Part shown: positions 1 through 64,000 of the stretch, piece after piece
Layout: each line of letters opens with the position of its first letter
How positions within the stretch are numbered: position 1 is the stretch's first letter
Source: Wickerhamiella versatilis
Lineage: Eukaryota
Reading direction: 5' to 3'
Assembly (NCBI GenBank): GCA_030867685.1
Contig: JAQOWU010000001.1
Coordinates: 992,001 to 1,056,000, forward strand
Length of the DNA: 64,000 bases
The notes under the pieces: generated by a model
Told to the model about the DNA's origin: nothing
Seen by the model: the letters and a program-made list of their open reading frames with translations, nothing else
Database searches by the model: none
Program-made: the position numbers and the translations under genes

Positions 1-1381
1 TAAGACCCAAACTACAGTCTTAACAGCTCTGATATCATAACCAGAGCATACTTTGCCAAAGCAGCTAGGTGTGGGGTAGTGGTCAAAGCGAAATAGCTCA
101 TGCGCGGCCCAAACTAACAAACAAATTTTCTTCTGTATTCTGAAACTGTCACAATATTACTTTCTAGCTTTTTTTTCCCTCGAATCGTGGATGAGCCCAT
201 TCCATATTCTGAATGCAAAGTAGAGCATGGTCATTTTGTTTCTTCCAAGTGACCATAGAGAATAGCATCAGTAATAAAAGAAGTACTGATGGAAATATCT
301 TGTTAATACAACCTTAATCCGAGCAGTACACAACCATATAGAACTGTTAAGCGGCCAGCGGCAAATCTAAGATCCGTACCTATAGGATGACACATTTGTC
401 AAAAGATTTTAAATGATTAGATTCACACCAGCAGTTTCCAGCCAATTATATGCGTCAAACGAAATAGTAGATGTTCTCAACATAGTCCTACGAGCAGCTC
501 CCGGCGAATCTAGAAGTTGCATGTGTAAGTTGTTTCAGACCGCATGTTCTCTGATCTCAGGAGTAGCATCTTATAATATCACGTGATCACTGCAAAACTA
601 TACTCTTATAAGTGTTCCCCGTAGTTATACTATAAACTATAGCCACTCGAGACTATGTATCCGCAATTCCTGCAATGCCGCTACGCCTTCAGGTTAGGGC
701 TTATTTTTGTTGTTGACTAATTTGCTATGGGGTGCCCTCGCCCCCACGGCCGGTAAGCCAAATCGTCATGCGATTGAATGTAGGAATTAGAAGAAACCTG
801 GAGATTAGCATGCTTTTGATATAGTTTGCATCCTAGATAGCATGTGTTTTGATTCAGGACCAACCAGGTCTTACACACTTGCTGATAAATGACCTTCAAT
901 GTTATGCTACCTCCATACTATAATTTAAAATGGTAATTTGCTTGCATAGACAACTTTTTTATTCAATATAAAATAGTTGTACCTTTTAATACCCTCACGT
1001 TAGTGGTTTTCGGATATAGTCTTCTCAGTTACAGTTAGCTTATTTATCTGTGCTATATTATGTCTCTCATTAAGTAAAAGCAGCTGGATATGACAAGTGG
1101 GTCACTGAAACCATAACGAAGGATTAAGATTATGGCAGGATGTTTATAGGGTTTGCTTCCACCCTGCCACTATACAACTCGAAGTCACTACAGAGTAATG
1201 CAAATAATTTACTCCCTGTGCAAAATTATGAGAGCCGCTTGATCACATGCTTGAATATTTTATATCATGTAACGTACTATCAATCATTCAAATTGTTCAT
1301 AACTCAATTTAATAGTTTAATTTGATCATATATATAGATTGATATTCTCTACAAACCCGAGCCTCCAGCATATAACGCCAC

Positions 1382-2074
1382 ATGAAGTTTCCATCTGTAC
1401 TTGGCATCATCGTGCTAGCTGCTGCTGCCCCACCTCAAGATCTGAATAGTATTACGAGCCTAACTCCGTCGGTAACAAGTACTGAGGAAAGACCGGCATT
1501 ACTTCGCAGATTGTCACAAGATTTCACACAGATTGTAATTATGGGACGGAGTAGCGGCATCCCGTATGCAACTGCCGCCTCAGTAGGTCGCGAGTTTGTG
1601 GAAGGTGCACTTCAGCCTCCTCAAATTACATCTTTGGCTGAAAAGGCTTTCGATGTAATCCTAAATGGGTTGCCACTCGCGGATGTTGGTTCCTGGCCGG
1701 ATCCTACCTCTGCCAAGCAGCTTGCAGATGATGCAAACAAGGTTTATGATAATCTGCACTTACAGCCTTCCTATAAAAGTTATATGTCGTATGTCTCGGC
1801 TAATGCTCACATTGTCGATATGTCGAAAGTTCGCAGCATGTTGTCAATGAAACCCGACAACATTACTGACCCCACAATTAGTAGTTGGCACTCCTCAGAG
1901 CTTTCCAAAACGAAAGAATTGGAGCATAGCTTTACCACTAACAGTGCTGGGTCAGAAGCTTTAAAGACGTTTAAGACATTGGGATCCAAACTTCTGACAG
2001 ATGTTGGCACAGGTGGCAGCAGTGTAAATCAGATGAAAGAGCTATTTGTGAATTTTCTAAATAGTATAGTATGA
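1382..2074 (+). CDS. Secreted protein of unknown function (230 aa)
   Basis: ATG ORF with a hydrophobic signal peptide (MKFPSVLGIIVLAAA), a Ser/Thr-rich pro-like segment ending in dibasic RR, and a TATA-like element upstream. No family recognised. Confidence 0.65.
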   Translation: MKFPSVLGIIVLAAAAPPQDLNSITSLTPSVTSTEERPALLRRLSQDFTQIVIMGRSSGIPYATAASVGREFVEGALQPPQITSLAEKAFDVILNGLPLADVGSWPDPTSAKQLADDANKVYDNLHLQPSYKSYMSYVSANAHIVDMSKVRSMLSMKPDNITDPTISSWHSSELSKTKELEHSFTTNSAGSEALKTFKTLGSKLLTDVGTGGSSVNQMKELFVNFLNSIV

Positions 2075-2372
2075 AGATATTCAACAATTAAATTCGGCAC
2101 CCGTGTTGCAAGCTGTAAGCAAGAACTTGGAAATAGCTATCTTTAACCTCTAATCCAAGGTTTCCTCTGTGTATTTTAATGCACGAATATTTTTTCTAGT
2201 ATTTCTCTTTCACGAGAAAAATAAAAGAGTCTTCTCAGTTTTCATCTGTATTTTGGATGGGGTTCATTCATTCTATACTCTATATGGTTTAATTTTCTAT
2301 TTCTACTTGATTCGAAAGCATTCTTAATACGACCAATGAGATGCAATAATATAATATATATTCTAATTTAGT

Positions 2373-2987
2373 TTAGCTCTCCATATTTGGAATGCAAGCG
2401 GGAATATGCCTGTCTACATGCGAGTAAAGTTCTATCGGGGGTGATCCTGGGTGCATAACTGTGACATTTACGTTGGTTTCTTTCACCATATTCTTCAGGC
2501 AATCTCCAAAATAAGAGAGGACTGTCCTGGCAGGACCATACATGGACTCATAGGCCGTGGGCGTTGCCGCCGAAAGGGAACTTGAGAGTAGAATCTGTCC
2601 AGAACCACTATTGATAATATTGGGGACTATACGTTGAGCCACTTTGATGACTGCTATGAAATTAACAGAAAGCACTCGAAGCTGCTCATCATAAGAATCG
2701 TCAATAAAATCGGGACCCAAAGAAACACCAGTGTTGAGAATCGCGATATCAATTAACCGCTTCTCCTTTAAGACTTCGCCCAGAAATTCTTCCATACCAC
2801 TTTCGGTGGTTAAATCCACGTTTATGCACTTGATATTTGGCATTTCTGGGGGCTTAATGTCATCGGCCAAATCATGGTCACAATTGCTACACATTAGCAC
2901 ATCGTAGCCATCTGTGGCCAATAGTCTTGCATATTCTCGGCCTTGCGCAGAATAGCCGCCTGTCACAATAGCAAGTCGATTCGGCAT
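2373..2987 (-). CDS. Short-chain dehydrogenase/reductase, bacterial type, diverged and apparently C-terminally shortened
   Basis: First ATG at 2987 (MPNRLAIVTGGYSAQG). Shows a degenerate TGxxxGxG motif, NTG (NAG equivalent), catalytic Ser region (LSSSLS) and YGPAR (YxxxK with K>R). Confidence 0.75.
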   Translation of the reverse strand: MPNRLAIVTGGYSAQGREYARLLATDGYDVLMCSNCDHDLADDIKPPEMPNIKCINVDLTTESGMEEFLGEVLKEKRLIDIAILNTGVSLGPDFIDDSYDEQLRVLSVNFIAVIKVAQRIVPNIINSGSGQILLSSSLSAATPTAYESMYGPARTVLSYFGDCLKNMVKETNVNVTVMHPGSPPIELYSHVDRHIPACIPNMES

Positions 2988-3440
2988 CTTTATCGTTAAG
3001 AAGAGCAAATGTGGGGAAGTTTAATAATAAAATTAATACACGAATTTATTTTTTTATAGAATTCGCTTGGTTCTTCATTAAAAGTATCTTGAGTTTATAA
3101 TTGATTTTGGGAAAATGTACTTACTGTTTTATGGAAATCAATTCTCTTTCTGTCCTTTTAAGACGTATTGTCGGAGATTATATCGCCCCACTTTGATGAG
3201 TCATATCTCCGAGGGTCATAAGAAATCAATTTGTCAATATATCATTAAGAAATGATATTCAAGGAATACTCAATTTCCCCAGAATAGGAGTCAATATGCA
3301 CAGCAGACCCCTTCGGGCCCACGCGGAAGAGCACAAACCCACATGCAGACTTAACTTTAGTACCCATTACTGAAAGAAAATAGAATGCATAACATCCGGA
3401 GTATTCAGACCAAAGTACGAAAGATTGAAATTAGCTCATA

Positions 3441-6400
3441 TCAACTTTTTTGGAACCTCTTGCGCAGGCGTGCGATAGGGCTTGATGTGGTATCTTTATC
3501 GTCGAGCTTCACGGTTTCTCCCCAGCCTCCACGCTTTTCGAACTCTTCAATAGCCGGATCATCCGCATGATCGCTTTCCGAGCTAACTAAGCGAGTTTTT
3601 GACTTTGGTACTCGAACTAAATAATAGAGGACCACGCTTGCCCCAATATTAAACGCAATGTAAGCGAAGAGGAATCCAATATTACGCCAACGGTAGTGAT
3701 ATGACATATCGACGCTGGATAGATATTGATTTGTTTCACTCATTGGACAGTAGTAACACTCCGTATCCGTGGATTGACTCCCCAAGTAGCCAGGGGAGCG
3801 TTCCAGAAAGGTTTTGAGATACGTTTGACAAGTTTGTCCTTGTGGAGGATTAAATTTTGTATATTCATAATCGGCACATGTCACGTTATTATTTGCAACG
3901 GCTAATGGAACCATTCCACCGATCCAGTAGGTCATTGGACTAACCCGGTTCATGAATATCCAAAAGCGTGGCATCGCCTCTGGGGTGGAGAGGACACCGG
4001 AGAAGAGAAGGGACATCATGAACATAAGCATTGCCAAGTTTGACCCCGTTTCAGCATTTTCCATTGGGGCTGCAGTAAGTTGCGCAAAGCTAACTGCCAA
4101 TATATAAAACAGCCATACGTAGAAAAAGGTTAGTCCACCCCGCTCAGCCATCTGGCCAGCATTCCTGGCATTACGAAAAAGCCGAGACGGATAATACCAC
4201 GCAAAGAAACCTAAAACTGAACTTACAGTCTGCCAAGGAATCTCTGCTGTTACTAGCGTAAGGATAAAAGGAGCCCAACCCCATGTCTTTGAAGGCCTTT
4301 CCCGAGCTTCAAATAAATTTCTTTGAGATGTATACATGGGGATGTATTGCTGAACGGTGGAGTTCATAACAATTGCGAACAAGAAAACACTGAACATTTC
4401 ATTTTGAAGCCCTTGCCTCGTTAAATCCGAATCCCAGAAACTAAATCCGTTAAAAAGGGCTGTAGCAGAAGACAAAAATAACTTGGCAAAGATATAGAAA
4501 GGGGTTCTCCAGTAGAACTGCATTGTGCGGACAAATCCCATCTTATACTGTAGCCAAAACGAGGAAGCATACTCGCTCGTAGTGTCCTTCGGTGCGACAT
4601 AGGTATCGTTGATGCCAAATTTCTCCATAAGCCCGTCTATCTTGTTCCGAACAGTTTTACGTTCGGTCGACTTGAGCCAAACTTCAGCGTAGTCATGTTT
4701 AGCATGTGAGCCAGGCGCTGCTCCAATCACTTCAAGCATCCATTCTGCCGGATTAGCATCCGATGGACAGGGATCAGCATCATTCTTCTCGAAGTAACTT
4801 GTTAAAGTTTTTGAATTTTCCCCTATAGGACCGAAATACACTGTTCGCCCACCTTTAGCCAGAAATAAAAGGTTATCAAATTGTTGCAGTAGAAGGGCTG
4901 ACGGTTGGTGAATGGTGCACAGAATAGCCTGGCCTGCTGAGCTCAATCTTTTGAGCAATTGACTAACTGACCAAGCCGTTTGGGAATCAAGTCCAGACGT
5001 AGGCTCGTCTAGAAACAGGAGAAGTTTAGGCTTAGCAGCCAGCTCAACACCAATTGTCAAGCGCTTTCTTTGCTCTACATTAAGACCCTTTCCTGGAACT
5101 CCCACCACAGCATCCGCATATTTCTCCATCTCAAGTATATCCAAGATGTTATCCACGTAGGCCACCTTTTCTTCATAAGGAACAGTTGCTGGCTGTCTTA
5201 GAACTGCTGAAAAAATTAATGACTCGCGTACTGTTGCGCTTGGGAGATGAAGATCCTGCTGCATGGCATACCCAGTAGACCGTTGGAATGAGTTGTCACG
5301 AGGCGCATCGTTCACAAACATATGACCATAAACAACACCGGTGCCAACTCTATTAGCCAGTACATCTAACAAAGTTGTTTTTCCTGCACCTGTAGCACCC
5401 ATTAAAGCTGTTAGGGTCCCAGGCTCGACCCAGCCATCGACATAATTGAGTAATCGGCGAGTTCCACCTTTTACTTTTACGTCGTAACAAACATCTTTCC
5501 AGTAAAATATATTGTCGGAATTCTCTAGCAAATCCTCAGCATCTGTATGAGAAGACGCACTTTTATGTTTTACCACGCCCACTTCTTGTTCATCCTCTCT
5601 TCGCCGACGCAAAATCTTCTTTAGGACGGAACGAGGATAGACTAAAACCTCTCCCTTTGCCTGTGGACCAGCATACAAGCACGTAACAAGCAAATAAGTT
5701 CCAAACAAAAAGGCGGCATATCCAATTATTATTCCGACATTTCGCCACTTATGAGAGTTCTCATATTGATATTGCAAGTCCAAGAACCTATCACCTGAGA
5801 CCTTTGTATCACCTGGATCAGATCCTGGTATTGAGCAAGCAAACGTAGTGCCAGTAGCACCATCTTCTGGGCCAAAGGGAATGAATTGGCTGCAATCAAA
5901 CCACCTACCATGGAATTCGTTAGACATGAGAGCCTCATAACTGTATGCAAGCGGATCAATATAGTTAATCCAGCGACTCCAAGTTCCTTCCAAACGGGTA
6001 ATAGGAATTACGAACCCAGTGTACATGACCACGGCCATTAAAATGACAGTGGCAGGGACCATAGCAAGCTGGACAGTCGGCATAGCAGCAGCCAGAGTAC
6101 GAAAGAAAAAAGACATAAAAAGCATTGATATAAATGTAGTTAGTAGAAAGAAGAAAAAGTTTCCTGGGTGACGATTAAGGTTTGGCATGAAATACATTAT
6201 CAACGAAAAGGCTATCGATGATAATATTTTCACTGGCATATCAGATACCACAGCAGCTATTGCTTCAACCGCAGGATGGTAAAAACCATAACTATGATGC
6301 TTTTGGACAATATCACGAGATTCAAACAATGAGAAAATTTCTAACATCGCACTCATGCTTTGAAACATGAGTCCAAAGTAGACCGCCGCTTCGCGCCTGT

Positions 6401-7982
6401 AAAAAGAATCTGTCTCCGGCTGAAGATCATAAAACATTGAGGAGACGATCAGACCCATCACTACTCGAGACCAGATCATCATTATGGGCATTGCTGGATC
6501 GCCCTGCATACGCTGGAATCCTCGAGTCGTTAAGACCTTTATCTGTTCCCATAATCCAACAGTATAGGTCGTTCTGTTGCTTAACAAGGTTCGCTGCTGA
6601 CTAGCAGAATATGCCTTTTTATAATTTTGAACCACGATAGAGTTGGGTGAGTATTCCTGATTGTAGTTCTCAATCTCCTGAAGAAGACCCTGGTAGAGCT
6701 TGGACTGTTCCCAGCGCTGTCGGAACTCGTGAGCAGTTTCAGGAACCTTATCTTCGAAACCCTCACGCGGTGTTCTTTCTGAAGGCTGCGTGATCGAAGT
6801 CAAGAAGTCCGGAGCGGACTGCCGGGGCTTTGGTTGCCAGCCTTGATCATAGAAGTACTGCACTGCCTCATTGCAAGGACCATAGTAGATCTGATATCCA
6901 TCATAAAGCAGTTGTACGCGGTCAAACTGCTCATAAATTTCGTTCGACGCCTGGTAGATTGCTACTAGAGAGGCAGAACCAAAAGTACGTGACGAAGTAC
7001 GTAAAGTACGAATAAACTCATTTGCGGTGGCCGAATCAAGTCCTCGCGTGGGATTATCCCAGCACTGCAATGCAGCACCAGAAATGGCTAGTTCAGCGAT
7101 GGAAACCCGCTTACGCTCACCCCCCGAGACACCTCTTATCATCTCATTTCCAACCTTCGTATCAGCAGCAATGGTGAGCCCAAATACAGCCATGTATACA
7201 TCACGCATATACTCGGCATAATCTAGTCGCGAAATACCTGGGAAATGATTAGCAGGTGTTCGTAAACGCGAAGCCACCATGAGTGTCTGAGCCACGGTCA
7301 ACCCCGAGAAATTTAATTCAGATTCCGCACAGTAAGAGAGATCACTACGATAATGATTTTTGACATCTTTCTGTTTAAGACCCTGATAATTTAACTCAGA
7401 CTCATTTCCCAAATGAAATCCGTACGTTCGACCACTTATCGAACGTAAAAACGTAGAACATCCAGCACCTGGTCGCCCTAAGACCATTACAAGCTCCCCT
7501 GGTTTTATAAGGCCATCTTGAGGTTTCAAAATATCTGTGTGTGTATTATTTTTTTGACTACTGGCAGTATGTAACCAGGATGCTAGTCTCTCTACCACAA
7601 CTAGTGGCCAGTTTCCGACAGTGATCTGATAATTAGTGTCTTGATTATAACCATAAGCTCGTAAATTGCGCCAACTGGCCCCGAGTTCTCGCCGAGGATA
7701 TCGCTCACGATCGCCCTGAAACGCATCAGCCATGCGACCTGCCCAAACTCTGGGATCAAATTCATCGCTTAAAGGATCGAATCGTTTGTCTTCAGGCGGG
7801 AATATCATATCAAAAGTTGCACTTCCCTCAATCGATTTCTTTGTTTCGCCGCTAAAGTTTTTTGCCAGTACACGAAGTTCATTGGTATCTGTTATCTCTT
7901 TATCCGTGATATGGGTACCTTTCTCGGAATTACCAGGTTGCAGGCTAGAAGCTCGCTTTTCATCTGCCCCTATATCCGTCAT
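3441..7982 (-). CDS. Full-size PDR/ABCG multidrug ABC transporter (Pdr5/Cdr1/Snq2 family)
   Basis: 1513 aa with NBD-TMD-NBD-TMD layout: GRPGAGCST, VSGGERKRVSIAE, CWDN, GATGAGKTT, LNVEQRKRLTIGVEL, LFLDEPTSGLD. Confidence 0.97.
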   Translation of the reverse strand: MTDIGADEKRASSLQPGNSEKGTHITDKEITDTNELRVLAKNFSGETKKSIEGSATFDMIFPPEDKRFDPLSDEFDPRVWAGRMADAFQGDRERYPRRELGASWRNLRAYGYNQDTNYQITVGNWPLVVVERLASWLHTASSQKNNTHTDILKPQDGLIKPGELVMVLGRPGAGCSTFLRSISGRTYGFHLGNESELNYQGLKQKDVKNHYRSDLSYCAESELNFSGLTVAQTLMVASRLRTPANHFPGISRLDYAEYMRDVYMAVFGLTIAADTKVGNEMIRGVSGGERKRVSIAELAISGAALQCWDNPTRGLDSATANEFIRTLRTSSRTFGSASLVAIYQASNEIYEQFDRVQLLYDGYQIYYGPCNEAVQYFYDQGWQPKPRQSAPDFLTSITQPSERTPREGFEDKVPETAHEFRQRWEQSKLYQGLLQEIENYNQEYSPNSIVVQNYKKAYSASQQRTLLSNRTTYTVGLWEQIKVLTTRGFQRMQGDPAMPIMMIWSRVVMGLIVSSMFYDLQPETDSFYRREAAVYFGLMFQSMSAMLEIFSLFESRDIVQKHHSYGFYHPAVEAIAAVVSDMPVKILSSIAFSLIMYFMPNLNRHPGNFFFFLLTTFISMLFMSFFFRTLAAAMPTVQLAMVPATVILMAVVMYTGFVIPITRLEGTWSRWINYIDPLAYSYEALMSNEFHGRWFDCSQFIPFGPEDGATGTTFACSIPGSDPGDTKVSGDRFLDLQYQYENSHKWRNVGIIIGYAAFLFGTYLLVTCLYAGPQAKGEVLVYPRSVLKKILRRRREDEQEVGVVKHKSASSHTDAEDLLENSDNIFYWKDVCYDVKVKGGTRRLLNYVDGWVEPGTLTALMGATGAGKTTLLDVLANRVGTGVVYGHMFVNDAPRDNSFQRSTGYAMQQDLHLPSATVRESLIFSAVLRQPATVPYEEKVAYVDNILDILEMEKYADAVVGVPGKGLNVEQRKRLTIGVELAAKPKLLLFLDEPTSGLDSQTAWSVSQLLKRLSSAGQAILCTIHQPSALLLQQFDNLLFLAKGGRTVYFGPIGENSKTLTSYFEKNDADPCPSDANPAEWMLEVIGAAPGSHAKHDYAEVWLKSTERKTVRNKIDGLMEKFGINDTYVAPKDTTSEYASSFWLQYKMGFVRTMQFYWRTPFYIFAKLFLSSATALFNGFSFWDSDLTRQGLQNEMFSVFLFAIVMNSTVQQYIPMYTSQRNLFEARERPSKTWGWAPFILTLVTAEIPWQTVSSVLGFFAWYYPSRLFRNARNAGQMAERGGLTFFYVWLFYILAVSFAQLTAAPMENAETGSNLAMLMFMMSLLFSGVLSTPEAMPRFWIFMNRVSPMTYWIGGMVPLAVANNNVTCADYEYTKFNPPQGQTCQTYLKTFLERSPGYLGSQSTDTECYYCPMSETNQYLSSVDMSYHYRWRNIGFLFAYIAFNIGASVVLYYLVRVPKSKTRLVSSESDHADDPAIEEFEKRGGWGETVKLDDKDTTSSPIARLRKRFQKS

Positions 7983-9914
7983 GTTTGTAACTTTTTAGCC
8001 CATATAAGGCAGAACTTTCTGTGTGTACGTCAATATGACTAATTGTGACCTAAGCAAACAGCATGGTTGCATCAATAAAACATAGCACACAGCACAGATA
8101 GTGTGCTAGATTACCTCTGGGTAAGTCGTGGTAGGACAATGTTACATTTGTGACCAAAGTGATATTAACATGCTTTATTGAATGTCTCCCGTGCTGCAAA
8201 CCAATCGAACGCCGCGGTTTTTCCTTTCTATATTTGGTAATACTCTCCTCTTACCAAAGTCGCAAATTGTTCAACTCTTAAAATAGCTATAAAACTAAGA
8301 ATTGAATCATTAGATAATTCCAGTGCGCTTGTTTCCTGATAGACGATTGGAAGAAAGTAAATTTCACGATGTATGATACCAAAACACATTGCATAATTTG
8401 AAGGCGTGTTCTACATAGAGATTTCTCGAAATCTTAATGAATTCGATTGCCTTTGCAAATACATTCCTCACTGTCTTTAATCTGGTTAAACAGTGCAGAC
8501 CTATAGTTGTAAAATAGCTTCGTTATCGCAACAGCTCATAAGAATGAGACAGTCATGCCTTAAGCAACATACCTGATGGGGTTCAATGCCAATAGATTTC
8601 GGTTGAGAGGTTCTCTGCAACGCCAATTCCGGAGTGGAATAAGATACCACGTAACTATACGTTTCAAATCATCGACGTTCACTAGACTTATAGTACTCCA
8701 CTGGAGCCATTAGTCCTGTCGGGTTTTCCAGTATTCAAATCAACACCTCAGGAACGTGCTGATAGCAGCAGTAGTTTAGCTGTCAGTTTTAATGTAAACT
8801 TATTTTGGCGTAGTCCCAACAGCTGAAATTATCTTGTTACTAGTTGGGCGCTTTTTATAGTGAAAATGGTCGCAAAATAACACAATATCAGAAGGCGAAA
8901 AGGTAAATGCCAGATTTTGGGTATACGTTATTTTTTCGTGTGAAGGCTATATTAATATTATTCTATTTTGTTCAAGCTCCCTGTAGTGCCTCGTTGTCGA
9001 ACGAAGAACTTACCAAATCCAGTCCGTCTTCTTCAATTGAACGGAATAGTCAGCTCTGAAAGATGGCTCTGGAGCAATGAGAACGATCATTCGGGCACAT
9101 CAGCGCTTTAAACGAAACATAGGAACCCTGTTATACTTGATGAATGCTTATGCATTGTACTTACAGCAGCTTGCTGCATCGCTTTTTACCTGTTTGGGAA
9201 GCAGATATAAATATACCCAATGGTAAGGAATGCGGATTGAGAAGTCACTCGCCTGATATCCAAGCAGGGTTTCAGAAAATAATTTCTAATTTACAGCCAC
9301 AGACGTCTTTTCCGAAGCAGTAAAGTGCTGTTCCCCAGCTGCAGATGGGTACGGGTAGTGTACCCGCTGCCTGTCAGTAAAGCCTGTTGCCCGCAATGAC
9401 AACCCTTAAGGTATGAAGCTCAAAAATTGCAATAAATACAGGATTTCAGGAACTTGAAAATGTTATGCTGTAAGAGGAGAAAAAAGATATGTAGCAGTAA
9501 AACAGTGTTTTACACTCGTCTTAAAGACGATGACAGTACAAATTTAATAATATGGTAAAATGATTTATCTAGCAGCTGCCATTTTGACGTTTCAGGCGAA
9601 ATCGACAACACTTCGCTATCTTAGACTAGCTGGAAATTCCGAGATAGATCAGAGAGTACTACTTACGACATCGCTCAGCTTAAGGTAAGGCTGAACGTAG
9701 TGAGAAGTTCAGAGTCGTACCTTTTTAAATGAATGCATGCGATATTCTGAGAAAGAGCTTATAGCCATGCTTAAGCTCATCAGAGTGATGCCGAAACGTC
9801 CTGTATGCGCGAATTAAAGTAGAAAGCAAATTAGCGTGAAGTTTTCACCATAATATCTTGGAGACTATGTTCTATAATTAGTATCGTATAAAAAAGAACT
9901 TTTTCTTGTTTCAC

Positions 9915-9923
9915 AAAAAAAAA
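9915..9923 (-). terminator. RNA polymerase III oligo(dT) terminator of the 5S gene
   Basis: A9 on the + strand (T9 on the - strand) at the 5S 3' end. Confidence 0.8.
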
Positions 9924-10041
9924 CTACAGCACCTGCCGTTCTCACGTGGTCTCCCACCGTAATACTGAATCAGGCTCTCAGCAGCTTATGTATGGCTGAT
10001 CGGACGGGAAGCCCAGTTACCTGCTGGATATGGCCGTAGCT
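9922..10041 (-). rRNA. 5S rRNA gene (dispersed copy)
   Basis: Minus strand reads AGCTACGGCCATATC...CCCGTCCGATC...AGTATTACGGTGGGAGACCACGTGAGAAC...GGTGCTGTAGTT, about 120 nt. The ends pair (helix I) and run into a T9 tract. Confidence 0.93.
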
Positions 10042-10311
10042 GGTTGCTGTGTAGCATGATAAATATATAAGTAGTCCTAGGGAGGCATTTCAACTCTTTT
10101 AACGTGCCTAACGAAGACGCAAAGACTCTTTTAGTGTGAAATACTAATAGAAACATACGACTATGCGTAGAGAAAGGGTGATACTATGCCTCTTAGCAGT
10201 CAGCTAGTCGTATATAGCCCATCGTACCTAGGGTATTTTGATACTAGGTTTGTTAGTTAACTACTGGAATAGAACAATATTCGATCTACTTACATTGATA
10301 GTGTTACCTAC

Positions 10312-13300
10312 TCATTTATGCTGTTCCCCACCAACTGAAACCGGTGCCTTGCTTTGTTTGGACTTAAGAAAATGCAACTTGAATACGTCTGAGCCTAATG
10401 ATTTCACAAGGTCTTTGATGGGCCCCTTTGTGTCCTTTTCAACAAAGGTTTCCAAGGATGACATGCCAAATATCGATTTGCCAGTGTTTTGGGCCCGCGA
10501 TTCTGTGACCCGCTTAGCATAAGGCATTTGCAAATATAGCAAGGCAATTGCATTCTTAACACCAAGCTCAGATCGAATGCGTGAACCCATCAGCTTAGCG
10601 CGATCAATGATACGCTCGTCAGTTGTCGCGTCTACCAAAGCTTTACATAGTGAATTAGTGTGTAGCGATGACTTGAGGTTAAATCCGACTCCCATTTCTG
10701 CAACTCTTCTTCCATAAAAAAATTGATCACCGAAGAATGGCTTGATAATTGTTGGAAGACCGGCCCGGAGTGAAGCACCAGTGGTTCCCGACCCGCCATG
10801 GTGGACCGCTGCATCAATCCTCGGAAAGAGCCACGCATGGGATACTTGATTAACCTCGAATATATATTTCGATTTGATTTCGCCACCGCTATCTTTTTCT
10901 TTGGAACCTCTTCGAGACCATCCTCGCGCCAGTACGCAATTTACATTCGCATTTTCCACAGCGTCCACAATAATCTTTGTCATCTTTTCCGGATCATCGA
11001 CGACAATCGATCCAAATCCAATATAGACGATCTTCTTATTTACCCTACGTGAATTATCCACGAAGTCAACGAGAGCAGAATTTGGTATATCCATCTTTGT
11101 ATCCAGAAACCAATAACCCGTGTAGTCTATCCAATCGGGTTCATCGATCGGTGGAACCAGAACAATAGGCGAAACGCAATACATGAAAGGTACGTCTTGC
11201 TGACGAAGGTCTTCAAGTGATGTCGATGGTAATCCCAAGGTTTTTTGTCTCCAATGATTGACTTGTCTAGAGATACCCATCCATAGCATGTTATTAAAAA
11301 TGGAATAAGTAGAGTAATTGTAGGTACCACCCATGTCATGGTCTGGGACAATGAATGCTTGGGGATATTTTCGAGTTTGGGTCCAAGGCATCGTGAATGT
11401 ACGGAAGTACGGAATTTTAAGTGCTTCTGCAATATGGATTCCTGCCATTGCAGATGGAGACTCGATCAGAACATCAGTGTCATCTTTAACTGCCTTCCAA
11501 GCGGTCTCGAGAAGCTCACGCAGCCATCCTGTGAACTTGGGAGCAGCGTCTTTAATGAAGCTCATTGTGAATCCGCCATGGCTAATCATGATTTTCATTA
11601 GATCTGCGGGATTTCCGGCTATAGGTTTGAAATCAATACCAAATCCCTTCACCCAATCTTCGAATTCGCCGTGAGTTACTATACGGCATTTATGTCCTTC
11701 CGCTTGCAGACCAAGTGATAGAGCAATATACGGTTGTACATCTCCGCGACTACCAATTGTGAGCATAGTGATATTCAGCGGCTTTAGAAGCTTTGCATTT
11801 GAAAGCCCAGCAAGATCTGTCAGAGATGGATCAAATATGATTGGCGGCACCATTGTTGGATTAACCACACTATATTCACCCACTAACGTGAAAAGACGAG
11901 CAGATTTCATCGATTGCTCTACGAATTGCTTCTCTGTTGGAACTAAGCTATCCTTACGGTCAATGCTGTCTTCCTGACTACGCCGGTTCTGAACTGCCCG
12001 CTGAAGACATTCCAAAACCTTAGCCATTTCTGCCGAATTCAGTTCGAACCAGAGATCATGTTTTAGGCTTTTTGTAGTGATGGAAATTCCTGAATGACCC
12101 ACTATGATAGAAATATGCTGCTCTACCTTCTCAATATCCACTAAAGGCATGACCATCGTATCTTCAATGCCAGACTTGCGGCGGTAACATAAGAAGACAT
12201 TGGTGATGTACAAGAGTCCCGAGTGAGGTATTGCTATTCCTCGGTGAATAAGAGATTCCACTGTGCGCAAAAGCTTTGTATTTTCTGGCAATCCAAAGTA
12301 TTTCCTGAAGTCATTTGCACTGGGAGTATCCTTATGTACATTATTTCGTACCCGTGAGCTAAGATCTTTCAAGAATATCTCACCTTTAGAATCCGAATTA
12401 TCATCCACTCTCCCAAAATCATTTGAAATATCGGTTTTTTTCATCATCTGATCTAGATCTCCACGCAGCTCCAATTGAATAGGAGTGGTATCGTATACTT
12501 CACGGGTAATTGTGTGCGTTTTACCCTTTTCAATTTGCCTAAGAACGTCATTGGCATAAGTGGGTCCCTCACTGTCTATGTTATTTTCAAATTGCGGCCG
12601 ATTTGAAACTCCGAAGTTATATTTGAACAACGATTGTAAACCTGGTTTCGGACAGATTTCAATTTCAACTGCATGTGTAAGCCCAAGGTAGTCATATTCC
12701 CTTGTTGTTTTGATATTTTCAAATGGTAGGCAAATGATAGCGTTATTGCCTCTAGTGGAACATCGAAATATCTCTCGTTTCAATTCGCGCACCCATATAT
12801 AAGCGGAATAGTGACTATCCGCTTGTAGTCTAATTCGACTCCCGTCGATCAATTTCAGGTCGAAGCCTGTACTGTCCTTGGAATCTGCTCGTACCTCTGC
12901 AGTTTTAATATTTGTAAGATGTACAAAGCCCTCTGGAAAATAAATCTCGTCAAGATTGGCATACCAGCAAAATATTTCATGACGAAGTACAAACCAGCTT
13001 CTCACGAGATCTTTGCGTAAAAAAGACTCTCTTTTCCGACTCAAATTTCCCGAATGTATAATTCTTGAACTGTCTACTTCCACTGGTGCAACAAATAACA
13101 GCGTGTCTGACGTGAGGTAGATCTTACCCTGCAATAATACATCGGTAATTAGCCATCCATAATATACTATCACATTCTGTCCTGTGTCATTGTCGTCCAG
13201 CTTGAGTAATTCCCTAATTTTGGACGGAAGATTCTCTGCAGTATTCGTACTGTATTCAAATGTAGAGTCCCAATTACCCTTTTTACTACTTGTAGGGCTT

Positions 13301-13494
13301 TCAGGTGAAGGTTGGCGGTTATGTTTGCTATCTTTTTGCTGAAAGGATGCTTCCTTGCTTTCGAGGTGTGAATCATGATCGTCACCATCAACTTGCATCT
13401 CCTTACTGCTTTCTTCTGCAGTGGCAGCTAAAAACTGGAGGTATGCCTGCATCTGTGTGCTACTACCTCCAATTACATTCTGAGTATCATTCAT
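10312..13494 (-). CDS. ATG26: Sterol 3-beta-glucosyltransferase (PH/GRAM + GT1 domains)
   Basis: PH- and GRAM-like N-terminal region, then MLTIGSRGDVQPY, IESPSAMAGIHIAEAL, HHGGSGTTGASLRAG and KPFFGDQ. Confidence 0.95.
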   Translation of the reverse strand: MNDTQNVIGGSSTQMQAYLQFLAATAEESSKEMQVDGDDHDSHLESKEASFQQKDSKHNRQPSPESPTSSKKGNWDSTFEYSTNTAENLPSKIRELLKLDDNDTGQNVIVYYGWLITDVLLQGKIYLTSDTLLFVAPVEVDSSRIIHSGNLSRKRESFLRKDLVRSWFVLRHEIFCWYANLDEIYFPEGFVHLTNIKTAEVRADSKDSTGFDLKLIDGSRIRLQADSHYSAYIWVRELKREIFRCSTRGNNAIICLPFENIKTTREYDYLGLTHAVEIEICPKPGLQSLFKYNFGVSNRPQFENNIDSEGPTYANDVLRQIEKGKTHTITREVYDTTPIQLELRGDLDQMMKKTDISNDFGRVDDNSDSKGEIFLKDLSSRVRNNVHKDTPSANDFRKYFGLPENTKLLRTVESLIHRGIAIPHSGLLYITNVFLCYRRKSGIEDTMVMPLVDIEKVEQHISIIVGHSGISITTKSLKHDLWFELNSAEMAKVLECLQRAVQNRRSQEDSIDRKDSLVPTEKQFVEQSMKSARLFTLVGEYSVVNPTMVPPIIFDPSLTDLAGLSNAKLLKPLNITMLTIGSRGDVQPYIALSLGLQAEGHKCRIVTHGEFEDWVKGFGIDFKPIAGNPADLMKIMISHGGFTMSFIKDAAPKFTGWLRELLETAWKAVKDDTDVLIESPSAMAGIHIAEALKIPYFRTFTMPWTQTRKYPQAFIVPDHDMGGTYNYSTYSIFNNMLWMGISRQVNHWRQKTLGLPSTSLEDLRQQDVPFMYCVSPIVLVPPIDEPDWIDYTGYWFLDTKMDIPNSALVDFVDNSRRVNKKIVYIGFGSIVVDDPEKMTKIIVDAVENANVNCVLARGWSRRGSKEKDSGGEIKSKYIFEVNQVSHAWLFPRIDAAVHHGGSGTTGASLRAGLPTIIKPFFGDQFFYGRRVAEMGVGFNLKSSLHTNSLCKALVDATTDERIIDRAKLMGSRIRSELGVKNAIALLYLQMPYAKRVTESRAQNTGKSIFGMSSLETFVEKDTKGPIKDLVKSLGSDVFKLHFLKSKQSKAPVSVGGEQHK

Positions 13495-15394
13495 TATGGA
13501 ATTCGAACTTTGCTTTCCATGGATTACTAAGGTAAATCATACGAGAACTCAAGTATCAAAGGTAATAAAGGTTGCAGTGCCACGGATTTGCAAGTATACA
13601 AAAGCATGTAAATCTCCCTTCCCCATGTACTCAAATAGTATGCAATATATTATCTCTTCCTTTTCCCGTAAATGTTACTTAGACCTCGTATACACATGTA
13701 ACATAGCTGGGTAGGGGTTGAGTTCGGGTAGTAGGTGGTTCATCCGAAACCAATTTGACAAGCAAGTATTATACTACTGAGGATATGTATTCTTTAAAGT
13801 GAACTCTTTTTTATAAATCTCGTAGGATGTTTTGAAAGTTGAAGCTTTCCTTGAGAAGTTCTTCTAGGGATAGCTCATCGTGGCGTCTCACTGCTCCCTT
13901 CTGGCACGGAGGAGGTTTTTCCGTGTTCTTCATAATATTGGTGTCTACAAGTGAGGAATATGGCTTATTTATATGCCATTACTGGATATTATATTAGGTT
14001 AAATCAAAGTTCAGGCTTCATGGGTAACAGACTAGTCTATAGTGGGTAGGGATTGCTCATTTGCTTATCGCTTCCCTTAAAAATGGTGATTGTCAAAGCT
14101 TAAGGAAGATCGTGAGGGCATCCTTTGTATAACCCGCGATACATAAAAACAAGCATCGTGCGCGTGATCCCCGTTACCAAAATAGCTCACTAAGAAGTAT
14201 GATATTTATATAGATTAATTGACCACAAAATAGGCCTTGAGTACATTAAAATTGTATCAGTAGATAGCAAAAGTGTCGAATGTGTTCGGTTACAGAAGTG
14301 TACGGTCAACAACGTGAGCAGAAAGTAGATAAAGTTGATAAGAGAACAGACATAGCTGAAAATAGGTTTGGAAGAAATTCGAGAAATCGGTTAAGTTCAA
14401 GTGGCTCAAGAAAAAAATAGGTAGGATGCTCCTGTCTTTTGTTTGTTAGCATGGGAGGTTTGCAGTTTCACCGGCCAGACTCGGGTGCATCAAGTATTCT
14501 TCATAATTTGGGATCAGAGTTCAGGAGATTGTTTAAAACACAACTCCAGACACTTTTTCTTTGATATTGAGATACAATTTAGGAATTTTATTTCTATTAA
14601 GATGACCAAAGCTAGTATGCACAGGATAGATGAATTCTGAGGATACATTTAGTGAATGTATGTGGAACAAAAACCGTTGTGAGGTAAGGTTAATACCTCA
14701 ACCCTAATACCAATATGACATAACATGAAAGTGGGAATGGTAATTGATATATATTAAGCATGCAAAGCTAACATTTAGTTCAAAAAAAAATTTGGCAGAC
14801 TTTACAGTTGGATTTAATCTCGGATTGAAAAATGGAAAATAGTATAAGCAGTAGTTACTAATTAATATTGTGAATGTTTTGAAAACCTCGTGATACTATT
14901 TTGAACATGGTATAGTGATCGACGGATCGGATGTGCATCCACCCGGAGTAACTTTTTCGGGTAGGGTGGTACTGATTTAGAGCTCATGGCTGATGCTACT
15001 GCCAAGGGAAACATATAGCTACTCTAATAACTGGCATATACCATATATATATGCTATCTTGAGCTGGGTGGATAGTAAGTATGTCTCTGACTGCATAATA
15101 CGCCACTTATCGCAATGGCCATCTAATTTTGTTTTCTGCTTTAATCACTTGAATATTAAGAGTGATTAGACTTGAGGGAAGATGATGTCGTGAGGGCCAA
15201 CCGAGATACTTTATGGCTTGACCATTGGTGGCCAAGGTAACTTTAGTACAGTATACTTTTTAAAAACGCATATATAAGGTTGAGCAATGCTACTAAAAGC
15301 CAGTATTCTTTGTCCCACACTCCACTAGACAAAGCACGCTGTCACTCAATGGACTTAATTAATTGTACAAAGTATAAGTAATTGCAAAAACGAA

Positions 15395-16393
15395 CTAATG
15401 ACCTCCAACCTTACCTGGGCATCCGCTATAGTTATCCACTGCAGCAGAAGCACCATAAATCTCGGTTTGGAAGTAAATACCGTCATGGGCACCCAAATAG
15501 ATAATATTGAATATGGCAGAAATAGCATCATAAAGATCGCCCTTGCTAACGGTGTTGATAAGTTGGGAAATGCCAGTTGTAGCCGACTCAACAGATACTA
15601 GCCTCGGCAGCTTACCTGCAGGCCCACTCCAATCCTCAGAATGTTCGAAGTATTGGAAAGTTGTTGAATTTTCCGGAGATATCCAAACCATATTGTTTGG
15701 GTGCGAGAAGCCCCATTCGAAGCGAGGAAGCGTGGGAACCCAGTCCTGTCCATTCCAAACCCCAGTATACTTGTCATTGAACACTTCATTGAACGCACCA
15801 GCATATATCAAGTTACCAACTCGTGGAGGAGCGAAACCAACAACCCTTTCAACATTTCCATACGTGTTCTGTAAGGCCAGAGCACCAAGCTGAGCAATAG
15901 AAGCGCCCATGCTATGACCAATCACAGTTAATTGTGAATCAGGGTAATCCTGTAGCACAGCATTAACAGTTTCGTTCACAGACGGCCATGAGTCCCGATA
16001 CTGGTTCAGGAAACCATGATGTAATAATGAACCGAAAGGTAGTCCTAAATCCTCATCGGGTAGGGCTGGAGGTATAAAGTCTATGTCATGAAGCCAGTCT
16101 ATCCAGCTTGTACTGTTGGTACCTTCGTATGCCACCACAATTCCGTAAGTTGGGTCATGATAGACATCAACTCTTTGAGCGTCCAATTCCGAAAATGGAA
16201 GAGACTTGAGTAGAGTCGCGTTTGCCACTTTCAGTCCTGGCGATGTATATTCATTTTTTGAACAGTATGTAGTCTCGGTTAATGCAGCCAAATATGAAAG
16301 GTCTTCAGGACCAGAGGGCGGTGTTTTAGCAGCAGAAGCTCCATTGGCCAAGAGTGCAACGATAAAATGGATGGAATAAAACTTTGAGATCAT
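15395..16393 (-). CDS. Secreted class 3 lipase
   Basis: Signal peptide, oxyanion region VAYEGT, HHGF, nucleophile elbow GHSMG, PRVGN, DWVPTLP and C-terminal His (GAHDG). Confidence 0.92.
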   Translation of the reverse strand: MISKFYSIHFIVALLANGASAAKTPPSGPEDLSYLAALTETTYCSKNEYTSPGLKVANATLLKSLPFSELDAQRVDVYHDPTYGIVVAYEGTNSTSWIDWLHDIDFIPPALPDEDLGLPFGSLLHHGFLNQYRDSWPSVNETVNAVLQDYPDSQLTVIGHSMGASIAQLGALALQNTYGNVERVVGFAPPRVGNLIYAGAFNEVFNDKYTGVWNGQDWVPTLPRFEWGFSHPNNMVWISPENSTTFQYFEHSEDWSGPAGKLPRLVSVESATTGISQLINTVSKGDLYDAISAIFNIIYLGAHDGIYFQTEIYGASAAVDNYSGCPGKVGGH

Positions 16394-18045
16394 CAGATTA
16401 CCTGATTGCCAGACTCAAGGTATTTCTTGTATTTAAGCTTCCCCACTGTCTTGTAAATATACGAGTAACCCTTGACCATATAATAGTCTAATATCCTAAT
16501 TTCCGGTAGAAGACAAACAGCGCTTGAGGTCCAGCTAAAATTTAGTAGAAAAATGCTTAAATGACGTTAATAGTGAACTATAATATAATATCCGGGCACC
16601 GGTCGGGCCAAGCTAAGCGCCCATTCTAATAACTCACTTATATATATGCACGACGCCCATGGAAGATTGCATTTCGATCGGCAGGTTGCGATTCCACCGA
16701 GAGGTAGGGTTACGATGATCTAGATTACATAATATTTAGGCTATTCCCATTTCCCGAGACTGGTTGAAGAGTACCTGAAAATGACATTACTGATGATTTA
16801 AATACTGTTGACACTGAGACAGAGCTGCAAGTCATTTTGTTATTTTCCTTATGTTATGTTAGTCGGGAGGAAGAAGAGCGAGCTGGAAACTCACCCCCTC
16901 CCATGTAAGTTAAATCAGCTCCTTCGTAGCCACATAAGCCTTTACGATATATCCTGATTTGTCTACTAGGATTATTGAATCACATTTCTAAATTGGTTGG
17001 ATAGAAAATCGTCAATTACAGCTTACAGCAGAGATCCTTCGCTGGTTTTACTTGAAATAAATATGTCATCTGAAATTGAGATTGAAATTTCTTGGTTGGT
17101 ATATCGTTTAGAAGATGCGAAGTAGTCCATTCAAAAGCATGCTCACTACAAGGGGCATTGTGGATTGGCAGATGGCCTTCAGCAGTTACTTACCTAGCCT
17201 ATCACGGAGAAGACAATTCTTTTAACTAGGGCAAACTTGCTTGATTCTTTCAATAATCTAAGGGTAAGACTAATCGGAACAGGACATAGAGTTCTCGGCA
17301 TGCATGAGCCGTGTAAGACCTAAAACTAATGCTATATGATCTATATACTAGGCATGTCCAGCCAATGTGGCTTCGCACAGACATTGTGCCTCATTATCAA
17401 AAGGGTGAGTCAGTGATAAGACATTCAGACTCTGTAAAACGTCGCGCAAACCTAAAGTATATGCCTCTTAGCTGAACCACTTGTCAAGATTGACAAATAT
17501 GTGAGTGAGGGAGGCTATAGGCATTTGCATCGCACTGACTTTAGGCAAGAAGGGATCATTCTCATAACTACTGACACTTGTAGTTGGTAACAGAAAACTG
17601 GTTCTTCCTCCTAGCTTTATGAAAACAAAGTGTAAGTAACGTTTTGGGGGATTCTGTGTGATGAGAATCTACATGAATGCATCATATTAACAGGAGTATA
17701 ATCTAATGACTACAGCCCCCTTACGAATTTATGTTAGAATAGGTTTAATGAGAGCAACACTAGATATACCAAGAACCCCAAAATGTATTCTTTGTAGCGA
17801 ATATGGTAAAATGACTGCTGCTTTTGAGACTATCTTCAAGAACTCTAATATGTTATAATGCCCGGATATTTGTATGTATAACCCATTGAGATTGAGTTGT
17901 TTCTCATAATTTAGTAATATTTTACTGAATGCGACTTGAGTTACGTAGTTACGGCTTCCTCTACTTATTGGTTATTGCGTTTGAAACTACTAAAGGAATA
18001 AGAAGAGCTTAAAGACTGAGAATATCCAATGCTGAGTATTACCTA

Positions 18046-18076
18046 TTACGCCTTACGCCTTACGCCTTACGCCTTA
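18046..18076. repeat. Heptamer tandem repeat (TTACGCC)x4 + TTA
   Basis: Read directly: ttacgcc ttacgcc ttacgcc ttacgcc tta. Confidence 0.9.
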
Positions 18077-18458
18077 TAACGTTCTTAAAAATAGTTTAGT
18101 TCAGATAATCTAGCAAGTGCCTGAATAATAAATTTGGACCTAATAGAATTTCAGCATATAAAGTTAGCTACTTAAGCAATTCGACAGTTGTCAATTTGAC
18201 TATTTTAAATACTCAATAGTCATACCAGATAGTCTTCTTATCTTATACTATCCGACTATACACCACTAGTTCTCTAGGTATATCGAGAGAACCTTATTCT
18301 CTTATACTCCGATACAATCGTCTTTGATTTAAACAAGTCGCATAATCACTCACAGGTATTGTGCAATTATCCTATATTTGTTATGTTTAAAATTTGCTTA
18401 GGGTTTTGCGGGGATGTTACGTGCCTGGTAAGGTTAAAACAATCCCCATTTACCCCGC

Positions 18459-19298
18459 ATGTTAGTCCCGATAGTGTTAGTCATACAAATTCATACCTCG
18501 ACCATCATGGTGACCCACGCAGAGAAAAAAGATGTATTCCCCACTCCAATGAGAATACCTGTATTCAATGATGTGACAAAACATCGTAAATGGCTTCTTG
18601 AGCAAATGGCGGGTGCTTTCCGTGTGTTTGCAAGAAAAGGCTACAATCAAAGCATAGCAGGCCATATCAGCGTACGAGATCCTGAGGATCCGACAAAGTT
18701 CTGGCTTAATCCACTTGGCTATCCATTCGATCTCCTTAAGGCCAGTGACATGGTACTCGTTGATCATGAGGGTAACATAGTTGGCGGTAGCATGCTCCCT
18801 GTCAACAAAGCAGGATTTCAAATCCATTCGCATGTTCACGCTGCTCGCCCAGATGTCATTGTGGCATGCCATACTCACTCCACCTATGGTAAAGCCTACT
18901 CTGCCTTTGGAAAGCCGCTTGAGATGTTAAATCAGGATGTTTGCGTCTTTTACGATAACCATTCCGTTTATACCAACTTCGGAGGTATTGTATTAAGTGG
19001 CGATGAAGGTGAGCAAATTGCCAAGGCTATTGGAAATAACAGTGCCGTTATTTTGCAAAATCATGGGCTGCTTACCTGTGGTAGGACTGTTGGAGAAGCT
19101 GCTATGCTTTACACAACCCTTGAGCGGTCTTGTGAGGTTCAGCTTCTTGCCGACTCATCAAAGTACCCCAAGAAGCTTATTCCTGATGATGAGGCAAAGC
19201 ACACAAGAGACGCCCAATTATATCCGGATTTACTCTATTTCGCTTTTACACCTGACCTCCGATATGAGGAACACGTTGACCCCTCTTTTAAAGACTAA
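18459..19298 (+). CDS. Class II aldolase/adducin-domain protein (start may be ATG 18507)
   Basis: AGHISVRDP, FWLNPLG, AGFQIHSHVH, CHTHS and ILQNHGLLTCG Zn-binding His motifs. Confidence 0.9.
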   Translation: MLVPIVLVIQIHTSTIMVTHAEKKDVFPTPMRIPVFNDVTKHRKWLLEQMAGAFRVFARKGYNQSIAGHISVRDPEDPTKFWLNPLGYPFDLLKASDMVLVDHEGNIVGGSMLPVNKAGFQIHSHVHAARPDVIVACHTHSTYGKAYSAFGKPLEMLNQDVCVFYDNHSVYTNFGGIVLSGDEGEQIAKAIGNNSAVILQNHGLLTCGRTVGEAAMLYTTLERSCEVQLLADSSKYPKKLIPDDEAKHTRDAQLYPDLLYFAFTPDLRYEEHVDPSFKD

Positions 19299-20162
19299 AT
19301 ATCGAAAGAAGAATCTTTTTATACATTTTCAAGTAGCGATAAAATGATATAGCATGTTTTTAAAGCAAATTGTTAAAAAAATCTTAGGAGAAAAAGCCAT
19401 ATTGGAAGAGGAGTAAGTTTAGGGTTCCGATGCAACCTGTCAAAGGCAATTAGGAAACAAGGCTTCAGATTCTTTCCAGCTTCAATTCGATTAGTTTGGC
19501 GAAAGACCCCAATGTGCTGAACTGCGCGGCAAAAGTCATTGAAAACTGATGTTTTAGTTTATTTGACCGATAACAGGGTTCAACCTTTTTCCTAGTTAGA
19601 TATTACAAAATAACCCACTTTGACCTACCGATAAGTAACTTAAAAGGATGTCAGAGGGTGTTTTTATTCGGTCTGAGTTCGTTAGTTTGAAAAATCAAGG
19701 CGTATACGGTATTTCAGATTGGCAATACCAGGGCTTCTTGAAAATGACAGTATCACATATACTACTTAAGTATTCCATTGCCGAAAAAGTTCTGATCTCT
19801 TATTTGAAGTCCGGGAGTTGGGACCAGATTCTTTTTATACTGTCTCAAGCAGCTAAATGATTTTTTTTTCGGAGATGCTGACAATTATATGAAGACGATT
19901 AAATATATCTATTGCTTGTCAGCTTCAAGGGGTTAACGTAAGCGCTGTTTCGTACAACTTACTAATAAGTAAAAAACAGGCCTAAATGTAAAAATCCGAT
20001 GACACCTAGAAATAATTTTGCGATATAACAAAATGAATATAAGCATGGACTTGCCGTTTACGTCCTCTTAGGGTGGCGAGCGCAACATGGGTGTCTCTCG
20101 GAACAGTCACAATTAAGTAACTTCGCATATTCTTATCGCACTTCCCAATTTACATAATCGTC

Positions 20163-21764
20163 ATGGAAAAAAGTCCAGAGTTTTACGTCAAAGAAGAATC
20201 TATCGGACAAGAAGAGGCACTGGAGGAGGGACAAATCGAAGAGCAAAAGCTAGACAAGAAGCAGGGCAAGCTTGCGAGTTTTGATGCTATACTCCGAAAG
20301 CTCGGGCTCAAATACGAAAAACGCGGTATTGAAAGAGTTCCGCCCCATCTTCGAACCGGTAAATCGGTATTGTCTAATACGTCCATGTGGCTCTCGGTAA
20401 ATATTACTCTGAACTCGCTTACCAATGGTATGCTGGGTCAGACGAGCTTCAATATCAATTTTACCCACAGTTCGTTGATTATAGTGTTTATATCCATGTT
20501 AGGAGTGGCCTGCAGTGCATTTATTGGCACATTGGGTCCTAAAACTGGAATGCGTACGATGGTCTTAGGTCGATACTGTGGCGGATATATTGGAGCGCTT
20601 ATATTCAGCATTATCAACCTGTTGTCTCAACTGGGTTATGCAGTGATAGCCGCGATCGTCGGTGGCCAGGCTCTTTCGTCTATTGCCTCCAATGCCGACA
20701 TCAACGACGATAAACTTCCTATCACCGTTGGTGTTGTCATTATGGGTGTAATTTCGTGGTTTCTTTGTTTCATTGGTTACGATTGGCTGCATCGTTGGGA
20801 GCGCTATGCCTGGACAGTTTCTTTGGTACTATTTTGCATTCTTCTGGGGATGGGGTCTAAGGGTCACTACGATATATCCAATATCACAACGTATAACAAA
20901 GACACGGCTAAAGTTGATGTGGTTCCTGAGTTCGAAGGTGATGATTATGTGGGTGTATGTCTCACGTTTATAAGTATTGTGTATTCGGTTTCTGCTGCGT
21001 GGGCTACTGTCTCTGCAGATTTCAATGTTATGCTCCCTGAGAATACTTCAACGCATGCGGTATTTTGGTCGATGTTTGTATCTCAGTACCTTCCAATTGT
21101 GTTCTCAATGTTGGTTTCAAACGCTATTGCCTCTATCAGTAATAGTGACTATGTTAGATTACGCACTGATCCTGATTTCCCATTCGCATACTACGTCATG
21201 AAAATATTGTTACCGCTAAACGGGTTTGGTAAGTTCCTACAGGTGTTGTTTACATTTACTACAGTAAGTGCTAATGTACCAAACACATATTCAGCAGCAT
21301 TGTCAATACAGGCGCTATGGACAGGTTTTGAGCGTGTTCCCAGGGCTTTGTGGACGGTGGTTGTAGCTGCCCTCTGGATTATCGGGGGATGTTTCGGTCA
21401 TGACGAATTTCCAAGCATCTTGCAAGGCCTCCTTGGACTCATTTCTTACTGGATTGCGTTTTATACCGCTATAATGCTCTGGGAATTTGCGTGGTTCCGC
21501 CATCCTCGCGGCCCTTTGAAAGGCCTCGATCTCACTGCGTACAATGACAAGACAAAGCTTCCTATAGGATTCGGTGGTATTCTTGGTATCTGTGCAGGAA
21601 TTGGAGGAGCAGTTGTGGGGATGGATGCAACATACTATGTTGGTCCCATCGCTAGAAAGATAGGTGCAGAAGGCGGAGATGTAGGTTTCCAGATGGCAGC
21701 GGCTATGAGTGGTATAGTCTATCCGATAGCGCGCTACGCCGAAATTCGTATTTGGGGCCGCTGA
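20163..21764 (+). CDS. NCS1 purine-cytosine/pyridoxine permease (Fcy2/Tpn1 family)
   Basis: E-x-RGIERVP, GPKTGMRTMVLGRY, NVPNTYS and about 12 TM segments. Confidence 0.9.
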   Translation: MEKSPEFYVKEESIGQEEALEEGQIEEQKLDKKQGKLASFDAILRKLGLKYEKRGIERVPPHLRTGKSVLSNTSMWLSVNITLNSLTNGMLGQTSFNINFTHSSLIIVFISMLGVACSAFIGTLGPKTGMRTMVLGRYCGGYIGALIFSIINLLSQLGYAVIAAIVGGQALSSIASNADINDDKLPITVGVVIMGVISWFLCFIGYDWLHRWERYAWTVSLVLFCILLGMGSKGHYDISNITTYNKDTAKVDVVPEFEGDDYVGVCLTFISIVYSVSAAWATVSADFNVMLPENTSTHAVFWSMFVSQYLPIVFSMLVSNAIASISNSDYVRLRTDPDFPFAYYVMKILLPLNGFGKFLQVLFTFTTVSANVPNTYSAALSIQALWTGFERVPRALWTVVVAALWIIGGCFGHDEFPSILQGLLGLISYWIAFYTAIMLWEFAWFRHPRGPLKGLDLTAYNDKTKLPIGFGGILGICAGIGGAVVGMDATYYVGPIARKIGAEGGDVGFQMAAAMSGIVYPIARYAEIRIWGR

Positions 21765-22094
21765 TCTGTTCTTACATGAATAATAGTTAAACCCTTCGTT
21801 CTTCAGGCACCAAGTATTAATAACTAATAATGGCTATACTAATAATTATAATAATAATAACTAGTAATAAAATTACTTTATGCCACATTGTTGAGTAGGA
21901 TGTGTTGGGATAGTTTGAAAGGGATATGTCTAACAACTGTGATGGCTCGGTTCTGGGATCCTGCAAAAGTGTACTTCCAGCCATCGGTACCCATTTGGCC
22001 TCATGAATTTTAGGAGAGCTCCTACCATGAACTCTATATATTTAATTCATGGCAGGTCCCGTTCAGATATATCGGTTACTAATCAGCGTCCTGG

Positions 22095-23969
22095 ATGGCT
22101 AAGGCGAAGCCCAGGCCTCAGGCTTGCAGTTCATGCCGCTTAAGAAAATCCAAATGCGACATGGTTGAAACATTTCCATGCACAAACTGTCGACGAGCCT
22201 CGGTTCAGTGCACCAAGCCTTTAGTGGATAAGAGAACTATCCGGATAAGCTCAGATAGATCGAAACTACTGGAAGAAAAAGCGAATTCCTTAGAGCGCGA
22301 AAAATTGGATCTCATTACCTCTCAAGGAAATATATTGCAGCTCGCAAATAAAATTCAAAATTTTTCCCAGCAGATTAAGTTGGCTCTTGGAGATCGGCAT
22401 CTGCCAGACCCGCTGAAAAAACTACCAGAAGATTTTGAGCGTGAACTATCTCTTACTGGTAGCGAAATTGCTAGAAGTGAATCACTCTCTGTCTATGGTC
22501 CTAGCAGCTTATTCGATAATGAGCATGTCGAGGGCGCATCACAAGATGTGGTGGCTTTCAGATCCCGCAACCATGACCCTATAATTCTAAAATGCATCAA
22601 ATTATTTTTCATATGGCTATATCCAGACGTTCATCATTTCTTATATCGAGAAGCTTTTCTATTGGAATTTTTCCATCCGAAGCCCAATCTATACTATTGC
22701 TCAGAGGAACTCATTCTCGCAATATGTGCAATGGGATCCCGTATATCTAGAGACGATACCATATCTGCCATGTCGTTTGATTTCTACAATAGGTCAAGAA
22801 CAATCTGCTTGTCTAAAATTGACAAGCCATCCCTACCATTGCTCCAAAGTTTTTTGCTTCTGGGACTCTATGATATATATAACTGTCGGAATAATTCCGG
22901 ATGGATGCTGACGGGAATGGGATTACGTGTAGGTTCCACCATTGGATTTCATTTAGATCCACAAAACTGGTTCCTGCAATCGAACGAATGCGATGTTGGT
23001 ATCAGAAGTAGGATATTCTGGGGAGCTTATTTGGTCGATCATTTGACAGGTTTATTTTTGGGGCGTACACCAGTGCTTAAAATTCAAGAAGTATCCATAA
23101 TGGAGACAGCCAATCTTCCTGATATAACCTGGATTGATGCATTTACGTACCGTCGCCCTAATGAAAACCCCAAAACTTTAGAGATATCAGACCCCCTTAA
23201 GGCGTGTGTTCAGCTGATGAATATCGCGGAAAATATGCTGCAGGATGTTTTCAATGACCCCAAAAATTTGATGGCCAAATTCGATTTAGTCGCATTATAC
23301 AATCATGAGATTGTTGGGTGGCGAAATGATCTCCCAACCCATGCGCAATGGAACATCGAGACCCTTAGAATCGATGGCGATGACCCTTCGAGAATCACGA
23401 CTTGGCTATTATACTACATGATAATCCTTTGCCTGAACCGCCCTTTTATTTCGCACTCCCGGGCTGAGCAGGACGGGGGAGCCTCTAAGAGTTTTTCTCA
23501 GATTTGTGATACTGCAGTGGGCGAATTCTACGTGATTAATTGGGCTATTTTGAAAACGCATGGACAGCTCCGCTGCTCTTTTCTCGTTATTTATCTTTGC
23601 ATCTTATCAGCGACGGCTATTTTGGCATCCCACGAAAATATTATTTATCAGGAAGAGGCGCAGAGCGAATTAAAAGCTCAGTTCCTCACGTTCATCTATA
23701 CACTTAAGTCCTGCTCAAATATTTGGGAACTAAGTGGGAAGGCTTACAAGCTCATACAGGAAAAAGTCTACGATCGTTTGAAAGTTGATGTAGATCTTGA
23801 AATTCAAAAATCTGCCAAATTGAAAAACCTCAGTAATGAATTCTCGTGTGATTTTGATCGGTCTCGAATTGCTCGACAGCAAACTCGCGAGAAACACAGC
23901 AACCCATCTGTATCAGATGATTTCCTAGGCTGGGAGAATCTTTTTCAGGACATTAATTTCAACTTTTAG
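22095..23969 (+). CDS. Zn(II)2Cys6 transcription factor
   Basis: ACSSCRLRKSKCD...PCTNC...C zinc cluster and a fungal TF middle-homology region (RSRIFWGAYLVD). Confidence 0.93.
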   Translation: MAKAKPRPQACSSCRLRKSKCDMVETFPCTNCRRASVQCTKPLVDKRTIRISSDRSKLLEEKANSLEREKLDLITSQGNILQLANKIQNFSQQIKLALGDRHLPDPLKKLPEDFERELSLTGSEIARSESLSVYGPSSLFDNEHVEGASQDVVAFRSRNHDPIILKCIKLFFIWLYPDVHHFLYREAFLLEFFHPKPNLYYCSEELILAICAMGSRISRDDTISAMSFDFYNRSRTICLSKIDKPSLPLLQSFLLLGLYDIYNCRNNSGWMLTGMGLRVGSTIGFHLDPQNWFLQSNECDVGIRSRIFWGAYLVDHLTGLFLGRTPVLKIQEVSIMETANLPDITWIDAFTYRRPNENPKTLEISDPLKACVQLMNIAENMLQDVFNDPKNLMAKFDLVALYNHEIVGWRNDLPTHAQWNIETLRIDGDDPSRITTWLLYYMIILCLNRPFISHSRAEQDGGASKSFSQICDTAVGEFYVINWAILKTHGQLRCSFLVIYLCILSATAILASHENIIYQEEAQSELKAQFLTFIYTLKSCSNIWELSGKAYKLIQEKVYDRLKVDVDLEIQKSAKLKNLSNEFSCDFDRSRIARQQTREKHSNPSVSDDFLGWENLFQDINFNF

Positions 23970-24236
23970 TTCGATTATTTATTTATAGTGTTTGACACAA
24001 TGACTGATAAGGTGGTCTTGCAAAATTATATATTTTCGGGATTAGTTAAAAACTTAGCAGGAAGAGGAATGGGTCCTGCCTTACTTATAATTAGCACCCG
24101 AGATACTTATCATGTTTCATAAAGACTGTTAGCATATCTTTATGGAATACCGGTGGCAATTCACAAACTAAAGACTATTAAACCGATAGTAGGACTATTT
24201 TTATACTTAGCAGGTGGCATATCGCGAAACCTTCTT

Positions 24237-25556
24237 TTAATTAGCCATAAACCCCTCCTGTGCAGCAACTGCGAATGCCTGGTCAAGTATTCTAATGGCA
24301 TCGTTAATTTCGTCTTGGGAGACAGTTATAGGTGGTGCTAAGCGAAATACACCCCCCATACCGGGAAGACTTACTACATTACAAGACAACCCCTTCTCCA
24401 GCGCTATTGCACTGACCCGTGCTCCGATATGAGCACCTGGTGACTTGGTTTCACGGTTACTCACGATTTCTATGCCTTGCAATAACCCGCGTCCTCGAAT
24501 GTCGCCTACCTGTGGCCAGCGCGATTTAAGCCACTCTAGACCAATGCGCAATTGGTCACCCCGCTCAGCGGCATTACGAACCAACTGGTAGTCGTTGCGC
24601 TTCACAATTTCAAGAGCTTTCACACCAACGGCTGCAGTCAGCGGATCGTTAAGATGTGTAGTAAGCCATAGAAAGCCCGCTTCCCGAAGTTTACTCTCAA
24701 TATCATCGCTAGTTGTGACAGATGCCAATGGCAGCCCGCAGCCCAGGGTCTTAGATAGGCACAGGATATCCGGAACCACGTTCTCATACTCAAAAGCAAA
24801 AAGTTGGCCGGTCCTTCCTACCCCTGTTTGAGCCTCATCAAGTATTAATAGCATTTTGCGTTTGTCACATTCCGCACGCATTTTTTCTAAATACCCTTTT
24901 GGCAGGTCCAGAATCCCACCAGTAGACAATATTGGCTCCAAAATAAATGCCGCTAATGATCCTGTACTCTGAGCATCTACCAAACTCCACCCGAAGTCAA
25001 CCTCTTTTTCCCAATCCCATTCACCTTGATCGTTGCGGAAAGGCGATCTGTAGCGATTCGGAGTGGGGAAAGTAATTTGTCCCGGCATTACAGGACCTCC
25101 ACCTTTTCTACCCGCAGAGTACGTGGCAGCAGCTGCCGCACCTGTAAGACCATGATAACTTGCCGAAAAAGCGACAATCTCGTACTTTCCGGTAACCATT
25201 TTTGCCATTTTCAATGCTGCCTCAGTAGATTCCGATCCTGTATTTAGAAAGAAACTTCGTGACAGCGGTTGTGGGAGAACTTCGGCCAAGGATTTAGCCA
25301 GTTCCACCACCGGCTCGGTTACCATGTTGCTTAACAGGTGATCAAGTTTTCCAACTTGACTTGAAACAACACCCACAATCTCAGGGTGCGAATGACCCAG
25401 TAATGAGCTCATTTGTCCTGAGGTGAAGTCGAGAATTGTCTTACCATTGGAAGTGAAAAGCTTCGTTCCCTGCGCTGCCACTACTAACACTGGGCAGTAA
25501 GGAACCCCGGTATAACATAAATACTCTTTAGCCTCGGCGAAGAATGAATCATCCAT
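24237..25556 (-). CDS. Class III PLP aminotransferase, 2,2-dialkylglycine decarboxylase (DgdA)-like
   Basis: LDFTSGQMSSLLGH, EPILSTGG, LDEAQTGVGRTG and PDILCLSKTLG (PLP lysine). The GQMS and EPILSxGG motifs are typical of DgdA. Confidence 0.88.
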   Translation of the reverse strand: MDDSFFAEAKEYLCYTGVPYCPVLVVAAQGTKLFTSNGKTILDFTSGQMSSLLGHSHPEIVGVVSSQVGKLDHLLSNMVTEPVVELAKSLAEVLPQPLSRSFFLNTGSESTEAALKMAKMVTGKYEIVAFSASYHGLTGAAAAATYSAGRKGGGPVMPGQITFPTPNRYRSPFRNDQGEWDWEKEVDFGWSLVDAQSTGSLAAFILEPILSTGGILDLPKGYLEKMRAECDKRKMLLILDEAQTGVGRTGQLFAFEYENVVPDILCLSKTLGCGLPLASVTTSDDIESKLREAGFLWLTTHLNDPLTAAVGVKALEIVKRNDYQLVRNAAERGDQLRIGLEWLKSRWPQVGDIRGRGLLQGIEIVSNRETKSPGAHIGARVSAIALEKGLSCNVVSLPGMGGVFRLAPPITVSQDEINDAIRILDQAFAVAAQEGFMAN

Positions 25557-25620
25557 GATCCTTGACTAATAAAAGTTCCTTGTTAGTCGGCGTATTTATC
25601 CTTGTTATTCTTATCTCTTG

Positions 25621-25644
25621 TGATCGGACTTACACGTCCGATCA
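25621..25644. promoter_or_regulatory. Perfect inverted repeat containing CGG-N10-CCG (candidate Zn2Cys6 site)
   Basis: TGATCGGAC-TTACAC-GTCCGATCA, about 65 bp upstream of the dgdA-like ATG, next to a CTTATC (GATAAG) element. Confidence 0.6.
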
Positions 25645-26835
25645 GTGACTAAGGTAAATCTTCTCATTTCCCTCCCTTTTGACTTACTAGAAAATAATTC
25701 GATTCAAAACTTTGTATTATAAGAAATCTCAATGCTTCTTGTGGTAGTAACCTGGTAAGCAAGTCCAGTCACGTATTTCTCTTTTGATTTTCAGCACTGC
25801 ACCATAGCCATACCAATGAAAGAAAAGGAAATAATGCGATCATGAGAACTATGTAACAGTTTTTAATGTGCTATGGAATATCCTTCAAGGAAGATAATTT
25901 TAACGTCAGACATACCACAGTGATATGTGATGATTATCGAGAAATGGAGATGTACCTCCCCAAGCGGATTTAGTAATATCCGAGACTATTTTCCAGATAT
26001 ATAGCTCTCTTAATAGTTTTAAGAGAGGATAAAAGTATTAAAATTCCTATGGAATCGAATAGATGATAATTCATGTGCAATATTGTGATGTTGTGGCGGA
26101 TTTTGGAGTCATCGACTAGCTGTCCATGAATCCATACTCTACACCATGGTCTGGGATCTAGCAATAGAGAAACTCGTATATCTTGAGAACCGGTTGAATA
26201 GGAAGAGTTTAAAGTCCTGGCAAAGTGTAGGAATCCGCAGCTCTCATGTATATGGGGGGCTCTTCATCATGCGTCAATGATTGATTATTATCCAAGAATG
26301 GATGAATTATTTATCCTTTATGCAAGCTCAGGACATGCTCTTACGTATTTCGTGCTGTGGCCGTAGATATAGCAAGAGAAATCCTAAGCATTAACCTAAG
26401 CCCTTTCTGCATTCAGACTCGCTATAGCATTAGTATGTATGCCATACCAAACACCTGCTGTTTGAGACAGGATAGCTGGATAGATCAGGCAATAATGTTG
26501 AGTGCAGTCTTTTTGTATTTTCTCCCTTTTATTTTACGTATTTTAATCTCAAATTGGTGAATGGAGCAAAACGGAGATGGAGTCTTGTTACTAATCAACG
26601 TGGCGTTTTTTCAGCCTTAAATATTATTGAATATATCTAGTATTTTTAGAGGCAATTGCAGCAGTAAGTATAGCAAGGGATTGTCATATAATATGTCTGA
26701 TCGATACTCATGACATTTGTGGAGAATTGAATTGCTCGAGCATCAACTACCTACATGCAAGCCGGAATAGCAATTAGGGTACCCTAACCTATCGTAACTT
26801 AACAATATAACCATTGTTGAGCACATACAGCAGCC

Positions 26836-27861
26836 ATGGTAGAATTGGATTGCCTAGATATCCCCTTTGGTCTTGATCTAAAGCTACATGAGAGGCCATT
26901 TTGGACTGTTGGCGACAATGTGCGTGGGAAGCTGACGCTTAGCTGCACAAAGGACATTAGGTTAAGCGAGCTTGCTCTATTCCTGGAATGCAGAGTCAAT
27001 ATTACAGCAGACCAGCAACGTAAGTTATTGAAGTTAAGGAAAAAGAAGTTACGGGAACGTGGTGTGATTTTTTCCCGTCGCCTTATTCTATTTCCCACGC
27101 CAGAAGTTTCAAATGAAGAGCACAAGCTGGTGAGGGGTAAACATTGCTTCTCAATTTCAATTGAGCTCAACGATATAGGGGGTTATCCACCATCAGTTGG
27201 CAACAGTGAGTGTGGAGTGGTTTGGGAGCTCCGTGTTAGAAGAAAGTGCCATAAGAATCATCATCCTTTGACTGTTTTGGAACGTCCTCTTAAGATATAC
27301 CCCCCACTGAAAAGGGTCGATTCAATGTTCAGTGACAGTACTATTCGTTTGAACGATACTTTTGCACCAGTTATTGATACTGCCAAAGCTAGACAAATTC
27401 GAATGACAACCGAGAAGGAATTCGATATCAGTGGATCACTTTCGAGAACCCATAGTATGCTTTATGATACTCCAGTAGTTAGTAAAGTTAAGGTGACGAT
27501 GAATGCCAGCTTTACTGACATCCTTACGAAGCCCCCACGTATCGAACTCTACTTCTCCGAGCCTGGTCTTGTTCAAGTAACCATCGCCAAGATATGTTTG
27601 GAGACCATTGGTACTTTACAATCTCGTCACGGCAAAGTATTGCACAATTTACCGAACCAGCCGCTAGTTTCTTTCGATCCAATAAGCGTGGATGAAACAA
27701 TAGAGTTGCTGCCTCAAGGATATCTCAAAAAGGTCACACCGACATTCGCTGGTCAAGGCATGAAGATTCAACACTACTTAGTTGTGGAATGCTGGGGTTT
27801 TGTGAAGGGAACTAAAAAGCACCATCGGTTTGGTATTCGATATCCCGTAGTTGTCGGATAA
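26836..27861 (+). CDS. Arrestin-fold (alpha-arrestin-like) protein
   Basis: GDNVRGKLTL, LVRGKHCFSISIEL, YPPS, VVWELRV and TPTF...IQHYLVV follow the arrestin N/C pattern. Confidence 0.65.
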   Translation: MVELDCLDIPFGLDLKLHERPFWTVGDNVRGKLTLSCTKDIRLSELALFLECRVNITADQQRKLLKLRKKKLRERGVIFSRRLILFPTPEVSNEEHKLVRGKHCFSISIELNDIGGYPPSVGNSECGVVWELRVRRKCHKNHHPLTVLERPLKIYPPLKRVDSMFSDSTIRLNDTFAPVIDTAKARQIRMTTEKEFDISGSLSRTHSMLYDTPVVSKVKVTMNASFTDILTKPPRIELYFSEPGLVQVTIAKICLETIGTLQSRHGKVLHNLPNQPLVSFDPISVDETIELLPQGYLKKVTPTFAGQGMKIQHYLVVECWGFVKGTKKHHRFGIRYPVVVG

Positions 27862-28605
27862 GTTCAGCTTCTGGTTTACGAGTTATACCCTTGATTTTTT
27901 TATTATTACACAGACCACGATCTATAGCCGGTTACTACTAGGTTTTTTGCTGTGTCATTTTTGCATGAGTTTTTGTCACGCGTCATTCTCTCAACTACAT
28001 ACATTATTCATATAAATAAACTGTATTTATCTTGCAAAAGTAGGGCCTAGACAGGCAAGTCTACTACAGTGGATATTTGTACTTCAATTAGTTCATCCTG
28101 TGTCTCTTTTGTATTTTTTTAAGTTTTAGCGTTGTTATGCAGTGTTTTTAAAAAGATAATTTAAGCATATTCGCCTTCATAACTTTCGAGCCCGCTGTAG
28201 ACGGCGACGTTTACTCCCTCGTCGCATTTCTCACGGGGGTAAGGTAGAGCGGAAGAGGAAGGAATTTCGCAATACAATGCGTACACGGTCTATCTCGCCG
28301 TATTCGAAAAGGTTTAACACTAATCACGTCTAACTAGGAGGAACTTTTCTCTAGCTTACACTACATAATTTCCAGTGATAAAAATCTAATTTTGATGCCA
28401 TTAATTGAGCCGCTATCTTTATCTAGCAGTGGGAAGTTCGGGATGCACGTAATCCCCTGTATCGATAAGATATTTGTCAGAGCGATATTGTCAGGGTAAG
28501 GTCTTTTTCACCGGGGAACACGATCCCGGAGACCGTGCTAGGGGCTTATACAACACTACTTATAAACGATAGTTTCGCTCGACTTTTTCAAACCCTGATC
28601 GAAGA

Positions 28606-29484
28606 ATGTCATCATTTTTGCTTGAATCGACAGGTATAGCTTGCAGTATTTTCGCTGCTCTTTTTGCATTATGTGTCGGACTAATGTGCTATATCATGGT
28701 ACGTAAGGGATGGAAGTCATTCAAATCGACATATGGAGTGCTGGGATTTTTCTCAGTAATCCGATTAGCATCGCAAGTAGTTGGAATTGCCTATGCCAAG
28801 TTAGGCTCTGACAATGAACACCCTCTACTTGTGCCATATCTCGTCCTGGGTATAGTGGGCTTCATTTCATTGCTTGTAACTGCCATGGAATATACTGTCA
28901 AAGGCCAGAAACAGGTTTTCGATCGCTCCTGGATTAGCCATGATTATCTTCTTGGAGGTCGTAAACTCCGCTTGCCCGTAATTGGCTTCTTTGTAAAGGC
29001 TTTTCAGAGTATCCAGGGTGCTTACAACCTTGTTGTCACGGTAAGTATTGCACTTGCTATTGCTGGTACTTCAATGATTGATTTTGCGGACCCATCACAA
29101 TCCAGCCCCACCGCACATGCGCTAAGATCAGCTGGCTTAATCATACAGCTGGTAACAACAATTGTGCTGGTCAGTCTAAATTTATATGTTATCCTCCAAG
29201 ATGGGGTACGAACTCATCATACTATGACGGTATTGGGCTCTTCACCATTCTTCCTTATTCGCGGCATATATGGAGTTTTGGCTAACTACATAACCAAAAT
29301 GAACTTTTTGGCGGTCGCTAACTATACTAACGCTGTGGCAAGAAGAAACTTGACAATATACCAGTATGTTCTTGAAAACACAATGGAATTAATTATATTC
29401 GTTTTTCTTGCCTCCAATTATTTCTTTGAAGACAGTGATTCTCAGCTAAGGAAAGATGAGGAAAAAGAAATATGTTCAAAATAG
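28606..29484 (+). CDS. Fungal ~7-TM integral membrane protein (RTA1-like/unknown)
   Basis: About 7 hydrophobic helices, with FSVIRLA and PFFLIRGIYG motifs. Confidence 0.75.
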   Translation: MSSFLLESTGIACSIFAALFALCVGLMCYIMVRKGWKSFKSTYGVLGFFSVIRLASQVVGIAYAKLGSDNEHPLLVPYLVLGIVGFISLLVTAMEYTVKGQKQVFDRSWISHDYLLGGRKLRLPVIGFFVKAFQSIQGAYNLVVTVSIALAIAGTSMIDFADPSQSSPTAHALRSAGLIIQLVTTIVLVSLNLYVILQDGVRTHHTMTVLGSSPFFLIRGIYGVLANYITKMNFLAVANYTNAVARRNLTIYQYVLENTMELIIFVFLASNYFFEDSDSQLRKDEEKEICSK

Positions 29485-29744
29485 AGAATTCGTTATCCTC
29501 GATTCAAGCCAATGTAGTATAATGTATCCAGAATCCTGAAAACTTAAGTTGATTCGCATTTATAGTAGGTTCGAAAATATAATGCACTCATTTTCTCGGC
29601 ATTTCGAAAGTAATTCTGTTTAATTACAATAACATATATAATTTGCAACCGAATATCTTACATAGAAAACGCTACTTTTTTGTTTTTTTTTGCAGCGAGA
29701 TCAAAGGGTATTTCACTGTAGATAAAGAGGAACAGCCAAACCTC

Positions 29745-30722
29745 CTAACCAGGAATTCCCGTACCTCCCACGATACCGATCACTTGTCCTGTATAATAGC
29801 TACTTTCAGTTGTTGCTAGCAGGACATATGCGCTGGCAATCTCTGCTGGTTGCCCTGGTCTACCGAGGGGTGTTTCCGTACCGAATGATTTTAGACCGGC
29901 TTCGTTCTGGCCTCCAGTCACTTCCAGTGCAGTCCAGAACGGGCCTGGAGCTACTGCGTTGACTCTAATGCCCTTAGAAACAAGCTGCTTTGCAAGTCCC
30001 TTTGTCCATGCAGCAATCCCTCCTTTTGTAGTAGCGTAGTCAAGAAGACCGGGTGACGGATCATAAGACTGAGTAGAGGCAGTATTTACGATTGAGCTTC
30101 CTGGAGGCATATGTGGAATAGCTGCTTTGGTTAGCCAAAATAGCGCGAATAGATTTGTATGAAGGGTCCACTCAAACTGCTCAGTGGTTATGTTAAGCAC
30201 GCTATCATGGAACTGCTGCCTGCCTGCGCAGTTTACAAGTCCATCAAGGCCACCCAATTCACTTACAGCTGTTGATATCAATTCATTACAGAATGATTCA
30301 TTCCGGAGATCACCAGGATAACCGAATCCTCTCTGCCCCGCATCCTTAATCAGAGATAGCACTTCTTGGGCATCCTCCTCCTCCTGAGGAAGGTAATTGA
30401 TCACAATATCAGCTCCTTCTCTAGCAAATGCAATTGCCGTAGCACGTCCAATACCAGAATCTCCACCTGTAATGACAACTTTTCTCCCAGCCATTTTGCC
30501 GGTGCCTTGATAAGTTCCTTCACCGTGATCTGGTCGAGGATTCATACGACTCGTCAATCCAGGCCATTCTTGTGGCTGCCAATCGAAGGGAGGTAAGTAA
30601 TAGAACTTTGTGGGGTCTGCTGGGTCCGGAGCATCAGTGACATTGTAAAGATTCGTATCACAGAGAACCTTCGAGAAGAATAGGAAAGAATACAATGTCA
30701 GTAGGTATATATTTCCCATCAT
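29745..30722 (-). CDS. YghA-like bacterial SDR oxidoreductase carrying an N-terminal signal peptide
   Basis: QEWPGL..MNPRPDHGEGTYQGTGKM, TGGDSGIGRA, YATTK, VNAVAPGPFWT and GRPGQPAE. First ATG at 30722 is followed by a hydrophobic stretch. Confidence 0.9.
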   Translation of the reverse strand: MMGNIYLLTLYSFLFFSKVLCDTNLYNVTDAPDPADPTKFYYLPPFDWQPQEWPGLTSRMNPRPDHGEGTYQGTGKMAGRKVVITGGDSGIGRATAIAFAREGADIVINYLPQEEEDAQEVLSLIKDAGQRGFGYPGDLRNESFCNELISTAVSELGGLDGLVNCAGRQQFHDSVLNITTEQFEWTLHTNLFALFWLTKAAIPHMPPGSSIVNTASTQSYDPSPGLLDYATTKGGIAAWTKGLAKQLVSKGIRVNAVAPGPFWTALEVTGGQNEAGLKSFGTETPLGRPGQPAEIASAYVLLATTESSYYTGQVIGIVGGTGIPG

Positions 30723-32933
30723 ATTTAGTTGCTTTAGCAATTGCTGCTCTTTGGCCGATATTTAATACTTAGCCATAGTGCCCTAGCCTTTCCCCAAACC
30801 CGTCTCACACTGACCCCAGTAGTTTGCTAATCTTGAATATTCGTTATGAGTACTTTCGTCCAGAGATGAAAACAGTTGGCACATTTGTTACCCCCTACTC
30901 ATCCTTCATTCCGCCTAAAAGCCTCAGATAGTCATAATTTATCCGAAATACCACTAACTTCATAATGACGTAAGGCTGTTAGCAATCTTGATTCATGTTT
31001 CCTAAATTGTAGAGATTCAGATGCCCCAAACTGATTCGTGCTGATGCAAGAGGCTCTTTTCTTTATTTATTCAATTTGGGACGCTTCTGAGGATTATAGT
31101 AGGGTGGATCTTTTGATAGAATGGATGAAACACCGGTTTGCGAAGATCTGTTAGTAAAACTACCTTAAAAGGAGCATCACATGACATAGGCGCAGTGTAT
31201 TAGTCAGGCAATAACGGTCTCAGCGTACGAAAATCATATAGTTTAATGTAAGAAAAGGTCTATTTCTGGCCAATTGGATCAAATTATACATGTCATAAAC
31301 AATGGTAAACGTATTACAAGTTTATTTCCATTTCTATAGGAATATTTCAGGCTTTTTTCTGAGAAAATCCGTGACTAAAATCACATGAAAATCACACTCA
31401 CCACGCAATTATTTAATGTTTGCTATTCCATGTTCACTATGCTTCTTAACCTAGATTATGGCAAAATAATTCGTGGATTGCCTCGATTTCGGTTCTTATA
31501 GTACTTTTAAAGTGGTTAACAGTATTTTTCGTAGATGACTTACTTACAAAGTTCGTCTCCACCTTCATCATCATAAAGTGCGCATACATATATATGTAAA
31601 ATCTTCTTATTTATAGACGAAGTAAGTATTCACCCCTGGAAAGAGCTCTAAAATGTAATAGTGGCTAATTGGACTATGATAATTCAGAGAATTTTCAAAT
31701 ATTTTTCTCCATCGAGAGCGAGAACTCCAGTTAACATTCCAGAGAGCAAGGACAAATTGCCAACGAGTATTCAGTGATGGCCCGCTCTATACTTTAAGAA
31801 TAATATTGCCTTGACTTGAACATGTCTCACTTTTATCCCAAAAGTATTTTAATTTGATCAAAGCTCCATATACAGAGGCTAAAGTTAGTCTTTATAATGC
31901 CGACTACTCAACAGTGGAAAAGGGCATAGCAATGAATAGAATGCTCCGAAAAACACACTCTATATCATTTACTACTGCTATTGTTTATGCTTCGTGAATA
32001 CTAGAAACAGATATTGCAATGTGGTCATGTTTTGAGGAAAGAAAGATCAGTTGTTCATATATGCTCAAAATGGCATGATTTCTTAGCTTGATAAATGAAT
32101 ATATATTTAGGCTTAATATCATAGTACAACACTGCAAATCTCCCCCTATATATTTTCAATATACACAATAGCAATATATGATTCATCAGCAGATGCTATT
32201 TAGATAAGCTAAGACATGTGAGCGAAAGAGACCTGGCGTCGGGTTGCCGTCTTGAAGGGCTCATAGGTCTGCTCTTATATCAGTCAGCTCGATATGATGT
32301 TTTTTGTATTCATTGATACCCTTGAGTTCCCTTTTCAGCAGCAAATTGGCCATTAATGTTTCAAAATGGGCTGGTTTGCACCACATGGTACTAAGGGCAG
32401 GGCGCATTTAAGCTATCTATCCACTAATCACATGTCTTACCGCAAACGTGCCATATTCTAATTTGAATATCATATTATGATATTTGTAGTATTGAACTTA
32501 TTGAAACAAAGCTAGTAAGGGTATATAGTGATGATCTCATCGCACAATGCCCAAGACCTTTATTTTTGATCGAACAGTCTACATGGGTTATAATCAGTTA
32601 CTTCGGCAAGGCTGCCAGGAGATGCAGATGTTCAAATTCGAGCTCATTCTCTATGTCTAAATTGTACTTATGGTGCGTTAGATTCGAGGAACTTGAGTAT
32701 TTCAGTCACAGATATGTTGTATTATGTTCTTGTAAGATACCATGAGGCCATTTTTAGTTAGTTCCCGAAATTACCACGCACACGATAGATATCCACGACA
32801 CTCTTGCTGAAACCCTAAACACCAGTATAATTTCAGAACTAAGGCTTATAATTTGCTGTATTTCTATAGTTGATGGTCTCAAACCGTCTTCTATATAATT
32901 CTATAAGCAAGCAGCAAATGATAAGTCGCAGTC

Positions 32934-34502
32934 TCAAGCCTTGAATTTATTCGGCGAATTAACATTATCACTGTCGGCGACATCGGGATCTAGACCGAGA
33001 ATAGTTTCAGGACCAAAGACAGTTGCATCTGGTCCCTTATAAATTTTTCTGCCTCCAAGATACCATAAAGTGATAGCTAGAACTATCACGCCAACAAAGA
33101 AAACAACTGCATAGTTCATATCTTTAACAGTTACTGGGAGCTCTGTCGGCATAAAGAAAATAATTGATATGAAGATTGTCCATAGAGAAGCCCATAAATT
33201 CACAGGTATCGAAAATTTTCCCAAATTCCAGGGTCCAGGACGATATTCGCTAAAAACAAGTTTAGCGATAACAGGTATTACGTAGCTCCAATCGAGAGCA
33301 CAAGAACAGACATTAAAAATTGCATTTATGGTGGTGTCACTGCCTAAAGCTATAAGATTGATAGCAATGCATATGACAATATTAACCCAGACTGCAATTA
33401 TTGGCGTCTTTGTACGCTTATCCACTTTTGCTAGCCAGTGACCCACAAACGGGAACATTCCATCACGACCTTGAACCCACAACGTGCGTGCACTCGCATG
33501 GGCACCCGGTATGCCGACAAACAGATTGATAAGTAGCATTGCCAAGGAGAAAAATATTGCTCCACCTTTGCCGATGCTATTGTAATATATTATTGCCACT
33601 GGTTGTGTTTCATTCATAATCATTTTAGGATCACCCATACAAAAAGCAAGCACTATATTGTAAAGAAAGCCAAGAATCCAAGTCATGAGCATTCCCAGGC
33701 TTATAGCCCAGGGTGCTGTTAATTCAGGTCGAATGAGCTCATCACTGATTTGGCTTGTTGCAGCATAGTCTGTCATTACCCATGAACATTCGAGGGCTCC
33801 AAAAATAAACGAAAACCCTTTCGGCGTCCAACCAGAGCTACTCTCTACGTGGGTAAAAACATAATCAGCGTTGTTCTTCGGCGAAGTCTTTGCCAACAAC
33901 GCAATAGCACCTGACAACAAGCACGCAAAATGTAGTACCACATACCACTTCGTTATTCTTTCGAGCCATTTTGTCGGTAGCGTATTAACTATGCCAACAA
34001 AAACCATTAATCCCGCTTGTACTCCAACAATGTGCTTTGTGGTTGGTACATACGCAAAATCAGTACCCATAGACGCTATCTCGAGTAGCAATTCAGCAGC
34101 GCCGTAGATGGTAGAGCTCAAACCAGCAATCTGGCCGAGAATATTAAGCCATCCATCTGTCCAGGCCCATGCTGGGGCCCAACGAGCTGGAACAACCTGA
34201 GTACACGCATAGTATAAGCCACCGGATGTTGGATACGCACTAACAAGCTCGGCAACGGAGAGAGCGATACACATGCACCCTATACCTGCTATTAACCACA
34301 TCCAAACAATGCATGAAGCTCCACCAGCTATCAATGGGTACGTGAAGGAGGTTGCAATGGTGCCAAAGAGACCCGAGACTGAAACGGCAAATGAAAAAGC
34401 ACTGAAGAGCCCGAACTCTCGTCGCAGCTCCGACGGATATTCTGAGTGAATTACAGTCTCATTGTTTTTGCAATCAAATTCTGTAGATTCTTGGGATTCC
34501 AT
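32934..34502 (-). CDS. APC/ACT amino-acid, GABA or polyamine permease (Uga4/Hnm1/Tpo5-like)
   Basis: ELRREFGLFS, SVAELVSAYPTSGGLY, PGPWNLGKFS and MNYAVV; about 12 TM segments. Confidence 0.92.
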   Translation of the reverse strand: MESQESTEFDCKNNETVIHSEYPSELRREFGLFSAFSFAVSVSGLFGTIATSFTYPLIAGGASCIVWMWLIAGIGCMCIALSVAELVSAYPTSGGLYYACTQVVPARWAPAWAWTDGWLNILGQIAGLSSTIYGAAELLLEIASMGTDFAYVPTTKHIVGVQAGLMVFVGIVNTLPTKWLERITKWYVVLHFACLLSGAIALLAKTSPKNNADYVFTHVESSSGWTPKGFSFIFGALECSWVMTDYAATSQISDELIRPELTAPWAISLGMLMTWILGFLYNIVLAFCMGDPKMIMNETQPVAIIYYNSIGKGGAIFFSLAMLLINLFVGIPGAHASARTLWVQGRDGMFPFVGHWLAKVDKRTKTPIIAVWVNIVICIAINLIALGSDTTINAIFNVCSCALDWSYVIPVIAKLVFSEYRPGPWNLGKFSIPVNLWASLWTIFISIIFFMPTELPVTVKDMNYAVVFFVGVIVLAITLWYLGGRKIYKGPDATVFGPETILGLDPDVADSDNVNSPNKFKA

Positions 34503-34580
34503 CTCAGGACTTTTTCCACCTACTCTTACTATCGAGGTTTTATGTTATGTCATCTCAAGACATTTATTCAATAGCATTTA

Positions 34581-34782
34581 GATAAGATGAGGCAGCATTG
34601 AAAAAGAATCACACATTACTCATTGAATAAGACCTGTATGCATTACCGAGATATATTTTAACCATTCTGGGCTTCATTATAATGAATAAAGACATATAAG
34701 CTACTGTTATCTGGATAGGTCATATTTATTGATTTCCTATCTCCGCGAACCTTAGTCATCGAACACCGTTCCAGTAGATAAG
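34581..34782. promoter_or_regulatory. GATAAG elements in the divergent permease/dioxygenase promoter (possible nitrogen catabolite control)
   Basis: GATAAG at 34581-34586 and 34777-34782. Confidence 0.4.
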
Positions 34783-34994
34783 GGCTCAGGAAAGTGTTAA
34801 CAGCGCCATTCAATCCATAAATTCGCTAAATAATATATAATATCCTGCTCATTGCATGATATAATTCAGCAAATTCTGCCATCCTATGACATTTAATATA
34901 CCCCTCTAGCTCCGTTGTTATGACAAATTGAATTCCTATATGGCGCATATAAAAGCCCAATCCCACCCGATGGTATGTCATATCTATCTTCATC

Positions 34995-36023
34995 ATGGCT
35001 GTCGAGACCGCTAGTAGTCCTGATCCAATTCAATCTTTCGAACCATTGTCTACTAGTTCATGGAAGTATCAAAAACAAACGCTTGTTGAATTTGACTCCT
35101 CGAAACATCATCTTATTGAACCACCAGCTTGGAAGAAGCAACTTGAGGATTTAGGCTACAATAATGATGCTGGAATAAGTGAAATTGGCGTGACAGCACC
35201 GTTTCAGATGTTCAGCGATGAAGCTATTCGGCTCATGCGAAGAGATATACTCTCAAAGCCTGTCCAAGAGAATTGTATTTTTGCAAGCCCAAGATCTCCT
35301 TATATGATTAGAGGTTATGCCCCACGACATTCAAAGTTTATATATGATGCGTGGATGCATCCTAAAACTCTGGAGGCAGTTTCGCGGGCAGCCAATCTTG
35401 ATCTTGTTCCAGTATTTGACTATGAAATTGGTCACGTCAACATACAGCTTGGTGACAAAGGCTTTCAGGGTATCAGTGACCTGTCTGAGTTCCCTGAGCC
35501 ACCGCTACCACCAGTCGAGAAAAGTATTGACGAAGAAAAATGTGAGAAACCCGTTTTCAAATGGCATTATGACGACGAGCCCTTTGTAGCAGTCCTTATG
35601 CTTTCGGACATGAATACTGCAAAAGGTGGTGAAACAGCTGTAAGATGCGGAGACGGCAGTGTCCAAGTGGTACCTGGTCCAAACCTGGGTAAAATCGTAG
35701 TGATGCAGGGTTCAGCACTTTCTCATGTAGCCTTAAGAGCACACAATAGCAGTGAGAGGATTACGATGGTGACAAGTTTTCGACCTCGTAATCCAATGAT
35801 AAAAGACATGACAAGAATGACCCTCACCCACGAGTCATCGGATATGGAGATAATGGGAAAGCAATGGCTTCAGTATCGTCTTGAAACCCTTGCAAAGCGC
35901 TGCGCTCTCATGGCTGATAAGTTTTCAAAAACATTTTCTGAAGAAGAGGTGAAAAACTTCTGCTCAGATGAGATTCAGTGGCTGGAAGCGACCTACTACG
36001 AAGTTTTTAGGAATTCATTATAA
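34995..36023 (+). CDS. Fe(II)/2-oxoglutarate dioxygenase-fold protein
   Basis: WHYD (HxD), GGET, distal His in LSHVA and RITMVTSFR (2OG-binding Arg). Confidence 0.8.
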   Translation: MAVETASSPDPIQSFEPLSTSSWKYQKQTLVEFDSSKHHLIEPPAWKKQLEDLGYNNDAGISEIGVTAPFQMFSDEAIRLMRRDILSKPVQENCIFASPRSPYMIRGYAPRHSKFIYDAWMHPKTLEAVSRAANLDLVPVFDYEIGHVNIQLGDKGFQGISDLSEFPEPPLPPVEKSIDEEKCEKPVFKWHYDDEPFVAVLMLSDMNTAKGGETAVRCGDGSVQVVPGPNLGKIVVMQGSALSHVALRAHNSSERITMVTSFRPRNPMIKDMTRMTLTHESSDMEIMGKQWLQYRLETLAKRCALMADKFSKTFSEEEVKNFCSDEIQWLEATYYEVFRNSL

Positions 36024-36488
36024 TTGGATCTTAACTGTCTGACATTTACACACGCAGAATTATTGCTAGCTTCTTTGCGACTTTGATAATATTATGAGTT
36101 TCAAGGAACTTAAATTTGGCATTCATACGGTAGATGCTCTGATGGAAGCTGCTTCCGGCAGTTTATCCAGCATCGTGGCACTAGAAGAGCGACTGCGGGA
36201 CTTACTAGTCAATGAATACCGTGAGGCTAGATCTAAATAGTACTAGGCTTAAGAAACGCGGTAGTACATCTTATTATGTTCATGAAACTAATGTGGTAAT
36301 CAATTAGTTTTTATTAAGTCAGCCTAATTTCGCATCGAGAGATTACTTATGCCCAACATAATCTCTACTTGTACTTCACCTAAAATGATGTCCATATATT
36401 TGCGTGATACCATTTTCTCCTCTTTTTTTTAGGAGCACTAGACAAGTCAAATTTATCTTTTGACTGTTTCTATTGTTCTCACTATCAT

Positions 36489-36680
36489 GTGGGCTTATAT
36501 AATATTCCAGAAGAAGGCTGGATGGCGATTAGATATCAAGTAACGAATCCTGGTGCTTTTCTACTGCATTGTCATGTCCAAACTCACTTTGCAGGAGGTA
36601 TGGGTGTTGTTCTGCTTGATGCACCGAGAGAGATTCCACCCCTTCCCGCGTACTATGCTGACTTTAATTCTGTATCCTAG
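36489..36680 (+). pseudogene. C-terminal fragment of a laccase-like multicopper oxidase
   Basis: WMAIRYQVTNPGAFLLHCHVQTHFAGGM is the L4 copper motif HCHxxxHxxxxM. There is no ATG start and no room for the rest of the gene after 36023. Confidence 0.82.
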
Positions 36681-37556
36681 GATATTCTGTGCTATAATTG
36701 ATGATCAGACTTATACTTTCTAGTAGCTCGAACACTACCTGACGTAAAACAAGACTGACCGCACTACACTATGTTGGATACCATCAATATTTAAGCTTTC
36801 ACTCCTGCCGTGAATACTAGCATCTGATACTAATTCAGTCTAGGTATGCTCATAAAATAAGAAATTAAAAGCTAGAACTGAGAATCTAGAACTCTACTCT
36901 ATCAGGAAGCACCCTATTTTGCTCAGTCAACTTTTGGTATGTTGTGTTTCTCTGTACTACGTCTTCAAGAATACTTGTATCAATATGTGAAAGAGAGCCG
37001 CCGACAAATCGGTGAAAAAATTTCTTTGTCAAAATATAATCTTTTTTGTCTGACCCGACATCATAGTAGAATAAAGATCATTTGCTGGACTCTCACAATA
37101 TGAATTATGATTGCGGTCTATAGTAGCATCAACGTAAACTGCAACACCTAGTTCATAAATAACCCTAAATATTTCTATTGATAATAACGTGATCAGCCCA
37201 TTAAGTCTAGCATGTACATAGCGATTGTAATGGCTTGCTAGTTTGAATGGTCCCAGAGAAATATAATGTGATGGCTTACGCCTAACATCATTTACTTTTT
37301 TCAAGCTATGCTGTCCGTTAACATGGTTTGTCGATCTCATTTTCTGCAAGCAATACAAAATATCTGGGGATTCAAGAGACTTATGTTAGAGGCATTGAGC
37401 TTTCCTTGCCAATAGCTCTAGCACGATAAAAATGATTCAAAAGCCGTTGCATATTATAATTCATTAACCGAGCCCTGTTGAACGCCGTAAGGTACCTGGT
37501 AAAATGAAAGTCTATATTTATGTAGTTCATGACTTTCGATGCTCTTAGTCCTCGAT

Positions 37557-38060
37557 CTAGCCACAATTTTCAGTGCTCTGACTTATGGTTCTATCGTCCG
37601 AATCAAGGTCTATCTTCCAGATCAAGTCGTATCGGTCATGAGGATAAGAAGGAACATCTTTGACACCCAGCTTATCGACTATGTCTGAAAGAGCAGAATG
37701 TTCCCAACATATCAGAATGTTTTTGTCACCAGAATATTTGTCAACCTTTTTACGAACGCACTTTGGCTTATCTCTGTCGCAGTCATGATCAACAGTAAGA
37801 CCCAACTTGTCAGCCAGTGGTTTTACAGTATCATATGGGCGCTTCCGCTTTCCGTTAGATTTGTAGTCCTGAGCCAATATGTAGCCGATATTGTAGTCAG
37901 AATTGGGGCCAAACTCATTAGACACGCAATCAGCACGTTTCTCGCCTTGCGCGCTCAGTCCAGTGCCACCATCCGAGGGCTTCTCACCGTGGCGAATAAG
38001 GTATACATATTTAGCCATAGCGCAAGAAACAAACACAAGGTAGATGTTCCACAAAAGCAT
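37557..38060 (-). CDS. Small secreted histidine-phosphatase (phosphoglycerate mutase superfamily) protein
   Basis: ATG at 38060, signal peptide MLLWNIYLVFVSCAMA, LIRHGEKP, RPYDTVKPLA and ICWEH. Confidence 0.87.
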   Translation of the reverse strand: MLLWNIYLVFVSCAMAKYVYLIRHGEKPSDGGTGLSAQGEKRADCVSNEFGPNSDYNIGYILAQDYKSNGKRKRPYDTVKPLADKLGLTVDHDCDRDKPKCVRKKVDKYSGDKNILICWEHSALSDIVDKLGVKDVPSYPHDRYDLIWKIDLDSDDRTISQSTENCG

Positions 38061-38112
38061 GCAATCGAACACCCCTTTTGTCAGTGATTTATATAAGTGA
38101 TGTTTCGTTGGT

Positions 38113-38121
38113 CCCACGTGG
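38113..38121. promoter_or_regulatory. Pho4-type E-box CCCACGTGG
   Basis: CACGTG at 38115-38120, about 55 bp upstream of the histidine-phosphatase ATG, just beyond a TATA-like element. Confidence 0.5.
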
Positions 38122-40975
38122 CTCAAGAATTAGCGTAAGGTATTACAAATACTTAGAATATCGGGTTGTTCCGGCATGGCATGAAAGCCATAACTTTGGT
38201 ATTCTGGGAAATGGTAATAAATCGAGTTATTATATGTCCCTGACATGTATTCAATAGAAGAATCACCAAGTGCTTTTGAAAAACTAGTTTCAAATTATTC
38301 CGATTATAGATGTTGATTTTATAATCATCTCTTCTTATAAGCCGACGATTAACAGACATGCAAGGAGATGGTCTCTATATTGACAATCTCTGTTTATCCG
38401 TATTGAATGATTCAGTCGATAATGTACCGTAGCGTCTGCCATTGGCAACTAAATTATACTTTTGGGATATTCAGTAATGAAGGTAGCTGGCATCGTCGGT
38501 TAACGAAATATAATCTTGTTATTTATGATGATCCACTTGACCGAGTGTTTGAACTGGATTTTAGTTAGTCAGAAGTTGTCAGAGGCCAATCTACTTATTT
38601 CATCAACCAAAAATTCCTCTGCTATAGAGCCTAAATAAACACTCCTAATCATCCAGCAAAGTGTGTATTTACTATATAAAGCTATCGTCTTGCATTATAC
38701 CAGTTATCTAGTTTGCACCATTGAATCTTAAGGTGATGCAAGGTATTCATTTGGCTAACTGAGACTACGCATACAATAATATGGTATCAACTTTTCCGAG
38801 ACAATTGCTGGCCTGTCTCATACCTGCTCTTCTAAGTGACGTGGTGAGTTAGCGAGAACCGCTCGCTGCATACTGCATGGTATATGCATCGTCATGCATT
38901 CAGCTCCTATATAGCATCTTATGTATTTGGAGCTGGGTTGGCAGGAGACCAGCTCCAAGCTTTTAGTAATACTTGCACCGGCGTTGCTTTCAGCGAATTC
39001 GGTCTATAAACGGTAGAACACTATTGGGCTATGGAGTAGAGCAGAAATGAAAGTTGACATATATGACGAGTAATACGTTTGAGTCCTGCTGCTACGTTTA
39101 ATACCCCTTGAATGGAAATAAAACATCACTCTCCAGTAATGAAAATATATTGCAAGTAAGACAAAGTCTCTCATGGGTATTCCACTACGGACGGTTCTAT
39201 CACTACCAATAGTTGGTCCTAGCGTTTGTGACAAAATAAGTGTAGACCTGCATATAAGTAGGCATATTTTAGCGATAGCTCTAATTGAGATCCATATGTA
39301 CGAATACATCTAAAGTCGAGTCGCGAATAGAAATCAATGCTTACTCGAGCAACCGCTTGTCAGCCAGATGCTATATGGTAAAAACGACTATTAGTGACAG
39401 CTACGTATCCTATATTGATAACTTATCCAGCTTATCAGCTCAGTAGGTATATGTGTAGTATGTATCCTTAGCTTTGACGTCTTCGCAAAATACGTATTAA
39501 GATGCGTTCTCAACAGGTAAATAGCATTATGTTCAAGACCTACGTTCATCCTGATATCCCCTAAATGTCAATAACCTTAACTTATCATGGCTGTAACTGT
39601 CTATACACACGATCTTTGAGAAGCGAAAAACCTTTGAACAGTCACTCTTGTATGCCACTGTACGGTACTCATAAATATATAATTACCGCTGTTTTAACGG
39701 TCGATTGAGGTTTATAGCAGTTTCTTGGTTTCAGTCAGGATGCAGCATGGCCCTATTCACCACCCAAGACTACGGACAAATTTATCAGCATGATACAAAA
39801 TTCCATCGTTCGCGATACTAGTTGGATGAGAGAACACAGCACCTTCACCTCTATATCATTTACCCTAGTACCTATCTCCGTGCAGCTACAAGAGTAATGT
39901 CCTATGCGAGGCTAGTGATACCTAATAGTCTATACTTTTCTGAGTCTAAGAACCAGCAGACTGGACTATCCCGGAATGCTTCTTAGGGCTGCTGTCAAAA
40001 TGAGACATGATTGGTAATATATAGAGTGGAGCACTTTGAAAGATAGCCAAATCGAGGATGAAGGCCAAATCCCGCTGAAAAGAGGGACATATATTGTGCA
40101 AAGAACCTTAATTGCAGAAATATGGATATCATTAAATACTTGTTAAGTCCTGCAACATACCTGCCCACGTCAAGATTATTCTTATCTAGGTCTGCGGTAT
40201 GTAGTGACTAACGCATACCTGCAGCATACTGTAATCACTCAAAAGCTTCTCTAATTTAAATATGTTTTGTAATAAATAAAGGCTTTCACTAAATTATATT
40301 ATAGTCGAGATATCTCTAGCCTTTCCTGTGGGATTAAGTCTTCGATTTTGCTGAACTTTACTCTTATGCTTTACTATAGGTTTTAACTGTTCTCTGGTTG
40401 AACAATGCACCAACGAATCCTGAGTATGCTTTACTACTTCAGCTTATTCAAACAGTTAATTTTGGCTTCACTACCATGCACTTGACAAGACACTCTCTAG
40501 GTGCTGAGACCATCCAGGTGTGTTGTCAAGTTGGAAGCCCTCTAGGAGAAATAGCATACTCTTAAATAAGATATGAAAGATCTACGGAAAGAAAATTTTG
40601 TTGGTACAGTTTAATTTTGCTTGAAACGTTCCAGAGAATTGACCAATCCACCTATAGCAACTGTGAGCACTAAACACCTTGCATTATGGCTGATTTTACT
40701 CTGAGAAAGAAAAAAGTAGCCAGATTAGGATTATCTAACAAAACCTGAGTTTTGAAAAGCATATTATTCCTATGTTATTGGTGACTAAACTAATGATAAC
40801 ATTGATAAACATTGCAGTGCTTATATATATACGGTTGAAGGTTGGCTCCATGTAATCTAGTACTATTACTGGGACCACCTGGTGCAGGCTGATCCTATAA
40901 ACTTCAGCCAATATTTCATGAGCAGCACCCAAGTCACTTGAGAGTGCTACTATTAGGGTCTTTTTTCGTATCTCA

Positions 40976-41003
40976 TCATCGGAATGTCATCACATTCCGA
41001 TGA
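40976..41003. promoter_or_regulatory. Perfect 12-bp inverted repeat upstream of the yapsin
   Basis: TCATCGGAATGT-CATC-ACATTCCGATGA. Confidence 0.6.
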
Positions 41004-41091
41004 CATGATACGCATAGCCTTTCCTATATAGGTGCAGATCCTATAACAATATTCTACAAACTATCCAATTGACAACTTCCAAAAAGGATCA

Positions 41092-43344
41092 ATGGAGAAA
41101 TTTATCCTGGCAACTTTGCTTATCGGTGGTGCTTTAGCCGAACCTATCGAGCTTTCTGCGTACTCAACCAAAGGACAGCACCATACCAATAAGAACTCTT
41201 TCCACATGGATGCATACAAGCGTTTACCACCAGTAAAGGTCGAGAATGAGTTCTACTATTATCAGCTGACAGCGGATATGGGGACCCCTAAACAACCGAT
41301 TACCTTCCTACTGGATACTGGATCGAGCGACGTATGGGCCATGGCCTCTTCCAATCCTTTTTGCTATACTGGTGAATTTAATTGCGACGGCCTCGTTTTT
41401 AATCCTGAAGCGTCTTCGACATTTCAGAATACGTCACAAGACTTCAAAATCAGGTGTAAGTTTAAATGTCACAAAGACATGACTATAAGATCAGAGACTA
41501 ACTATACAGATGGTGATTATACAGCAGCGAATGGAACTATCATAAGGGACACACTCAGTTTTGGCGGTATAACGTTAGACAATGCAGAGATGGCTCTGGC
41601 ATACTCATCCAACTCTACCCCGGTCGTCTTCGGAATCGGGCTTCCTCAAAATGAAGCAACAAATAAATTGGATTGCAGTAATCCAGATGGGTCATGCGTG
41701 TTTAAACACCAATATATCAATACGGCTGAGCAGATTGCTGACCAGTACAATGATGGTTACAGCGTATACTCCTTCTACTTCAACAATGGGGTAAGAGCTG
41801 CCGAGGGAAACCCAGGACAGATTATTTTCGGAGGTATGGATACCAAGAAATTCAAGGGTGGCATGTCCATAGTACCCCTGATCAATTACTACCGACAAAT
41901 TGGATATAATATCTCTAACCCTGTGGATTTCAGTATCATGTTAAACGGCGTCTACACTGAGGACGGTTGTGACTTGATTAGTGGCTTCTCTATAGCTGCT
42001 CTGCTCGACTCGGGAACATCCTACGGTTATCTACCCGATCAAGTTGTGGAATCGATAGGAGAGTCTATAGGCTACGAGTACAACGCTGATCAGGGTGTAT
42101 ACACAGGATCTTGTACAAACCTTCTACTGGACACCATTTATCTGGATTTCAGCGGCAAAAATATTTCGGTACCAACAGCCCAGTTACTGGACTATTTATA
42201 TGAGGATGATGACAGTACATGTATGCTCGCGATCATACCTTCTGGTGATATAGGAAGTACCGGAGGCAAGGTTGGAAACATAATCGGTGATGTTTTGTTA
42301 CGGTCGCTATATGTGGTTTACGACTTAACGCATTACGAGCTTGGGATTGCTCAGGCTAAGCCCAATGTAACAGATTCGGAAATTCAACCGCTAACTAAAA
42401 GAATTGAGGGAGCTACTAGGGCTCCTCGATATTCTTCAGTTTTACTCAATGGAAAATATAGAAAAGATTCCTCCTGCAAAATAGCTGCAACTAGCACCCG
42501 ACCTGCCGCATCTAGTGTCGTGAGCAGTTCGAGGGTGTCTTCGACGGGCCGCAACAGAACAGTGTCATCAAAATCAATTCCTGTATTGAGTTCTTCTAGT
42601 ACAGTACCCTTAGCATCAGTCTCGACCTCAAAGCCGATCCCAAGATCTAAGTCGGGATCGATTAGCATATTCAGTTCATCAGCGGCAGCTTCAATCTCGG
42701 CATTCGTCCCAGCATCTAAATCAATTAATCGTGACTCGGATATTCCAACTTCAACGTCAGAGTCAATCGCGGATTCCGTGCCAAGTCATGCAAGTGCTTC
42801 TGCGTCTGCCCCTGCTTCTCCATCGAAGTCTGAGCCAGCAAGAGTTTCAATTTTTACTACGACTGTATCATCTTTTACAACGTTTTGCCCATCTTCAACT
42901 CAATTTACGGTTAATGGAGGGATCTACACAGCTTCTGCCTCGGAAACACTAACCATTACAAATTGCCCGTGCACGCTCACCGGTAGGGCGTCTGGACTAG
43001 CCTTAAGCGAGGACTCTCCGACATTTAAAGTGTCCTCTTACTCTACCAAAGAGCCAGCTATCTCATCAGTAACCCCGTCATTGTTGGCAAATGGTCTTTC
43101 TGTATCTCCAGAAGTTGTGCCTACCACGTATGCTGTGTCGCGAATACTTTCCAGTGAACAGTCTCCAGAGAAACCACTGTCTAGCTCTACTACTATCAAG
43201 GAGCCAAACTCAATGAGCTCAATACCCCATAAACAACAAGTTACTGCGAGTGCTGCTGCCGTTGATACCAACAACGCATCTACAAGGAAACCGATTTATC
43301 TCCTTTCATGGGTCGTACCCTTAATCCAGTACTTGATTCTCTAG
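41092..43344 (+). CDS. GPI-anchored aspartyl protease (yapsin); exons 41092-41455 and 41510-43344
   Basis: Signal peptide, KR pro-site, LLDTGSSD and LLDSGTS catalytic motifs, Ser/Thr stalk, a cell-wall mannoprotein-type repeat (FTTFCP...TLTITNCPCT) and a hydrophobic GPI tail. Confidence 0.93.
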   Translation: MEKFILATLLIGGALAEPIELSAYSTKGQHHTNKNSFHMDAYKRLPPVKVENEFYYYQLTADMGTPKQPITFLLDTGSSDVWAMASSNPFCYTGEFNCDGLVFNPEASSTFQNTSQDFKIRCKFKCHKDMTIRSETNYTDGDYTAANGTIIRDTLSFGGITLDNAEMALAYSSNSTPVVFGIGLPQNEATNKLDCSNPDGSCVFKHQYINTAEQIADQYNDGYSVYSFYFNNGVRAAEGNPGQIIFGGMDTKKFKGGMSIVPLINYYRQIGYNISNPVDFSIMLNGVYTEDGCDLISGFSIAALLDSGTSYGYLPDQVVESIGESIGYEYNADQGVYTGSCTNLLLDTIYLDFSGKNISVPTAQLLDYLYEDDDSTCMLAIIPSGDIGSTGGKVGNIIGDVLLRSLYVVYDLTHYELGIAQAKPNVTDSEIQPLTKRIEGATRAPRYSSVLLNGKYRKDSSCKIAATSTRPAASSVVSSSRVSSTGRNRTVSSKSIPVLSSSSTVPLASVSTSKPIPRSKSGSISIFSSSAAASISAFVPASKSINRDSDIPTSTSESIADSVPSHASASASAPASPSKSEPARVSIFTTTVSSFTTFCPSSTQFTVNGGIYTASASETLTITNCPCTLTGRASGLALSEDSPTFKVSSYSTKEPAISSVTPSLLANGLSVSPEVVPTTYAVSRILSSEQSPEKPLSSSTTIKEPNSMSSIPHKQQVTASAAAVDTNNASTRKPIYLLSWVVPLIQYLIL
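41456..41509 (+). other. 54-nt spliceosomal intron (in frame, stop-free)
   Basis: GTAAGT donor, GACTAAC branch point at 41496-41502 and CAG acceptor. Removal restores the FKIRYGD flap motif. Confidence 0.88.
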
Positions 43345-43756
43345 CCCTAATACAAGGTGCGGCATAGATTATTGCTTTAAGATTCCTACAGATTGAACTA
43401 ATAAATTTGTTATGTACGAAACATTAGGACTACTTTCTTTTTGGAAACATGAAGGCCTCTACCATCATTAATGCGAGTCTGCGTAAAACTCGTCAGATGA
43501 CATCACACATTCTATTTTTTAAGGAATATAGTTCACCAAACAGGCAATATTTTCCTTCAGACTATTAGCATTTTTCATTTTATGGTGACTTGGCGGGTTA
43601 TCAAAGAACCACTTTTCTTACCCTGTTTGTGCTTCTGTTTCCAGAAATAATTGGTATTGTATTCTCGAACATTTCTGAAACTCTATGTTCCACAAGTTTA
43701 TTATCTCTGTGAAGATGTTTTTTTTCAGGGAAATGAATCACTACTAGCTATCCTAT

Positions 43757-44284
43757 TTAGTGAAACGCTCTAGAGTCGGCTTTACCAATATATTCAGCTG
43801 TAAAATCATCAACTCTCTCGAGTATGAAAAAATAATGCTTTCCATCTTGAATAATCTCGGGAAGATTTGGTGTGGTCTTACCATTCATGACACCGAAAAG
43901 AGTGTCATTATCTACCTTTCGTAAATGGTCAAAAACAGGAACGCCGTCGTAAACCATGGTTCCTGAAACCTTTCCTCTGAACTCAACCATCCATAATGAG
44001 GCCTCGCCATCGAATTGTGTATCAGAAAATAGCTTATTGTCATCATTTAAGCACATCAATGGACGTGCATCGAGTTGACTTGCATACCACTTACCGACCC
44101 ACCTCATATCCTTCAGGGAACGTCCAACCCAATGACCAACACAGTCGATACCAGTGCCCTTCCACTTACCAAGCATTTCTTCAACCGTCACTGGAGGTAA
44201 TTTATCATAAAATTCGAAAAGCTCCTCGTTGCCATCGAATGATTTTTTCTGAATTTCGTTCAATTCACCCCTGTAATTTGTCAT
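43757..44284 (-). CDS. GXWXG/DUF4334-domain protein
   Basis: FYDKLPPV..EMLGKWKG, WVGKWY, ASLWMVEFRGKVSGTMVYDGVPVFDHLRKVD and GVMNGK. Confidence 0.87.
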   Translation of the reverse strand: MTNYRGELNEIQKKSFDGNEELFEFYDKLPPVTVEEMLGKWKGTGIDCVGHWVGRSLKDMRWVGKWYASQLDARPLMCLNDDNKLFSDTQFDGEASLWMVEFRGKVSGTMVYDGVPVFDHLRKVDNDTLFGVMNGKTTPNLPEIIQDGKHYFFILERVDDFTAEYIGKADSRAFH

Positions 44285-45449
44285 GGTTTGCTTGCTAGGA
44301 TGACATGTGCTAATTATATATATAGGACTCTGATGAATAAGTTACTGACATTACTAACGTTATCTTGCGGGGCAATTTCTGCATAAGAATAATTACGAGG
44401 TATATCTCAAGTTCGGTCGACTGTTTACCATGACAGTCTCTTGAGGCTCACGTATTTGTAGCCAGGCCTCAATCTTTGCTTCGCTTACATGAAGGCCGCT
44501 CGATAATGTACTAGTCGTCGTCTTATATATGAACTGGTTTCGAGAATTGAGATAGACAACTTATTTAGCGTATAATCAATGCTGTTAGTTAGCGGTCTGC
44601 AATATAATTGATTATCTTAATAATTGCGGTTGTGCACTATGGACTCTTACCCTCGTTTACGATGACCAAGCCAATTTAGTAATGCTTTTTGAGTGCTTAA
44701 AAGGCCCTCCTTCCTGAGCAGTACAGATCCACATAGACCCATTAATGAATTTTACGAAAAGATTCAGGCTAACGAAAATCCAAATTTTCGGTCAAAGGAT
44801 ATTAATTTTGATGTAGGCCGACTCTATCTTCGTACCATCTGCCGTTGCAGGAAATAAACGTCCACTCCTGTGATAAGTGGTGGCATAAGCTTCAAATATA
44901 ATATAATTGAATACACAGCAGTGAAGCTGTTTTCATGATTTTACTCGCTGCTGGAATCTTATCGCTCTTCCTCCAGACAAATCATTGCTTCATAGGTACA
45001 AATTTACCAAAATAATCTTTGCACTGACATGCTACCATTGTTTGGATTGTCATCATGTTCAGCATGTTGTGAGTAAAGATGTCATTGCGATGAGGAGGTG
45101 GCAAGGGCTTGGATATATGACACTATATTTCAGGCACCCGGTCAGTTGGGTTTCTGATAAAAGATCGACTTTGATAAAAACTTGAGTAATGAGCGCACTT
45201 TCAGCCGTAGCTCTTCCATATCATAATCCAAGTTTAGAAGACTGATGGAGAAAAACTGTAAAGAGCGTCCGGGATATGACTTCTTTGAAAAATGATTTTT
45301 TAATGATTACGTGCAAATGAGTAATAAAATAGAGTGAAGTGAAGTATGTCATAGTTATCCATACCACCTATGCTAGTTCAAACAGATTATTTGATTCTTT
45401 GAATAATAAATGTCATTAAATGCTAATCGTTACGGGCATTTCATCAACA

Positions 45450-48074
45450 TTATTGCTCAGTGCCTATATCACGTAAAATTTGACGGAGATGAGGTCTTCT
45501 GAGTGGTTTACTGAGAAATTTGTTCATACCTGCTGCAATACAGCCATTGGCATTTGCTTCATCGGCAAATGCAGAAACAGCAACTATAGGACCCTCATAG
45601 TGCAGATCAGTGCGAATCCTTCTGGTGGCCTCATAGCCATCCATATTAGGCATCTGGACATCCATAAATACAATGTCAAACGAAGAATCAGTCATATGTT
45701 CTTGGACCTTAGTCAAAGCTTCGACACCATCACTAGCGACTTCAATATTTTCGATGCCGTCCATTTTGAGCATTCGTTTCATGACTTCTTGGTTAACCTT
45801 GTTGTCATCGACGACGAGAACCTTGAGACTGGATGGTGGCAATTCAGAGCATACATTCGACATAGATTCATGAGACCCCTGTACTGAAGGCGACTTCGTA
45901 TTTCTTTCCATGTCTACCTTATTTACTGGAGGATCCGATAAGCTTAAAGGACGTAAACATACCTTTTGCTCTTCTGCGATCATAGTTGTAACAATAGGAA
46001 TTTTGAATATGAACAAGGAGCCCCTGCCTAGTTCGCTTTTCACTTGGATTGTTCCACCCATTTTTTCGGCGAGATGACGACAAATGTAGAGGCCAAGCCC
46101 TGCTCCCTCCCTATGAGCGATTTTTTCACGTGTCCCAACCTCACCCTGGAAAAATTCATCGAAAATCTTTCGCTGCAATTCTGTATCGATACCAGGACCT
46201 GTATCCTCAATCTCAAAGGTAAAATCACGAATATCCCAATTACTGGGTGTCATTTTAACCCTGAAAAATAATTTCCCACCTTGTGGCGTGAACTTTAGCC
46301 CATTAGACATGAGATTGAAGATGACCTGTAATATACGGTTTGTGTCTCCATGAAGAACAACCCATTGAGTTGCTGGGTCTATGTCAAATGATAGCTGGAT
46401 ATCTTTAAGGCCGCACTGTTCGGTGAATATGGCGTTGAGTTGGTTTCTAATATCAGAGACAGTGAATTCGCGCATCTCAAGAGTAATGCTTTCGTCTTCA
46501 GTTTGATTGAACGACAGCAGGTCTGTAATTAAATGCAACAGTAGATCACTGCACTTGAATATTGTCCTCAAAGATTCGTGAATTTGATCAGCATCATCAT
46601 CACCAAGACATAACGTTGCCGTACCCAATATACCATTAAGGGGTGTGCGCAGTTCATGAGTAACTCGAGCGAGAAAATGGGATTTCGCATCATTTGCATT
46701 ATTTGCAGCTATCCGAGCCGCCTCAATTTCCTCGTTACGCTGGTATACGCGCTTCTCGAGATGTGAATATTGTAATGCAAGACTATCGTTCATTTCATTA
46801 AATTGTTGAGCAATATCATCCAGTTCATCTCTCAAGTGTGGGCGGAAGGGCACATATTCAGGAACCTGGCCTTCAGAATCACAATCAGTATTTGAAACTT
46901 GGCAAGCACTATCTGGCAAAATCCACCACGGAATTATGAGCCACTGGCGAGTTGCCGGTTTTTCATGCATGGTCGCCATTTTCAATCGGCGTATTTGCCG
47001 CGATCCAAGACTCGCCATGATAAATGTAAATAAGAGCATCCCTCCTACAATAGAAAACACCGTTATAAGAATAAGATTGCGCAGCGTAGCTGGCATGGCA
47101 TTATATCCCTTGGAATGTTGGTAAAGTACCACAAAATAATCCTCTGTTGTACTTACTCGTGACACGCTAACTAGAAGCTTACCTTCACCTTCAGAGGCAT
47201 CGACAAACTCTGCACTTAAATATGGATTGGACTCCGATATATTTTTTGCTTGCTCCTGGCCAATAGACACGTTGGTCTCTGGGAAAATTCCTATTAAGCC
47301 ACCCGTGCCACTCTGCCTCTTACAAAGGATTGCTGTATCGATGTAGGTGTGTGAATAATTTGAGGTTTGACTTTCCAGTTGACGTACTATTGCCTCCGCA
47401 GTAAAAAATATAGTCATAAACCCAATAGTGGGTACCTGTTTTTCTGGTTCATCCAAAGACACCAGTCCGTTTTTAGTGAGGGCCAAGCTGATACTGAACA
47501 GTTCATTAATAGCATCCTTACCAGGAACCAAAGCACTATCTTCAAGATAGGGTCCTTCTACAATTTGTTTGGCTATACTAAACTTCTCCTTTGTTTTATT
47601 TTTTTCCCAGGAGTTTAGTCCAGACAGAGGCCGTAGCCGTGTGCTGTTTATAGATGGGTTCAAATAACGGGACTGAATAGCAGCGATTTCTTCTAAGTTT
47701 TCATCAAACAGCTGAAGGAGAAGGGCTCGATTCACATTGAATGTTTCAAATAGTTTTTGGTCCTGTTCGAGGACAAATGCAGAATCTTGACTATTGGACA
47801 GAATCAACTGAACCTCATGACTCAGGGCGAAGAAATGTGCAATATTATTATGTTGACTGATAGTTTGAGCCACTCCATCGCTGCGCATTCGACAGTTAAT
47901 ATCAAGGTTAACTTTCTGCATATTGTGCACTGTATCCACACTAAGCACAAATAAAGCGGCAGCAAATGTGGCAAGGCATACCGCAGAAAAAATGAATATA
48001 GAGGACGTGATCTGAAACTGTATTCCGAGGTATGGCCTTGGTATGTGCATAGGCACGTCCACGTTCTTTTGCAC
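45450..48074 (-). CDS. SLN1: Membrane-bound hybrid histidine kinase, Sln1-type
   Basis: Two TM helices, HELRTPLNGI, NGLKFT, DTGPGI and GAGLGL, plus a receiver domain (VVDDN, FMDVQMPNMDG, KP). Orthologue versus paralogue status is not resolved. Confidence 0.85.
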   Translation of the reverse strand: MQKNVDVPMHIPRPYLGIQFQITSSIFIFSAVCLATFAAALFVLSVDTVHNMQKVNLDINCRMRSDGVAQTISQHNNIAHFFALSHEVQLILSNSQDSAFVLEQDQKLFETFNVNRALLLQLFDENLEEIAAIQSRYLNPSINSTRLRPLSGLNSWEKNKTKEKFSIAKQIVEGPYLEDSALVPGKDAINELFSISLALTKNGLVSLDEPEKQVPTIGFMTIFFTAEAIVRQLESQTSNYSHTYIDTAILCKRQSGTGGLIGIFPETNVSIGQEQAKNISESNPYLSAEFVDASEGEGKLLVSVSRVSTTEDYFVVLYQHSKGYNAMPATLRNLILITVFSIVGGMLLFTFIMASLGSRQIRRLKMATMHEKPATRQWLIIPWWILPDSACQVSNTDCDSEGQVPEYVPFRPHLRDELDDIAQQFNEMNDSLALQYSHLEKRVYQRNEEIEAARIAANNANDAKSHFLARVTHELRTPLNGILGTATLCLGDDDADQIHESLRTIFKCSDLLLHLITDLLSFNQTEDESITLEMREFTVSDIRNQLNAIFTEQCGLKDIQLSFDIDPATQWVVLHGDTNRILQVIFNLMSNGLKFTPQGGKLFFRVKMTPSNWDIRDFTFEIEDTGPGIDTELQRKIFDEFFQGEVGTREKIAHREGAGLGLYICRHLAEKMGGTIQVKSELGRGSLFIFKIPIVTTMIAEEQKVCLRPLSLSDPPVNKVDMERNTKSPSVQGSHESMSNVCSELPPSSLKVLVVDDNKVNQEVMKRMLKMDGIENIEVASDGVEALTKVQEHMTDSSFDIVFMDVQMPNMDGYEATRRIRTDLHYEGPIVAVSAFADEANANGCIAAGMNKFLSKPLRRPHLRQILRDIGTEQ

Positions 48075-49162
48075 GATTACTTAATGTTGAGACAATCAAC
48101 TAATTCGCTACGTGAGACTCTCTCAAGCATATACCATATAGCCGCTTCTGGAATTCATACTCCTGAAATACTGAAGTGGTTATTCCATTGCCATATATTT
48201 TCACATCACTATATACAAATTGCATGGATGACGCGTAGGCAATAGGCATCGGGGGTGATTATTTGTGAAGAAATGATGACTAGCATACTTCAATAAGGAT
48301 CCTAAAGTCTCAACATAGGAGGGAAGGAATATGTACAGGCCGCTTTCGATTGCCAAGAATATACGTAACTTGTGGCTTGTACTATCATTAGCCTAGCTTG
48401 CTCATCGAGTTCAATATTAAGCAATAAGACATTTAAGATTCCAAAAAAATTGAACTGAACTACACGATTCAACTCTAAGTCTATATTATTGATGCACAAA
48501 ATAAAACATTTGTTTCGCAGGCCCTAACAGCGGATAAAAAATTTATAAGCTGTGAAGTAAGACCGGAGACGTCATATGATATTAAAATCTCGGATTATTA
48601 TTAATGTTGCATTAACGATACTTTCTGCCATATGAAATAAAAAATGAATGTCGGACTTTTCATGTTTAACGTACTAGCAAGCTACAATAAGAAGTTTTTT
48701 TATGACACGATAGAAGCTTTTTTTGTGGACGGTCGGCCCGAATTCGCTCATTCGCTGCTACTAATTCCATTCACCAATTTATAAGTGAATGAGAACACTA
48801 TGATTTATCACGGGTGAATTAAATATGCTGTGATGCCTTCAAACCCTACAATGCCTGTAACCTCCGGTTGCGCCCTGCAGACAATGTATTTATATCGAAA
48901 CAAGAGTAAATCTTAATAGTGCCAAAGAATTCAGGCTACCGAACCTATCACCTAATTTCAAGATTAAGCGACATACCACCGCCTAAGCTGTTCGGACAAG
49001 ATACATGAAAAAAACTACGGCATGGTATCATTCACACAGTCGTTGTATTCAGTAACGGTAAACCATATGTTTGATTGATAGTTGTTCGCAACCCTTTTAT
49101 GGTATAAATATATATTGGCCATTATTGAGCTCGTATAGATAAAAAAAAAGGAGTGAAGATAC

Positions 49163-50718
49163 CTATTCACCAAGGACTGAATTCACGTCGTACCCCTCGT
49201 CAGAAAGCAGATTTCGAAATTTAGCGTCCTGCTCCGCTGCTGATTGCTGGGTTAATTCTGGGAGGAGCAGTGAGATTACCGCTGAAAATAAGCAAAGTGA
49301 GGATGAGATGTAAAACAAAACTGAAATGCCCGTGTCACTGTCGACACCTCCGTATCGTCTAGCGATAGCTGGAAATGTATAGGATCCCGCCAAAGCTCCT
49401 GCCTTGCCCATAGCAGCAGCAAAGCCATAGCCACGGCCCCTGATTGGAGTAGGGACTGCCTTAGAGGCAATTAAAATAGTGTTGTCACCTGGTCCAGCCT
49501 CACCGAGTGCCGTAAAAATACCATAAACAACCACAAATGCACCTACGCTACTTCGTAGGCTGGGAAAGTATACCGCAGTTATAAATCCAATAATTCCCTG
49601 AAGGACTAAGCAGATCGTCAGCGTAAGTCGGGGTCCAAGCCAGTCTGCCGAGACCCCGCCAAGAAAAGTACCAGGTAGATAGAAAAAGTTGAATAAGATC
49701 GTCCAAGCAAAGGACTTGCGAATATCGGACTTACCATCGTCTGTTGTGGCAAGTGCACTGAGAATAAAAGGGTAATAAGCCCCCAGGAGTACGACAATGC
49801 ATCGTAAATGAACCATATCAGGGACACCAGGCCAATGGAGCCGCCCCAATGCTTGATCATCATACCATAGGGCTGCTTTACGCGACGCATAGAATTCGAT
49901 CGGAAATCGCGTGATTCTTGAAGCTTTACCCTCATCAACAGTAGAATGAAGGAGGGTACGGCACCGAGGCCTAATTGGAGTCGCCAAGCAGTTTGCATAC
50001 CGTGATCTGAACCTGCGGACGGAACACCACAGATGTACAACAATACCAATGCGACTATGCTTGATACAAAAAACCCAGTGTCCAAGGCGCTGCAAGTGGT
50101 CCAAATTACCCAGCGGTGGCGCGAACCAGCTTTGAATCGTGAGCTAGCCTCGGTGCACGCTGCTGAGCCACATGGGTATTCTCCGCCAATACCTACGCCT
50201 AAAAAGACACGCCACACTGATAGAGCTGCGAACATCCCTGCAGGATTCGTGGGCATGCCCAATCCCCATGATCCAGCGGCAAGAACAGAAAATAGTATTA
50301 GCATCAATGTGCACACAATTAGACCGGTCTTGCGGCCAATATGGTCAGACAGGAATCCAAATGTGAGCATCCCGACAATTGCTCCGGCATATCCAAGACC
50401 ACCAATATTTGACATAGCTACGTTTTTATCAAACGAAGAATCCCCATAGATAGTGGACAAAAACTGGGTCACAAAGCCTATACTATTGTTTAAGTACCCG
50501 TCGCTGAATAGCCCTGTTCCAGTTGCTATTACTTGCCAGTATCGTGAATGTTTCTCTTCCTCACCTTGGTTCTCGTAGTCATCCAAAGTCGAACTTGTGA
50601 TAATTTCATTGTGCTTCTCAATTGAGCTGGAATCGGCGGCATATTCCTTAATAGAGGACGTACCCATCCAGCTTGGAGGGTGTGCCTCTCTACGTAGCAT
50701 TTCAAGATAACGTTGCAT
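49163..50718 (-). pseudogene. GIT1/PHO84-family MFS (glycerophosphodiester/phosphate) transporter with a 1-nt frameshift at 49780-49784
   Basis: The N-terminal half (GLFSDGYLNN, SDHIGRK, GIGGEYP) and C-terminal half (FYLPGT, GEAGPGDN, PTPIRG, AAMGKAG) are in different frames. One extra G in the G5 run joins them as YSWG-AYYPF. This could be a homopolymer sequencing error. Confidence 0.85.
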
Positions 50719-50799
50719 ATCTCCTTATTTCGAAAAGCTATGCTAAATGGATTTTAGATCCACCAATTTATTATACCTTTTCTGCACGCATTTCTCTTC

Positions 50800-50871
50800 C
50801 CACGTGCTGCTGACATTATAAGTTCTACTTATACCTCATTATTACCTGGGTGTCAATCAATAAGCACGTGG
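50800..50871. promoter_or_regulatory. Two inverted Pho4-type boxes (AGCACGTGG)
   Basis: CCACGTGCT at 50800-50808 and AGCACGTGG at 50863-50871, in the divergent transporter/lysR promoter. Confidence 0.7.
50817..50833. promoter_or_regulatory. Candidate LysR operator, copy 1
   Basis: TATAAG-TTCTA-CTTATA: perfect 6-bp arms around a T-N11-A core. Confidence 0.65.
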
Positions 50872-50979
50872 TTACAGTGTCACGCAGGGATACATTTGAA
50901 ATTGATTACGTACTTCTTGTCATATTCCCCTACCCTTTTGGCAAGTCGCTCTAATCAGTCGTGCTGTCTCTATGTATGA

Positions 50980-51897
50980 ATGGGAGTTTCTCACACACAA
51001 CTTAAAGCATTCCATAGTGTTGCTTTGACAAAGTCATTTACTCGTGCAGCCCATTCACTCGGGATGTCGCAGCCTGCTGTCTCTGAACAGGTCCGCAAGA
51101 TGGAGGAACAATACGCTGTGCAGCTCTTCACACGATCCCATCGTACCATTTCTCTAACTCGAAAAGGCGAACAGCTTTTCCAACTAACTAGTAAGCTATT
51201 CTCAATGGAAGCTGATATCCAAGAATTATTGCAAGCAGGTGACTCTAAAAAATCTTTGACACTGGCTGTCGACTCCCCACGACATCTATCCGCATTTCTC
51301 GCTCTTTTTTGTCAGCTCTATCCCACAATTGAAGTTTCCTTGATTACAGGAAACTCTGAACAGAATCTGACTCGTCTTCTGTCCAGTGAAGCAGATGTTG
51401 CTGTGGTGGGTCGCAATCTTGAGACATCCAATCAGCAGAATCCCCAAATTGAGTCAATAGTCTTGAATGTTGCACCGATACTTTTGATGTGTGGAAGAAG
51501 TCACCCTTGGAGTCAACGAGTGAATGCCTCAAAAGCGGTAAGTATTAGAGAGCTTCGGGGTCAGACACTAGTTATGCGTGAGCGCGGATCGGCCACCCGA
51601 AAGCTTGTTGAGAATACCCTAGAAGCCCATAATATCGATGTTAGGTCAGTCATTGAGACCACTGGGCGTGAAGCTGACAATGACCTAGTGGCAGATGACC
51701 TAGGGGTTGGGTTTGTGTCTGCTGCTGAAAGTTATAGCGATATACGTATTGTGCTACTACAGTTGTATGATGCAGAAATAATTATGTATGAACGTCTAGT
51801 TTGGTTGAAGGAGAATACTAACAGCTGTACTGATTTGTTCGTGCAGCTAATTCAGGATGAGCGTTCCACATTATATTCTGATGGTTGGGTTTCTTAA
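50980..51897 (+). CDS. Bacterial LysR-type transcriptional regulator, AEP-catabolism-associated type
   Basis: Winged HTH (QLKAFHSVA..SFTRAAHSLGMSQPAVSEQVRKME) and substrate-binding domain (LAVDSP, TGNS, MRERGSATR, LGVGFVS). The N-terminus resembles the Pseudomonas LysR found beside phnWX, from memory. Confidence 0.93.
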   Translation: MGVSHTQLKAFHSVALTKSFTRAAHSLGMSQPAVSEQVRKMEEQYAVQLFTRSHRTISLTRKGEQLFQLTSKLFSMEADIQELLQAGDSKKSLTLAVDSPRHLSAFLALFCQLYPTIEVSLITGNSEQNLTRLLSSEADVAVVGRNLETSNQQNPQIESIVLNVAPILLMCGRSHPWSQRVNASKAVSIRELRGQTLVMRERGSATRKLVENTLEAHNIDVRSVIETTGREADNDLVADDLGVGFVSAAESYSDIRIVLLQLYDAEIIMYERLVWLKENTNSCTDLFVQLIQDERSTLYSDGWVS

Positions 51898-51912
51898 TTC
51901 AATTACTCACTA

Positions 51913-52718
51913 TTAACATAGTCCCTCAGGTGATTGACCTGCTGCCAGGCACTCATTTATTTCTTCAATAATATTCGGCAGTTCTGCTACGGTGTTAACG
52001 TAGAAATGGGGACGTGAAGACTTAAGGTGCTTCTTCACGTGTAAACAGGCCCGATTCTGCTGCTCCTTATCAAGAGCATCCCACTGACTTAGTGTCATTC
52101 CCATATTGTTACTGAACCCGAGAACTGCTACTGTCCACATTCCGGCATGTCTGCCCTCAAGAATACCAGGTGCAGTGTCATCCACTTTGACACAAGCGGA
52201 GACGTCCTCAACGTTAAGCTTAATGACGTTGAGTAATGCTTGCGCTGGCCATGGTCGTCCACGTGGTACATCATCACTTGCGACCCAGTAGTCTGGTTTA
52301 TATCCAGCTGCCGCTGATAAGTTGACCACGCGCTCCATTGCGGCTCGAGGGTATCCTGAGCATGTTCCAATTTTTATGTTGTGGGACTTTAACCAAGAAA
52401 CTGTCTCCAGAGTTCCGGGTATTAATTTTGAGTAGTCTGCTATGGTCTCGATCTGTAAAGGCAAGAACCGACTGTATACTGAGAGCCAAATTTCTTCTCC
52501 CACCTTTCTCTGATGGTGTCATCGGCTAGAAGAGCCCGAATATGATCAATTTTAGCCATACCCATAGGTCCGCGTGCTTCCACGAGGGAAATCTCAATTC
52601 CGACAGCTGCAAAAGCATCCACAAACACTTGTGTGGGGGCAAAACAACCAAAATCTATCGTACTACCAGCCCAATCAAAAATTACGGCCTCTAAAGCCTT
52701 TGTTTTAATGTATTTCAT
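51913..52718 (-). pseudogene. phnX: Phosphonoacetaldehyde hydrolase (phosphonatase), frameshifted near 52485
   Basis: 5' part from ATG 52718: IFDWAGSTIDFGCFAP and EARGPMGMAK (Schiff-base Lys). 3' part, in another frame: RFLPLQI, CSGYP, GRPWPAQAL and VKVDDTAPGILEGRHAGMWTV. Confidence 0.93.
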
Positions 52719-52774
52719 TATGTGCACTAATCTAGCTATGATATATATGGGTATATATATGCATCTGAGCTTAC

Positions 52775-52791
52775 TATAGGCTGAACTTATA
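52775..52791. promoter_or_regulatory. Candidate LysR operator, copy 2
   Basis: TATAGG-CTGAA-CTTATA. Confidence 0.7.
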
Positions 52792-52823
52792 CGTATGCAA
52801 GTAACCTCGCGTTCATCTGTAAG

Positions 52824-52840
52824 CATAAGCTCAGCCTATA
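52824..52840. promoter_or_regulatory. Candidate LysR operator, copy 3 (inverted relative to copy 2)
   Basis: CATAAG-CTCAG-CCTATA. Its reverse complement, TATAGGCTGAGCTTATG, matches copy 2 at 15/17 positions. Confidence 0.7.
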
Positions 52841-52930
52841 CTAGTTGATAATCCCCTTACCCAGTATTTTTAAAAGATACTGAACAATCCTAATCTTATT
52901 TAACTGCGATAAATCAGGAAAGAGGTCTTT

Positions 52931-54025
52931 ATGACGATTCTTCTAACTCCCGGCCCGCTCACGACCTCCCGGCAAACGCGAGATGCCATGATGGTCGATT
53001 GGGGTTCAAGAGATAGCGATTTCACAGGCATGTGCGCGACTATCTGTAAACAGCTGATCGACATTATCAATGGCGAGAAAACGCACGTATGCGTACCACT
53101 TCAAGGTAGTGGGACGTTTGCGGTCGAGGCTGCTTTGGGTACACTGGTTTCGCCCAAGGGCGATGCCATTCTAATCCTCAGTAACGGTGCTTATGGTAGG
53201 CGTATGAAACAGATATGTGACAAAATATGCCGCAAAAGTTTTATTATTGAATGGCCAGAAAGCGAAGTCACAGACCCGACAACTGTCGATAGCTATTTGA
53301 CGTCCCACCCTGAAGCGACCCATGTCGCTCTGGTACACTGTGAGACAAGCGTAGGTATCATGAATCCATTACATCAAATTGCGAAAGTGGTAGAAAAACA
53401 CAAAAAAAAGCTGATTGTTGATGCAATGAGCTCTCTGGGGGCTCTTCCGATAGACGTAACGGCTCACCCAGCAATTATTGCGGTAATAGCCGCTAGCGGA
53501 AAATGTCTCGAAGGAGTTCCAGGGATGGCATTTGTGCTCGTAAATAGGCTGAACCTGCTTAATTGTAAAGATAACGCTCATTCTATTGTACTCGATCTCT
53601 ACGATCAGTTTGTGGTAATGGAAAGAACTGGACAGTGGCGCTTCACCCCACCGACGCATGTCGTCGCTGCGTTGCATTCGGCCTTGTCTCAGTTCATTTC
53701 TGAAGGTGGTCAAAAAGCTAGGTTGGCTCGATACCAGCGCAACATGGATACTTTAAGCAGTGGGCTCGATTCTCTCGGCATCAAACGCTATTTGCGTAAT
53801 GAGAACCAAGCACCAATTATCATGACATGCTACACCCCAATTAGCAACACCTGGGACTTCAACAAGTTCTACAATCTTACTCGCTCCAAAGGCTTTGCCC
53901 TCTACCCTGGAAACCTGACGGCGGCCAGTACCTTCCGTGTTGGTTGTATTGGTGATGTTCAGCCTGAAGACTTGGAAGCCGCCGTCGATGCCATACGTGC
54001 TTCATTGAATGAATTGGGTATCTAG
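52931..54025 (+). CDS. phnW: 2-aminoethylphosphonate:pyruvate transaminase
   Basis: ILLTPGPLTTS, LQGSGTFAVEA, NGAYG, HCETS, DAMSS, SGKCLEGVPG (PLP Lys), QWRFTPPTHVV and FRVGCIG; adjacent to phnX. Confidence 0.96.
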   Translation: MTILLTPGPLTTSRQTRDAMMVDWGSRDSDFTGMCATICKQLIDIINGEKTHVCVPLQGSGTFAVEAALGTLVSPKGDAILILSNGAYGRRMKQICDKICRKSFIIEWPESEVTDPTTVDSYLTSHPEATHVALVHCETSVGIMNPLHQIAKVVEKHKKKLIVDAMSSLGALPIDVTAHPAIIAVIAASGKCLEGVPGMAFVLVNRLNLLNCKDNAHSIVLDLYDQFVVMERTGQWRFTPPTHVVAALHSALSQFISEGGQKARLARYQRNMDTLSSGLDSLGIKRYLRNENQAPIIMTCYTPISNTWDFNKFYNLTRSKGFALYPGNLTAASTFRVGCIGDVQPEDLEAAVDAIRASLNELGI

Positions 54026-54268
54026 AGTAACACAAGACAGCTCTATATTATATACAGGAGATTGCAATATATGCATATAAATTAATACAATATAATGCGA
54101 TCTGAAGCTAGAAAGGTGTGCTACAGTGCTGCTTGTACTCATATCTAATGTTTTATAGTAAGACAATTAAATTGTGGTACCGCTTAGCGTAAGCACGATA
54201 TAACCCTTGCCCAAATGGCGGAACTATTTAATGTATAAGTGGTTAGACTCTTTGTAGACCCAACACCA

Positions 54269-55246
54269 ATGCAGAAAAGCGATATGACGTCGATTACTAC
54301 AAAAGAAGACAATCAACCTCTGGAGCGAAGTCCAAGCGAAAAGCATTCAACTGAGATTGGAAGTCCAAACACGCTAACTATTTCTAGCAATTCCAGTTCA
54401 AACGAACAGGATATCAAGAATTTGGGGGATCCAATGAATGCACTCTCCCTTGCTGATAGCTCAGAAAATTCGGATGATGAAGATCCTGAAGAACTTGATA
54501 ATCTGGAGAAGTGGCATGAAGCGATGCTCCACCGTGCCGCGTGGAAAGAGTGGGTTCAAGAAATGTGGGAGGAAATTTTTGAGGAAGAGATATCGGAGGA
54601 TGAGGAAGAGTCATCGCACGTAGAAAGAGATTATGAAAACAGATCTCACGAAACTCCAGAGCCCAGGGGGCCATCAGCAGGTATTGCCGAATACGAGCGG
54701 GTACGCATGGCCGATGGAAGTACCAAAATGGTAAAGGACTTAGTTAGGGGCGACTTTGTCATGGGTCCCCATGGTAATCCTGTGGAGGTTAAAGATGTGA
54801 AAAGAGGATATAGTCAGCTCTACGAAGTATCTGTTCCAAATGATAATGGAATCGGAAGGCGAAAGGTAGCAGTCGGTGCTAGACAGCCATTTAAGCTATC
54901 AATTGAGCAGTGCAATTTACGACCCGTTCATGTTTTGGCTCAAGGAAACAACAAGCCCCGGTACGAGGTGACTTACCGTAGCCTTACTCGAGAAAGAGTA
55001 GAGGCCGGGAAAGGTGATTTTCGCCAGGTCACAAAGGTGCATGAGACTACTATATTTGAGTCATATGACTCTAAAACTTCTCATATACTGGCGTCTACCC
55101 CAGAAGAGGCGAAATATCGGCTATGTAAAAAGCTTTATGCCAATCTACCCAGAGATACTAATGGTAAGATATGTACCAGACTTCAGTGGATAGCTGAGGC
55201 ACGTGACTTAAATCTTCATAAACCCCCTTGCATGATCCACATGTAG
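54269..55246 (+). CDS. Truncated free-standing VDE/HO-like intein (Hint) domain protein with an acidic N-terminus
   Basis: GIAEYERVRMADGSTKMVKDLVRGDFVMGPHGNPVEV...RGYSQLYEV resembles the N-terminus of the VMA1 intein and HO. LQWIAEARDL resembles VDE FEWTIEARDL. The ORF stops before any LAGLIDADG motif. Confidence 0.78.
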   Translation: MQKSDMTSITTKEDNQPLERSPSEKHSTEIGSPNTLTISSNSSSNEQDIKNLGDPMNALSLADSSENSDDEDPEELDNLEKWHEAMLHRAAWKEWVQEMWEEIFEEEISEDEEESSHVERDYENRSHETPEPRGPSAGIAEYERVRMADGSTKMVKDLVRGDFVMGPHGNPVEVKDVKRGYSQLYEVSVPNDNGIGRRKVAVGARQPFKLSIEQCNLRPVHVLAQGNNKPRYEVTYRSLTRERVEAGKGDFRQVTKVHETTIFESYDSKTSHILASTPEEAKYRLCKKLYANLPRDTNGKICTRLQWIAEARDLNLHKPPCMIHM

Positions 55247-55615
55247 CTAGTAGCACTTTGATAGTATTTGTTTTTAGGAATAAATATCTGGCATATACCA
55301 CGGTGGACTGTATGCGACCACACAAATAATGTAAATTACCACTGTGAATACTTGGTCCCGCTTATCAGGACCTGACACTCTATTGACTGATGAAAACAGT
55401 ACTATCGTATCAGATACCAGCTAATATAGCCTCCATATGATATTTCATGGTCAGGCAATATAGAACTACCCAATATATTACGACGTAGATATCAGATTGC
55501 TTCTATTAATCAGCATGATTTCATATCTCTCCATAAGAAGTGCCTTAAGTAAAGTGAGACCACTGAGATTAGATAACGAGAAGAAAGTGGGAAAGAGTTT
55601 TTGCTAGTCGGAACA

Positions 55616-57415
55616 ATGACCTCAGGGTTAAGGGGTTACAGGTCTAGAAGGTGTCGACCATGTGACTCGTGTCGAGCCAAGAAGACATATTGCCATTTGG
55701 ATGGAGCACCACCCTGTCGGTTGTGTCGCCAGCAGAATCGACAATGCACATTCGTCTTTGGGCCCATTCGGAAGACGACAAGGCAAAAAATCAAGTCAAT
55801 TAGGAATGAAGAAATCCCGGAAGTGCCAGGAAATCCATTCGCCCTCGAATTATGTCCTCCTACAGCTGATAGCTCATTGCAGGATATCCTTACAGCAAGA
55901 ATTCCAGATACTGGGATATCTAATCTAGAACTTCAAGCACAATCGGCATTTATTCATCCAGAAGATAAATTGTCCCTTTCAAAGAAACCTAATAAGTCAC
56001 ATCAGTTGTGCGGGTGGACTGGAGAATCATGTCCGCACCTCCTTGGATGCTACAGCTACGATGATGTGGATGAACATAAGTTCAATAAAGTTTCATTTCG
56101 CAAAATTAGTGAAAATCCCCCTGTTTACTTTATGTTAACAGATAAAGAATTAACGAGGAGTCTTTTCGGCGACGAACGTGACCAGAATAAACTACTGAGA
56201 GCTCAGCTCGAACAATTAGTGCCTTTTGAAGAAGGAAGGCATTTTGTACAACTATTTTTCAGATATGTTCATCCATCAATTCCTGTGCTATGCCAAACAG
56301 CTACACTCGAGGATCTATACTCCATCCCGACCGGTATACTAGCTGCAATGTATTTATTAGCGCTTCCTTTCACACTTTTTGAGCCCAAAATAGCATCACA
56401 CTCATATTCTGCTTATCAACCGCCTTCGAGTAAAGAACTTTTTGATATAGGCTGCAGGTGTTATAATCTTCAGTCTCACACTCCAGATATATCTACAGCT
56501 CAGATTGCATTATTATTGCTACAAACAGAGCCACTATATCCATATTTTTCCGACACTGCTTTCATTTCGCAGTTTGTCTCTTCCCTATACTCTATATCAC
56601 AAACGCTTGGGTTAAACGTTGATTGCTCCGGATGGAATATACCAGCCTGGGAGAAAAAAATCCGTAAAAGGGTATGGTGGTCTGTATATTGTACAGAAAA
56701 ATGGCAGTCTTTCGTATGTGGCAGATCTAGTCACATAAATGATGATGACTGGGATATTGCAATGTTCACAAAAGACGACTTTGAAACACCTCTAAACTAT
56801 CACTTTTTAATTTTGTGCTCACTATCATTAATATTATCAGACTCTCTTTGCCAGATGTATTCCTTGCGCGCAGTGAAGAAAAGACTTGTTGATGTTGAAG
56901 GCAGTCTTCAATTAACTAAGGATTTAATTGCTCGAGTTCGCAACCTTTACCGCACTTTCGAGCCTCACATTCAGATGGATCATGTAAAACCTGCAACTTT
57001 AACAGTTACTGGCTCATTATTTCTATGTTTTTTGGGACTTGAGCTGGCGCTTGTCAAGTCATATGTTGAAATCTCAAGTTATGATATTGACAATAAGTGT
57101 ACTGCAACTCCAAAATATATGGCAACAAAATTACTCAACTTCATGAGAAGTCTAAAAGTTGAGCACACAAAAGCATTCTGGTATTCATGGTGTCATCAAA
57201 TATTTTCATCGGCCAGCAGTTTTTTTGCTTTCTTTGCATTGTCTCCAACTTCATTAGATGCAGATTTTGATTTCAAATCTTCGCTAGATGATTGGAGATC
57301 GCTCTTACAGATTCATGCTGGTAGTTTTTCTCCTGTGCGCTTGGGGCTCGGTCGTCTGGATGGATGGGTTGGGTTAGAGAAGCTTTCAAGTTCTCCAGGG
57401 ACCTCCAATCATTAA
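55616..57415 (+). CDS. Zn(II)2Cys6 transcription factor, Dal81-like
   Basis: RPCDSCRAKKTYC...PCRLC...CTF, LFFRYVHPSIPVL, LGLNVDCSGWNIPAWEKKIRKRVWW and AFWYSW. Confidence 0.9.
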   Translation: MTSGLRGYRSRRCRPCDSCRAKKTYCHLDGAPPCRLCRQQNRQCTFVFGPIRKTTRQKIKSIRNEEIPEVPGNPFALELCPPTADSSLQDILTARIPDTGISNLELQAQSAFIHPEDKLSLSKKPNKSHQLCGWTGESCPHLLGCYSYDDVDEHKFNKVSFRKISENPPVYFMLTDKELTRSLFGDERDQNKLLRAQLEQLVPFEEGRHFVQLFFRYVHPSIPVLCQTATLEDLYSIPTGILAAMYLLALPFTLFEPKIASHSYSAYQPPSSKELFDIGCRCYNLQSHTPDISTAQIALLLLQTEPLYPYFSDTAFISQFVSSLYSISQTLGLNVDCSGWNIPAWEKKIRKRVWWSVYCTEKWQSFVCGRSSHINDDDWDIAMFTKDDFETPLNYHFLILCSLSLILSDSLCQMYSLRAVKKRLVDVEGSLQLTKDLIARVRNLYRTFEPHIQMDHVKPATLTVTGSLFLCFLGLELALVKSYVEISSYDIDNKCTATPKYMATKLLNFMRSLKVEHTKAFWYSWCHQIFSSASSFFAFFALSPTSLDADFDFKSSLDDWRSLLQIHAGSFSPVRLGLGRLDGWVGLEKLSSSPGTSNH

Positions 57416-58015
57416 ATAAATAGCATTTCAGAGATCCCTTTGATACTGTTTGTAACCCCATTCTGTCCCAAGGATGAAAGGTGCTATTTGCCAAATTAGC
57501 AGAAGTACTCCCTAGATTTCACATAGTTTACGAAACATTCTAGTTTTCTCACAATGAAAAGAAATATCAATACAAAAAGTAGTTGGAATCTAGCTGACCT
57601 ATACAGTCATTGGAGATCGCGAAATGAAGAATTTCTTTGGCTGTATTGGAGAGAGAATTGAAGCATTAATCTTTTCTGGTTCTTAGCATCCATCCCCCTT
57701 TGTTACCTAGACGGATACTGACTTGGCTGTAATCATCGTAATCATAAGGAATGAACTAAAATCTTATAATATTTCTAACTATCTAAATAGTGGTAACCTC
57801 GTTCAGACAAATGCCGCTACCAGGAGTGGAATAAATCTTCATTAAACTGAGCAATAAGATATTGGAATGCACCGCAAAGAATGTCTTGTTCCTCTATTTC
57901 TCTCGTAGCATATGCAAGAAGACCCATATGACTGATATCATGTATTTATAACAGTCATTTGAAGAGGGAAATAAACCCCCTATTTCTCGGGTAATGTACG
58001 CATTCTATTCCCGTA

Positions 58016-59818
58016 CTACGAATCAATGACGCCGGAATTCATTCGCTCCTCTTTAGCCACATTGTCATTTAGTTCCATATACTGTAATTCTCGTTTGTCA
58101 TAACCTTTAAAAATCATCCAAAAGAGAATAGCTACAATGAAAATTGATACACCCAAGCCAGCATATAACCACAGAATATCTGGGTTTTTGGAGACTGTGG
58201 AAAGCGCTATTCCAATGATCGCACCACCGGCATTGGTCAATAAGAATAGAGACATCACTATACTTTTCATACTTGCAGGCGAATGGTCGAAGGTTATTAT
58301 ATACCCACCAAGCGCACCCATCAAATCTGCAAAAGCTAAGAGTAGGTAACCAGGAGTTTGTATGGCAACATGGATGTGATTAGGTACCGCAGGGCCTAAA
58401 GAGCACCGAGAATCCGAAGGAAATTTGTAACAAGGCCCTCTTGAATATATAATTTTTTGTATTATCGCTGAGTAGACCATCGTTAACGAGCAAAAGAAAA
58501 ATCCAATCGATACTCGCGTTATCGGCAACATAGGAAACCCCAGCTTACGCAGTAATGGAAAGCCAAATTGATTCATCAGTGGAATCAAGATTATAACAGC
58601 AATAGGTTCAATATTCTGCATGATATCATTAGGAATAGCATGTGTTTCCATTTGTCCTGCTTGCGAGATAAGATTAGAGGTACCTTGATCGTAAGCTACC
58701 CAAAAAATTGGAAAAAATAGCAGTATTTTGCAACCATCAATAGCTCGAGCTACTTCATCAACGAACAGATCCGTCCAAGGTACGTCACTTAATCCCTGAC
58801 TAGCCCGCACAGAGGGCCTGGCTATATCAAGAGAAAACTTTGCTTTGAATCTTTTCCGCCATTGACGGAATCTCAGCGCATACGTAGTATTTTCGCTTTC
58901 GCATGACTCACTTGCATCGAATACATTCAAATTCTTGCATCTCGAATTATCGTGTGAGAGCCCTTTTTTGATTGCTAGATTTACGATCGAAAACGTATCT
59001 TTGAGTATGCCTGCCTTGGGCTCACGGTTCACGTATATTTTATGACCCGACAATACCGTTATAATAGCCACCGGAAACATTGCAAATGGCAAGAGATATG
59101 CGGCCCAGAAGTCAACGTACTTCTCAAGTTCTGGTGTGGCAATCGAAGACAAGGATCCTGAACAAATACATATATAGAATACTGAGAAAATATAACGTAC
59201 TGTTATAGCTGGATCTACTATTACCCGCTCACCGGATCTCAAAGTCTTGACATAGAGCTTGGTATTTTTGTATTGCTCGATAACCAATGTGCTGACGTTT
59301 GGCTTAATCCCTCCAGCGGCAAGACCTACTACCACCATGAACGCTATGAGGCCGCCTTCACCTGCTGTATCCATGTACTGGGGAAGCGAGGTTACAAACA
59401 GAATCATAATCCCCACTACGTACAGACAGGAGAAGGCTACAATGGTTCTGTATTTTCCCAACCATAAATCAGCAATTGCCGCACCAGCGAGTGGCGTCGC
59501 ATAACACCAAAACTTGAAGAAATTACTGAGAGCAGTAGCCTTGCTTTGTCCAAGACCAAGTCCACCAGTTTGCCTATCGTTTTCTCTCGGCAGTTGGATA
59601 TAGTTTTGGATTACAGCGTTCAACCCGTAAAACGTAAAACGTTCAGCAAACTCGCAGGCTGCAATTAGAAAAGGCCCTAAGTTTACCTTGTCACGAATTC
59701 TTCGCAGCTTGGCTAGTTCTTCATCTGAGGGATAAGGATACGCATCATCCACTGAGCCTATGCTAAGACTCCCAACTTCTTCACTTTCGCTTATTTGGAC
59801 TTTCTCGAGTTTCTGCAT
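58016..59818 (-). CDS. PTR2: POT-family di/tripeptide transporter
   Basis: EFAERFTFYG (ExxERF), GGIKPNVS, QAGQM and PASMKS; about 12 TM segments. Confidence 0.92.
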   Translation of the reverse strand: MQKLEKVQISESEEVGSLSIGSVDDAYPYPSDEELAKLRRIRDKVNLGPFLIAACEFAERFTFYGLNAVIQNYIQLPRENDRQTGGLGLGQSKATALSNFFKFWCYATPLAGAAIADLWLGKYRTIVAFSCLYVVGIMILFVTSLPQYMDTAGEGGLIAFMVVVGLAAGGIKPNVSTLVIEQYKNTKLYVKTLRSGERVIVDPAITVRYIFSVFYICICSGSLSSIATPELEKYVDFWAAYLLPFAMFPVAIITVLSGHKIYVNREPKAGILKDTFSIVNLAIKKGLSHDNSRCKNLNVFDASESCESENTTYALRFRQWRKRFKAKFSLDIARPSVRASQGLSDVPWTDLFVDEVARAIDGCKILLFFPIFWVAYDQGTSNLISQAGQMETHAIPNDIMQNIEPIAVIILIPLMNQFGFPLLRKLGFPMLPITRVSIGFFFCSLTMVYSAIIQKIIYSRGPCYKFPSDSRCSLGPAVPNHIHVAIQTPGYLLLAFADLMGALGGYIITFDHSPASMKSIVMSLFLLTNAGGAIIGIALSTVSKNPDILWLYAGLGVSIFIVAILFWMIFKGYDKRELQYMELNDNVAKEERMNSGVIDS

Positions 59819-60118
59819 AACAAATCACTTGCCACCTAGATGTATTCGCTCTGTTCTCCAAATATAATATAACTTATCTATTTGTCGCTGATAGCACGCT
59901 TATATCAGTAGGGGTAAGGGGGTTTCACTGACCGCAGGTCTCACTGCCCGACGAGCAGTGATTATTATATAACAAATTTCTAGATAGGCAAGTGCTGATA
60001 TTTATCGAAGGTGAAAATCACAAATAACATTCATAAATAAGTAAACCAGATAGTATTGAGAGTCTTAATGTCGCATTAGGTTCATAAGGCACGTGAATGG
60101 CGTTCATTAGATAATATA

Positions 60119-60130
60119 GGTCACGTGACC
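60119..60130. promoter_or_regulatory. Palindromic E-box GGTCACGTGACC (Cbf1/Tye7-type)
   Basis: 12-bp perfect palindrome in the divergent PTR2/amine oxidase promoter. Confidence 0.5.
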
Positions 60131-60228
60131 GGGAAACGCCGGGCGATCGGGGAGCAGCTAATGATGTATAATGACTAGTATCTATAAGCAGTATATATCA
60201 TGGTGCTAGTCGTCTTCTTGTTCCTTCA

Positions 60229-61506
60229 ATGCCACGAGTAGTTATTATCGGTGCCGGCTTATCCGGACTTTCAGCTGCCAGCTCTTTATCTCAAATTGTG
60301 AAGGAAAACCTGGAAGTGATTGTGCTTGAAGCTCAGGATTACATTGGCGGTAGAGTGAAGACAGTGAAGCTGGGTAACCGTTCCTTCGACTTGGGAGCCT
60401 CAAGGCTTCACGACGCGGAGAAAAATTTCCTGTATCATAAAGCTATAAAAGAGGGCCGGCGTTATATATATGATGATCTTAGCACCTGCTATTTTGTACA
60501 TGAAGCACCGGTTACTCCTGCCGTCGACAATGTGTCTGAAGCCTTGATAGATGATATGGAAAAGCACAGAGGAGAATACATAAATACAAGCCTCAAGGAT
60601 GTTCTTTGTGCAAGAGCACCAAAAACTTTAGATGGTGAAATTGCTGCCCAGAAGATACGTGCTATTAGAATTGGGAGCGGCATATCTTGGAAAGATATGC
60701 CAGCAACAAATTTCAGTCGTGCTTCAACTCGCCAGAGTCGGAATGCGTTCAGCGTTGACGGGAATAAGTGGATAGTTGACTGGCTACTCTCGGAAGTAAC
60801 CGCGGAAATACGATTAAATAGTCCAGTGAGGGAAATCCACCCCCAAAAAGTCGTTTTATATTCAGACGAGGAGATAAGCTTTGACTATGCCATATGCACA
60901 ATTGCTGCTGGAGGCTTGGATCCTAGTATGTTCCGCTTTGATCTTCCCCCGGATCTTCATAAAGCAATGGGGGAGGAGACCACAGGGACTCTAGGCAAAG
61001 TTCTATTTGAATTTCCAACAAGATTTTGGCCGCTTGACTTTTATCGTTTCACTACTCTTACTTTGGAAATATCTGAGGATATAAAACCAGGTGGATTTCC
61101 TGTGAATTTTACAAACGCTTATAACCTTGCAGATCCGGATGCACCTCCTACTCTTATGGCATTTACCACTGCTCCATTAACGCATTTTCTAGAATCAAAT
61201 CCCGAAAAAGCTTATGAATACTTGCTTCCAGCGCTAAATTCTCTACGTGAGGACATGACCCTCCCTGTTCCAAAGCCTACTGAGGTAGTGGTCACAGATT
61301 GGACACAAAAAAAGTGGTTCAGAGGTAGCTACAGCGGAATAAAAGTAGGAGAGCAAAAGGATCAATATATAATTCCTTACTTGAAGGGAGTTGGTAACAT
61401 ACGTTTTGCTGGGGATCATACTGGGCTTGACGACCGTGGCATGGATGGTGCCATTGAGACAGGCAGAAGAGAGGCAAAAAATATAGCTAAAATGCTAGGG
61501 CACTAG
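60229..61506 (+). CDS. Flavin-containing amine oxidase (Fms1/Cbp1 polyamine-oxidase-like)
   Basis: IIGAGLSGLSAA, EAQDYIGGRV, DLGAS, RGSYS and FAGDHT...GAIETGRREA. Confidence 0.9.
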   Translation: MPRVVIIGAGLSGLSAASSLSQIVKENLEVIVLEAQDYIGGRVKTVKLGNRSFDLGASRLHDAEKNFLYHKAIKEGRRYIYDDLSTCYFVHEAPVTPAVDNVSEALIDDMEKHRGEYINTSLKDVLCARAPKTLDGEIAAQKIRAIRIGSGISWKDMPATNFSRASTRQSRNAFSVDGNKWIVDWLLSEVTAEIRLNSPVREIHPQKVVLYSDEEISFDYAICTIAAGGLDPSMFRFDLPPDLHKAMGEETTGTLGKVLFEFPTRFWPLDFYRFTTLTLEISEDIKPGGFPVNFTNAYNLADPDAPPTLMAFTTAPLTHFLESNPEKAYEYLLPALNSLREDMTLPVPKPTEVVVTDWTQKKWFRGSYSGIKVGEQKDQYIIPYLKGVGNIRFAGDHTGLDDRGMDGAIETGRREAKNIAKMLGH

Positions 61507-61765
61507 ATGGTTGAATTGAGTTGTCTTCTCCAATTTGAAGTTTTTGGAGTCACATTACTGAAGCTAAGCACACAATAAGCTCACAGGTATTACCAATATT
61601 ATCAATATTATGCCATACTAGACAATCCTTTTTAGTAATTTTATCTGTGTGCGTGTATGTCAAACTGATTCTCACAATATAAAAGAGGGCGGCCGGGCCT
61701 GTTTAAGCATTCATACTTTTTTGAAGAAACCTTTTTTGAGTCTGATAGGCAAAGAAGATCGCATT

Positions 61766-62190
61766 ATGGAAACTGTGAAAAACTGCAACTATGATATGCG
61801 TTGAGATATTGCCACAGATATTTATTTTACACCTAAATTTGATGAGGTCAATAACTATTCAGTCATCTTACGTACTCAACCGTTCGGAACTGTGAAGCAC
61901 GGGCCTATGCTGTCAAGTAGTGAAGTTTTTCATTTCTCTGGTATCGCGTTGGCTGAGGAAGGCTTCCTAGTCATTGCATTCGATGCTAGTTATAGAGTGG
62001 AGGTTGCGGTGAAACAGACACCATCGAATATCCTGAATTATATGTTGAGGATTTTCTTGGTGCACAAGACTATCTGATAACGCTTTCTCATGTCGTTAAG
62101 GATCTCATTGGAGTTTTTAGCGTTTTCAGAGGGGTAGATACTCGATCAATGCAGCAATAGTCAAACACCGAATTAAAGCAGTCAACAATA
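61766..62190 (+). pseudogene. Degraded bacterial-type alpha/beta hydrolase (E. coli YcjY-like)
   Basis: METVKNCNYDMR*DIATDIYFTPKFDE...QPFGTVK; LAEEGFLVIAFDASY; after a frameshift GET..IEYPELYVEDFLGAQDYLITLSHV; after another YSINAAIVKHRIKAV. TGA at 61802-61804. Confidence 0.8.
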
Positions 62191-62249
62191 TATGCAAATA
62201 AAACTCTCGTGATAGCGTTTGGGCACGAGATACCACTTTTTATTAGTTC

Positions 62250-63341
62250 CTAGGTTAACAAGTCATAAATAGAGACAATGTAGTTTCCATTCAGAAAGAG
62301 ACTAATTGCGATGAAAATACTTCTCTCCTGAAAGACTGCTGTTAATAGACATCCGAAAATTGTGAGAAATCGAAAGAGGAGAATAACAGAGATCATATCT
62401 TGTTTTACACCAGCTAGACGAAAATCCTCAAACATACTCTCACACAAAATCCAACATATAAGGATATCTGCGATGCAAATTGTCACTATGAATATGGCAA
62501 AACATGTTATCCACTTAGGATCACTATTCTGACCTGACAAGAATCCAGTAGATTTAAGAACGAGATAGCTGGATAGCAATATAGCGCCAGCATCAGAAAT
62601 TGTTCGCGTTATAGGATCCACCTCATGGAATGAGGTGCGTACATCTTCGGGTGCCATCGATATGTTGGTTTCAGGGGTAGACGTTCTCCCTGAAAATGGT
62701 GTTATGATGCTGGATACCGACCTCAGAAGAGCATTGCCATCTAAAGAGGAAGATGCGGACAGTTGTGCCTGAGGATTTTCGTGAAGAATCTTCAATCGCT
62801 CTACATTTTTAAGTATAGCAAGGTAATTTGTTAAGAACCAGGAGACAACAAGTAGAAGAAAAATTATCGCAAAGATTGTGTTACTTTCATACACTGCGAC
62901 TATCATACAACTGCAAGCAGTAACGAACTTGACAGATGAAGCGATAGCAAAACTCAAAGACTCATGCGAGCTTATTGTAAAATTCATATGAAGTTTTCTG
63001 TTCAGAATTATTTCAGTAACACAGAAGACTGTTATAAATATATTAAAGCCAAATATTCCATTTAAAGGGATAGAATCGTAGGAGAGGTATCTGAGCGTAT
63101 TGAAAATATTAAAAGAGCACAAACAAATGACCGAAATACTTAATACCATCGAAGAGGCAGCAATAGTACTCGACGAGCACACTGCCATCAGAATGACCTG
63201 ATTAGTACACAATGATAAATAAACAAATCTAAATCCGACTAAAAGTCGAAGGAAAGAGCAGATAGTATACAGATTCAAGAAAGCTATAATCGCATGGGCT
63301 GTAGGAGAATCAGGGCAAAGCTGATAACCACCTAAAACCAA
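62250..63341 (-). CDS. Multi-pass membrane protein of unknown function (5' end uncertain)
   Basis: Long hydrophobic open frame. The first in-frame ATG is at 63188, and an upstream exon is possible. Confidence 0.55.
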   Translation of the reverse strand: MVLGGYQLCPDSPTAHAIIAFLNLYTICSFLRLLVGFRFVYLSLCTNQVILMAVCSSSTIAASSMVLSISVICLCSFNIFNTLRYLSYDSIPLNGIFGFNIFITVFCVTEIILNRKLHMNFTISSHESLSFAIASSVKFVTACSCMIVAVYESNTIFAIIFLLLVVSWFLTNYLAILKNVERLKILHENPQAQLSASSSLDGNALLRSVSSIITPFSGRTSTPETNISMAPEDVRTSFHEVDPITRTISDAGAILLSSYLVLKSTGFLSGQNSDPKWITCFAIFIVTICIADILICWILCESMFEDFRLAGVKQDMISVILLFRFLTIFGCLLTAVFQERSIFIAISLFLNGNYIVSIYDLLT

Positions 63342-64000
63342 GCCAATGTTACCCCGTTTTTCTGCTTACTTAGCTCCGCAGCGCTGCTGACTATTAAGTG
63401 TAGATGCTTACTGCTAGGCTTGGTGCTTTAGAAGGTCCAAGTATATATCACTCTAACTAGTGGATTTTAGATGGTAAAATGTGCCTCTTGCTCACTTCTG
63501 AAAAGAAGTGGAATAGGTTAGATGAGTAATCCAACACCTCGGAAAGAACCCGAAGTATGCCTTTCGGTACTACTCAACGAATTCGAACTTTCACCTACCT
63601 GTGAATTTTCTTTTTTTTGCATGAGGTTATATGTATATGCTTAGGTAAATCCGCTTCTCAAGAAAGTCTCAAGAAATGTTGCTCTCAAAAATACTTTTTA
63701 ATTACAGAAATTATGTTTACTAATTAGTAGCTCTAGTTTTTCAAATTTTAAGATATCAATATTTGTTTACGATTATCCTAGTTTTTACTCAAACCCATAT
63801 TGGTAAAAGAGGCAACCCTATTTCTTATGATTTATTAGAAGTCGAGGCTACAGCGTGTAGCTTCACATATCTCTATTAATTTATTGACTGACTAGTAGAC
63901 CATCGAGAGAAGATGGGAGAACCCTAGCAACAAACTTTAATTTACGAGAGTCTTTTTGTTACAATATTCTGCGTGACAGAAGCGCTGGTGTCCGGAAGAT

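Follow-up and report, generated by a model that had tools for sequence, protein, structure and literature searches.

The question raised by this locus is how genes for the bacterial breakdown of 2-aminoethylphosphonate (AEP) came to stand in a fungal chromosome, and whether they still work there. The reading that we favor, with a probability of roughly 0.8, is an old transfer of an AEP phosphonatase cluster from a bacterium to a yeast, in which the cluster was formerly under selection and has recently been inactivated in the lineage sequenced here.

Within the window (the whole 64-kb stretch of DNA analyzed), four genes were confirmed between positions 49163 and 54025: a GIT1-type fungal permease of the MFS type (−), a phn-type lysR (+), phnX (−), and phnW (+). 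A first-pass annotation had described four tightly packed genes among fungal neighbors; the positions match, and the Pfam and NCBIfam assignments as well as the fungal flanks agree with it. The lysR and phnW genes are intact open reading frames, and the permease gene and phnX are each divided between two frames. The flanks encode a hybrid histidine kinase (45450–48074), a Zn2Cys6/Fungal_trans protein (55601–57415), PTR2 (58016–59818), and, farther out, a PDR5/CDR1-type ABC transporter, an ATG26-like glucosyltransferase, and an aspartyl protease, all of them fungal. The open reading frames of the window are dense and intron-free, and the contigs of the isolate run add up to about 9.4 Mb; together with the gene content, these features point to a yeast host.

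The phnW gene (2-aminoethylphosphonate:pyruvate transaminase; 52931–54025, +) encodes 364 amino acids and exceeded the cutoffs of both profiles (NF010006, 494.9 bits vs. 296; TIGR02326, 450.9 vs. 400.8). The protein aligned with the solved PhnW 7e7g (E 6.6e-124), including the lysine of the SGKCLEG motif, which we take to be the catalytic PLP lysine. Its identity was 100% to P0122, 98% to P0001, 94.8% to P0121, and at most 63% to all others, and phnW was identical or nearly so in the runs compared from four studies. The LysR regulator (50980–51897, +; 305 amino acids, HTH_1 and LysR_substrate domains) was best described by TIGR03339 (phn_lysR) with 254.3 bits, the second family reaching 138.7, but fell below the cutoff of 341.1. 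On the same model, the yeast copies scored 254–263, a copy from a related lineage (C, see below) 266.8, and the five gammaproteobacterial clade members 344–391. LysR was 95% identical to P0124, 65% to P0125, and at most 45% to named bacteria. Codon 233 specifies Asp in the window assembly (A at 51677) and Val in three of the four runs compared and in lineages B and C.

The phnX pseudogene (phosphonoacetaldehyde hydrolase; 51913–52718, −; start Met at 52718) is split into the frames 52440–52826 (TIGR01422 positions 2–74) and 51913–52503 (positions 79–251), with the break at 52468–52487. Set against the intact 276-aa protein P0521, the gene lacks one base and the codons of roughly QPTEEDAQ(N), a loss of approximately 25 nt as judged from the proteins. 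This deletion and the substitutions P6T, T19S, and S210F account for all differences from the intact protein of lineage A2. The permease pseudogene (49163–50718, −) belongs to the GIT1/Pho84 family and consists of the overlapping frames 49163–50104 and 49618–50718. Its Pfam assignments were Sugar_tr/MFS_1, and its best NCBIfam model was TIGR00887, phosphate:H+ symporter. The frame shifts at about 49760–49776, where one base was lost in ACCC(C)TTTT relative to P0374, which reads through this site in tblastn with the sequence SYSWGLITPFILS. Both the phnX break and the 1-nt permease deletion were found in four of four public runs compared. These frame splits are real, because none of the four runs showed an indel over 44000–60000.

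The fungal nature of the transporter, proposed earlier, was upheld: seven of the ten best representatives were named, and all seven were fungal, led by Eremothecium gossypii ADR197W (41% and 46% identity over the two frames, tblastn) and a Schizosaccharomyces japonicus glycerophosphodiester transporter (36–41%, tblastn). As the best named match reached 44% identity only, the permease is, judged by its sequence, a divergent paralogue within the fungal GIT1-type family.

In the trees of PhnW, PhnX, and LysR, the yeast clades (support 100) nested among Pseudomonadota, on stems of 0.9–1.4 changes per site, which agrees with the nesting within Proteobacteria anticipated by the first-pass annotation. 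The yeast LysR clade was placed inside the Pseudomonas/Halomonas phn-LysR clade (stem 1.4). All organism-named relatives of the three proteins were bacterial or metagenomic (22 of 22 named rows for PhnW), and the best matches beyond the own lineages did not exceed 63% (PhnW), 55% (PhnX), and 45% (LysR). Neither the GTDB genomes (one per species, 185,579 prokaryote species) nor the JGI metagenome contigs contained relatives above 55% for PhnX or 43% for LysR. In a careful PhnW tree, the yeast clade joined P0002/P0003/P0033 (99/95), and the nearest sampled PhnW relatives were two lineages and the rare accessory PhnW of Salmonella enterica. A clade of yeast and Pseudomonas PhnW was rejected by the AU test, the group having been chosen after a quick tree was seen. 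Thus, of the transfer from a Pseudomonas-like donor suggested earlier, the bacterial (Pseudomonadota) ancestry was retained on the basis of the trees, and the Pseudomonas-like donor was not. The sister groups were P0002 and P0003 for PhnW and P0250 for PhnX; a longest contig of 9694 for both P0003 and P0250 hints at one donor lineage. The GC3 of the cluster was 0.37–0.49, compared to 0.402 ± 0.025 in 17 fungal open reading frames, and bacterial loci with these genes had a GC content of 0.57–0.62. Since the cluster genes now carry the base composition of the host, the transfer was old. It presumably ran from bacterium to yeast and had a single origin.

A contaminant bacterial fragment fused to a yeast contig would fit the slightly higher GC of the cluster (0.44–0.48 vs. 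about 0.40 in the flanks) and the rarity of bacterial genes in yeasts. Single contigs of 59,436–59,438 nt from three studies (runs X1, X2, and X8; studies P1, P2, and P4), however, span 44000–60000 with two, three, and three substitutions, respectively, and no gaps relative to the window. These independent contigs cross both junctions between cluster and flanks without indels, which confirmed the contiguity singled out for checking in the first-pass annotation and ruled out a chimeric assembly; the differences among them argue against one mis-joined reference as common source. Run X9 provided gap-free pieces over both break sites. The stretch 48000–57500 was present at no less than half of its words in 16 of the 21 runs listed, and the 20 runs in which it occurs come from 10 studies. 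The host-like GC3, the lack of any bacterial sequence more than 63% identical in the collections searched, and the two pseudogenes fixed in all four runs also speak against an artefact, which we regard as extremely improbable. Equally improbable is the vertical inheritance of the phn genes as eukaryotic homologues. Some eukaryotes make or use AEP, and beyond this no support for such descent was found; LysR-type regulators and the TIGR01422 and NF010006 equivalogs are bacterial families, every organism-named relative is bacterial, and each of the three proteins lies inside bacterial diversity.

After the transfer, the cluster did not keep its bacterial order. In all 24 bacterial loci holding both genes, phnX follows phnW on the same strand, and neither the yeast order lysR (+), phnX (−), phnW (+) nor a head-to-head phnX–phnW junction occurred in any of them. 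The bacterial arrangement, with lysR divergent from phnW–phnX, was rearranged into two head-to-head pairs, permease with lysR and phnX with phnW, and therefore each gene has a separate upstream region. This order differs from that of a transferred operon.

The intergenic region between phnX and phnW (52719–52930, 212 bp) is AT/TATA-rich; it contains no CACGTG, and its palindromes are of the TATA type only. The region common to the permease gene and lysR (50719–50979, 261 bp) contains GCACGTGG twice, at 50800–50807 (−) and 50864–50871 (+), and this word occurs nowhere else in the window. For the whole window 0.61 such words were expected, and 11 of 100 shuffles reached two anywhere; plain CACGTG occurred 11 times. 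Boxes of the CACGTG type are bound by Pho4, a regulator of the PHO system. We read the two words as Pho4-type on the assumption that the host's own Pho4, whose motif preference may differ, recognizes them, and the permease–lysR promoter may accordingly be under PHO control through these candidate boxes.

Intact PhnX was found in three related lineages (P0521, 276 aa; P0244, 273 aa; P0245, 275 aa), with scores of approximately 335 bits, well over the cutoff of 220. In the alignment with a solved PhnX, an Asp and a Lys matched, presumably the catalytic residues. That A2, B, and C are yeasts with the genes lying together is deduced solely from equal longest contigs (2467, 85971, and 3563, respectively). 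Differences between lineages B and C avoided columns conserved in bacteria, both in PhnX (41 vs. 54.8 expected, P = 9e-5) and in LysR (9 vs. 23.6, P = 8e-6). The comparison of the window with B, a weaker test, gave 5 vs. 8.6 for PhnW (P = 0.07), 0 vs. 3.1 for LysR (P = 0.027), and 6 vs. 6.6 for PhnX (not significant). Because three related lineages keep an intact PhnX and substitutions avoid conserved columns, the cluster appears, from these sequence comparisons, to have been maintained by selection in the past. Polarized changes fell about 2:1 onto the window's branch (7:2, 6:3, and 6:3 for the three genes, each not significant). The pathway was probably switched off recently in the window lineage, the breaks being expected to abolish function. 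The use of phosphonates by this yeast, as first proposed, would consequently not apply to the window strain, given its deletions of about 25 nt in phnX and 1 nt in the permease gene. The window lineage is widespread across food-fermentation data.

Two further explanations concern these lineages. Lineage C (LysR P0125, PhnX P0245, one 3563-nt Logan contig) might belong to an unsampled bacterial donor lineage rather than to a yeast; the long stems and the unusual placing of lysR next to phnX would in that case be traits of the bacteria, and the stems would greatly overstate the age of the transfer. C is the sole relative between 55% and 93% identity, its GARP content lies between those of yeast and bacterial proteins, and its two intact proteins are under strong purifying selection relative to B, as in a working bacterial operon. 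We nevertheless consider this unlikely, since the prokaryote species and metagenomes searched yielded no relative above 55% (PhnX) or 43% (LysR), and no PhnW of 65–75% identity turned up among 8000 scored candidates. Furthermore, if a contig carried both lysR and phnX in full, arranged as is usual in bacteria, it would include a complete phnW, the LysR of C remains under the TIGR03339 cutoff like the yeast copies, and the host-like GC3 argues against a young transfer. Alternatively, the cluster could be alive in the window lineage, with PhnW alone retained for nitrogen scavenging without C–P cleavage, AEP entering by other permeases, and the losses of phnX and permease being a trimming, either neutral or adaptive, in food fermentations rich in phosphate. 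PhnW yields alanine without need for PhnX, and phnW is the best preserved of the genes, in its profile scores as in its constancy across studies; its changes between window and A2 are balanced (3:4) and those relative to B tend to avoid conserved columns. This avoidance is not significant, though, the 6:3 ratio for PhnW makes the window's branch twice that of B, as under relaxed constraint, and phosphonoacetaldehyde would build up, so that we hold this possibility to be doubtful.

Under the favored reading of an old transfer followed by recent inactivation, a proteobacterial set of phn-type LysR, phnW, and phnX would have entered a small-genome fungus, by inference a budding yeast, and been rearranged into head-to-head pairs adjoining the GIT1-family permease gene with its two candidate boxes. 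In the intact lineages, AEP would be taken up, possibly via the GIT1-like permease under phosphate starvation; PhnW would transfer its amino group onto pyruvate, giving L-alanine and phosphonoacetaldehyde, and PhnX would break the C–P bond of the latter to release acetaldehyde and phosphate. Both this chemistry in yeast and the role of the permease are predictions. In the window lineage, the pathway would be off, only phnW and lysR being left as open frames. A yeast phnWX cluster was not described in the full-text literature searched, in line with the remark of the first-pass annotation.

The closest known counterpart is the bacterial phnR(lysR)–phnW–phnX cluster. A Pseudomonas phnWX pair beside a LysR gene, mentioned in the earlier annotation, was indeed seen in Pseudomonas aeruginosa (plasmid pZYPA1927, locus L001), with lysR (−), phnW (+), and phnX (+). 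The same three gene families are adjacent in both systems, yeast PhnW and the intact PhnX relatives exceed curated equivalog cutoffs, and the presumed catalytic residues, the PLP lysine of PhnW and the Asp and Lys of PhnX, align with those of solved enzymes. In contrast, the yeast copy lies in a fungal chromosome in a different order, without an ABC-type AEP transporter and adjoining a fungal GIT1-type MFS permease; its proteins are 45–63% identical with long stems, LysR is under its cutoff, and phnX is broken in the window lineage.

Thiamine salvage genes have reportedly reached Wickerhamiella/Starmerella yeasts by horizontal operon transfer. The enterobactin siderophore operon was transferred horizontally into these yeasts, according to two reports (bioRxiv 10.1101/399394; PMC10690196). 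The likeness is that functionally linked bacterial genes were gained together by a budding yeast and stand clustered in a eukaryotic chromosome, and that a host gene joined them functionally or physically (PMC10690196). The phn cluster differs in serving phosphonate catabolism, in keeping a bacterial transcription factor gene as an open frame, in its head-to-head pairs, and in its decay in the window lineage. Likewise, bdelloid rotifers have foreign AEP-transaminase and phosphonoacetaldehyde-hydrolase transcripts, as stated in PMC3499245, and would thus share a horizontally acquired two-step AEP pathway (EC 2.6.1.37 and EC 3.11.1.1) in a eukaryote; the rotifer, however, is an animal, and its genes are known from transcripts. 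Finally, GIT1 is Pho4/PHO-regulated in four fungi (PMC5620639). The cluster permease resembles these GIT1/Tgp1 permeases in its 41–46% identity to ADR197W and its two CACGTG-type promoter boxes, and differs from them as a divergent paralogue that is frameshifted in the window lineage.

A horizontal transfer has most likely placed a bacterial cluster for the catabolism of 2-aminoethylphosphonate (AEP) in this yeast chromosome: its genes nest among bacterial homologues and are physically continuous with fungal genes. The first-pass annotation had reported four genes here, and ORF listing and profile searches bore out each of them and its position. They are a GIT1/Pho84-family MFS permease on the minus strand (49163–50104 and 49618–50718, in overlapping frames), a LysR gene of 305 aa on the plus strand (50980–51897), phnX, split over two minus-strand frames (51913–52503 and 52440–52826), and phnW, encoding 364 aa, on the plus strand (52931–54025).

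Close relatives of these proteins in public data belong to three lineages, A2, B, and C, within which gene linkage was inferred only from equal longest contigs (2467, 85,971, and 3563 nt, respectively). The PhnW of the window is identical to P0122, 98% identical to P0001 (A2), and 94.8% identical to P0121 (B). The LysR protein is 95% identical to P0124 (B) and 65% to P0125 (C), and all its other relatives are at 45% or below. Intact PhnX proteins are P0521 (276 aa, A2), P0244 (273 aa, B), and P0245 (275 aa, 69–71% identical, C).

The PhnW protein has the class-V aminotransferase fold (Pfam Aminotran_5) and scored above both equivalog cutoffs of the NCBIfam profiles (NF010006, 494.9 vs. 296; TIGR02326, 450.9 vs. 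400.8). It aligned over its full length with the solved PhnW 7e7g (E 6.6e-124), and the column of the SGKCLEG lysine, presumably the PLP Schiff-base residue, was identical. On the PhnX profile TIGR01422, the intact proteins P0521, P0244, and P0245 reached 335.6, 334.8, and 334.6 bits, respectively, against a cutoff of 220 bits. The window fragments reached 107.5 bits (positions 2–74) and 198.8 bits (positions 79–251) in different frames, and no single frame exceeded the cutoff. The Asp of DWAG and the Lys of KIDH, which we take to be the HAD nucleophile and the Schiff-base lysine, are present in the N-terminal window fragment and in P0244, and in the alignment they fall on Asp12 and Lys53 of the Bacillus enzyme as solved in chains 2iof/1rql.

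The LysR protein comprises an HTH_1 domain (PF00126, 74.7 bits) and a LysR substrate-binding domain (PF03466, 94.6 bits). Its best model was the AEP-catabolism-associated TIGR03339 (254.3 bits), more than 100 bits over any other LysR model. This score is below the cutoff of 341.1, as are those of lineages B (263.4) and C (266.8); 5/5 members of the gammaproteobacterial clade scored 344–391, and three more distant ones 274–327. For the permease, the phosphate:H+ symporter model TIGR00887 was the top model for each half, and two-frame tblastn alignments spanned nearly the whole protein. Seven of its best 10 representatives are named; all seven are fungal, with GIT1/Tgp1-type relatives closest, in agreement with the fungal GIT1 type proposed for this neighbouring transporter. 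The ESM Atlas returned only generic Pht1/Pho84-type clusters for the permease, which were uninformative on its origin.

The physical continuity of the locus was assessed in public sequencing runs. The interval 48000–57500 was present in 20/21 runs listed (10 studies), 16 of which contained at least half of the sampled words; the runs included an isolate (about 9.4 Mb of contigs) and food, food-fermentation, and sediment metagenomes. In three runs from three studies, 44000–60000 was spanned by one contig of 59,436–59,438 nt with 2, 3, and 3 substitutions and no gaps, and a fourth run gave gap-free pieces over both break sites described below. Insertions or deletions across 44000–60000 were not reported in any of these four aligned runs. 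As each spanning contig has its own SNPs, they are not simply the window's own assembly. The gap-free contigs and the lack of indels in every run indicate that the fungal–bacterial junctions and both frame breaks are real, and an assembly artefact was rejected on this evidence. Contiguity across the cluster and its fungal flanks, the check proposed with the first-pass annotation, is thus established in three independent studies. The nearly equal length of the spanning contigs (runs X1, X2, and X8) suggests that they end at repeats common to all strains.

The rest of the window is fungal and includes a PDR5/CDR1-type ABC transporter, an ATG26-like sterol glucosyltransferase, two Zn2Cys6 factors, PTR2, an aspartyl protease, and amino-acid and purine permeases. 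A tRNA scan of the 64-kb window found none. A hybrid histidine kinase of 874 aa with HisKA, HATPase_c, and receiver domains, termed Sln1-type in the first-pass annotation, is encoded on the minus strand at 45450–48074, and a 175-aa GXWXG/DUF4334 protein (43757–44284, minus strand) lies between it and the aspartyl protease. Directly downstream of phnW, a 335-aa ORF (54239–55246, plus strand) with an acidic, Ser-rich N-terminus carries a Hom_end-associated Hint domain (Pfam, 38.9 bits) and a weak PI-SceI match (E 0.004). No endonuclease domain was detected in this ORF, which could be the remnant of a homing element of the HO/VDE type bordering the foreign block.

All organism-named matches for PhnW, PhnX, and LysR were bacterial or metagenomic, with no eukaryotic sequences among them other than the yeast clade itself. 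Outside their own lineages, the best matches reached 62–63% for PhnW (P0003 and P0002, the latter a rare Salmonella enterica sequence with two member sequences), 55% for PhnX, and 45% for LysR. In maximum-likelihood trees, each yeast clade (support 100) fell within Pseudomonadota on a stem of 0.9–1.4 changes per site, which upholds the bacterial origin claimed for the phn genes. The sister of the yeast PhnW was P0002 plus P0003 (88/80), inside a 99/95 clade that also contains P0033; that of the yeast PhnX was P0250 (support 87). LysR, in a tree rooted with five other LysR proteins, fell within the Pseudomonas/Halomonas phn-LysR clade. P0003 and P0250 have sister supports of 85–88 and share a longest contig of 9694, a match from which their linkage was inferred. 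This is a hint that phnW and phnX had a common donor lineage; no LysR partner to P0003/P0250 was identified.

A Pseudomonas-like donor, as first proposed, was not supported, because an AU test rejected the grouping of yeast PhnW with Pseudomonas (p=1.6e-62; the Pseudomonas group was named after a quick tree had been seen). On these phylogenies, the donor is an unsampled proteobacterium. A scan of GTDB for PhnW gave 35 pattern matches and no relative. For PhnX, an alignment of lineages B and C was used as query against 185,579 prokaryote species (one genome each); none of the best 80 of 389 relatives, mostly from Achromobacter and Bordetella, was more than 55% identical, in a set that is a biased sample since it was chosen by the shared word LEAVIFDW. 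The LysR alignment gave 22 loci in JGI metagenomes (best 43%), and PhnW gave 314 records among 72,556 plasmids, all below 60%. For 66/80 of the GTDB loci, mostly from Achromobacter and Bordetella, a class-V phnW was absent from the 6 kb around phnX, and 22 of them carry a LysR-like gene about 3 kb upstream. These bacteria may pair PhnX with another aminotransferase.

Two genes of the cluster are broken in the window. In phnX, the reading ...RERWEKKFGSQ ends in one frame and ...VYSRFLPLQ picks up in another. Intact relatives read FGSQPTEEDAQNVYSRF at this site, so that about 25 nt (about eight codons and one base) are missing at 52468–52487. Apart from this deletion, the window PhnX differs from the intact A2 protein only by P6T, T19S (adjoining the DWAG catalytic motif), and S210F; the inactivation therefore appears recent. 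The permease frame shifts at about 49760–49776, leaving no intact 12-helix ORF, and this break was found in 4/4 runs. P0374, a related 209-aa Logan fragment (longest contig 80,604) with 74% and 63% identity to the two frames of the window permease, crosses the frameshift site and reads SYSWGLITPFILS there, where the window permease has one base fewer in the run. Since P0374 has an internal Met start and unrelated residues at its end, decay of the permease may extend to a further lineage. With both phnX and the permease frame-broken, the full pathway is predicted not to be functional in the window strain. Of the first-pass interpretation, the bacterial origin therefore stands, but neither the Pseudomonas donor nor a working pathway in this strain does.

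Selection was explored at the protein level by asking whether columns at least 90% conserved in bacteria carry fewer inter-lineage differences than expected. Between lineages B and C, 41 PhnX differences lay in conserved columns, with 54.8 expected (P=9e-5), and 9 LysR differences, with 23.6 expected (P=8e-6). Between the window and lineage B, the comparison gave 0 of 12 for LysR (3.1 expected, P=0.027), 5 for PhnW (8.6 expected, P=0.07), and 6 for PhnX (6.6 expected, not significant). Outgroup-polarised changes on the window branch and the B branch were 7:2 for PhnX, 6:3 for LysR, and 6:3 for PhnW, each alone not significant. These protein patterns fit long-term selection and are only suggestive of recent relaxed constraint in the window lineage. 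Codon 233 of lysR reads Asp in the window (A at 51677) and Val (T) in runs X1, X2, and X8 and in a minority of X9. As this codon is also Val in lineages B and C, it is the window-type lysR allele that has changed, at a conserved hydrophobic position.

The arrangement of the genes differs from that of bacteria. P. aeruginosa has lysR(−) phnW(+) phnX(+). Among 103 bacterial loci retrieved, 24 contained both phnW and phnX, and in 24/24 the order on a single strand was phnW, then phnX. The lysR and phnX of the window are convergent and 15 bp apart, phnX and phnW are head-to-head across 212 AT/TATA-rich bases, and lysR and the permease are head-to-head across 261 bases. The changed layout therefore gives each gene an upstream region of its own, as is necessary in a eukaryote. 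The composition of the cluster is close to that of the host, with a GC3 of 0.37–0.49 compared to 0.402 ± 0.025 in 17 fungal ORFs of the window; bacterial loci with phn genes have a GC of 0.57–0.62. Slightly GC3-rich are phnW (z=3.5) and the N-terminal part of the permease (z=3.1), and the remaining parts of the cluster are host-like. The reading of this enrichment as a sign of co-transfer of the permease was rejected.

The PHO activator Pho4 recognizes CACGTG-type boxes. Within the window, GCACGTGG words occur only twice, both times in the permease–lysR intergenic region, with 0.61 expected over the whole 64 kb. For S. cerevisiae, C. glabrata, C. albicans, and C. neoformans, the available part of one study describes GIT1 genes as targets of Pho4 (PMC5620639). 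A search of the two intergenic regions for an LTTR-type (T-N11-A) box gave none that was convincing, just CACGTG and TATA-type palindromes. Elsewhere in the window, two CACGTG boxes lie 32 bp apart at 60090–60127, between PTR2 (minus strand) and a flavin amine oxidase gene (plus strand), which form a second head-to-head pair with such boxes.

In the intact lineages, AEP would enter the cell, the candidate importer being the GIT1-like permease under PHO control. The predicted PhnW would transaminate pyruvate with AEP as the amino donor, yielding alanine and phosphonoacetaldehyde, and the predicted PhnX would release phosphate and acetaldehyde, to be taken up by yeast metabolism. In the window lineage, the PhnX step would be broken, and the entry step too if the GIT1-like permease is the importer. 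The most that could remain there is nitrogen release by PhnW alone, which we consider rather unlikely. The LysR-type regulator might still function in its eukaryotic host and would then be a candidate AEP-sensing switch for the phnX/phnW head-to-head pair; we regard this as quite doubtful. The lysR gene itself is head-to-head with the PHO-box promoter. If the LysR reading were true, a prokaryotic one-component regulator would have been wired into the phosphate-starvation circuit of a yeast.

How old the transfer is depends on the nature of lineage C. If C were a bacterium marking the donor lineage, the transfer would be younger; were it a second yeast, the transfer would be old, and lysR would have remained an open frame under purifying selection while the proteins diverged by about 35% within yeasts. 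The amino-acid composition of lineage C is intermediate and does not separate the two. A bacterium is nevertheless the less probable identity and, in our estimation, an improbable one: the collections searched held no bacterial relatives close to C, and a full-length, 65–75% identical PhnW, which a contig in bacterial order would have to encode, was not found. Moreover, the LysR of lineage C scores as far under the TIGR03339 cutoff as the yeast copies.

Public data thus hold intact phnX alleles of the A2, B, and C types together with a widespread food-fermentation lineage in which phnX and the permease are broken. This natural allele contrast provides a ready comparison for asking whether C–P cleavage of AEP is within reach of a yeast and why this capacity disappeared.

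The first-pass annotation knew of no described yeast phnWX cluster, and full-text literature searches likewise yielded no yeast phnW/phnX/LysR cluster; supplementary tables of yeast HGT surveys may list the genes. The available portion of the main text of a 2026 xenologue survey of the Wickerhamiella/Starmerella clade contains none of the terms 'phosphon', 'LysR', and 'aminotransferase' (PMC13376923). Whole bacterial pathway transfers into yeasts are few, and each shows how operon genes come to work in a eukaryote. Thiamine salvage genes are one such case. Operon-scale transfers into yeasts are described in the accessible parts of two reports, for example that of a siderophore operon (bioRxiv 10.1101/399394; PMC10690196). 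A eukaryotic precedent for the enzymes themselves comes, in the part of the paper available, from bdelloid rotifers, in which AEP transaminase and phosphonatase transcripts of foreign origin are expressed (PMC3499245). To these the present cluster adds a phosphorus- and nitrogen-scavenging pathway in which bidirectional promoter pairs have taken the place of the operon order and which adjoins a PHO-type permease of the host. It goes beyond ordinary cases in that a bacterial regulator gene is retained, which is unusual, and in that natural intact and broken alleles coexist.

Follow-up and report, generated by a model that had tools for sequence, protein, structure and literature searches.

Bacterial LysR operator sites beside two yeast phosphate-type boxes in one divergent promoter of a Wickerhamiella-type yeast suggest bacterial and yeast gene control working together

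The window, by which we mean the whole 64-kb stretch of DNA analysed here, is a chromosome segment of a budding yeast of the Wickerhamiella type. It carries genes of fungal type, encoding a Pdr-type ABC transporter, a Zn2Cys6 factor, an aspartyl protease, PTR2 and a hybrid histidine kinase. A small cluster at 49163-54025 is composed of an MFS permease gene (minus strand), lysR (plus), phnX (minus) and phnW (plus), with a divergent promoter between the permease gene and lysR and a spacer between phnX and phnW (Table 1). Together, lysR, phnX and phnW are an old bacterial aminoethylphosphonate (AEP) cluster, of which lysR is the first gene.

Table 1. Genes, promoters and candidate regulatory elements of the cluster, in window coordinates.
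Feature	Position	Strand	Remarks
GIT1-family (glycerophosphodiester-type) MFS permease gene, fungal	49163..50718	-	Pfam Sugar_tr/MFS_1 on both halves; 1-bp deletion after 49771
Divergent promoter of MFS gene and lysR, 261 bp	50719..50979	.	From MFS ATG at 50718 (minus strand) to lysR ATG at 50980
lysR, intact, 305 aa, LysR type of bacterial AEP catabolism	50980..51897	+	Pfam, NCBIfam
phnX (phosphonoacetaldehyde hydrolase), broken	51913..52718	-	TIGR01422 in two pieces; 25-bp deletion after 52478
phnX/phnW spacer	52719-52930		
phnW (2-aminoethylphosphonate--pyruvate transaminase), intact	52931..54025	+	NF010006, TIGR02326
Box 1-like element TAAAATCCATTTA, T-N11-A, one mismatch from TAAAATCGATTTA	50744..50756	-	Ties for top PWM score; nhmmer E=2.9
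E-box 1: CCACGTGCT on plus, AGCACGTGG on minus strand; GCACGTGGG with next base	50800..50808	-	
Box 2-like dyad ATAAGTTCTACTTAT	50818..50832	.	PWM 16.8, 4th-best distinct site in window; nhmmer E=15 (54-nt model)
E-box 2: AGCACGTGG; GCACGTGGT with next base	50863..50871	+	
Box 2-like site ATAAGTTCAGCCTAT, phnX/phnW spacer	52776..52790	-	PWM 19.2, rank 2; nhmmer E=0.15 (52794-52775)
Box 2-like site ATAAGCTCAGCCTAT, phnX/phnW spacer	52825..52839	+	PWM 20.9, rank 1; nhmmer E=0.015 (52818-52840)

The gene order of the window is that of Wickerhamiella versatilis JCM 5958 in the supplement of PMC13376923, where Supplementary Data 6 and 7 give PTR2, a DAL81-like factor, phnW, phnX, LysR, the MFS gene and SLN1. 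In the tables of the same paper, phnW, phnX, LysR and an MFS gene of the same kind are consecutive in W. domercqiae JCM 9478; phnW, phnX and LysR are marked 'HGT Bacteria' there, and the MFS gene 'Native'. As the cluster is listed in this 2026 supplement, the gene transfer is already on record. The terms 'phosphon' and 'LysR' are absent from the main text of that paper. Our literature search returned no description of the promoter architecture and no source that brings together LysR and Wickerhamiella, or phosphonoacetaldehyde and Saccharomycotina; among the sources retrieved, those joining phnX, phnW, yeast and horizontal gene transfer were bacterial studies.

The product of phnW exceeds the equivalog cutoffs of NF010006 (494.9 bits vs 296) and of TIGR02326 (450.9 vs 400.8). 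Its relatives begin with matches at 62-63% identity, followed by a broad range of Proteobacteria at 53-57%. PhnX aligns to TIGR01422 at profile positions 2-71 (107.2 bits) and 79-251 (198.8 bits), the cutoff being 220; positions 72-78 are absent from the PhnX of this strain, owing to the 25-bp deletion. The true start of phnX is at 52718 and not at the longer open reading frame start, and the gene is split by a frameshift.

The convergent lysR and phnX genes have their stop codons 15 bp apart (51895-51915), so that their transcripts must overlap or terminate within each other. This tight packing, bacterial in style, has been retained in the yeast. At 50001-54000, in the transferred block, the G+C content is 0.447-0.465, compared with about 0.40 in the surrounding DNA, which fits an old transfer largely adapted to the composition of the host. 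Directly after phnW, at the edge of the block, a 335-aa open reading frame (54239-55246, plus strand) carries a Hom_end-associated Hint domain (E=1.2e-9).

For the permease, the best named relative is a protein of Wickerhamiella sorbophila (48%), annotated as hypothetical only, and next come GIT1/glycerophosphoinositol permeases of many fungi. An intact relative of 525 aa, P0122, is 96% identical to it. By these homologies the permease is fungal, not bacterial, and belongs to the GIT1 family with its MFS fold. We considered the AAGGAG ahead of its ATG as a relic of a bacterial ribosome site and rejected it, since the N-terminus aligns with that of fungal relatives.

Both the permease gene and phnX are frameshifted in this strain. 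In the contigs of run X13, about 1% diverged from the window, an additional A follows 49771, which brings the permease back into frame as in P0122, and 25 additional bases follow 52478; these restore the phnX frame and, read by eye, fill profile positions 72-78. Both deletions are common to X9 (an isolate, depth 139, from which the window may itself derive) and X16. A further run, X19, spans neither break, and intact alleles are found in one of the three informative runs (X13; not X9 or X16). The breaks in the permease gene and in phnX are real, not assembly errors: the pathway is therefore dead in this strain, and the two-tier circuit discussed below cannot work in this genome. Judged by the restored frames, at least one other strain has the pathway intact. 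That one lineage lost both these genes of a single pathway fits a permease working alongside the phosphonate enzymes.

The LysR protein of the window, P0001, has HTH_1 and LysR_substrate domains above the Pfam cutoffs (74.7 bits vs 26.6 and 94.6 vs 28). Its best NCBIfam match is TIGR03339, phn_lysR, which leads by over 100 bits; with a score of 254.3 bits under a cutoff of 341.1, we term the protein a diverged relative and not a certified member. Its identity to the nearest LysR proteins of bacteria is about 45%. Two related proteins, P0002 (95% identity) and P0003 (65%; putatively of yeast origin), share with P0001 three indels and a C-terminal extension, all absent from the eight bacterial proteins aligned. 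A metagenome scan with the alignment of P0001-P0003 returned 22 loci, of which 19 were bacterial-type with 40-43% identity, the other 3 being weak or partial.

Across 8 bacterial orthologs 88 residues are invariant, and P0001 retains 71 of them. P0001 agrees with P0003 at 73 of these 88 bacterial-invariant columns, vs 116 of the 194 variable ones (Fisher P=1e-4). Read from the alignment, this conservation of residues is the pattern of purifying selection. Acidic and aromatic residues abound in the C-terminal extension (about 290-305 in P0001, window 51847-51894); it might act as a small activation region, an interface to the yeast machinery.

Of the 99 loci with an orthologous LysR that served as bacterial reference, 80 came from genomes and 19 from metagenomes. 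A conserved operator stands upstream of lysR in 97 of them: Box 1 (TAAAATCGATTTA) comes first and is separated by a short spacer from Box 2 (ATAAGYTNAGCTTRT). A PWM for Box 2, built from 36 unique bacterial sequences, and an nhmmer model of the 54-nt bacterial operator were both run over the 64-kb window. The original prediction had placed a LysR-like dyad between two E-boxes of the divergent promoter. This dyad, ATAAGTTCTACTTAT, proves to be a perfect 6+3+6 palindrome of the T-N11-A form that matches the bacterial AEP-LysR operator.

Three of the four best distinct Box 2 PWM sites of the window fall inside the two cluster promoters, which together measure 473 bp, and its two best nhmmer operator matches are both located in the phnX/phnW spacer. 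Box 1, with at most one mismatch allowed, has a single match in 64 kb (50744-50756), vs 0.29 expected. The pattern ATAAGYTNNNCYTAT, tuned after the sites were known, has three matches, all in the two cluster promoters, vs 0.11 expected (3 reached in 0 of 100 shuffles). On both elements of the MFS/lysR promoter the full-length operator model is weak (E=2.9 and 15), their support coming from the shorter PWMs and the patterns. The boxes are no longer spaced as in bacteria: Box 1 lies 75 bp from Box 2 and the Box 2 pair of the phnX/phnW spacer is 49 bp apart, vs about 27 bp centre-to-centre in bacteria. By its match to the bacterial operator, the dyad is a true LysR site, and the copies between phnX and phnW are better ones.

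Elsewhere in the window, a Box 2-like sequence, ATAAGTTCAGCTTCT, lies at 27858-27872, at the 3' end of an arrestin-like open reading frame (PWM 17.1, rank 3; nhmmer E=0.64). It is probably due to chance.

The boxes could be explained without a working regulator: LysR would have lost its regulatory role, the boxes would be leftovers of the transfer or TATA-like, AT-rich elements, and host factors alone would run the cluster. The Box 2 half-site TATAAG indeed resembles the TATA element of AT-rich yeast promoter DNA. The RBS-ABS spacing of the bacterial operator is lost, LysR scores under the TIGR03339 cutoff, and no route is known by which a bacterial activator could recruit the yeast transcription machinery. 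However, while the coding sequence has drifted to about 45% identity with the nearest LysR proteins of bacteria, agreement with the bacterial consensus persists in the non-coding boxes of 15 nt, and the cluster promoters hold three of the four best sites of the window. The LysR frame is intact, and the residues preferentially kept are those invariant in bacteria, the helix-turn-helix included.

Expression values for two species, in both of which lysR is listed as transcribed, are given in the tables of PMC13376923, which cover YPD and YNB media only, both phosphate-replete. In W. domercqiae, LysR reaches 22-65 TPM, phnW and phnX remain under 2 TPM and the MFS gene under 1 TPM; in W. versatilis, all four genes are under 10 TPM. 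The low values of W. versatilis may reflect the low-expression chromosome-end domains described in the same paper, not PHO control. The near silence of phnW and phnX in both species, in the media tested, would suit a LysR without function. It is, however, also what an inducer-dependent regulator predicts when AEP is not supplied, and lysR itself is transcribed in W. domercqiae. Altogether, we consider it unlikely that LysR has ceased to regulate; that it still acts on its boxes in yeast appears, from protein and boxes alike, somewhat better than an even bet.

The second type of element in the divergent promoter is the E-box. Two inverted copies of AGCACGTGG had been claimed for this promoter, and both were found in it, one on each strand (Table 1). 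They are the 9-nt arms, 100% complementary and 54 nt apart, of an inverted repeat, and their CACGTG cores are at 50801 and 50865. The exact 9-mer AGCACGTGG occurs in the 64-kb window at these sites only. A motif search also bore out that the phnX/phnW intergenic region is without CACGTG; the phnX coding sequence holds two (52036, 52260).

The core motif alone is not enriched in the window: CACGTG occurs 11 times vs 7.21 expected, a count within the shuffle range (11 reached in 10 of 100 shuffles). The 8-mer GCACGTGG has 2 copies in 64 kb, both in the E-boxes, vs 0.61 expected, and at least 2 are reached in 11 of 100 shuffles. These counts are compatible with a functionless chance pair, and the pair was moreover chosen by eye from many windows. 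A comparison among strains is uninformative on constraint, the X13 and X19 contigs being too similar: in the 261-bp promoter there are 0 variants in X13 (full cover) and X19 (cover to 50961), where about 2 would be expected, which is not significant. What stands against chance is that the sole two copies of GCACGTGG occur within 64 bp of each other in one promoter, 85-150 bp from the start codon of a GIT1-family gene, a typical distance for an upstream activating site; by our own post hoc estimate, the chance of such closeness is roughly 2e-4 per window. Only the closeness and placement of the E-boxes are unusual, and this judgement too was made post hoc. Weighing both sides, we hold a mere chance pair to be quite improbable.

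Two further regularities of the promoter were noticed post hoc. A CACGCA is found 16 bp outside each E-box core (50785, 50881). The centres of the Box 1-like element, E-box 1, Box 2 and E-box 2 are spaced by 53.5, 21.5 and 42.5 bp, near whole helical turns (50744-50886).

The nature of the factor that would bind the E-boxes is suggested by the bases next to their cores. The contexts are ccCACGTGct and agCACGTGgt, with G/C flanks and no T beside the core. According to PMC3643608, Cbf1 affinity is highest, and phosphate induction absent, when a T stands beside the CACGTG core, and VTC4 has cgCACGTGgc as its strong Pho4 site; the PDF supplement of that paper contains reporter sequences and no flank-affinity table. 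The original prediction of Pho4 sites is plausible in that the flanks are of the Pho4 and not the Cbf1 type and that GCACGTGG is shared with the strong VTC4 site, under flank rules that derive from S. cerevisiae proteins and may not hold in a Wickerhamiella-type yeast. The prediction had also invoked GIT1 as a PHO-regulated gene. This agrees with PMC5620639, where GIT1-family genes are described as induced by Pho4 in S. cerevisiae, C. glabrata, C. albicans and C. neoformans; as relatives of the permease are Pho4 targets across fungi, the E-boxes would most simply belong to the permease gene.

A second pair of CACGTG motifs, at 60090 and 60122 (60090-60127), 32 bp apart, lies in the divergent promoter of PTR2 and a flavin amine oxidase gene. 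Its flanks contain T and are of the Cbf1 type (ggCACGTGaa, gtCACGTGac), so that this genome has boxes of either flavour.

CACGTG is common to several yeast bHLH factors (PMC3643608), and the E-boxes, although real, could be used by another of them, such as Cbf1 or a Tye7-like protein, setting a basal or chromatin state instead of phosphate control. The pair in the PTR2/amine oxidase promoter speaks for such a general promoter use of the motif, as does the expression of lysR in replete medium in W. domercqiae. Neither E-box, however, has the T flank favoured by Cbf1, the 8-mer equals the one in the VTC4 Pho4 site, and the Pho4 dependence of GIT1-family genes extends to four fungi. Use of the E-boxes by a different bHLH factor therefore seems improbable to us.

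We propose that the 261-bp stretch is a composite two-way promoter, with the native GIT1-family permease gene on one side and the bacterial lysR on the other. The yeast LysR would still bind its operator boxes, and these would hence have been kept by selection; it would sense AEP and switch phnX, phnW and perhaps the permease gene. The GCACGTGG E-boxes that flank Box 2 would most likely be sites of the PHO regulon, bound by Pho4. In the most economical reading they belong to the GIT1-family gene, and lysR would be affected only via the shared promoter. To the composite promoter as a whole, a LysR operator combined with Pho4 E-boxes, we give a probability of roughly 0.45. That the E-boxes confer control by phosphate starvation on the permease gene is possible, at odds a little short of even.

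The original prediction went further, to a two-tier circuit in which phosphate starvation would induce the transporter and lysR, and LysR with its substrate would then control phnW and phnX. With lysR at 22-65 TPM in replete media and the MFS gene silent, lysR of W. domercqiae needs no phosphate starvation, and this expression does not fit a Pho4-dependent induction of lysR. We regard the full circuit as doubtful. It is just as doubtful that LysR and its operator boxes were kept as a working nuclear transcription factor wired in series with the host Pho4. The position of bacterial LysR sites beside two yeast phosphate-type boxes nevertheless suggests that bacterial and yeast gene control work together here.

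The promoter resembles those of the PHO regulon in S. cerevisiae and its relatives (VTC4, PHO84 and GIT1) in its CACGTG cores with G/C flanks, in the GCACGTGG found also in VTC4, and in placing a pair of sites, no more than about 65 bp apart, ahead of a GIT1-family permease gene. Unlike them, it also drives a lysR of bacterial type and bears LysR operator boxes.

With the AEP LysR of Pseudomonas and its relatives, the yeast system shares a regulator of about 45% identity and boxes that match Box 1 and Box 2. In two of the bacterial loci, L003 and L039, this LysR is divergent from an operon with an MFS transporter of the GlpT/UhpC/PgtP type (organophosphate-type); the operon of L003 also holds phnW, that of L039 a putative aminophosphonate oxidoreductase. 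The yeast, in contrast, has an unrelated, fungal GIT1-type permease opposite lysR. Its boxes are spread over two yeast-sized promoters with changed spacing; phnX and phnW are divergent single genes with boxes of their own, and host-type E-boxes stand beside the LysR box.

In engineered yeast promoters that use LexA, TetR or LacI, the operator of a bacterial DNA-binding protein is placed beside native upstream elements. Those constructs are man-made, whereas the promoter described here would be a natural case, with block or activation as the candidate outcomes. The expectation for bacterial genes entering eukaryotes is that their own regulation is lost and new host promoters are needed. For the enterobactin operon of Wickerhamiella/Starmerella, the available accounts (10.1101/399394, PMC10690196) describe a bacterial cluster that was kept and joined by a native fungal gene in the same clade. 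It consists of biosynthetic genes; here, by contrast, a transcription factor of bacterial origin appears to have been retained too, along with its DNA sites.

What makes this locus of interest is that host-type phosphate boxes are found together with a regulator gene and the DNA sites of that regulator, and that lysR stands beside the same fungal permease gene in two yeast species. Strains with intact and with broken alleles provide a natural comparison. If LysR works, it would be, as far as the literature was searched, the first natural pair of a bacterial transcription factor and its operator acting in a eukaryote, and would offer a stepwise view of how a transferred pathway becomes tied to the nutrient sensing of its host. 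If it is wired with Pho4, the promoter would be a natural hybrid of the kind that synthetic biologists build.

Follow-up and report, generated by a model that had tools for sequence, protein, structure and literature searches.

The window, by which we mean the whole 64-kb stretch of Wickerhamiella versatilis DNA that was analysed, contains a cluster of four genes in the order transporter, lysR (divergent from the transporter), and then phnX and phnW, which diverge from one another:

49163-50718, minus strand: transporter gene, fungal Git1-family (glycerophosphodiester-type) MFS, frameshifted by a 1-nt deletion at about 49771
50980-51897, plus strand: lysR, an AepR-type LysR regulator, intact, 305 aa
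51913-52718, minus strand: phnX, phosphonoacetaldehyde hydrolase, broken by a 25-bp deletion after 52478
52931-54025, plus strand: phnW, 2-aminoethylphosphonate:pyruvate transaminase, intact, 364 aa

The lysR and phnX genes are convergent, their stop codons lying 15 bp apart, while the transporter and lysR are separated by 261 bp and phnX and phnW by 212 bp (52719-52930). PhnW scores 494.9 bits against NF010006 (cutoff 296) and 450.9 against TIGR02326 (cutoff 400.8), and its nearest bacterial proteins (P0249 and P0250) are 62-63% identical to it. The two PhnX fragments fit positions 2-74 and 128-251 of TIGR01422 with 108.8 and 137.4 bits, respectively, the cutoff being 220; with the frameshift dividing them, no full-length PhnX by this model is encoded in the window. 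In the transporter gene, Pfam Sugar_tr/MFS_1 is found on both halves of the frameshifted reading frame. Its best named relatives are fungal glycerophosphoinositol/glycerophosphodiester permeases, the top one being from Wickerhamiella sorbophila (48%), in line with the host origin proposed for it in a first-pass annotation of this DNA, and the transporter of a sister lineage (P0129, 525 aa) is 96% identical to it.

The surroundings of the cluster are fungal on both sides, with Zn2Cys6 factors, a PDR ABC transporter, PTR2 and a hybrid histidine kinase; a tRNA scan of the 64-kb window returned none. The GC3 of the acquired genes (0.38-0.49) is near that of native genes (0.34-0.44), indicating that the transfer is old. 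A 59-kb Logan contig (X1) covers all of the stretch compared between strains, contigs from a separate study (X16) cover that stretch piecewise, and in the sister lineage LysR, the transporter, PhnW and adjoining genes are found together on one 85,971-nt contig. Thus, this is a cluster of bacterial origin in a fungal chromosome, with native flanks, and it is present in independent assemblies.

In the window strain, the module is decaying. The 25-bp deletion in phnX is common to X1 and X16, whereas a second strain, X13, has 25 extra nucleotides behind 52478, and its 276-aa phnX ORF can be aligned gap-free with Pseudomonas PhnX over 274 aa (52% identity). With an additional A behind 49771, the transporter ORF of X13 is 518 aa long and gapless against the sister-lineage protein. 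All four genes are therefore intact in X13, which differs from the window at one further place within 51642-54081 for which no position is listed. An intron was ruled out as the cause of the frame breaks, because sequence is missing rather than inserted and X13 carries the 25 nt and the 1 nt in frame; assembly error was ruled out for the deletions, which recur in X1 and, from a different study, in X16. At position 51677, the window has an A where X1, X13, X16 and X19 have a T, resulting in a private V233D substitution at a conserved residue of LysR, and here an assembly error is possible. Neither the two frameshifts nor the private D233 had been picked up in the first-pass annotation. The circuit that it describes as retained is not complete in the window strain: phnX and the transporter, two of three presumed LysR target genes, are pseudogenes.

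We then considered the regulator. As described at first pass, lysR is full length: its 305-codon ORF covers positions 1-269 of the 279 in the TIGR03339 (phn_lysR) model and encodes an HTH_1 domain (PF00126, 74.7 bits, residues 6-64) and a LysR_substrate domain (PF03466, 94.6 bits, residues 92-294). TIGR03339 is its best family (254.3 bits, the next scoring 139), although this value lies below the family cutoff of 341.1, as do those of two relatives attributed to yeasts (263 and 267), whereas bacterial relatives score 358-376. The best bacterial matches are 40-45% identical. Three lineages have an intact lysR ORF, at 100, 95 and 65% identity, and we infer the last two to be yeasts. In a tree of 42 rows, for which only odd-numbered matches were taken, the yeast lineages form a single clade (support 100/100) on a long stem branch of 1.55. 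This clade is sister to the gammaproteobacterial AepR clade encoded next to aepP (95/86), and both fall within a group that also contains the phnWX-adjacent type, with seven more distant LysR proteins outside. Family and tree placement agree with the earlier view of the protein as a bacterial LysR regulator associated with AEP, and assign it to the AepR type. The sub-cutoff score and the long stem branch mean, however, that its DNA or ligand specificity may have drifted.

Several features point to constraint on this protein. Among 46 bacterial relatives, 74 columns are at least 90% conserved, of which the yeast LysR keeps 64, and the recognition-helix stretch SQPAVS-QVRK is common to yeast and bacterial proteins. 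Between yeast lineages, the wHTH is 77% identical versus 61% for the effector domain. Comparison of lysR between strains yields 3 synonymous and 0 non-synonymous lineage differences, to be set beside synonymous/non-synonymous counts of 4/7 for phnW, 1/3 for phnX and 4/9 for the transporter. These patterns are signs of purifying selection on lysR, for which the first-pass annotation had named a dN/dS near 1 as a refutation. The yeast proteins also have two small insertions and a yeast-specific C-terminal tail, which is short and acidic/aromatic. Apart from that tail, no recognisable eukaryotic activation domain was seen, and reading of the LysR sequence by eye revealed no obvious nuclear localisation signal. 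Two out-of-frame ATGs (50972 and 50976, i.e. 8 and 4 nt before the start codon) should lower lysR translation. Finally, a metagenome scan with the yeast-only LysR alignment returned 22 loci, none closely related to yeast LysR: 20 are at 26-43% identity and two are short partials (residues 7-74) at 44% and 41%. All 22 are taken to be bacterial.

The two divergent promoters of the cluster contain the following elements:

50801-50806 and 50865-50870 (span 50801-50870), no strand assigned: two CACGTG E-boxes flanking box 1
50817-50833, no strand assigned: box 1, TATAAG-N5-CTTATA, TATAAGTTCTACTTATA, a perfect 6+6 palindrome in the transporter/lysR promoter
52765-52773, plus strand: partial copy CTGAGCTTA, abutting box 2 and equal to positions 7-15 of box 3 on the minus strand
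52772-52795 and 52820-52843 (span 52772-52843), no strand assigned: arms of a 24-nt inverted repeat that holds boxes 2 and 3, matching at 20/24
52775-52791, plus strand: box 2, TATAGG-N5-CTTATA, TATAGGCTGAACTTATA, in the phnX/phnW promoter, 57 bp upstream of the phnX ATG
52824-52840, minus strand: box 3, TATAGG-N5-CTTATG, TATAGGCTGAGCTTATG, 91 bp upstream of the phnW ATG

In the 64 kb, the dyad TATARG-N5-CTTATR has three sites and no others, all within cluster promoters and all where the first-pass annotation had placed them. Its account of the partial copy, of the 212-bp promoter and of the 15/17 likeness of copies 2 and 3 was likewise accurate; the 14/17 likeness that it gave for copies 1 and 2 holds in inverted orientation only, the direct comparison giving 13/17 (a repeat search scored copies 1 and 2 at 82% of 17 as an inverted repeat, I2, and at 78% of 18 as a direct repeat, D7). 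Being a perfect palindrome, box 1 matches the pattern on both strands. The exact pattern thus gives 4 matches at three sites against 0.04 expected, a number reached in none of 100 dinucleotide shuffles, and with one mismatch allowed there are 5 matches in 64 kb, all on the same three sites, against 1.89 expected; as the pattern was defined post hoc, these figures overstate its significance. The looser core ATARG-N5-CTTRT has no window match outside the three boxes either.

Box 1 is 99 bp away from the start codon of the transporter and 147 bp away from that of lysR. Its sequence is unchanged in runs X13, X16 and X19, a comparison of little power as the strains in which the boxes were compared are only about 1% diverged. 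Of the 11 CACGTG motifs in the window, 2 are in the 261-bp transporter/lysR intergenic region, where we take them to be candidate Pho4/Cbf1-type host inputs. The centres of boxes 2 and 3 are 49 bp apart, and their inverted repeat reads as a symmetric bidirectional promoter core. Because they lie in this 24-nt inverted duplication, their mutual likeness may reflect duplication and not selection. Each is located 20-30 bp upstream of a TATA-like stretch that separates it from its gene, a TATATATA-type stretch in the case of box 2 and phnX. Box 3 reads CATAAGCTCAGC... on the plus strand, and 12 nt of it are identical to the commonest Pseudomonas aepR-upstream box.

The first-pass annotation had asked how the motif compares with bacterial phnWX upstream regions. 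Of 80 bacterial loci that encode the nearest relatives of this LysR, 79 have a conserved block upstream of aepR; the element of the block that is closest to aepR reads ATAAG-N5-CTTRT and mostly lies 11-17 nt from the start codon. The core pattern is present in 74 of the 102 bacterial loci fetched, nearly always beside aepR. Where a second paralog diverges from phnW, which is the case in 26 loci, there is a related dyad in register, and two of these loci (L014 and L016) fit the 17-nt TATARG-N5-CTTATR exactly. The AepR dyad ATARG-N5-CTTRT is our own definition, obtained by comparing loci, and not one taken from the literature; the bacterial operator is deduced in the same way, as PMC9311074 describes no binding site, the term occurring 0 times in its accessible text.

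We built a weight matrix for the AepR box solely from bacterial sequence, using 47 unique 17-mers that had been aligned by means of a separate anchor. Across the window (about 64,000 positions), it places box 3 at rank 1, box 2 at rank 2 and box 1 at rank 6, all three inside the 473 bp of cluster promoters that make up 0.74% of the window. Best scores of at least 16.7 are obtained in 15% of 200 dinucleotide shuffles, and sites scoring at least 12.4 number 5-6 where about 3 are expected; as this score level is not rare in shuffles, the operator argument rests on position. A matrix from the phnW-adjacent AepR paralog type ranks the yeast boxes only 13, 16 and 36. With matrices for the other two blocks conserved in bacterial promoters, there were no matches in the yeast cluster promoters, implying that only the dyad survived. 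The concern raised at first pass that the motif might be a TATA-like artefact is eased by these results, since the dyads are not generic within 64 kb and match the bacterial aepR-adjacent dyad. We consider the three yeast dyads to be probable operator-type sites of the AepR family, with a core ATARG-N5-CTTAT that can be written ATA-N9-TAT and includes the T-N11-A of LysR-type sites.

The resemblance extends to the layout of the locus. AepR of Pseudomonas putida BIRD-1 and other bacteria is of the same family and is linked to phnW, phnX and a transporter (PMC9311074, accessible text; TIGR03339), and in P. putida it mediates substrate induction of phnWX (PMC9311074, accessible text). In the closest bacterial type, aepR is divergent from a GlpT/PgtP-like MFS gene with the box between them, an arrangement paralleled in the yeast; more generally, the ATAAG-N5-CTTRT dyad of bacterial AepR loci lies between the regulator and either the transporter or phnW, as in the yeast. 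The differences are also clear. The yeast cluster is on a fungal chromosome, its operon is split into single genes and phnX is inverted against phnW; a fungal Git1-family MFS replaces the bacterial OPA-family (AepP-like) MFS; the second bacterial promoter block (the ATCGATTTAT region) is absent; and yeast LysR departs from bacterial AepR in its sub-cutoff family score, long branch, C-terminal tail and two small insertions.

We conclude that the AepR-PhnWX module is real and ancient and has kept sites of the operator type, and that a function for it is plausible. The explanation that we favour, at a probability of roughly 55%, is that a bacterial AEP module was acquired anciently and rebuilt as yeast genes, that the dyads are AepR-type operators and that LysR drives a response to AEP. 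A bacterial AEP set comprising an AepR-type LysR, the transaminase PhnW and the phosphonatase PhnX would have been acquired long ago, with a fungal Git1-family MFS, transcribed divergently from the regulator, taking the position that AepP holds in bacteria. The yeast dyads would correspond to the high-affinity site that adjoins aepR in bacteria, and the inverted 24-bp duplication would have put one box before phnX and one before phnW, upstream of TATA-like stretches. Where a strain has kept the cluster intact, dimers or tetramers of LysR are predicted to bind the boxes in the nucleus, and the transporter, phnX, phnW and probably lysR itself would respond to AEP or a downstream metabolite, with host inputs such as the flanking CACGTG boxes possibly acting alongside. 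We advance more tentatively, at somewhat less than even odds, the fuller proposal that AepR-type sensor and operators were domesticated jointly in the yeast nucleus, where they would gate Pol II promoters by AEP, the host transporter having been recruited under the same operator and CACGTG (phosphate-type) inputs layered on top, with some strains keeping and others losing the circuit.

Mere coincidence in AT-rich yeast promoters, unrelated to bacterial operators, is very improbable as a source of the dyads. The pattern is indeed post hoc, and shuffled windows reach similar top matrix scores in 15% of cases, but a bacteria-only matrix would then have put the top two sites of the window in one 212-bp promoter and the sixth in the other 261-bp promoter by accident, with neither the exact nor the core pattern matching elsewhere in 64 kb and box 3 sharing its 12-nt identity with the commonest Pseudomonas box. 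A descent from AepR operators followed by loss of their role is a more serious competitor, although we regard it as unlikely: the dyads would now be exapted as core-promoter, TATA-like elements or lie idle, host factors would run the genes, and LysR would be kept for another reason or be heading to loss. The half-sites are TATA-like: read along either strand of a bidirectional promoter, TATAAG...CTTATA presents a hexamer of this kind. The distance between the boxes and the start codons is 57-147 bp. Bacterial LysR activators normally work through bacterial RNA polymerase. The commonness of equal matrix scores in shuffled AT-rich sequence, the host-type CACGTG boxes flanking box 1, the upstream ATGs before lysR and the visible decay in the window lineage (the 25-bp and 1-bp deletions, V233D) fit this scenario too. 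Yet the second half-site and the N5 spacing, needless for TATA function, are kept in 3 of 3 copies, separate TATA-like stretches stand between boxes 2 and 3 and their genes, and the dyad persisted and multiplied where the other bacterial promoter blocks were lost. LysR, chiefly its DNA-binding domain, is moreover conserved across proteins that diverge by 35%, there are 0 non-synonymous lineage differences between strains, and LysR regulators are able to activate yeast promoters according to the accessible text of PMC6943132.

The boxes could also be in use with the opposite sign, and we judge this improbable: LysR would be a ligand-relieved repressor or roadblock upstream of TATA-like elements, hindering the pre-initiation complex until AEP alters bending or occupancy. 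LysR proteins remain on DNA with or without inducer, changing its bending, and the position of boxes 2 and 3 at 20-30 bp upstream of TATA-like stretches would suit such a block, as would the paucity of activation-domain features beyond the short C-terminal tail. BenM subsite switching (PMC6943132, accessible text) provides a precedent as well. On the other hand, engineered LysR regulators acted as activators in yeast in that same report, and AepR activates phnWX in Pseudomonas (PMC9311074, accessible text), which agrees better with the LysR-driven response that we favour.

A natural parallel is the enterobactin operon, which was horizontally transferred into Wickerhamiella/Starmerella yeasts (bioRxiv 10.1101/399394; PMC10690196; accessible text of both). 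Like the AEP cluster, it is a bacterial multi-gene pathway in a yeast chromosome, the genes of which took on a eukaryotic structure and became linked in function to a fungal transporter gene. It comes without a described bacterial regulator or operator, 'transcription factor' and 'binding site' occurring 0 times in the accessible text of PMC10690196, whereas the AEP cluster has both, its sites being putative. The first-pass statement that LysR-type regulators are essentially absent from fungi needs softening: the accessible main text of PMC13376923 counts bacterial-derived (xenologous) 'gene-specific transcription activators', six in W. versatilis and one each in W. domercqiae and Starmerella bombicola, and leaves them unnamed. 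'LysR' and 'phosphonate' occur 0 times in that main text, which gives no cognate sites, and its supplementary gene lists may include the lysR of the window. Among engineered systems, BenM is a ligand-dependent activator in Saccharomyces cerevisiae from its operator benO placed in a weak, truncated CYC1 promoter (PMC6943132, accessible text, and its reference 18), and the BenM subsites have the same N7-spaced dyad geometry as the yeast boxes (PMC6943132, accessible text). As far as they are described there, the engineered LysR biosensors are synthetic and of proven activity, whereas the yeast locus, of similar layout, arose naturally and its activity is putative.

The general view is that enzymes pass from bacteria to eukaryotes whereas their regulation does not, since one would not expect the promoters and regulators of bacteria to function in eukaryotic transcription. 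In the literature, of which PMC13376923 was covered in its main text, we found no natural case in which a bacterial transcription factor was transferred together with its cis-elements and the two still work as a pair in a nuclear genome. If the regulator does read its own operators in yeast, this would be the first such natural case found, and it would show how the control of an operon can be turned over to bidirectional eukaryotic promoters. As some strains have intact alleles and others broken ones, the claim can be tested directly. If true, it would also provide yeast synthetic biology with a naturally optimised LysR sensor, a natural counterpart of the LysR biosensors.

The window consists of fungal/yeast-like DNA of 41% G+C, densely packed with genes and with no obvious introns in its long ORFs. 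Besides Zn2Cys6/Fungal_trans factors, a PDR-type ABC transporter, a sterol glucosyltransferase, PTR2, an aspartyl protease and a hybrid histidine kinase, it encodes a four-gene 2-aminoethylphosphonate (AEP) cluster between 49.1 and 54.1 kb.

Genes and boxes of the AEP cluster
49163-50718, minus: MFS transporter, fungal; frame change near 49771
50817-50833: box 1, in the transporter/lysR promoter
50980-51897, plus: lysR, 305 aa; best family TIGR03339
51913-52718, minus: phnX; frame change after model position 74
52775-52791: box 2, in the phnX/phnW promoter
52824-52840: box 3, in the phnX/phnW promoter
52931-54025, plus: phnW, 364 aa; passes the NCBIfam equivalog cutoff (494.9 versus 296)

The LysR protein scores 254 bits against TIGR03339 (AEP-catabolism-associated LysR), versus 139 for the next family; this is below the curated cutoff of 341. 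The stop codons of the convergent lysR and phnX genes lie 15 bp apart (51898-51912), so that each 3’ end must reach into the partner gene and antisense or interference effects are possible. Directly 3’ of phnW, a 325-aa ORF (54269-55246, plus) with an acidic, Ser-rich N-terminus matches the Hom_end-associated Hint domain (PF05203; 39 bits, residues 145-314); it represents a free-standing remnant, intein- or homing-endonuclease-like, adjoining the acquired cluster. Next to the cluster, 55616-61506 encodes a Zn2Cys6-type factor (Fungal_trans), a PTR2 peptide transporter and a flavin amine oxidase, which may make up a native neighbourhood for nitrogen or amine utilisation and could be connected with the use of AEP for nitrogen. 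A possible second catabolic cluster, at 18459-25556, comprises genes for a class II aldolase, a purine-cytosine-type permease, a Zn2Cys6 factor and a class-III aminotransferase.

The three 17-mers reported by the first-pass annotation were found exactly at their positions. Their pattern, TATARG-N5-CTTATR, has these three sites and no others in the window, where 0.04 matches are expected, and allowing one mismatch yields no additional site in the 64 kb. Boxes 2 and 3, with centres 49 bp apart, form the core of an inverted repeat whose 24-nt arms are alike at 20 of 24 positions, and this inverted duplication supplies one box each to phnX and phnW. As read from the sequence, a TATA-like stretch lies symmetrically 20-30 bp downstream of each. 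A CACGTG motif lies on either side of box 1 (50801-50806 and 50865-50870); both are candidate Pho4/Cbf1-type sites. A second CACGTG pair (60090-60095 and 60122-60127) lies between PTR2 (58016-59818, minus) and the flavin amine oxidase gene (60229-61506); these two promoters thus hold, in pairs, 4 of the 11 CACGTG motifs in the window.

For comparison, we used the best 80 of 560 bacterial loci encoding a LysR relative (560 of 587 candidate stretches). At 15 loci, the regulator gene and phnW are divergent, and a GlpT/PgtP-like MFS gene and then phnX come next; at others, the regulator gene is divergent from the GlpT/PgtP-like MFS gene alone, and an adjoining second, more distant paralog is divergent from phnWX. 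These layouts fit the AepR-P and AepR-WX regulators and AepP transporter of P. putida BIRD-1 (PMC9311074), a paper that describes no binding site. A conserved block is present upstream of aepR in 79 of the 80 loci. The element of this block nearest aepR is the dyad ATAAG-N5-CTT(A/G)T, which usually lies 11-17 nt from the start codon; its information is mostly in the arms and low at the three central spacer positions. The core ATARG-N5-CTTRT occurs in 74/102 bacterial loci, nearly always at the aepR-proximal place. All 26 loci with the phnW-adjacent paralog have a related dyad in register there, and in L014 and L016 it matches the 17-nt pattern exactly. In the 80 loci (L001-L080), a nearly invariant ATAAATAAAATCGATTTAT-type block is also found ~50 nt upstream of aepR together with the ATAAG-N5-CTTRT dyad, their centres being 29 bp apart; this putative pair looks like the activation site and recognition site of bacterial aepR promoters.

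A weight matrix was made from 47 unique bacterial 17-mers, aligned on a separate anchor so that the yeast sequence had no influence on it, and the window was scanned on both strands. The first-pass annotation had suggested that the boxes are operators kept with the bacterial regulator, and comparison with bacterial upstream regions agrees: the dyad stands beside aepR, and the matrix ranks boxes 3 and 2 as the top two of ~64,000 window positions and box 1 sixth. All three lie inside 473 bp of cluster promoters, 0.74% of the window, and box 3, on the plus strand, has 12 consecutive bases in common with the most frequent Pseudomonas box. A top score of at least 16.7 arose in 15% of 200 dinucleotide shuffles, and about three sites of at least 12.4 were expected; the scores are therefore unexceptional, and it is position that carries the evidence. 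With a matrix from the phnW-adjacent paralog, the boxes rank just 13, 16 and 36. Matrices of two other conserved bacterial blocks had no match in the cluster promoters, which we read as decay of all but the dyad. Homology of the yeast boxes to AepR operator-type sites is well supported.

The closest LysR protein, encoded on a 400-kb contig, has a single difference; two further relatives are 95% identical and one, of 304 aa on a 3.5-kb contig, is 65% identical. The best named bacterial matches are Pseudomonas proteins (43-45%). In the 95%-identical sister lineage, LysR, an intact transporter (96%), PhnW and flanking fungal genes share one 85,971-nt contig. A maximum-likelihood tree of 42 rows (every second match plus nine phnW-adjacent paralogs translated from the loci) groups the three yeast LysR proteins as a clade (100/100) with a long stem, 1.55 changes per column, sister to the gammaproteobacterial aepP-adjacent AepR (95/86) and apart from the phnWX-adjacent type. 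The closest bacterial relatives of PhnW (62-63%) form a small enterobacterial-type group (P0249/P0250, mutually 80% identical). This group is annotated in some Salmonella enterica records, and Pseudomonas PhnW enzymes reach only 53-57%. With PhnW nearest to P0249/P0250 and LysR nearest to Pseudomonas, the donors may differ or be unsampled. The transporter had been called host-derived, and its relatives are indeed fungal: after the sister lineage, the best matches are at 47-48%, the best named being from Wickerhamiella sorbophila, and many carry annotations as permeases for glycerophosphoinositol or glycerophosphodiesters. The acquired genes have a GC3 of 0.38-0.49, within or slightly above the native range (0.34-0.44), indicating that the transfer is old.

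In the window, the phnX frame shifts past model position 74, with ~six model positions missing, and the transporter frame shifts near 49771. Logan contigs of four sequencing runs with near-identical DNA (X1, X13, X16 and X19) were aligned on 49000-54200. X13, ~1% diverged, has 25 additional nt behind 52478 and one additional A behind 49771. With these letters, phnX is a 276-aa ORF, gap-free over 274 residues against a Pseudomonas PhnX, and the transporter a 518-aa ORF, gap-free against the 525-aa sister-lineage protein. The shorter forms of both genes are common to X1, which may be where the window's DNA comes from, and X16, from another study. Because the shorter forms recur and the X13 alleles are in frame, these are real loss-of-function deletions in the window’s lineage. 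An intact four-gene cluster is present in the population, and broken and intact alleles are both in circulation. X13, X16 and X19 have box 1 unaltered, and X16 boxes 2 and 3 as well; the X13 contig has one difference, of unlisted position, somewhere within 51642-54081. At 51677, the window has A and all four runs T, making V233D, at a conserved LysR position, private to the assembly; either a mutation in the strain or an error could explain it. Near-identical DNA occurs in runs labelled as food-fermentation, food and sediment metagenomes (X1-X20) of 10 studies, and hence the yeast is widespread in fermented foods.

As to constraint on LysR, of 74 columns at least 90% conserved in 46 bacterial relatives, the yeast LysR keeps 64 and the 65%-identical relative 60; identity between these two yeast lineages is 77% in the wHTH versus 61% in the effector domain, and the recognition-helix stretch is nearly the same as in bacteria. 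Of 50 differences separating the window from other strains, 40 were listed; among these, lysR accounts for 3 synonymous changes and, besides V233D, for no non-synonymous ones, versus synonymous/non-synonymous counts of 4/7 in phnW, 1/3 in phnX and 4/9 in the transporter, all small numbers. A short acidic/aromatic C-terminal tail, yeast-specific and unrelated to bacterial tails, keeps 10 of 15 residues between the two lineages; speculatively, it might help activation.

The rebuilt AEP cluster holds a bacterial AepR-type regulator gene, and all of its promoters carry operator-type dyads of that family; as in bacteria, transporter and regulator genes are divergent and have a box between them. In strains with the intact cluster, LysR would bind the boxes, and binding would put the genes under the control of AEP or a metabolite. 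A precedent is BenM, another LysR regulator, which activates transcription in S. cerevisiae in a ligand-dependent way from an operator placed in a weak CYC1 promoter; BenM subsites and the yeast boxes have the same N7-spaced geometry (PMC6943132). Against this stand the lack of an obvious nuclear signal in LysR, the sub-cutoff family score, the long branch, the decay in the window’s strain and two upstream ATGs. The latter, at 50972 and 50976, are out of frame with the lysR start at 50980 (the three overlap within 50972-50982, in three frames); in a transcript that begins upstream of both, they should lower or regulate the translation of LysR. Putative LysR regulation of the cluster in yeast is plausible. 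Of the circuit suggested earlier, the window’s strain keeps lysR and the three boxes, but phnX and the transporter are broken, and the module is partly dead there.

The kinds involved, AepR-regulated phn clusters and operon transfer to yeasts, are known. Bacterial operons in Wickerhamiella/Starmerella yeasts, and a fungal transporter joined to such a cluster, have been described (10.1101/399394; PMC10690196). Six bacterial-derived "transcription activators" were counted in W. versatilis, in a paper whose main text mentions neither LysR nor phosphonates (PMC13376923). Our literature searches found no paper joining LysR with Wickerhamiella, nothing related on LysR, Saccharomycotina and horizontal gene transfer and, for phnW/phnX or AEP with yeast, solely bacterial work and enzyme-level reports of AEP-using moulds. 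It therefore appears that no case has been described of a bacterial regulator kept together with its cognate operators in the nuclear genome of a eukaryote; if function is shown, this would add a new category to eukaryotic gene regulation.
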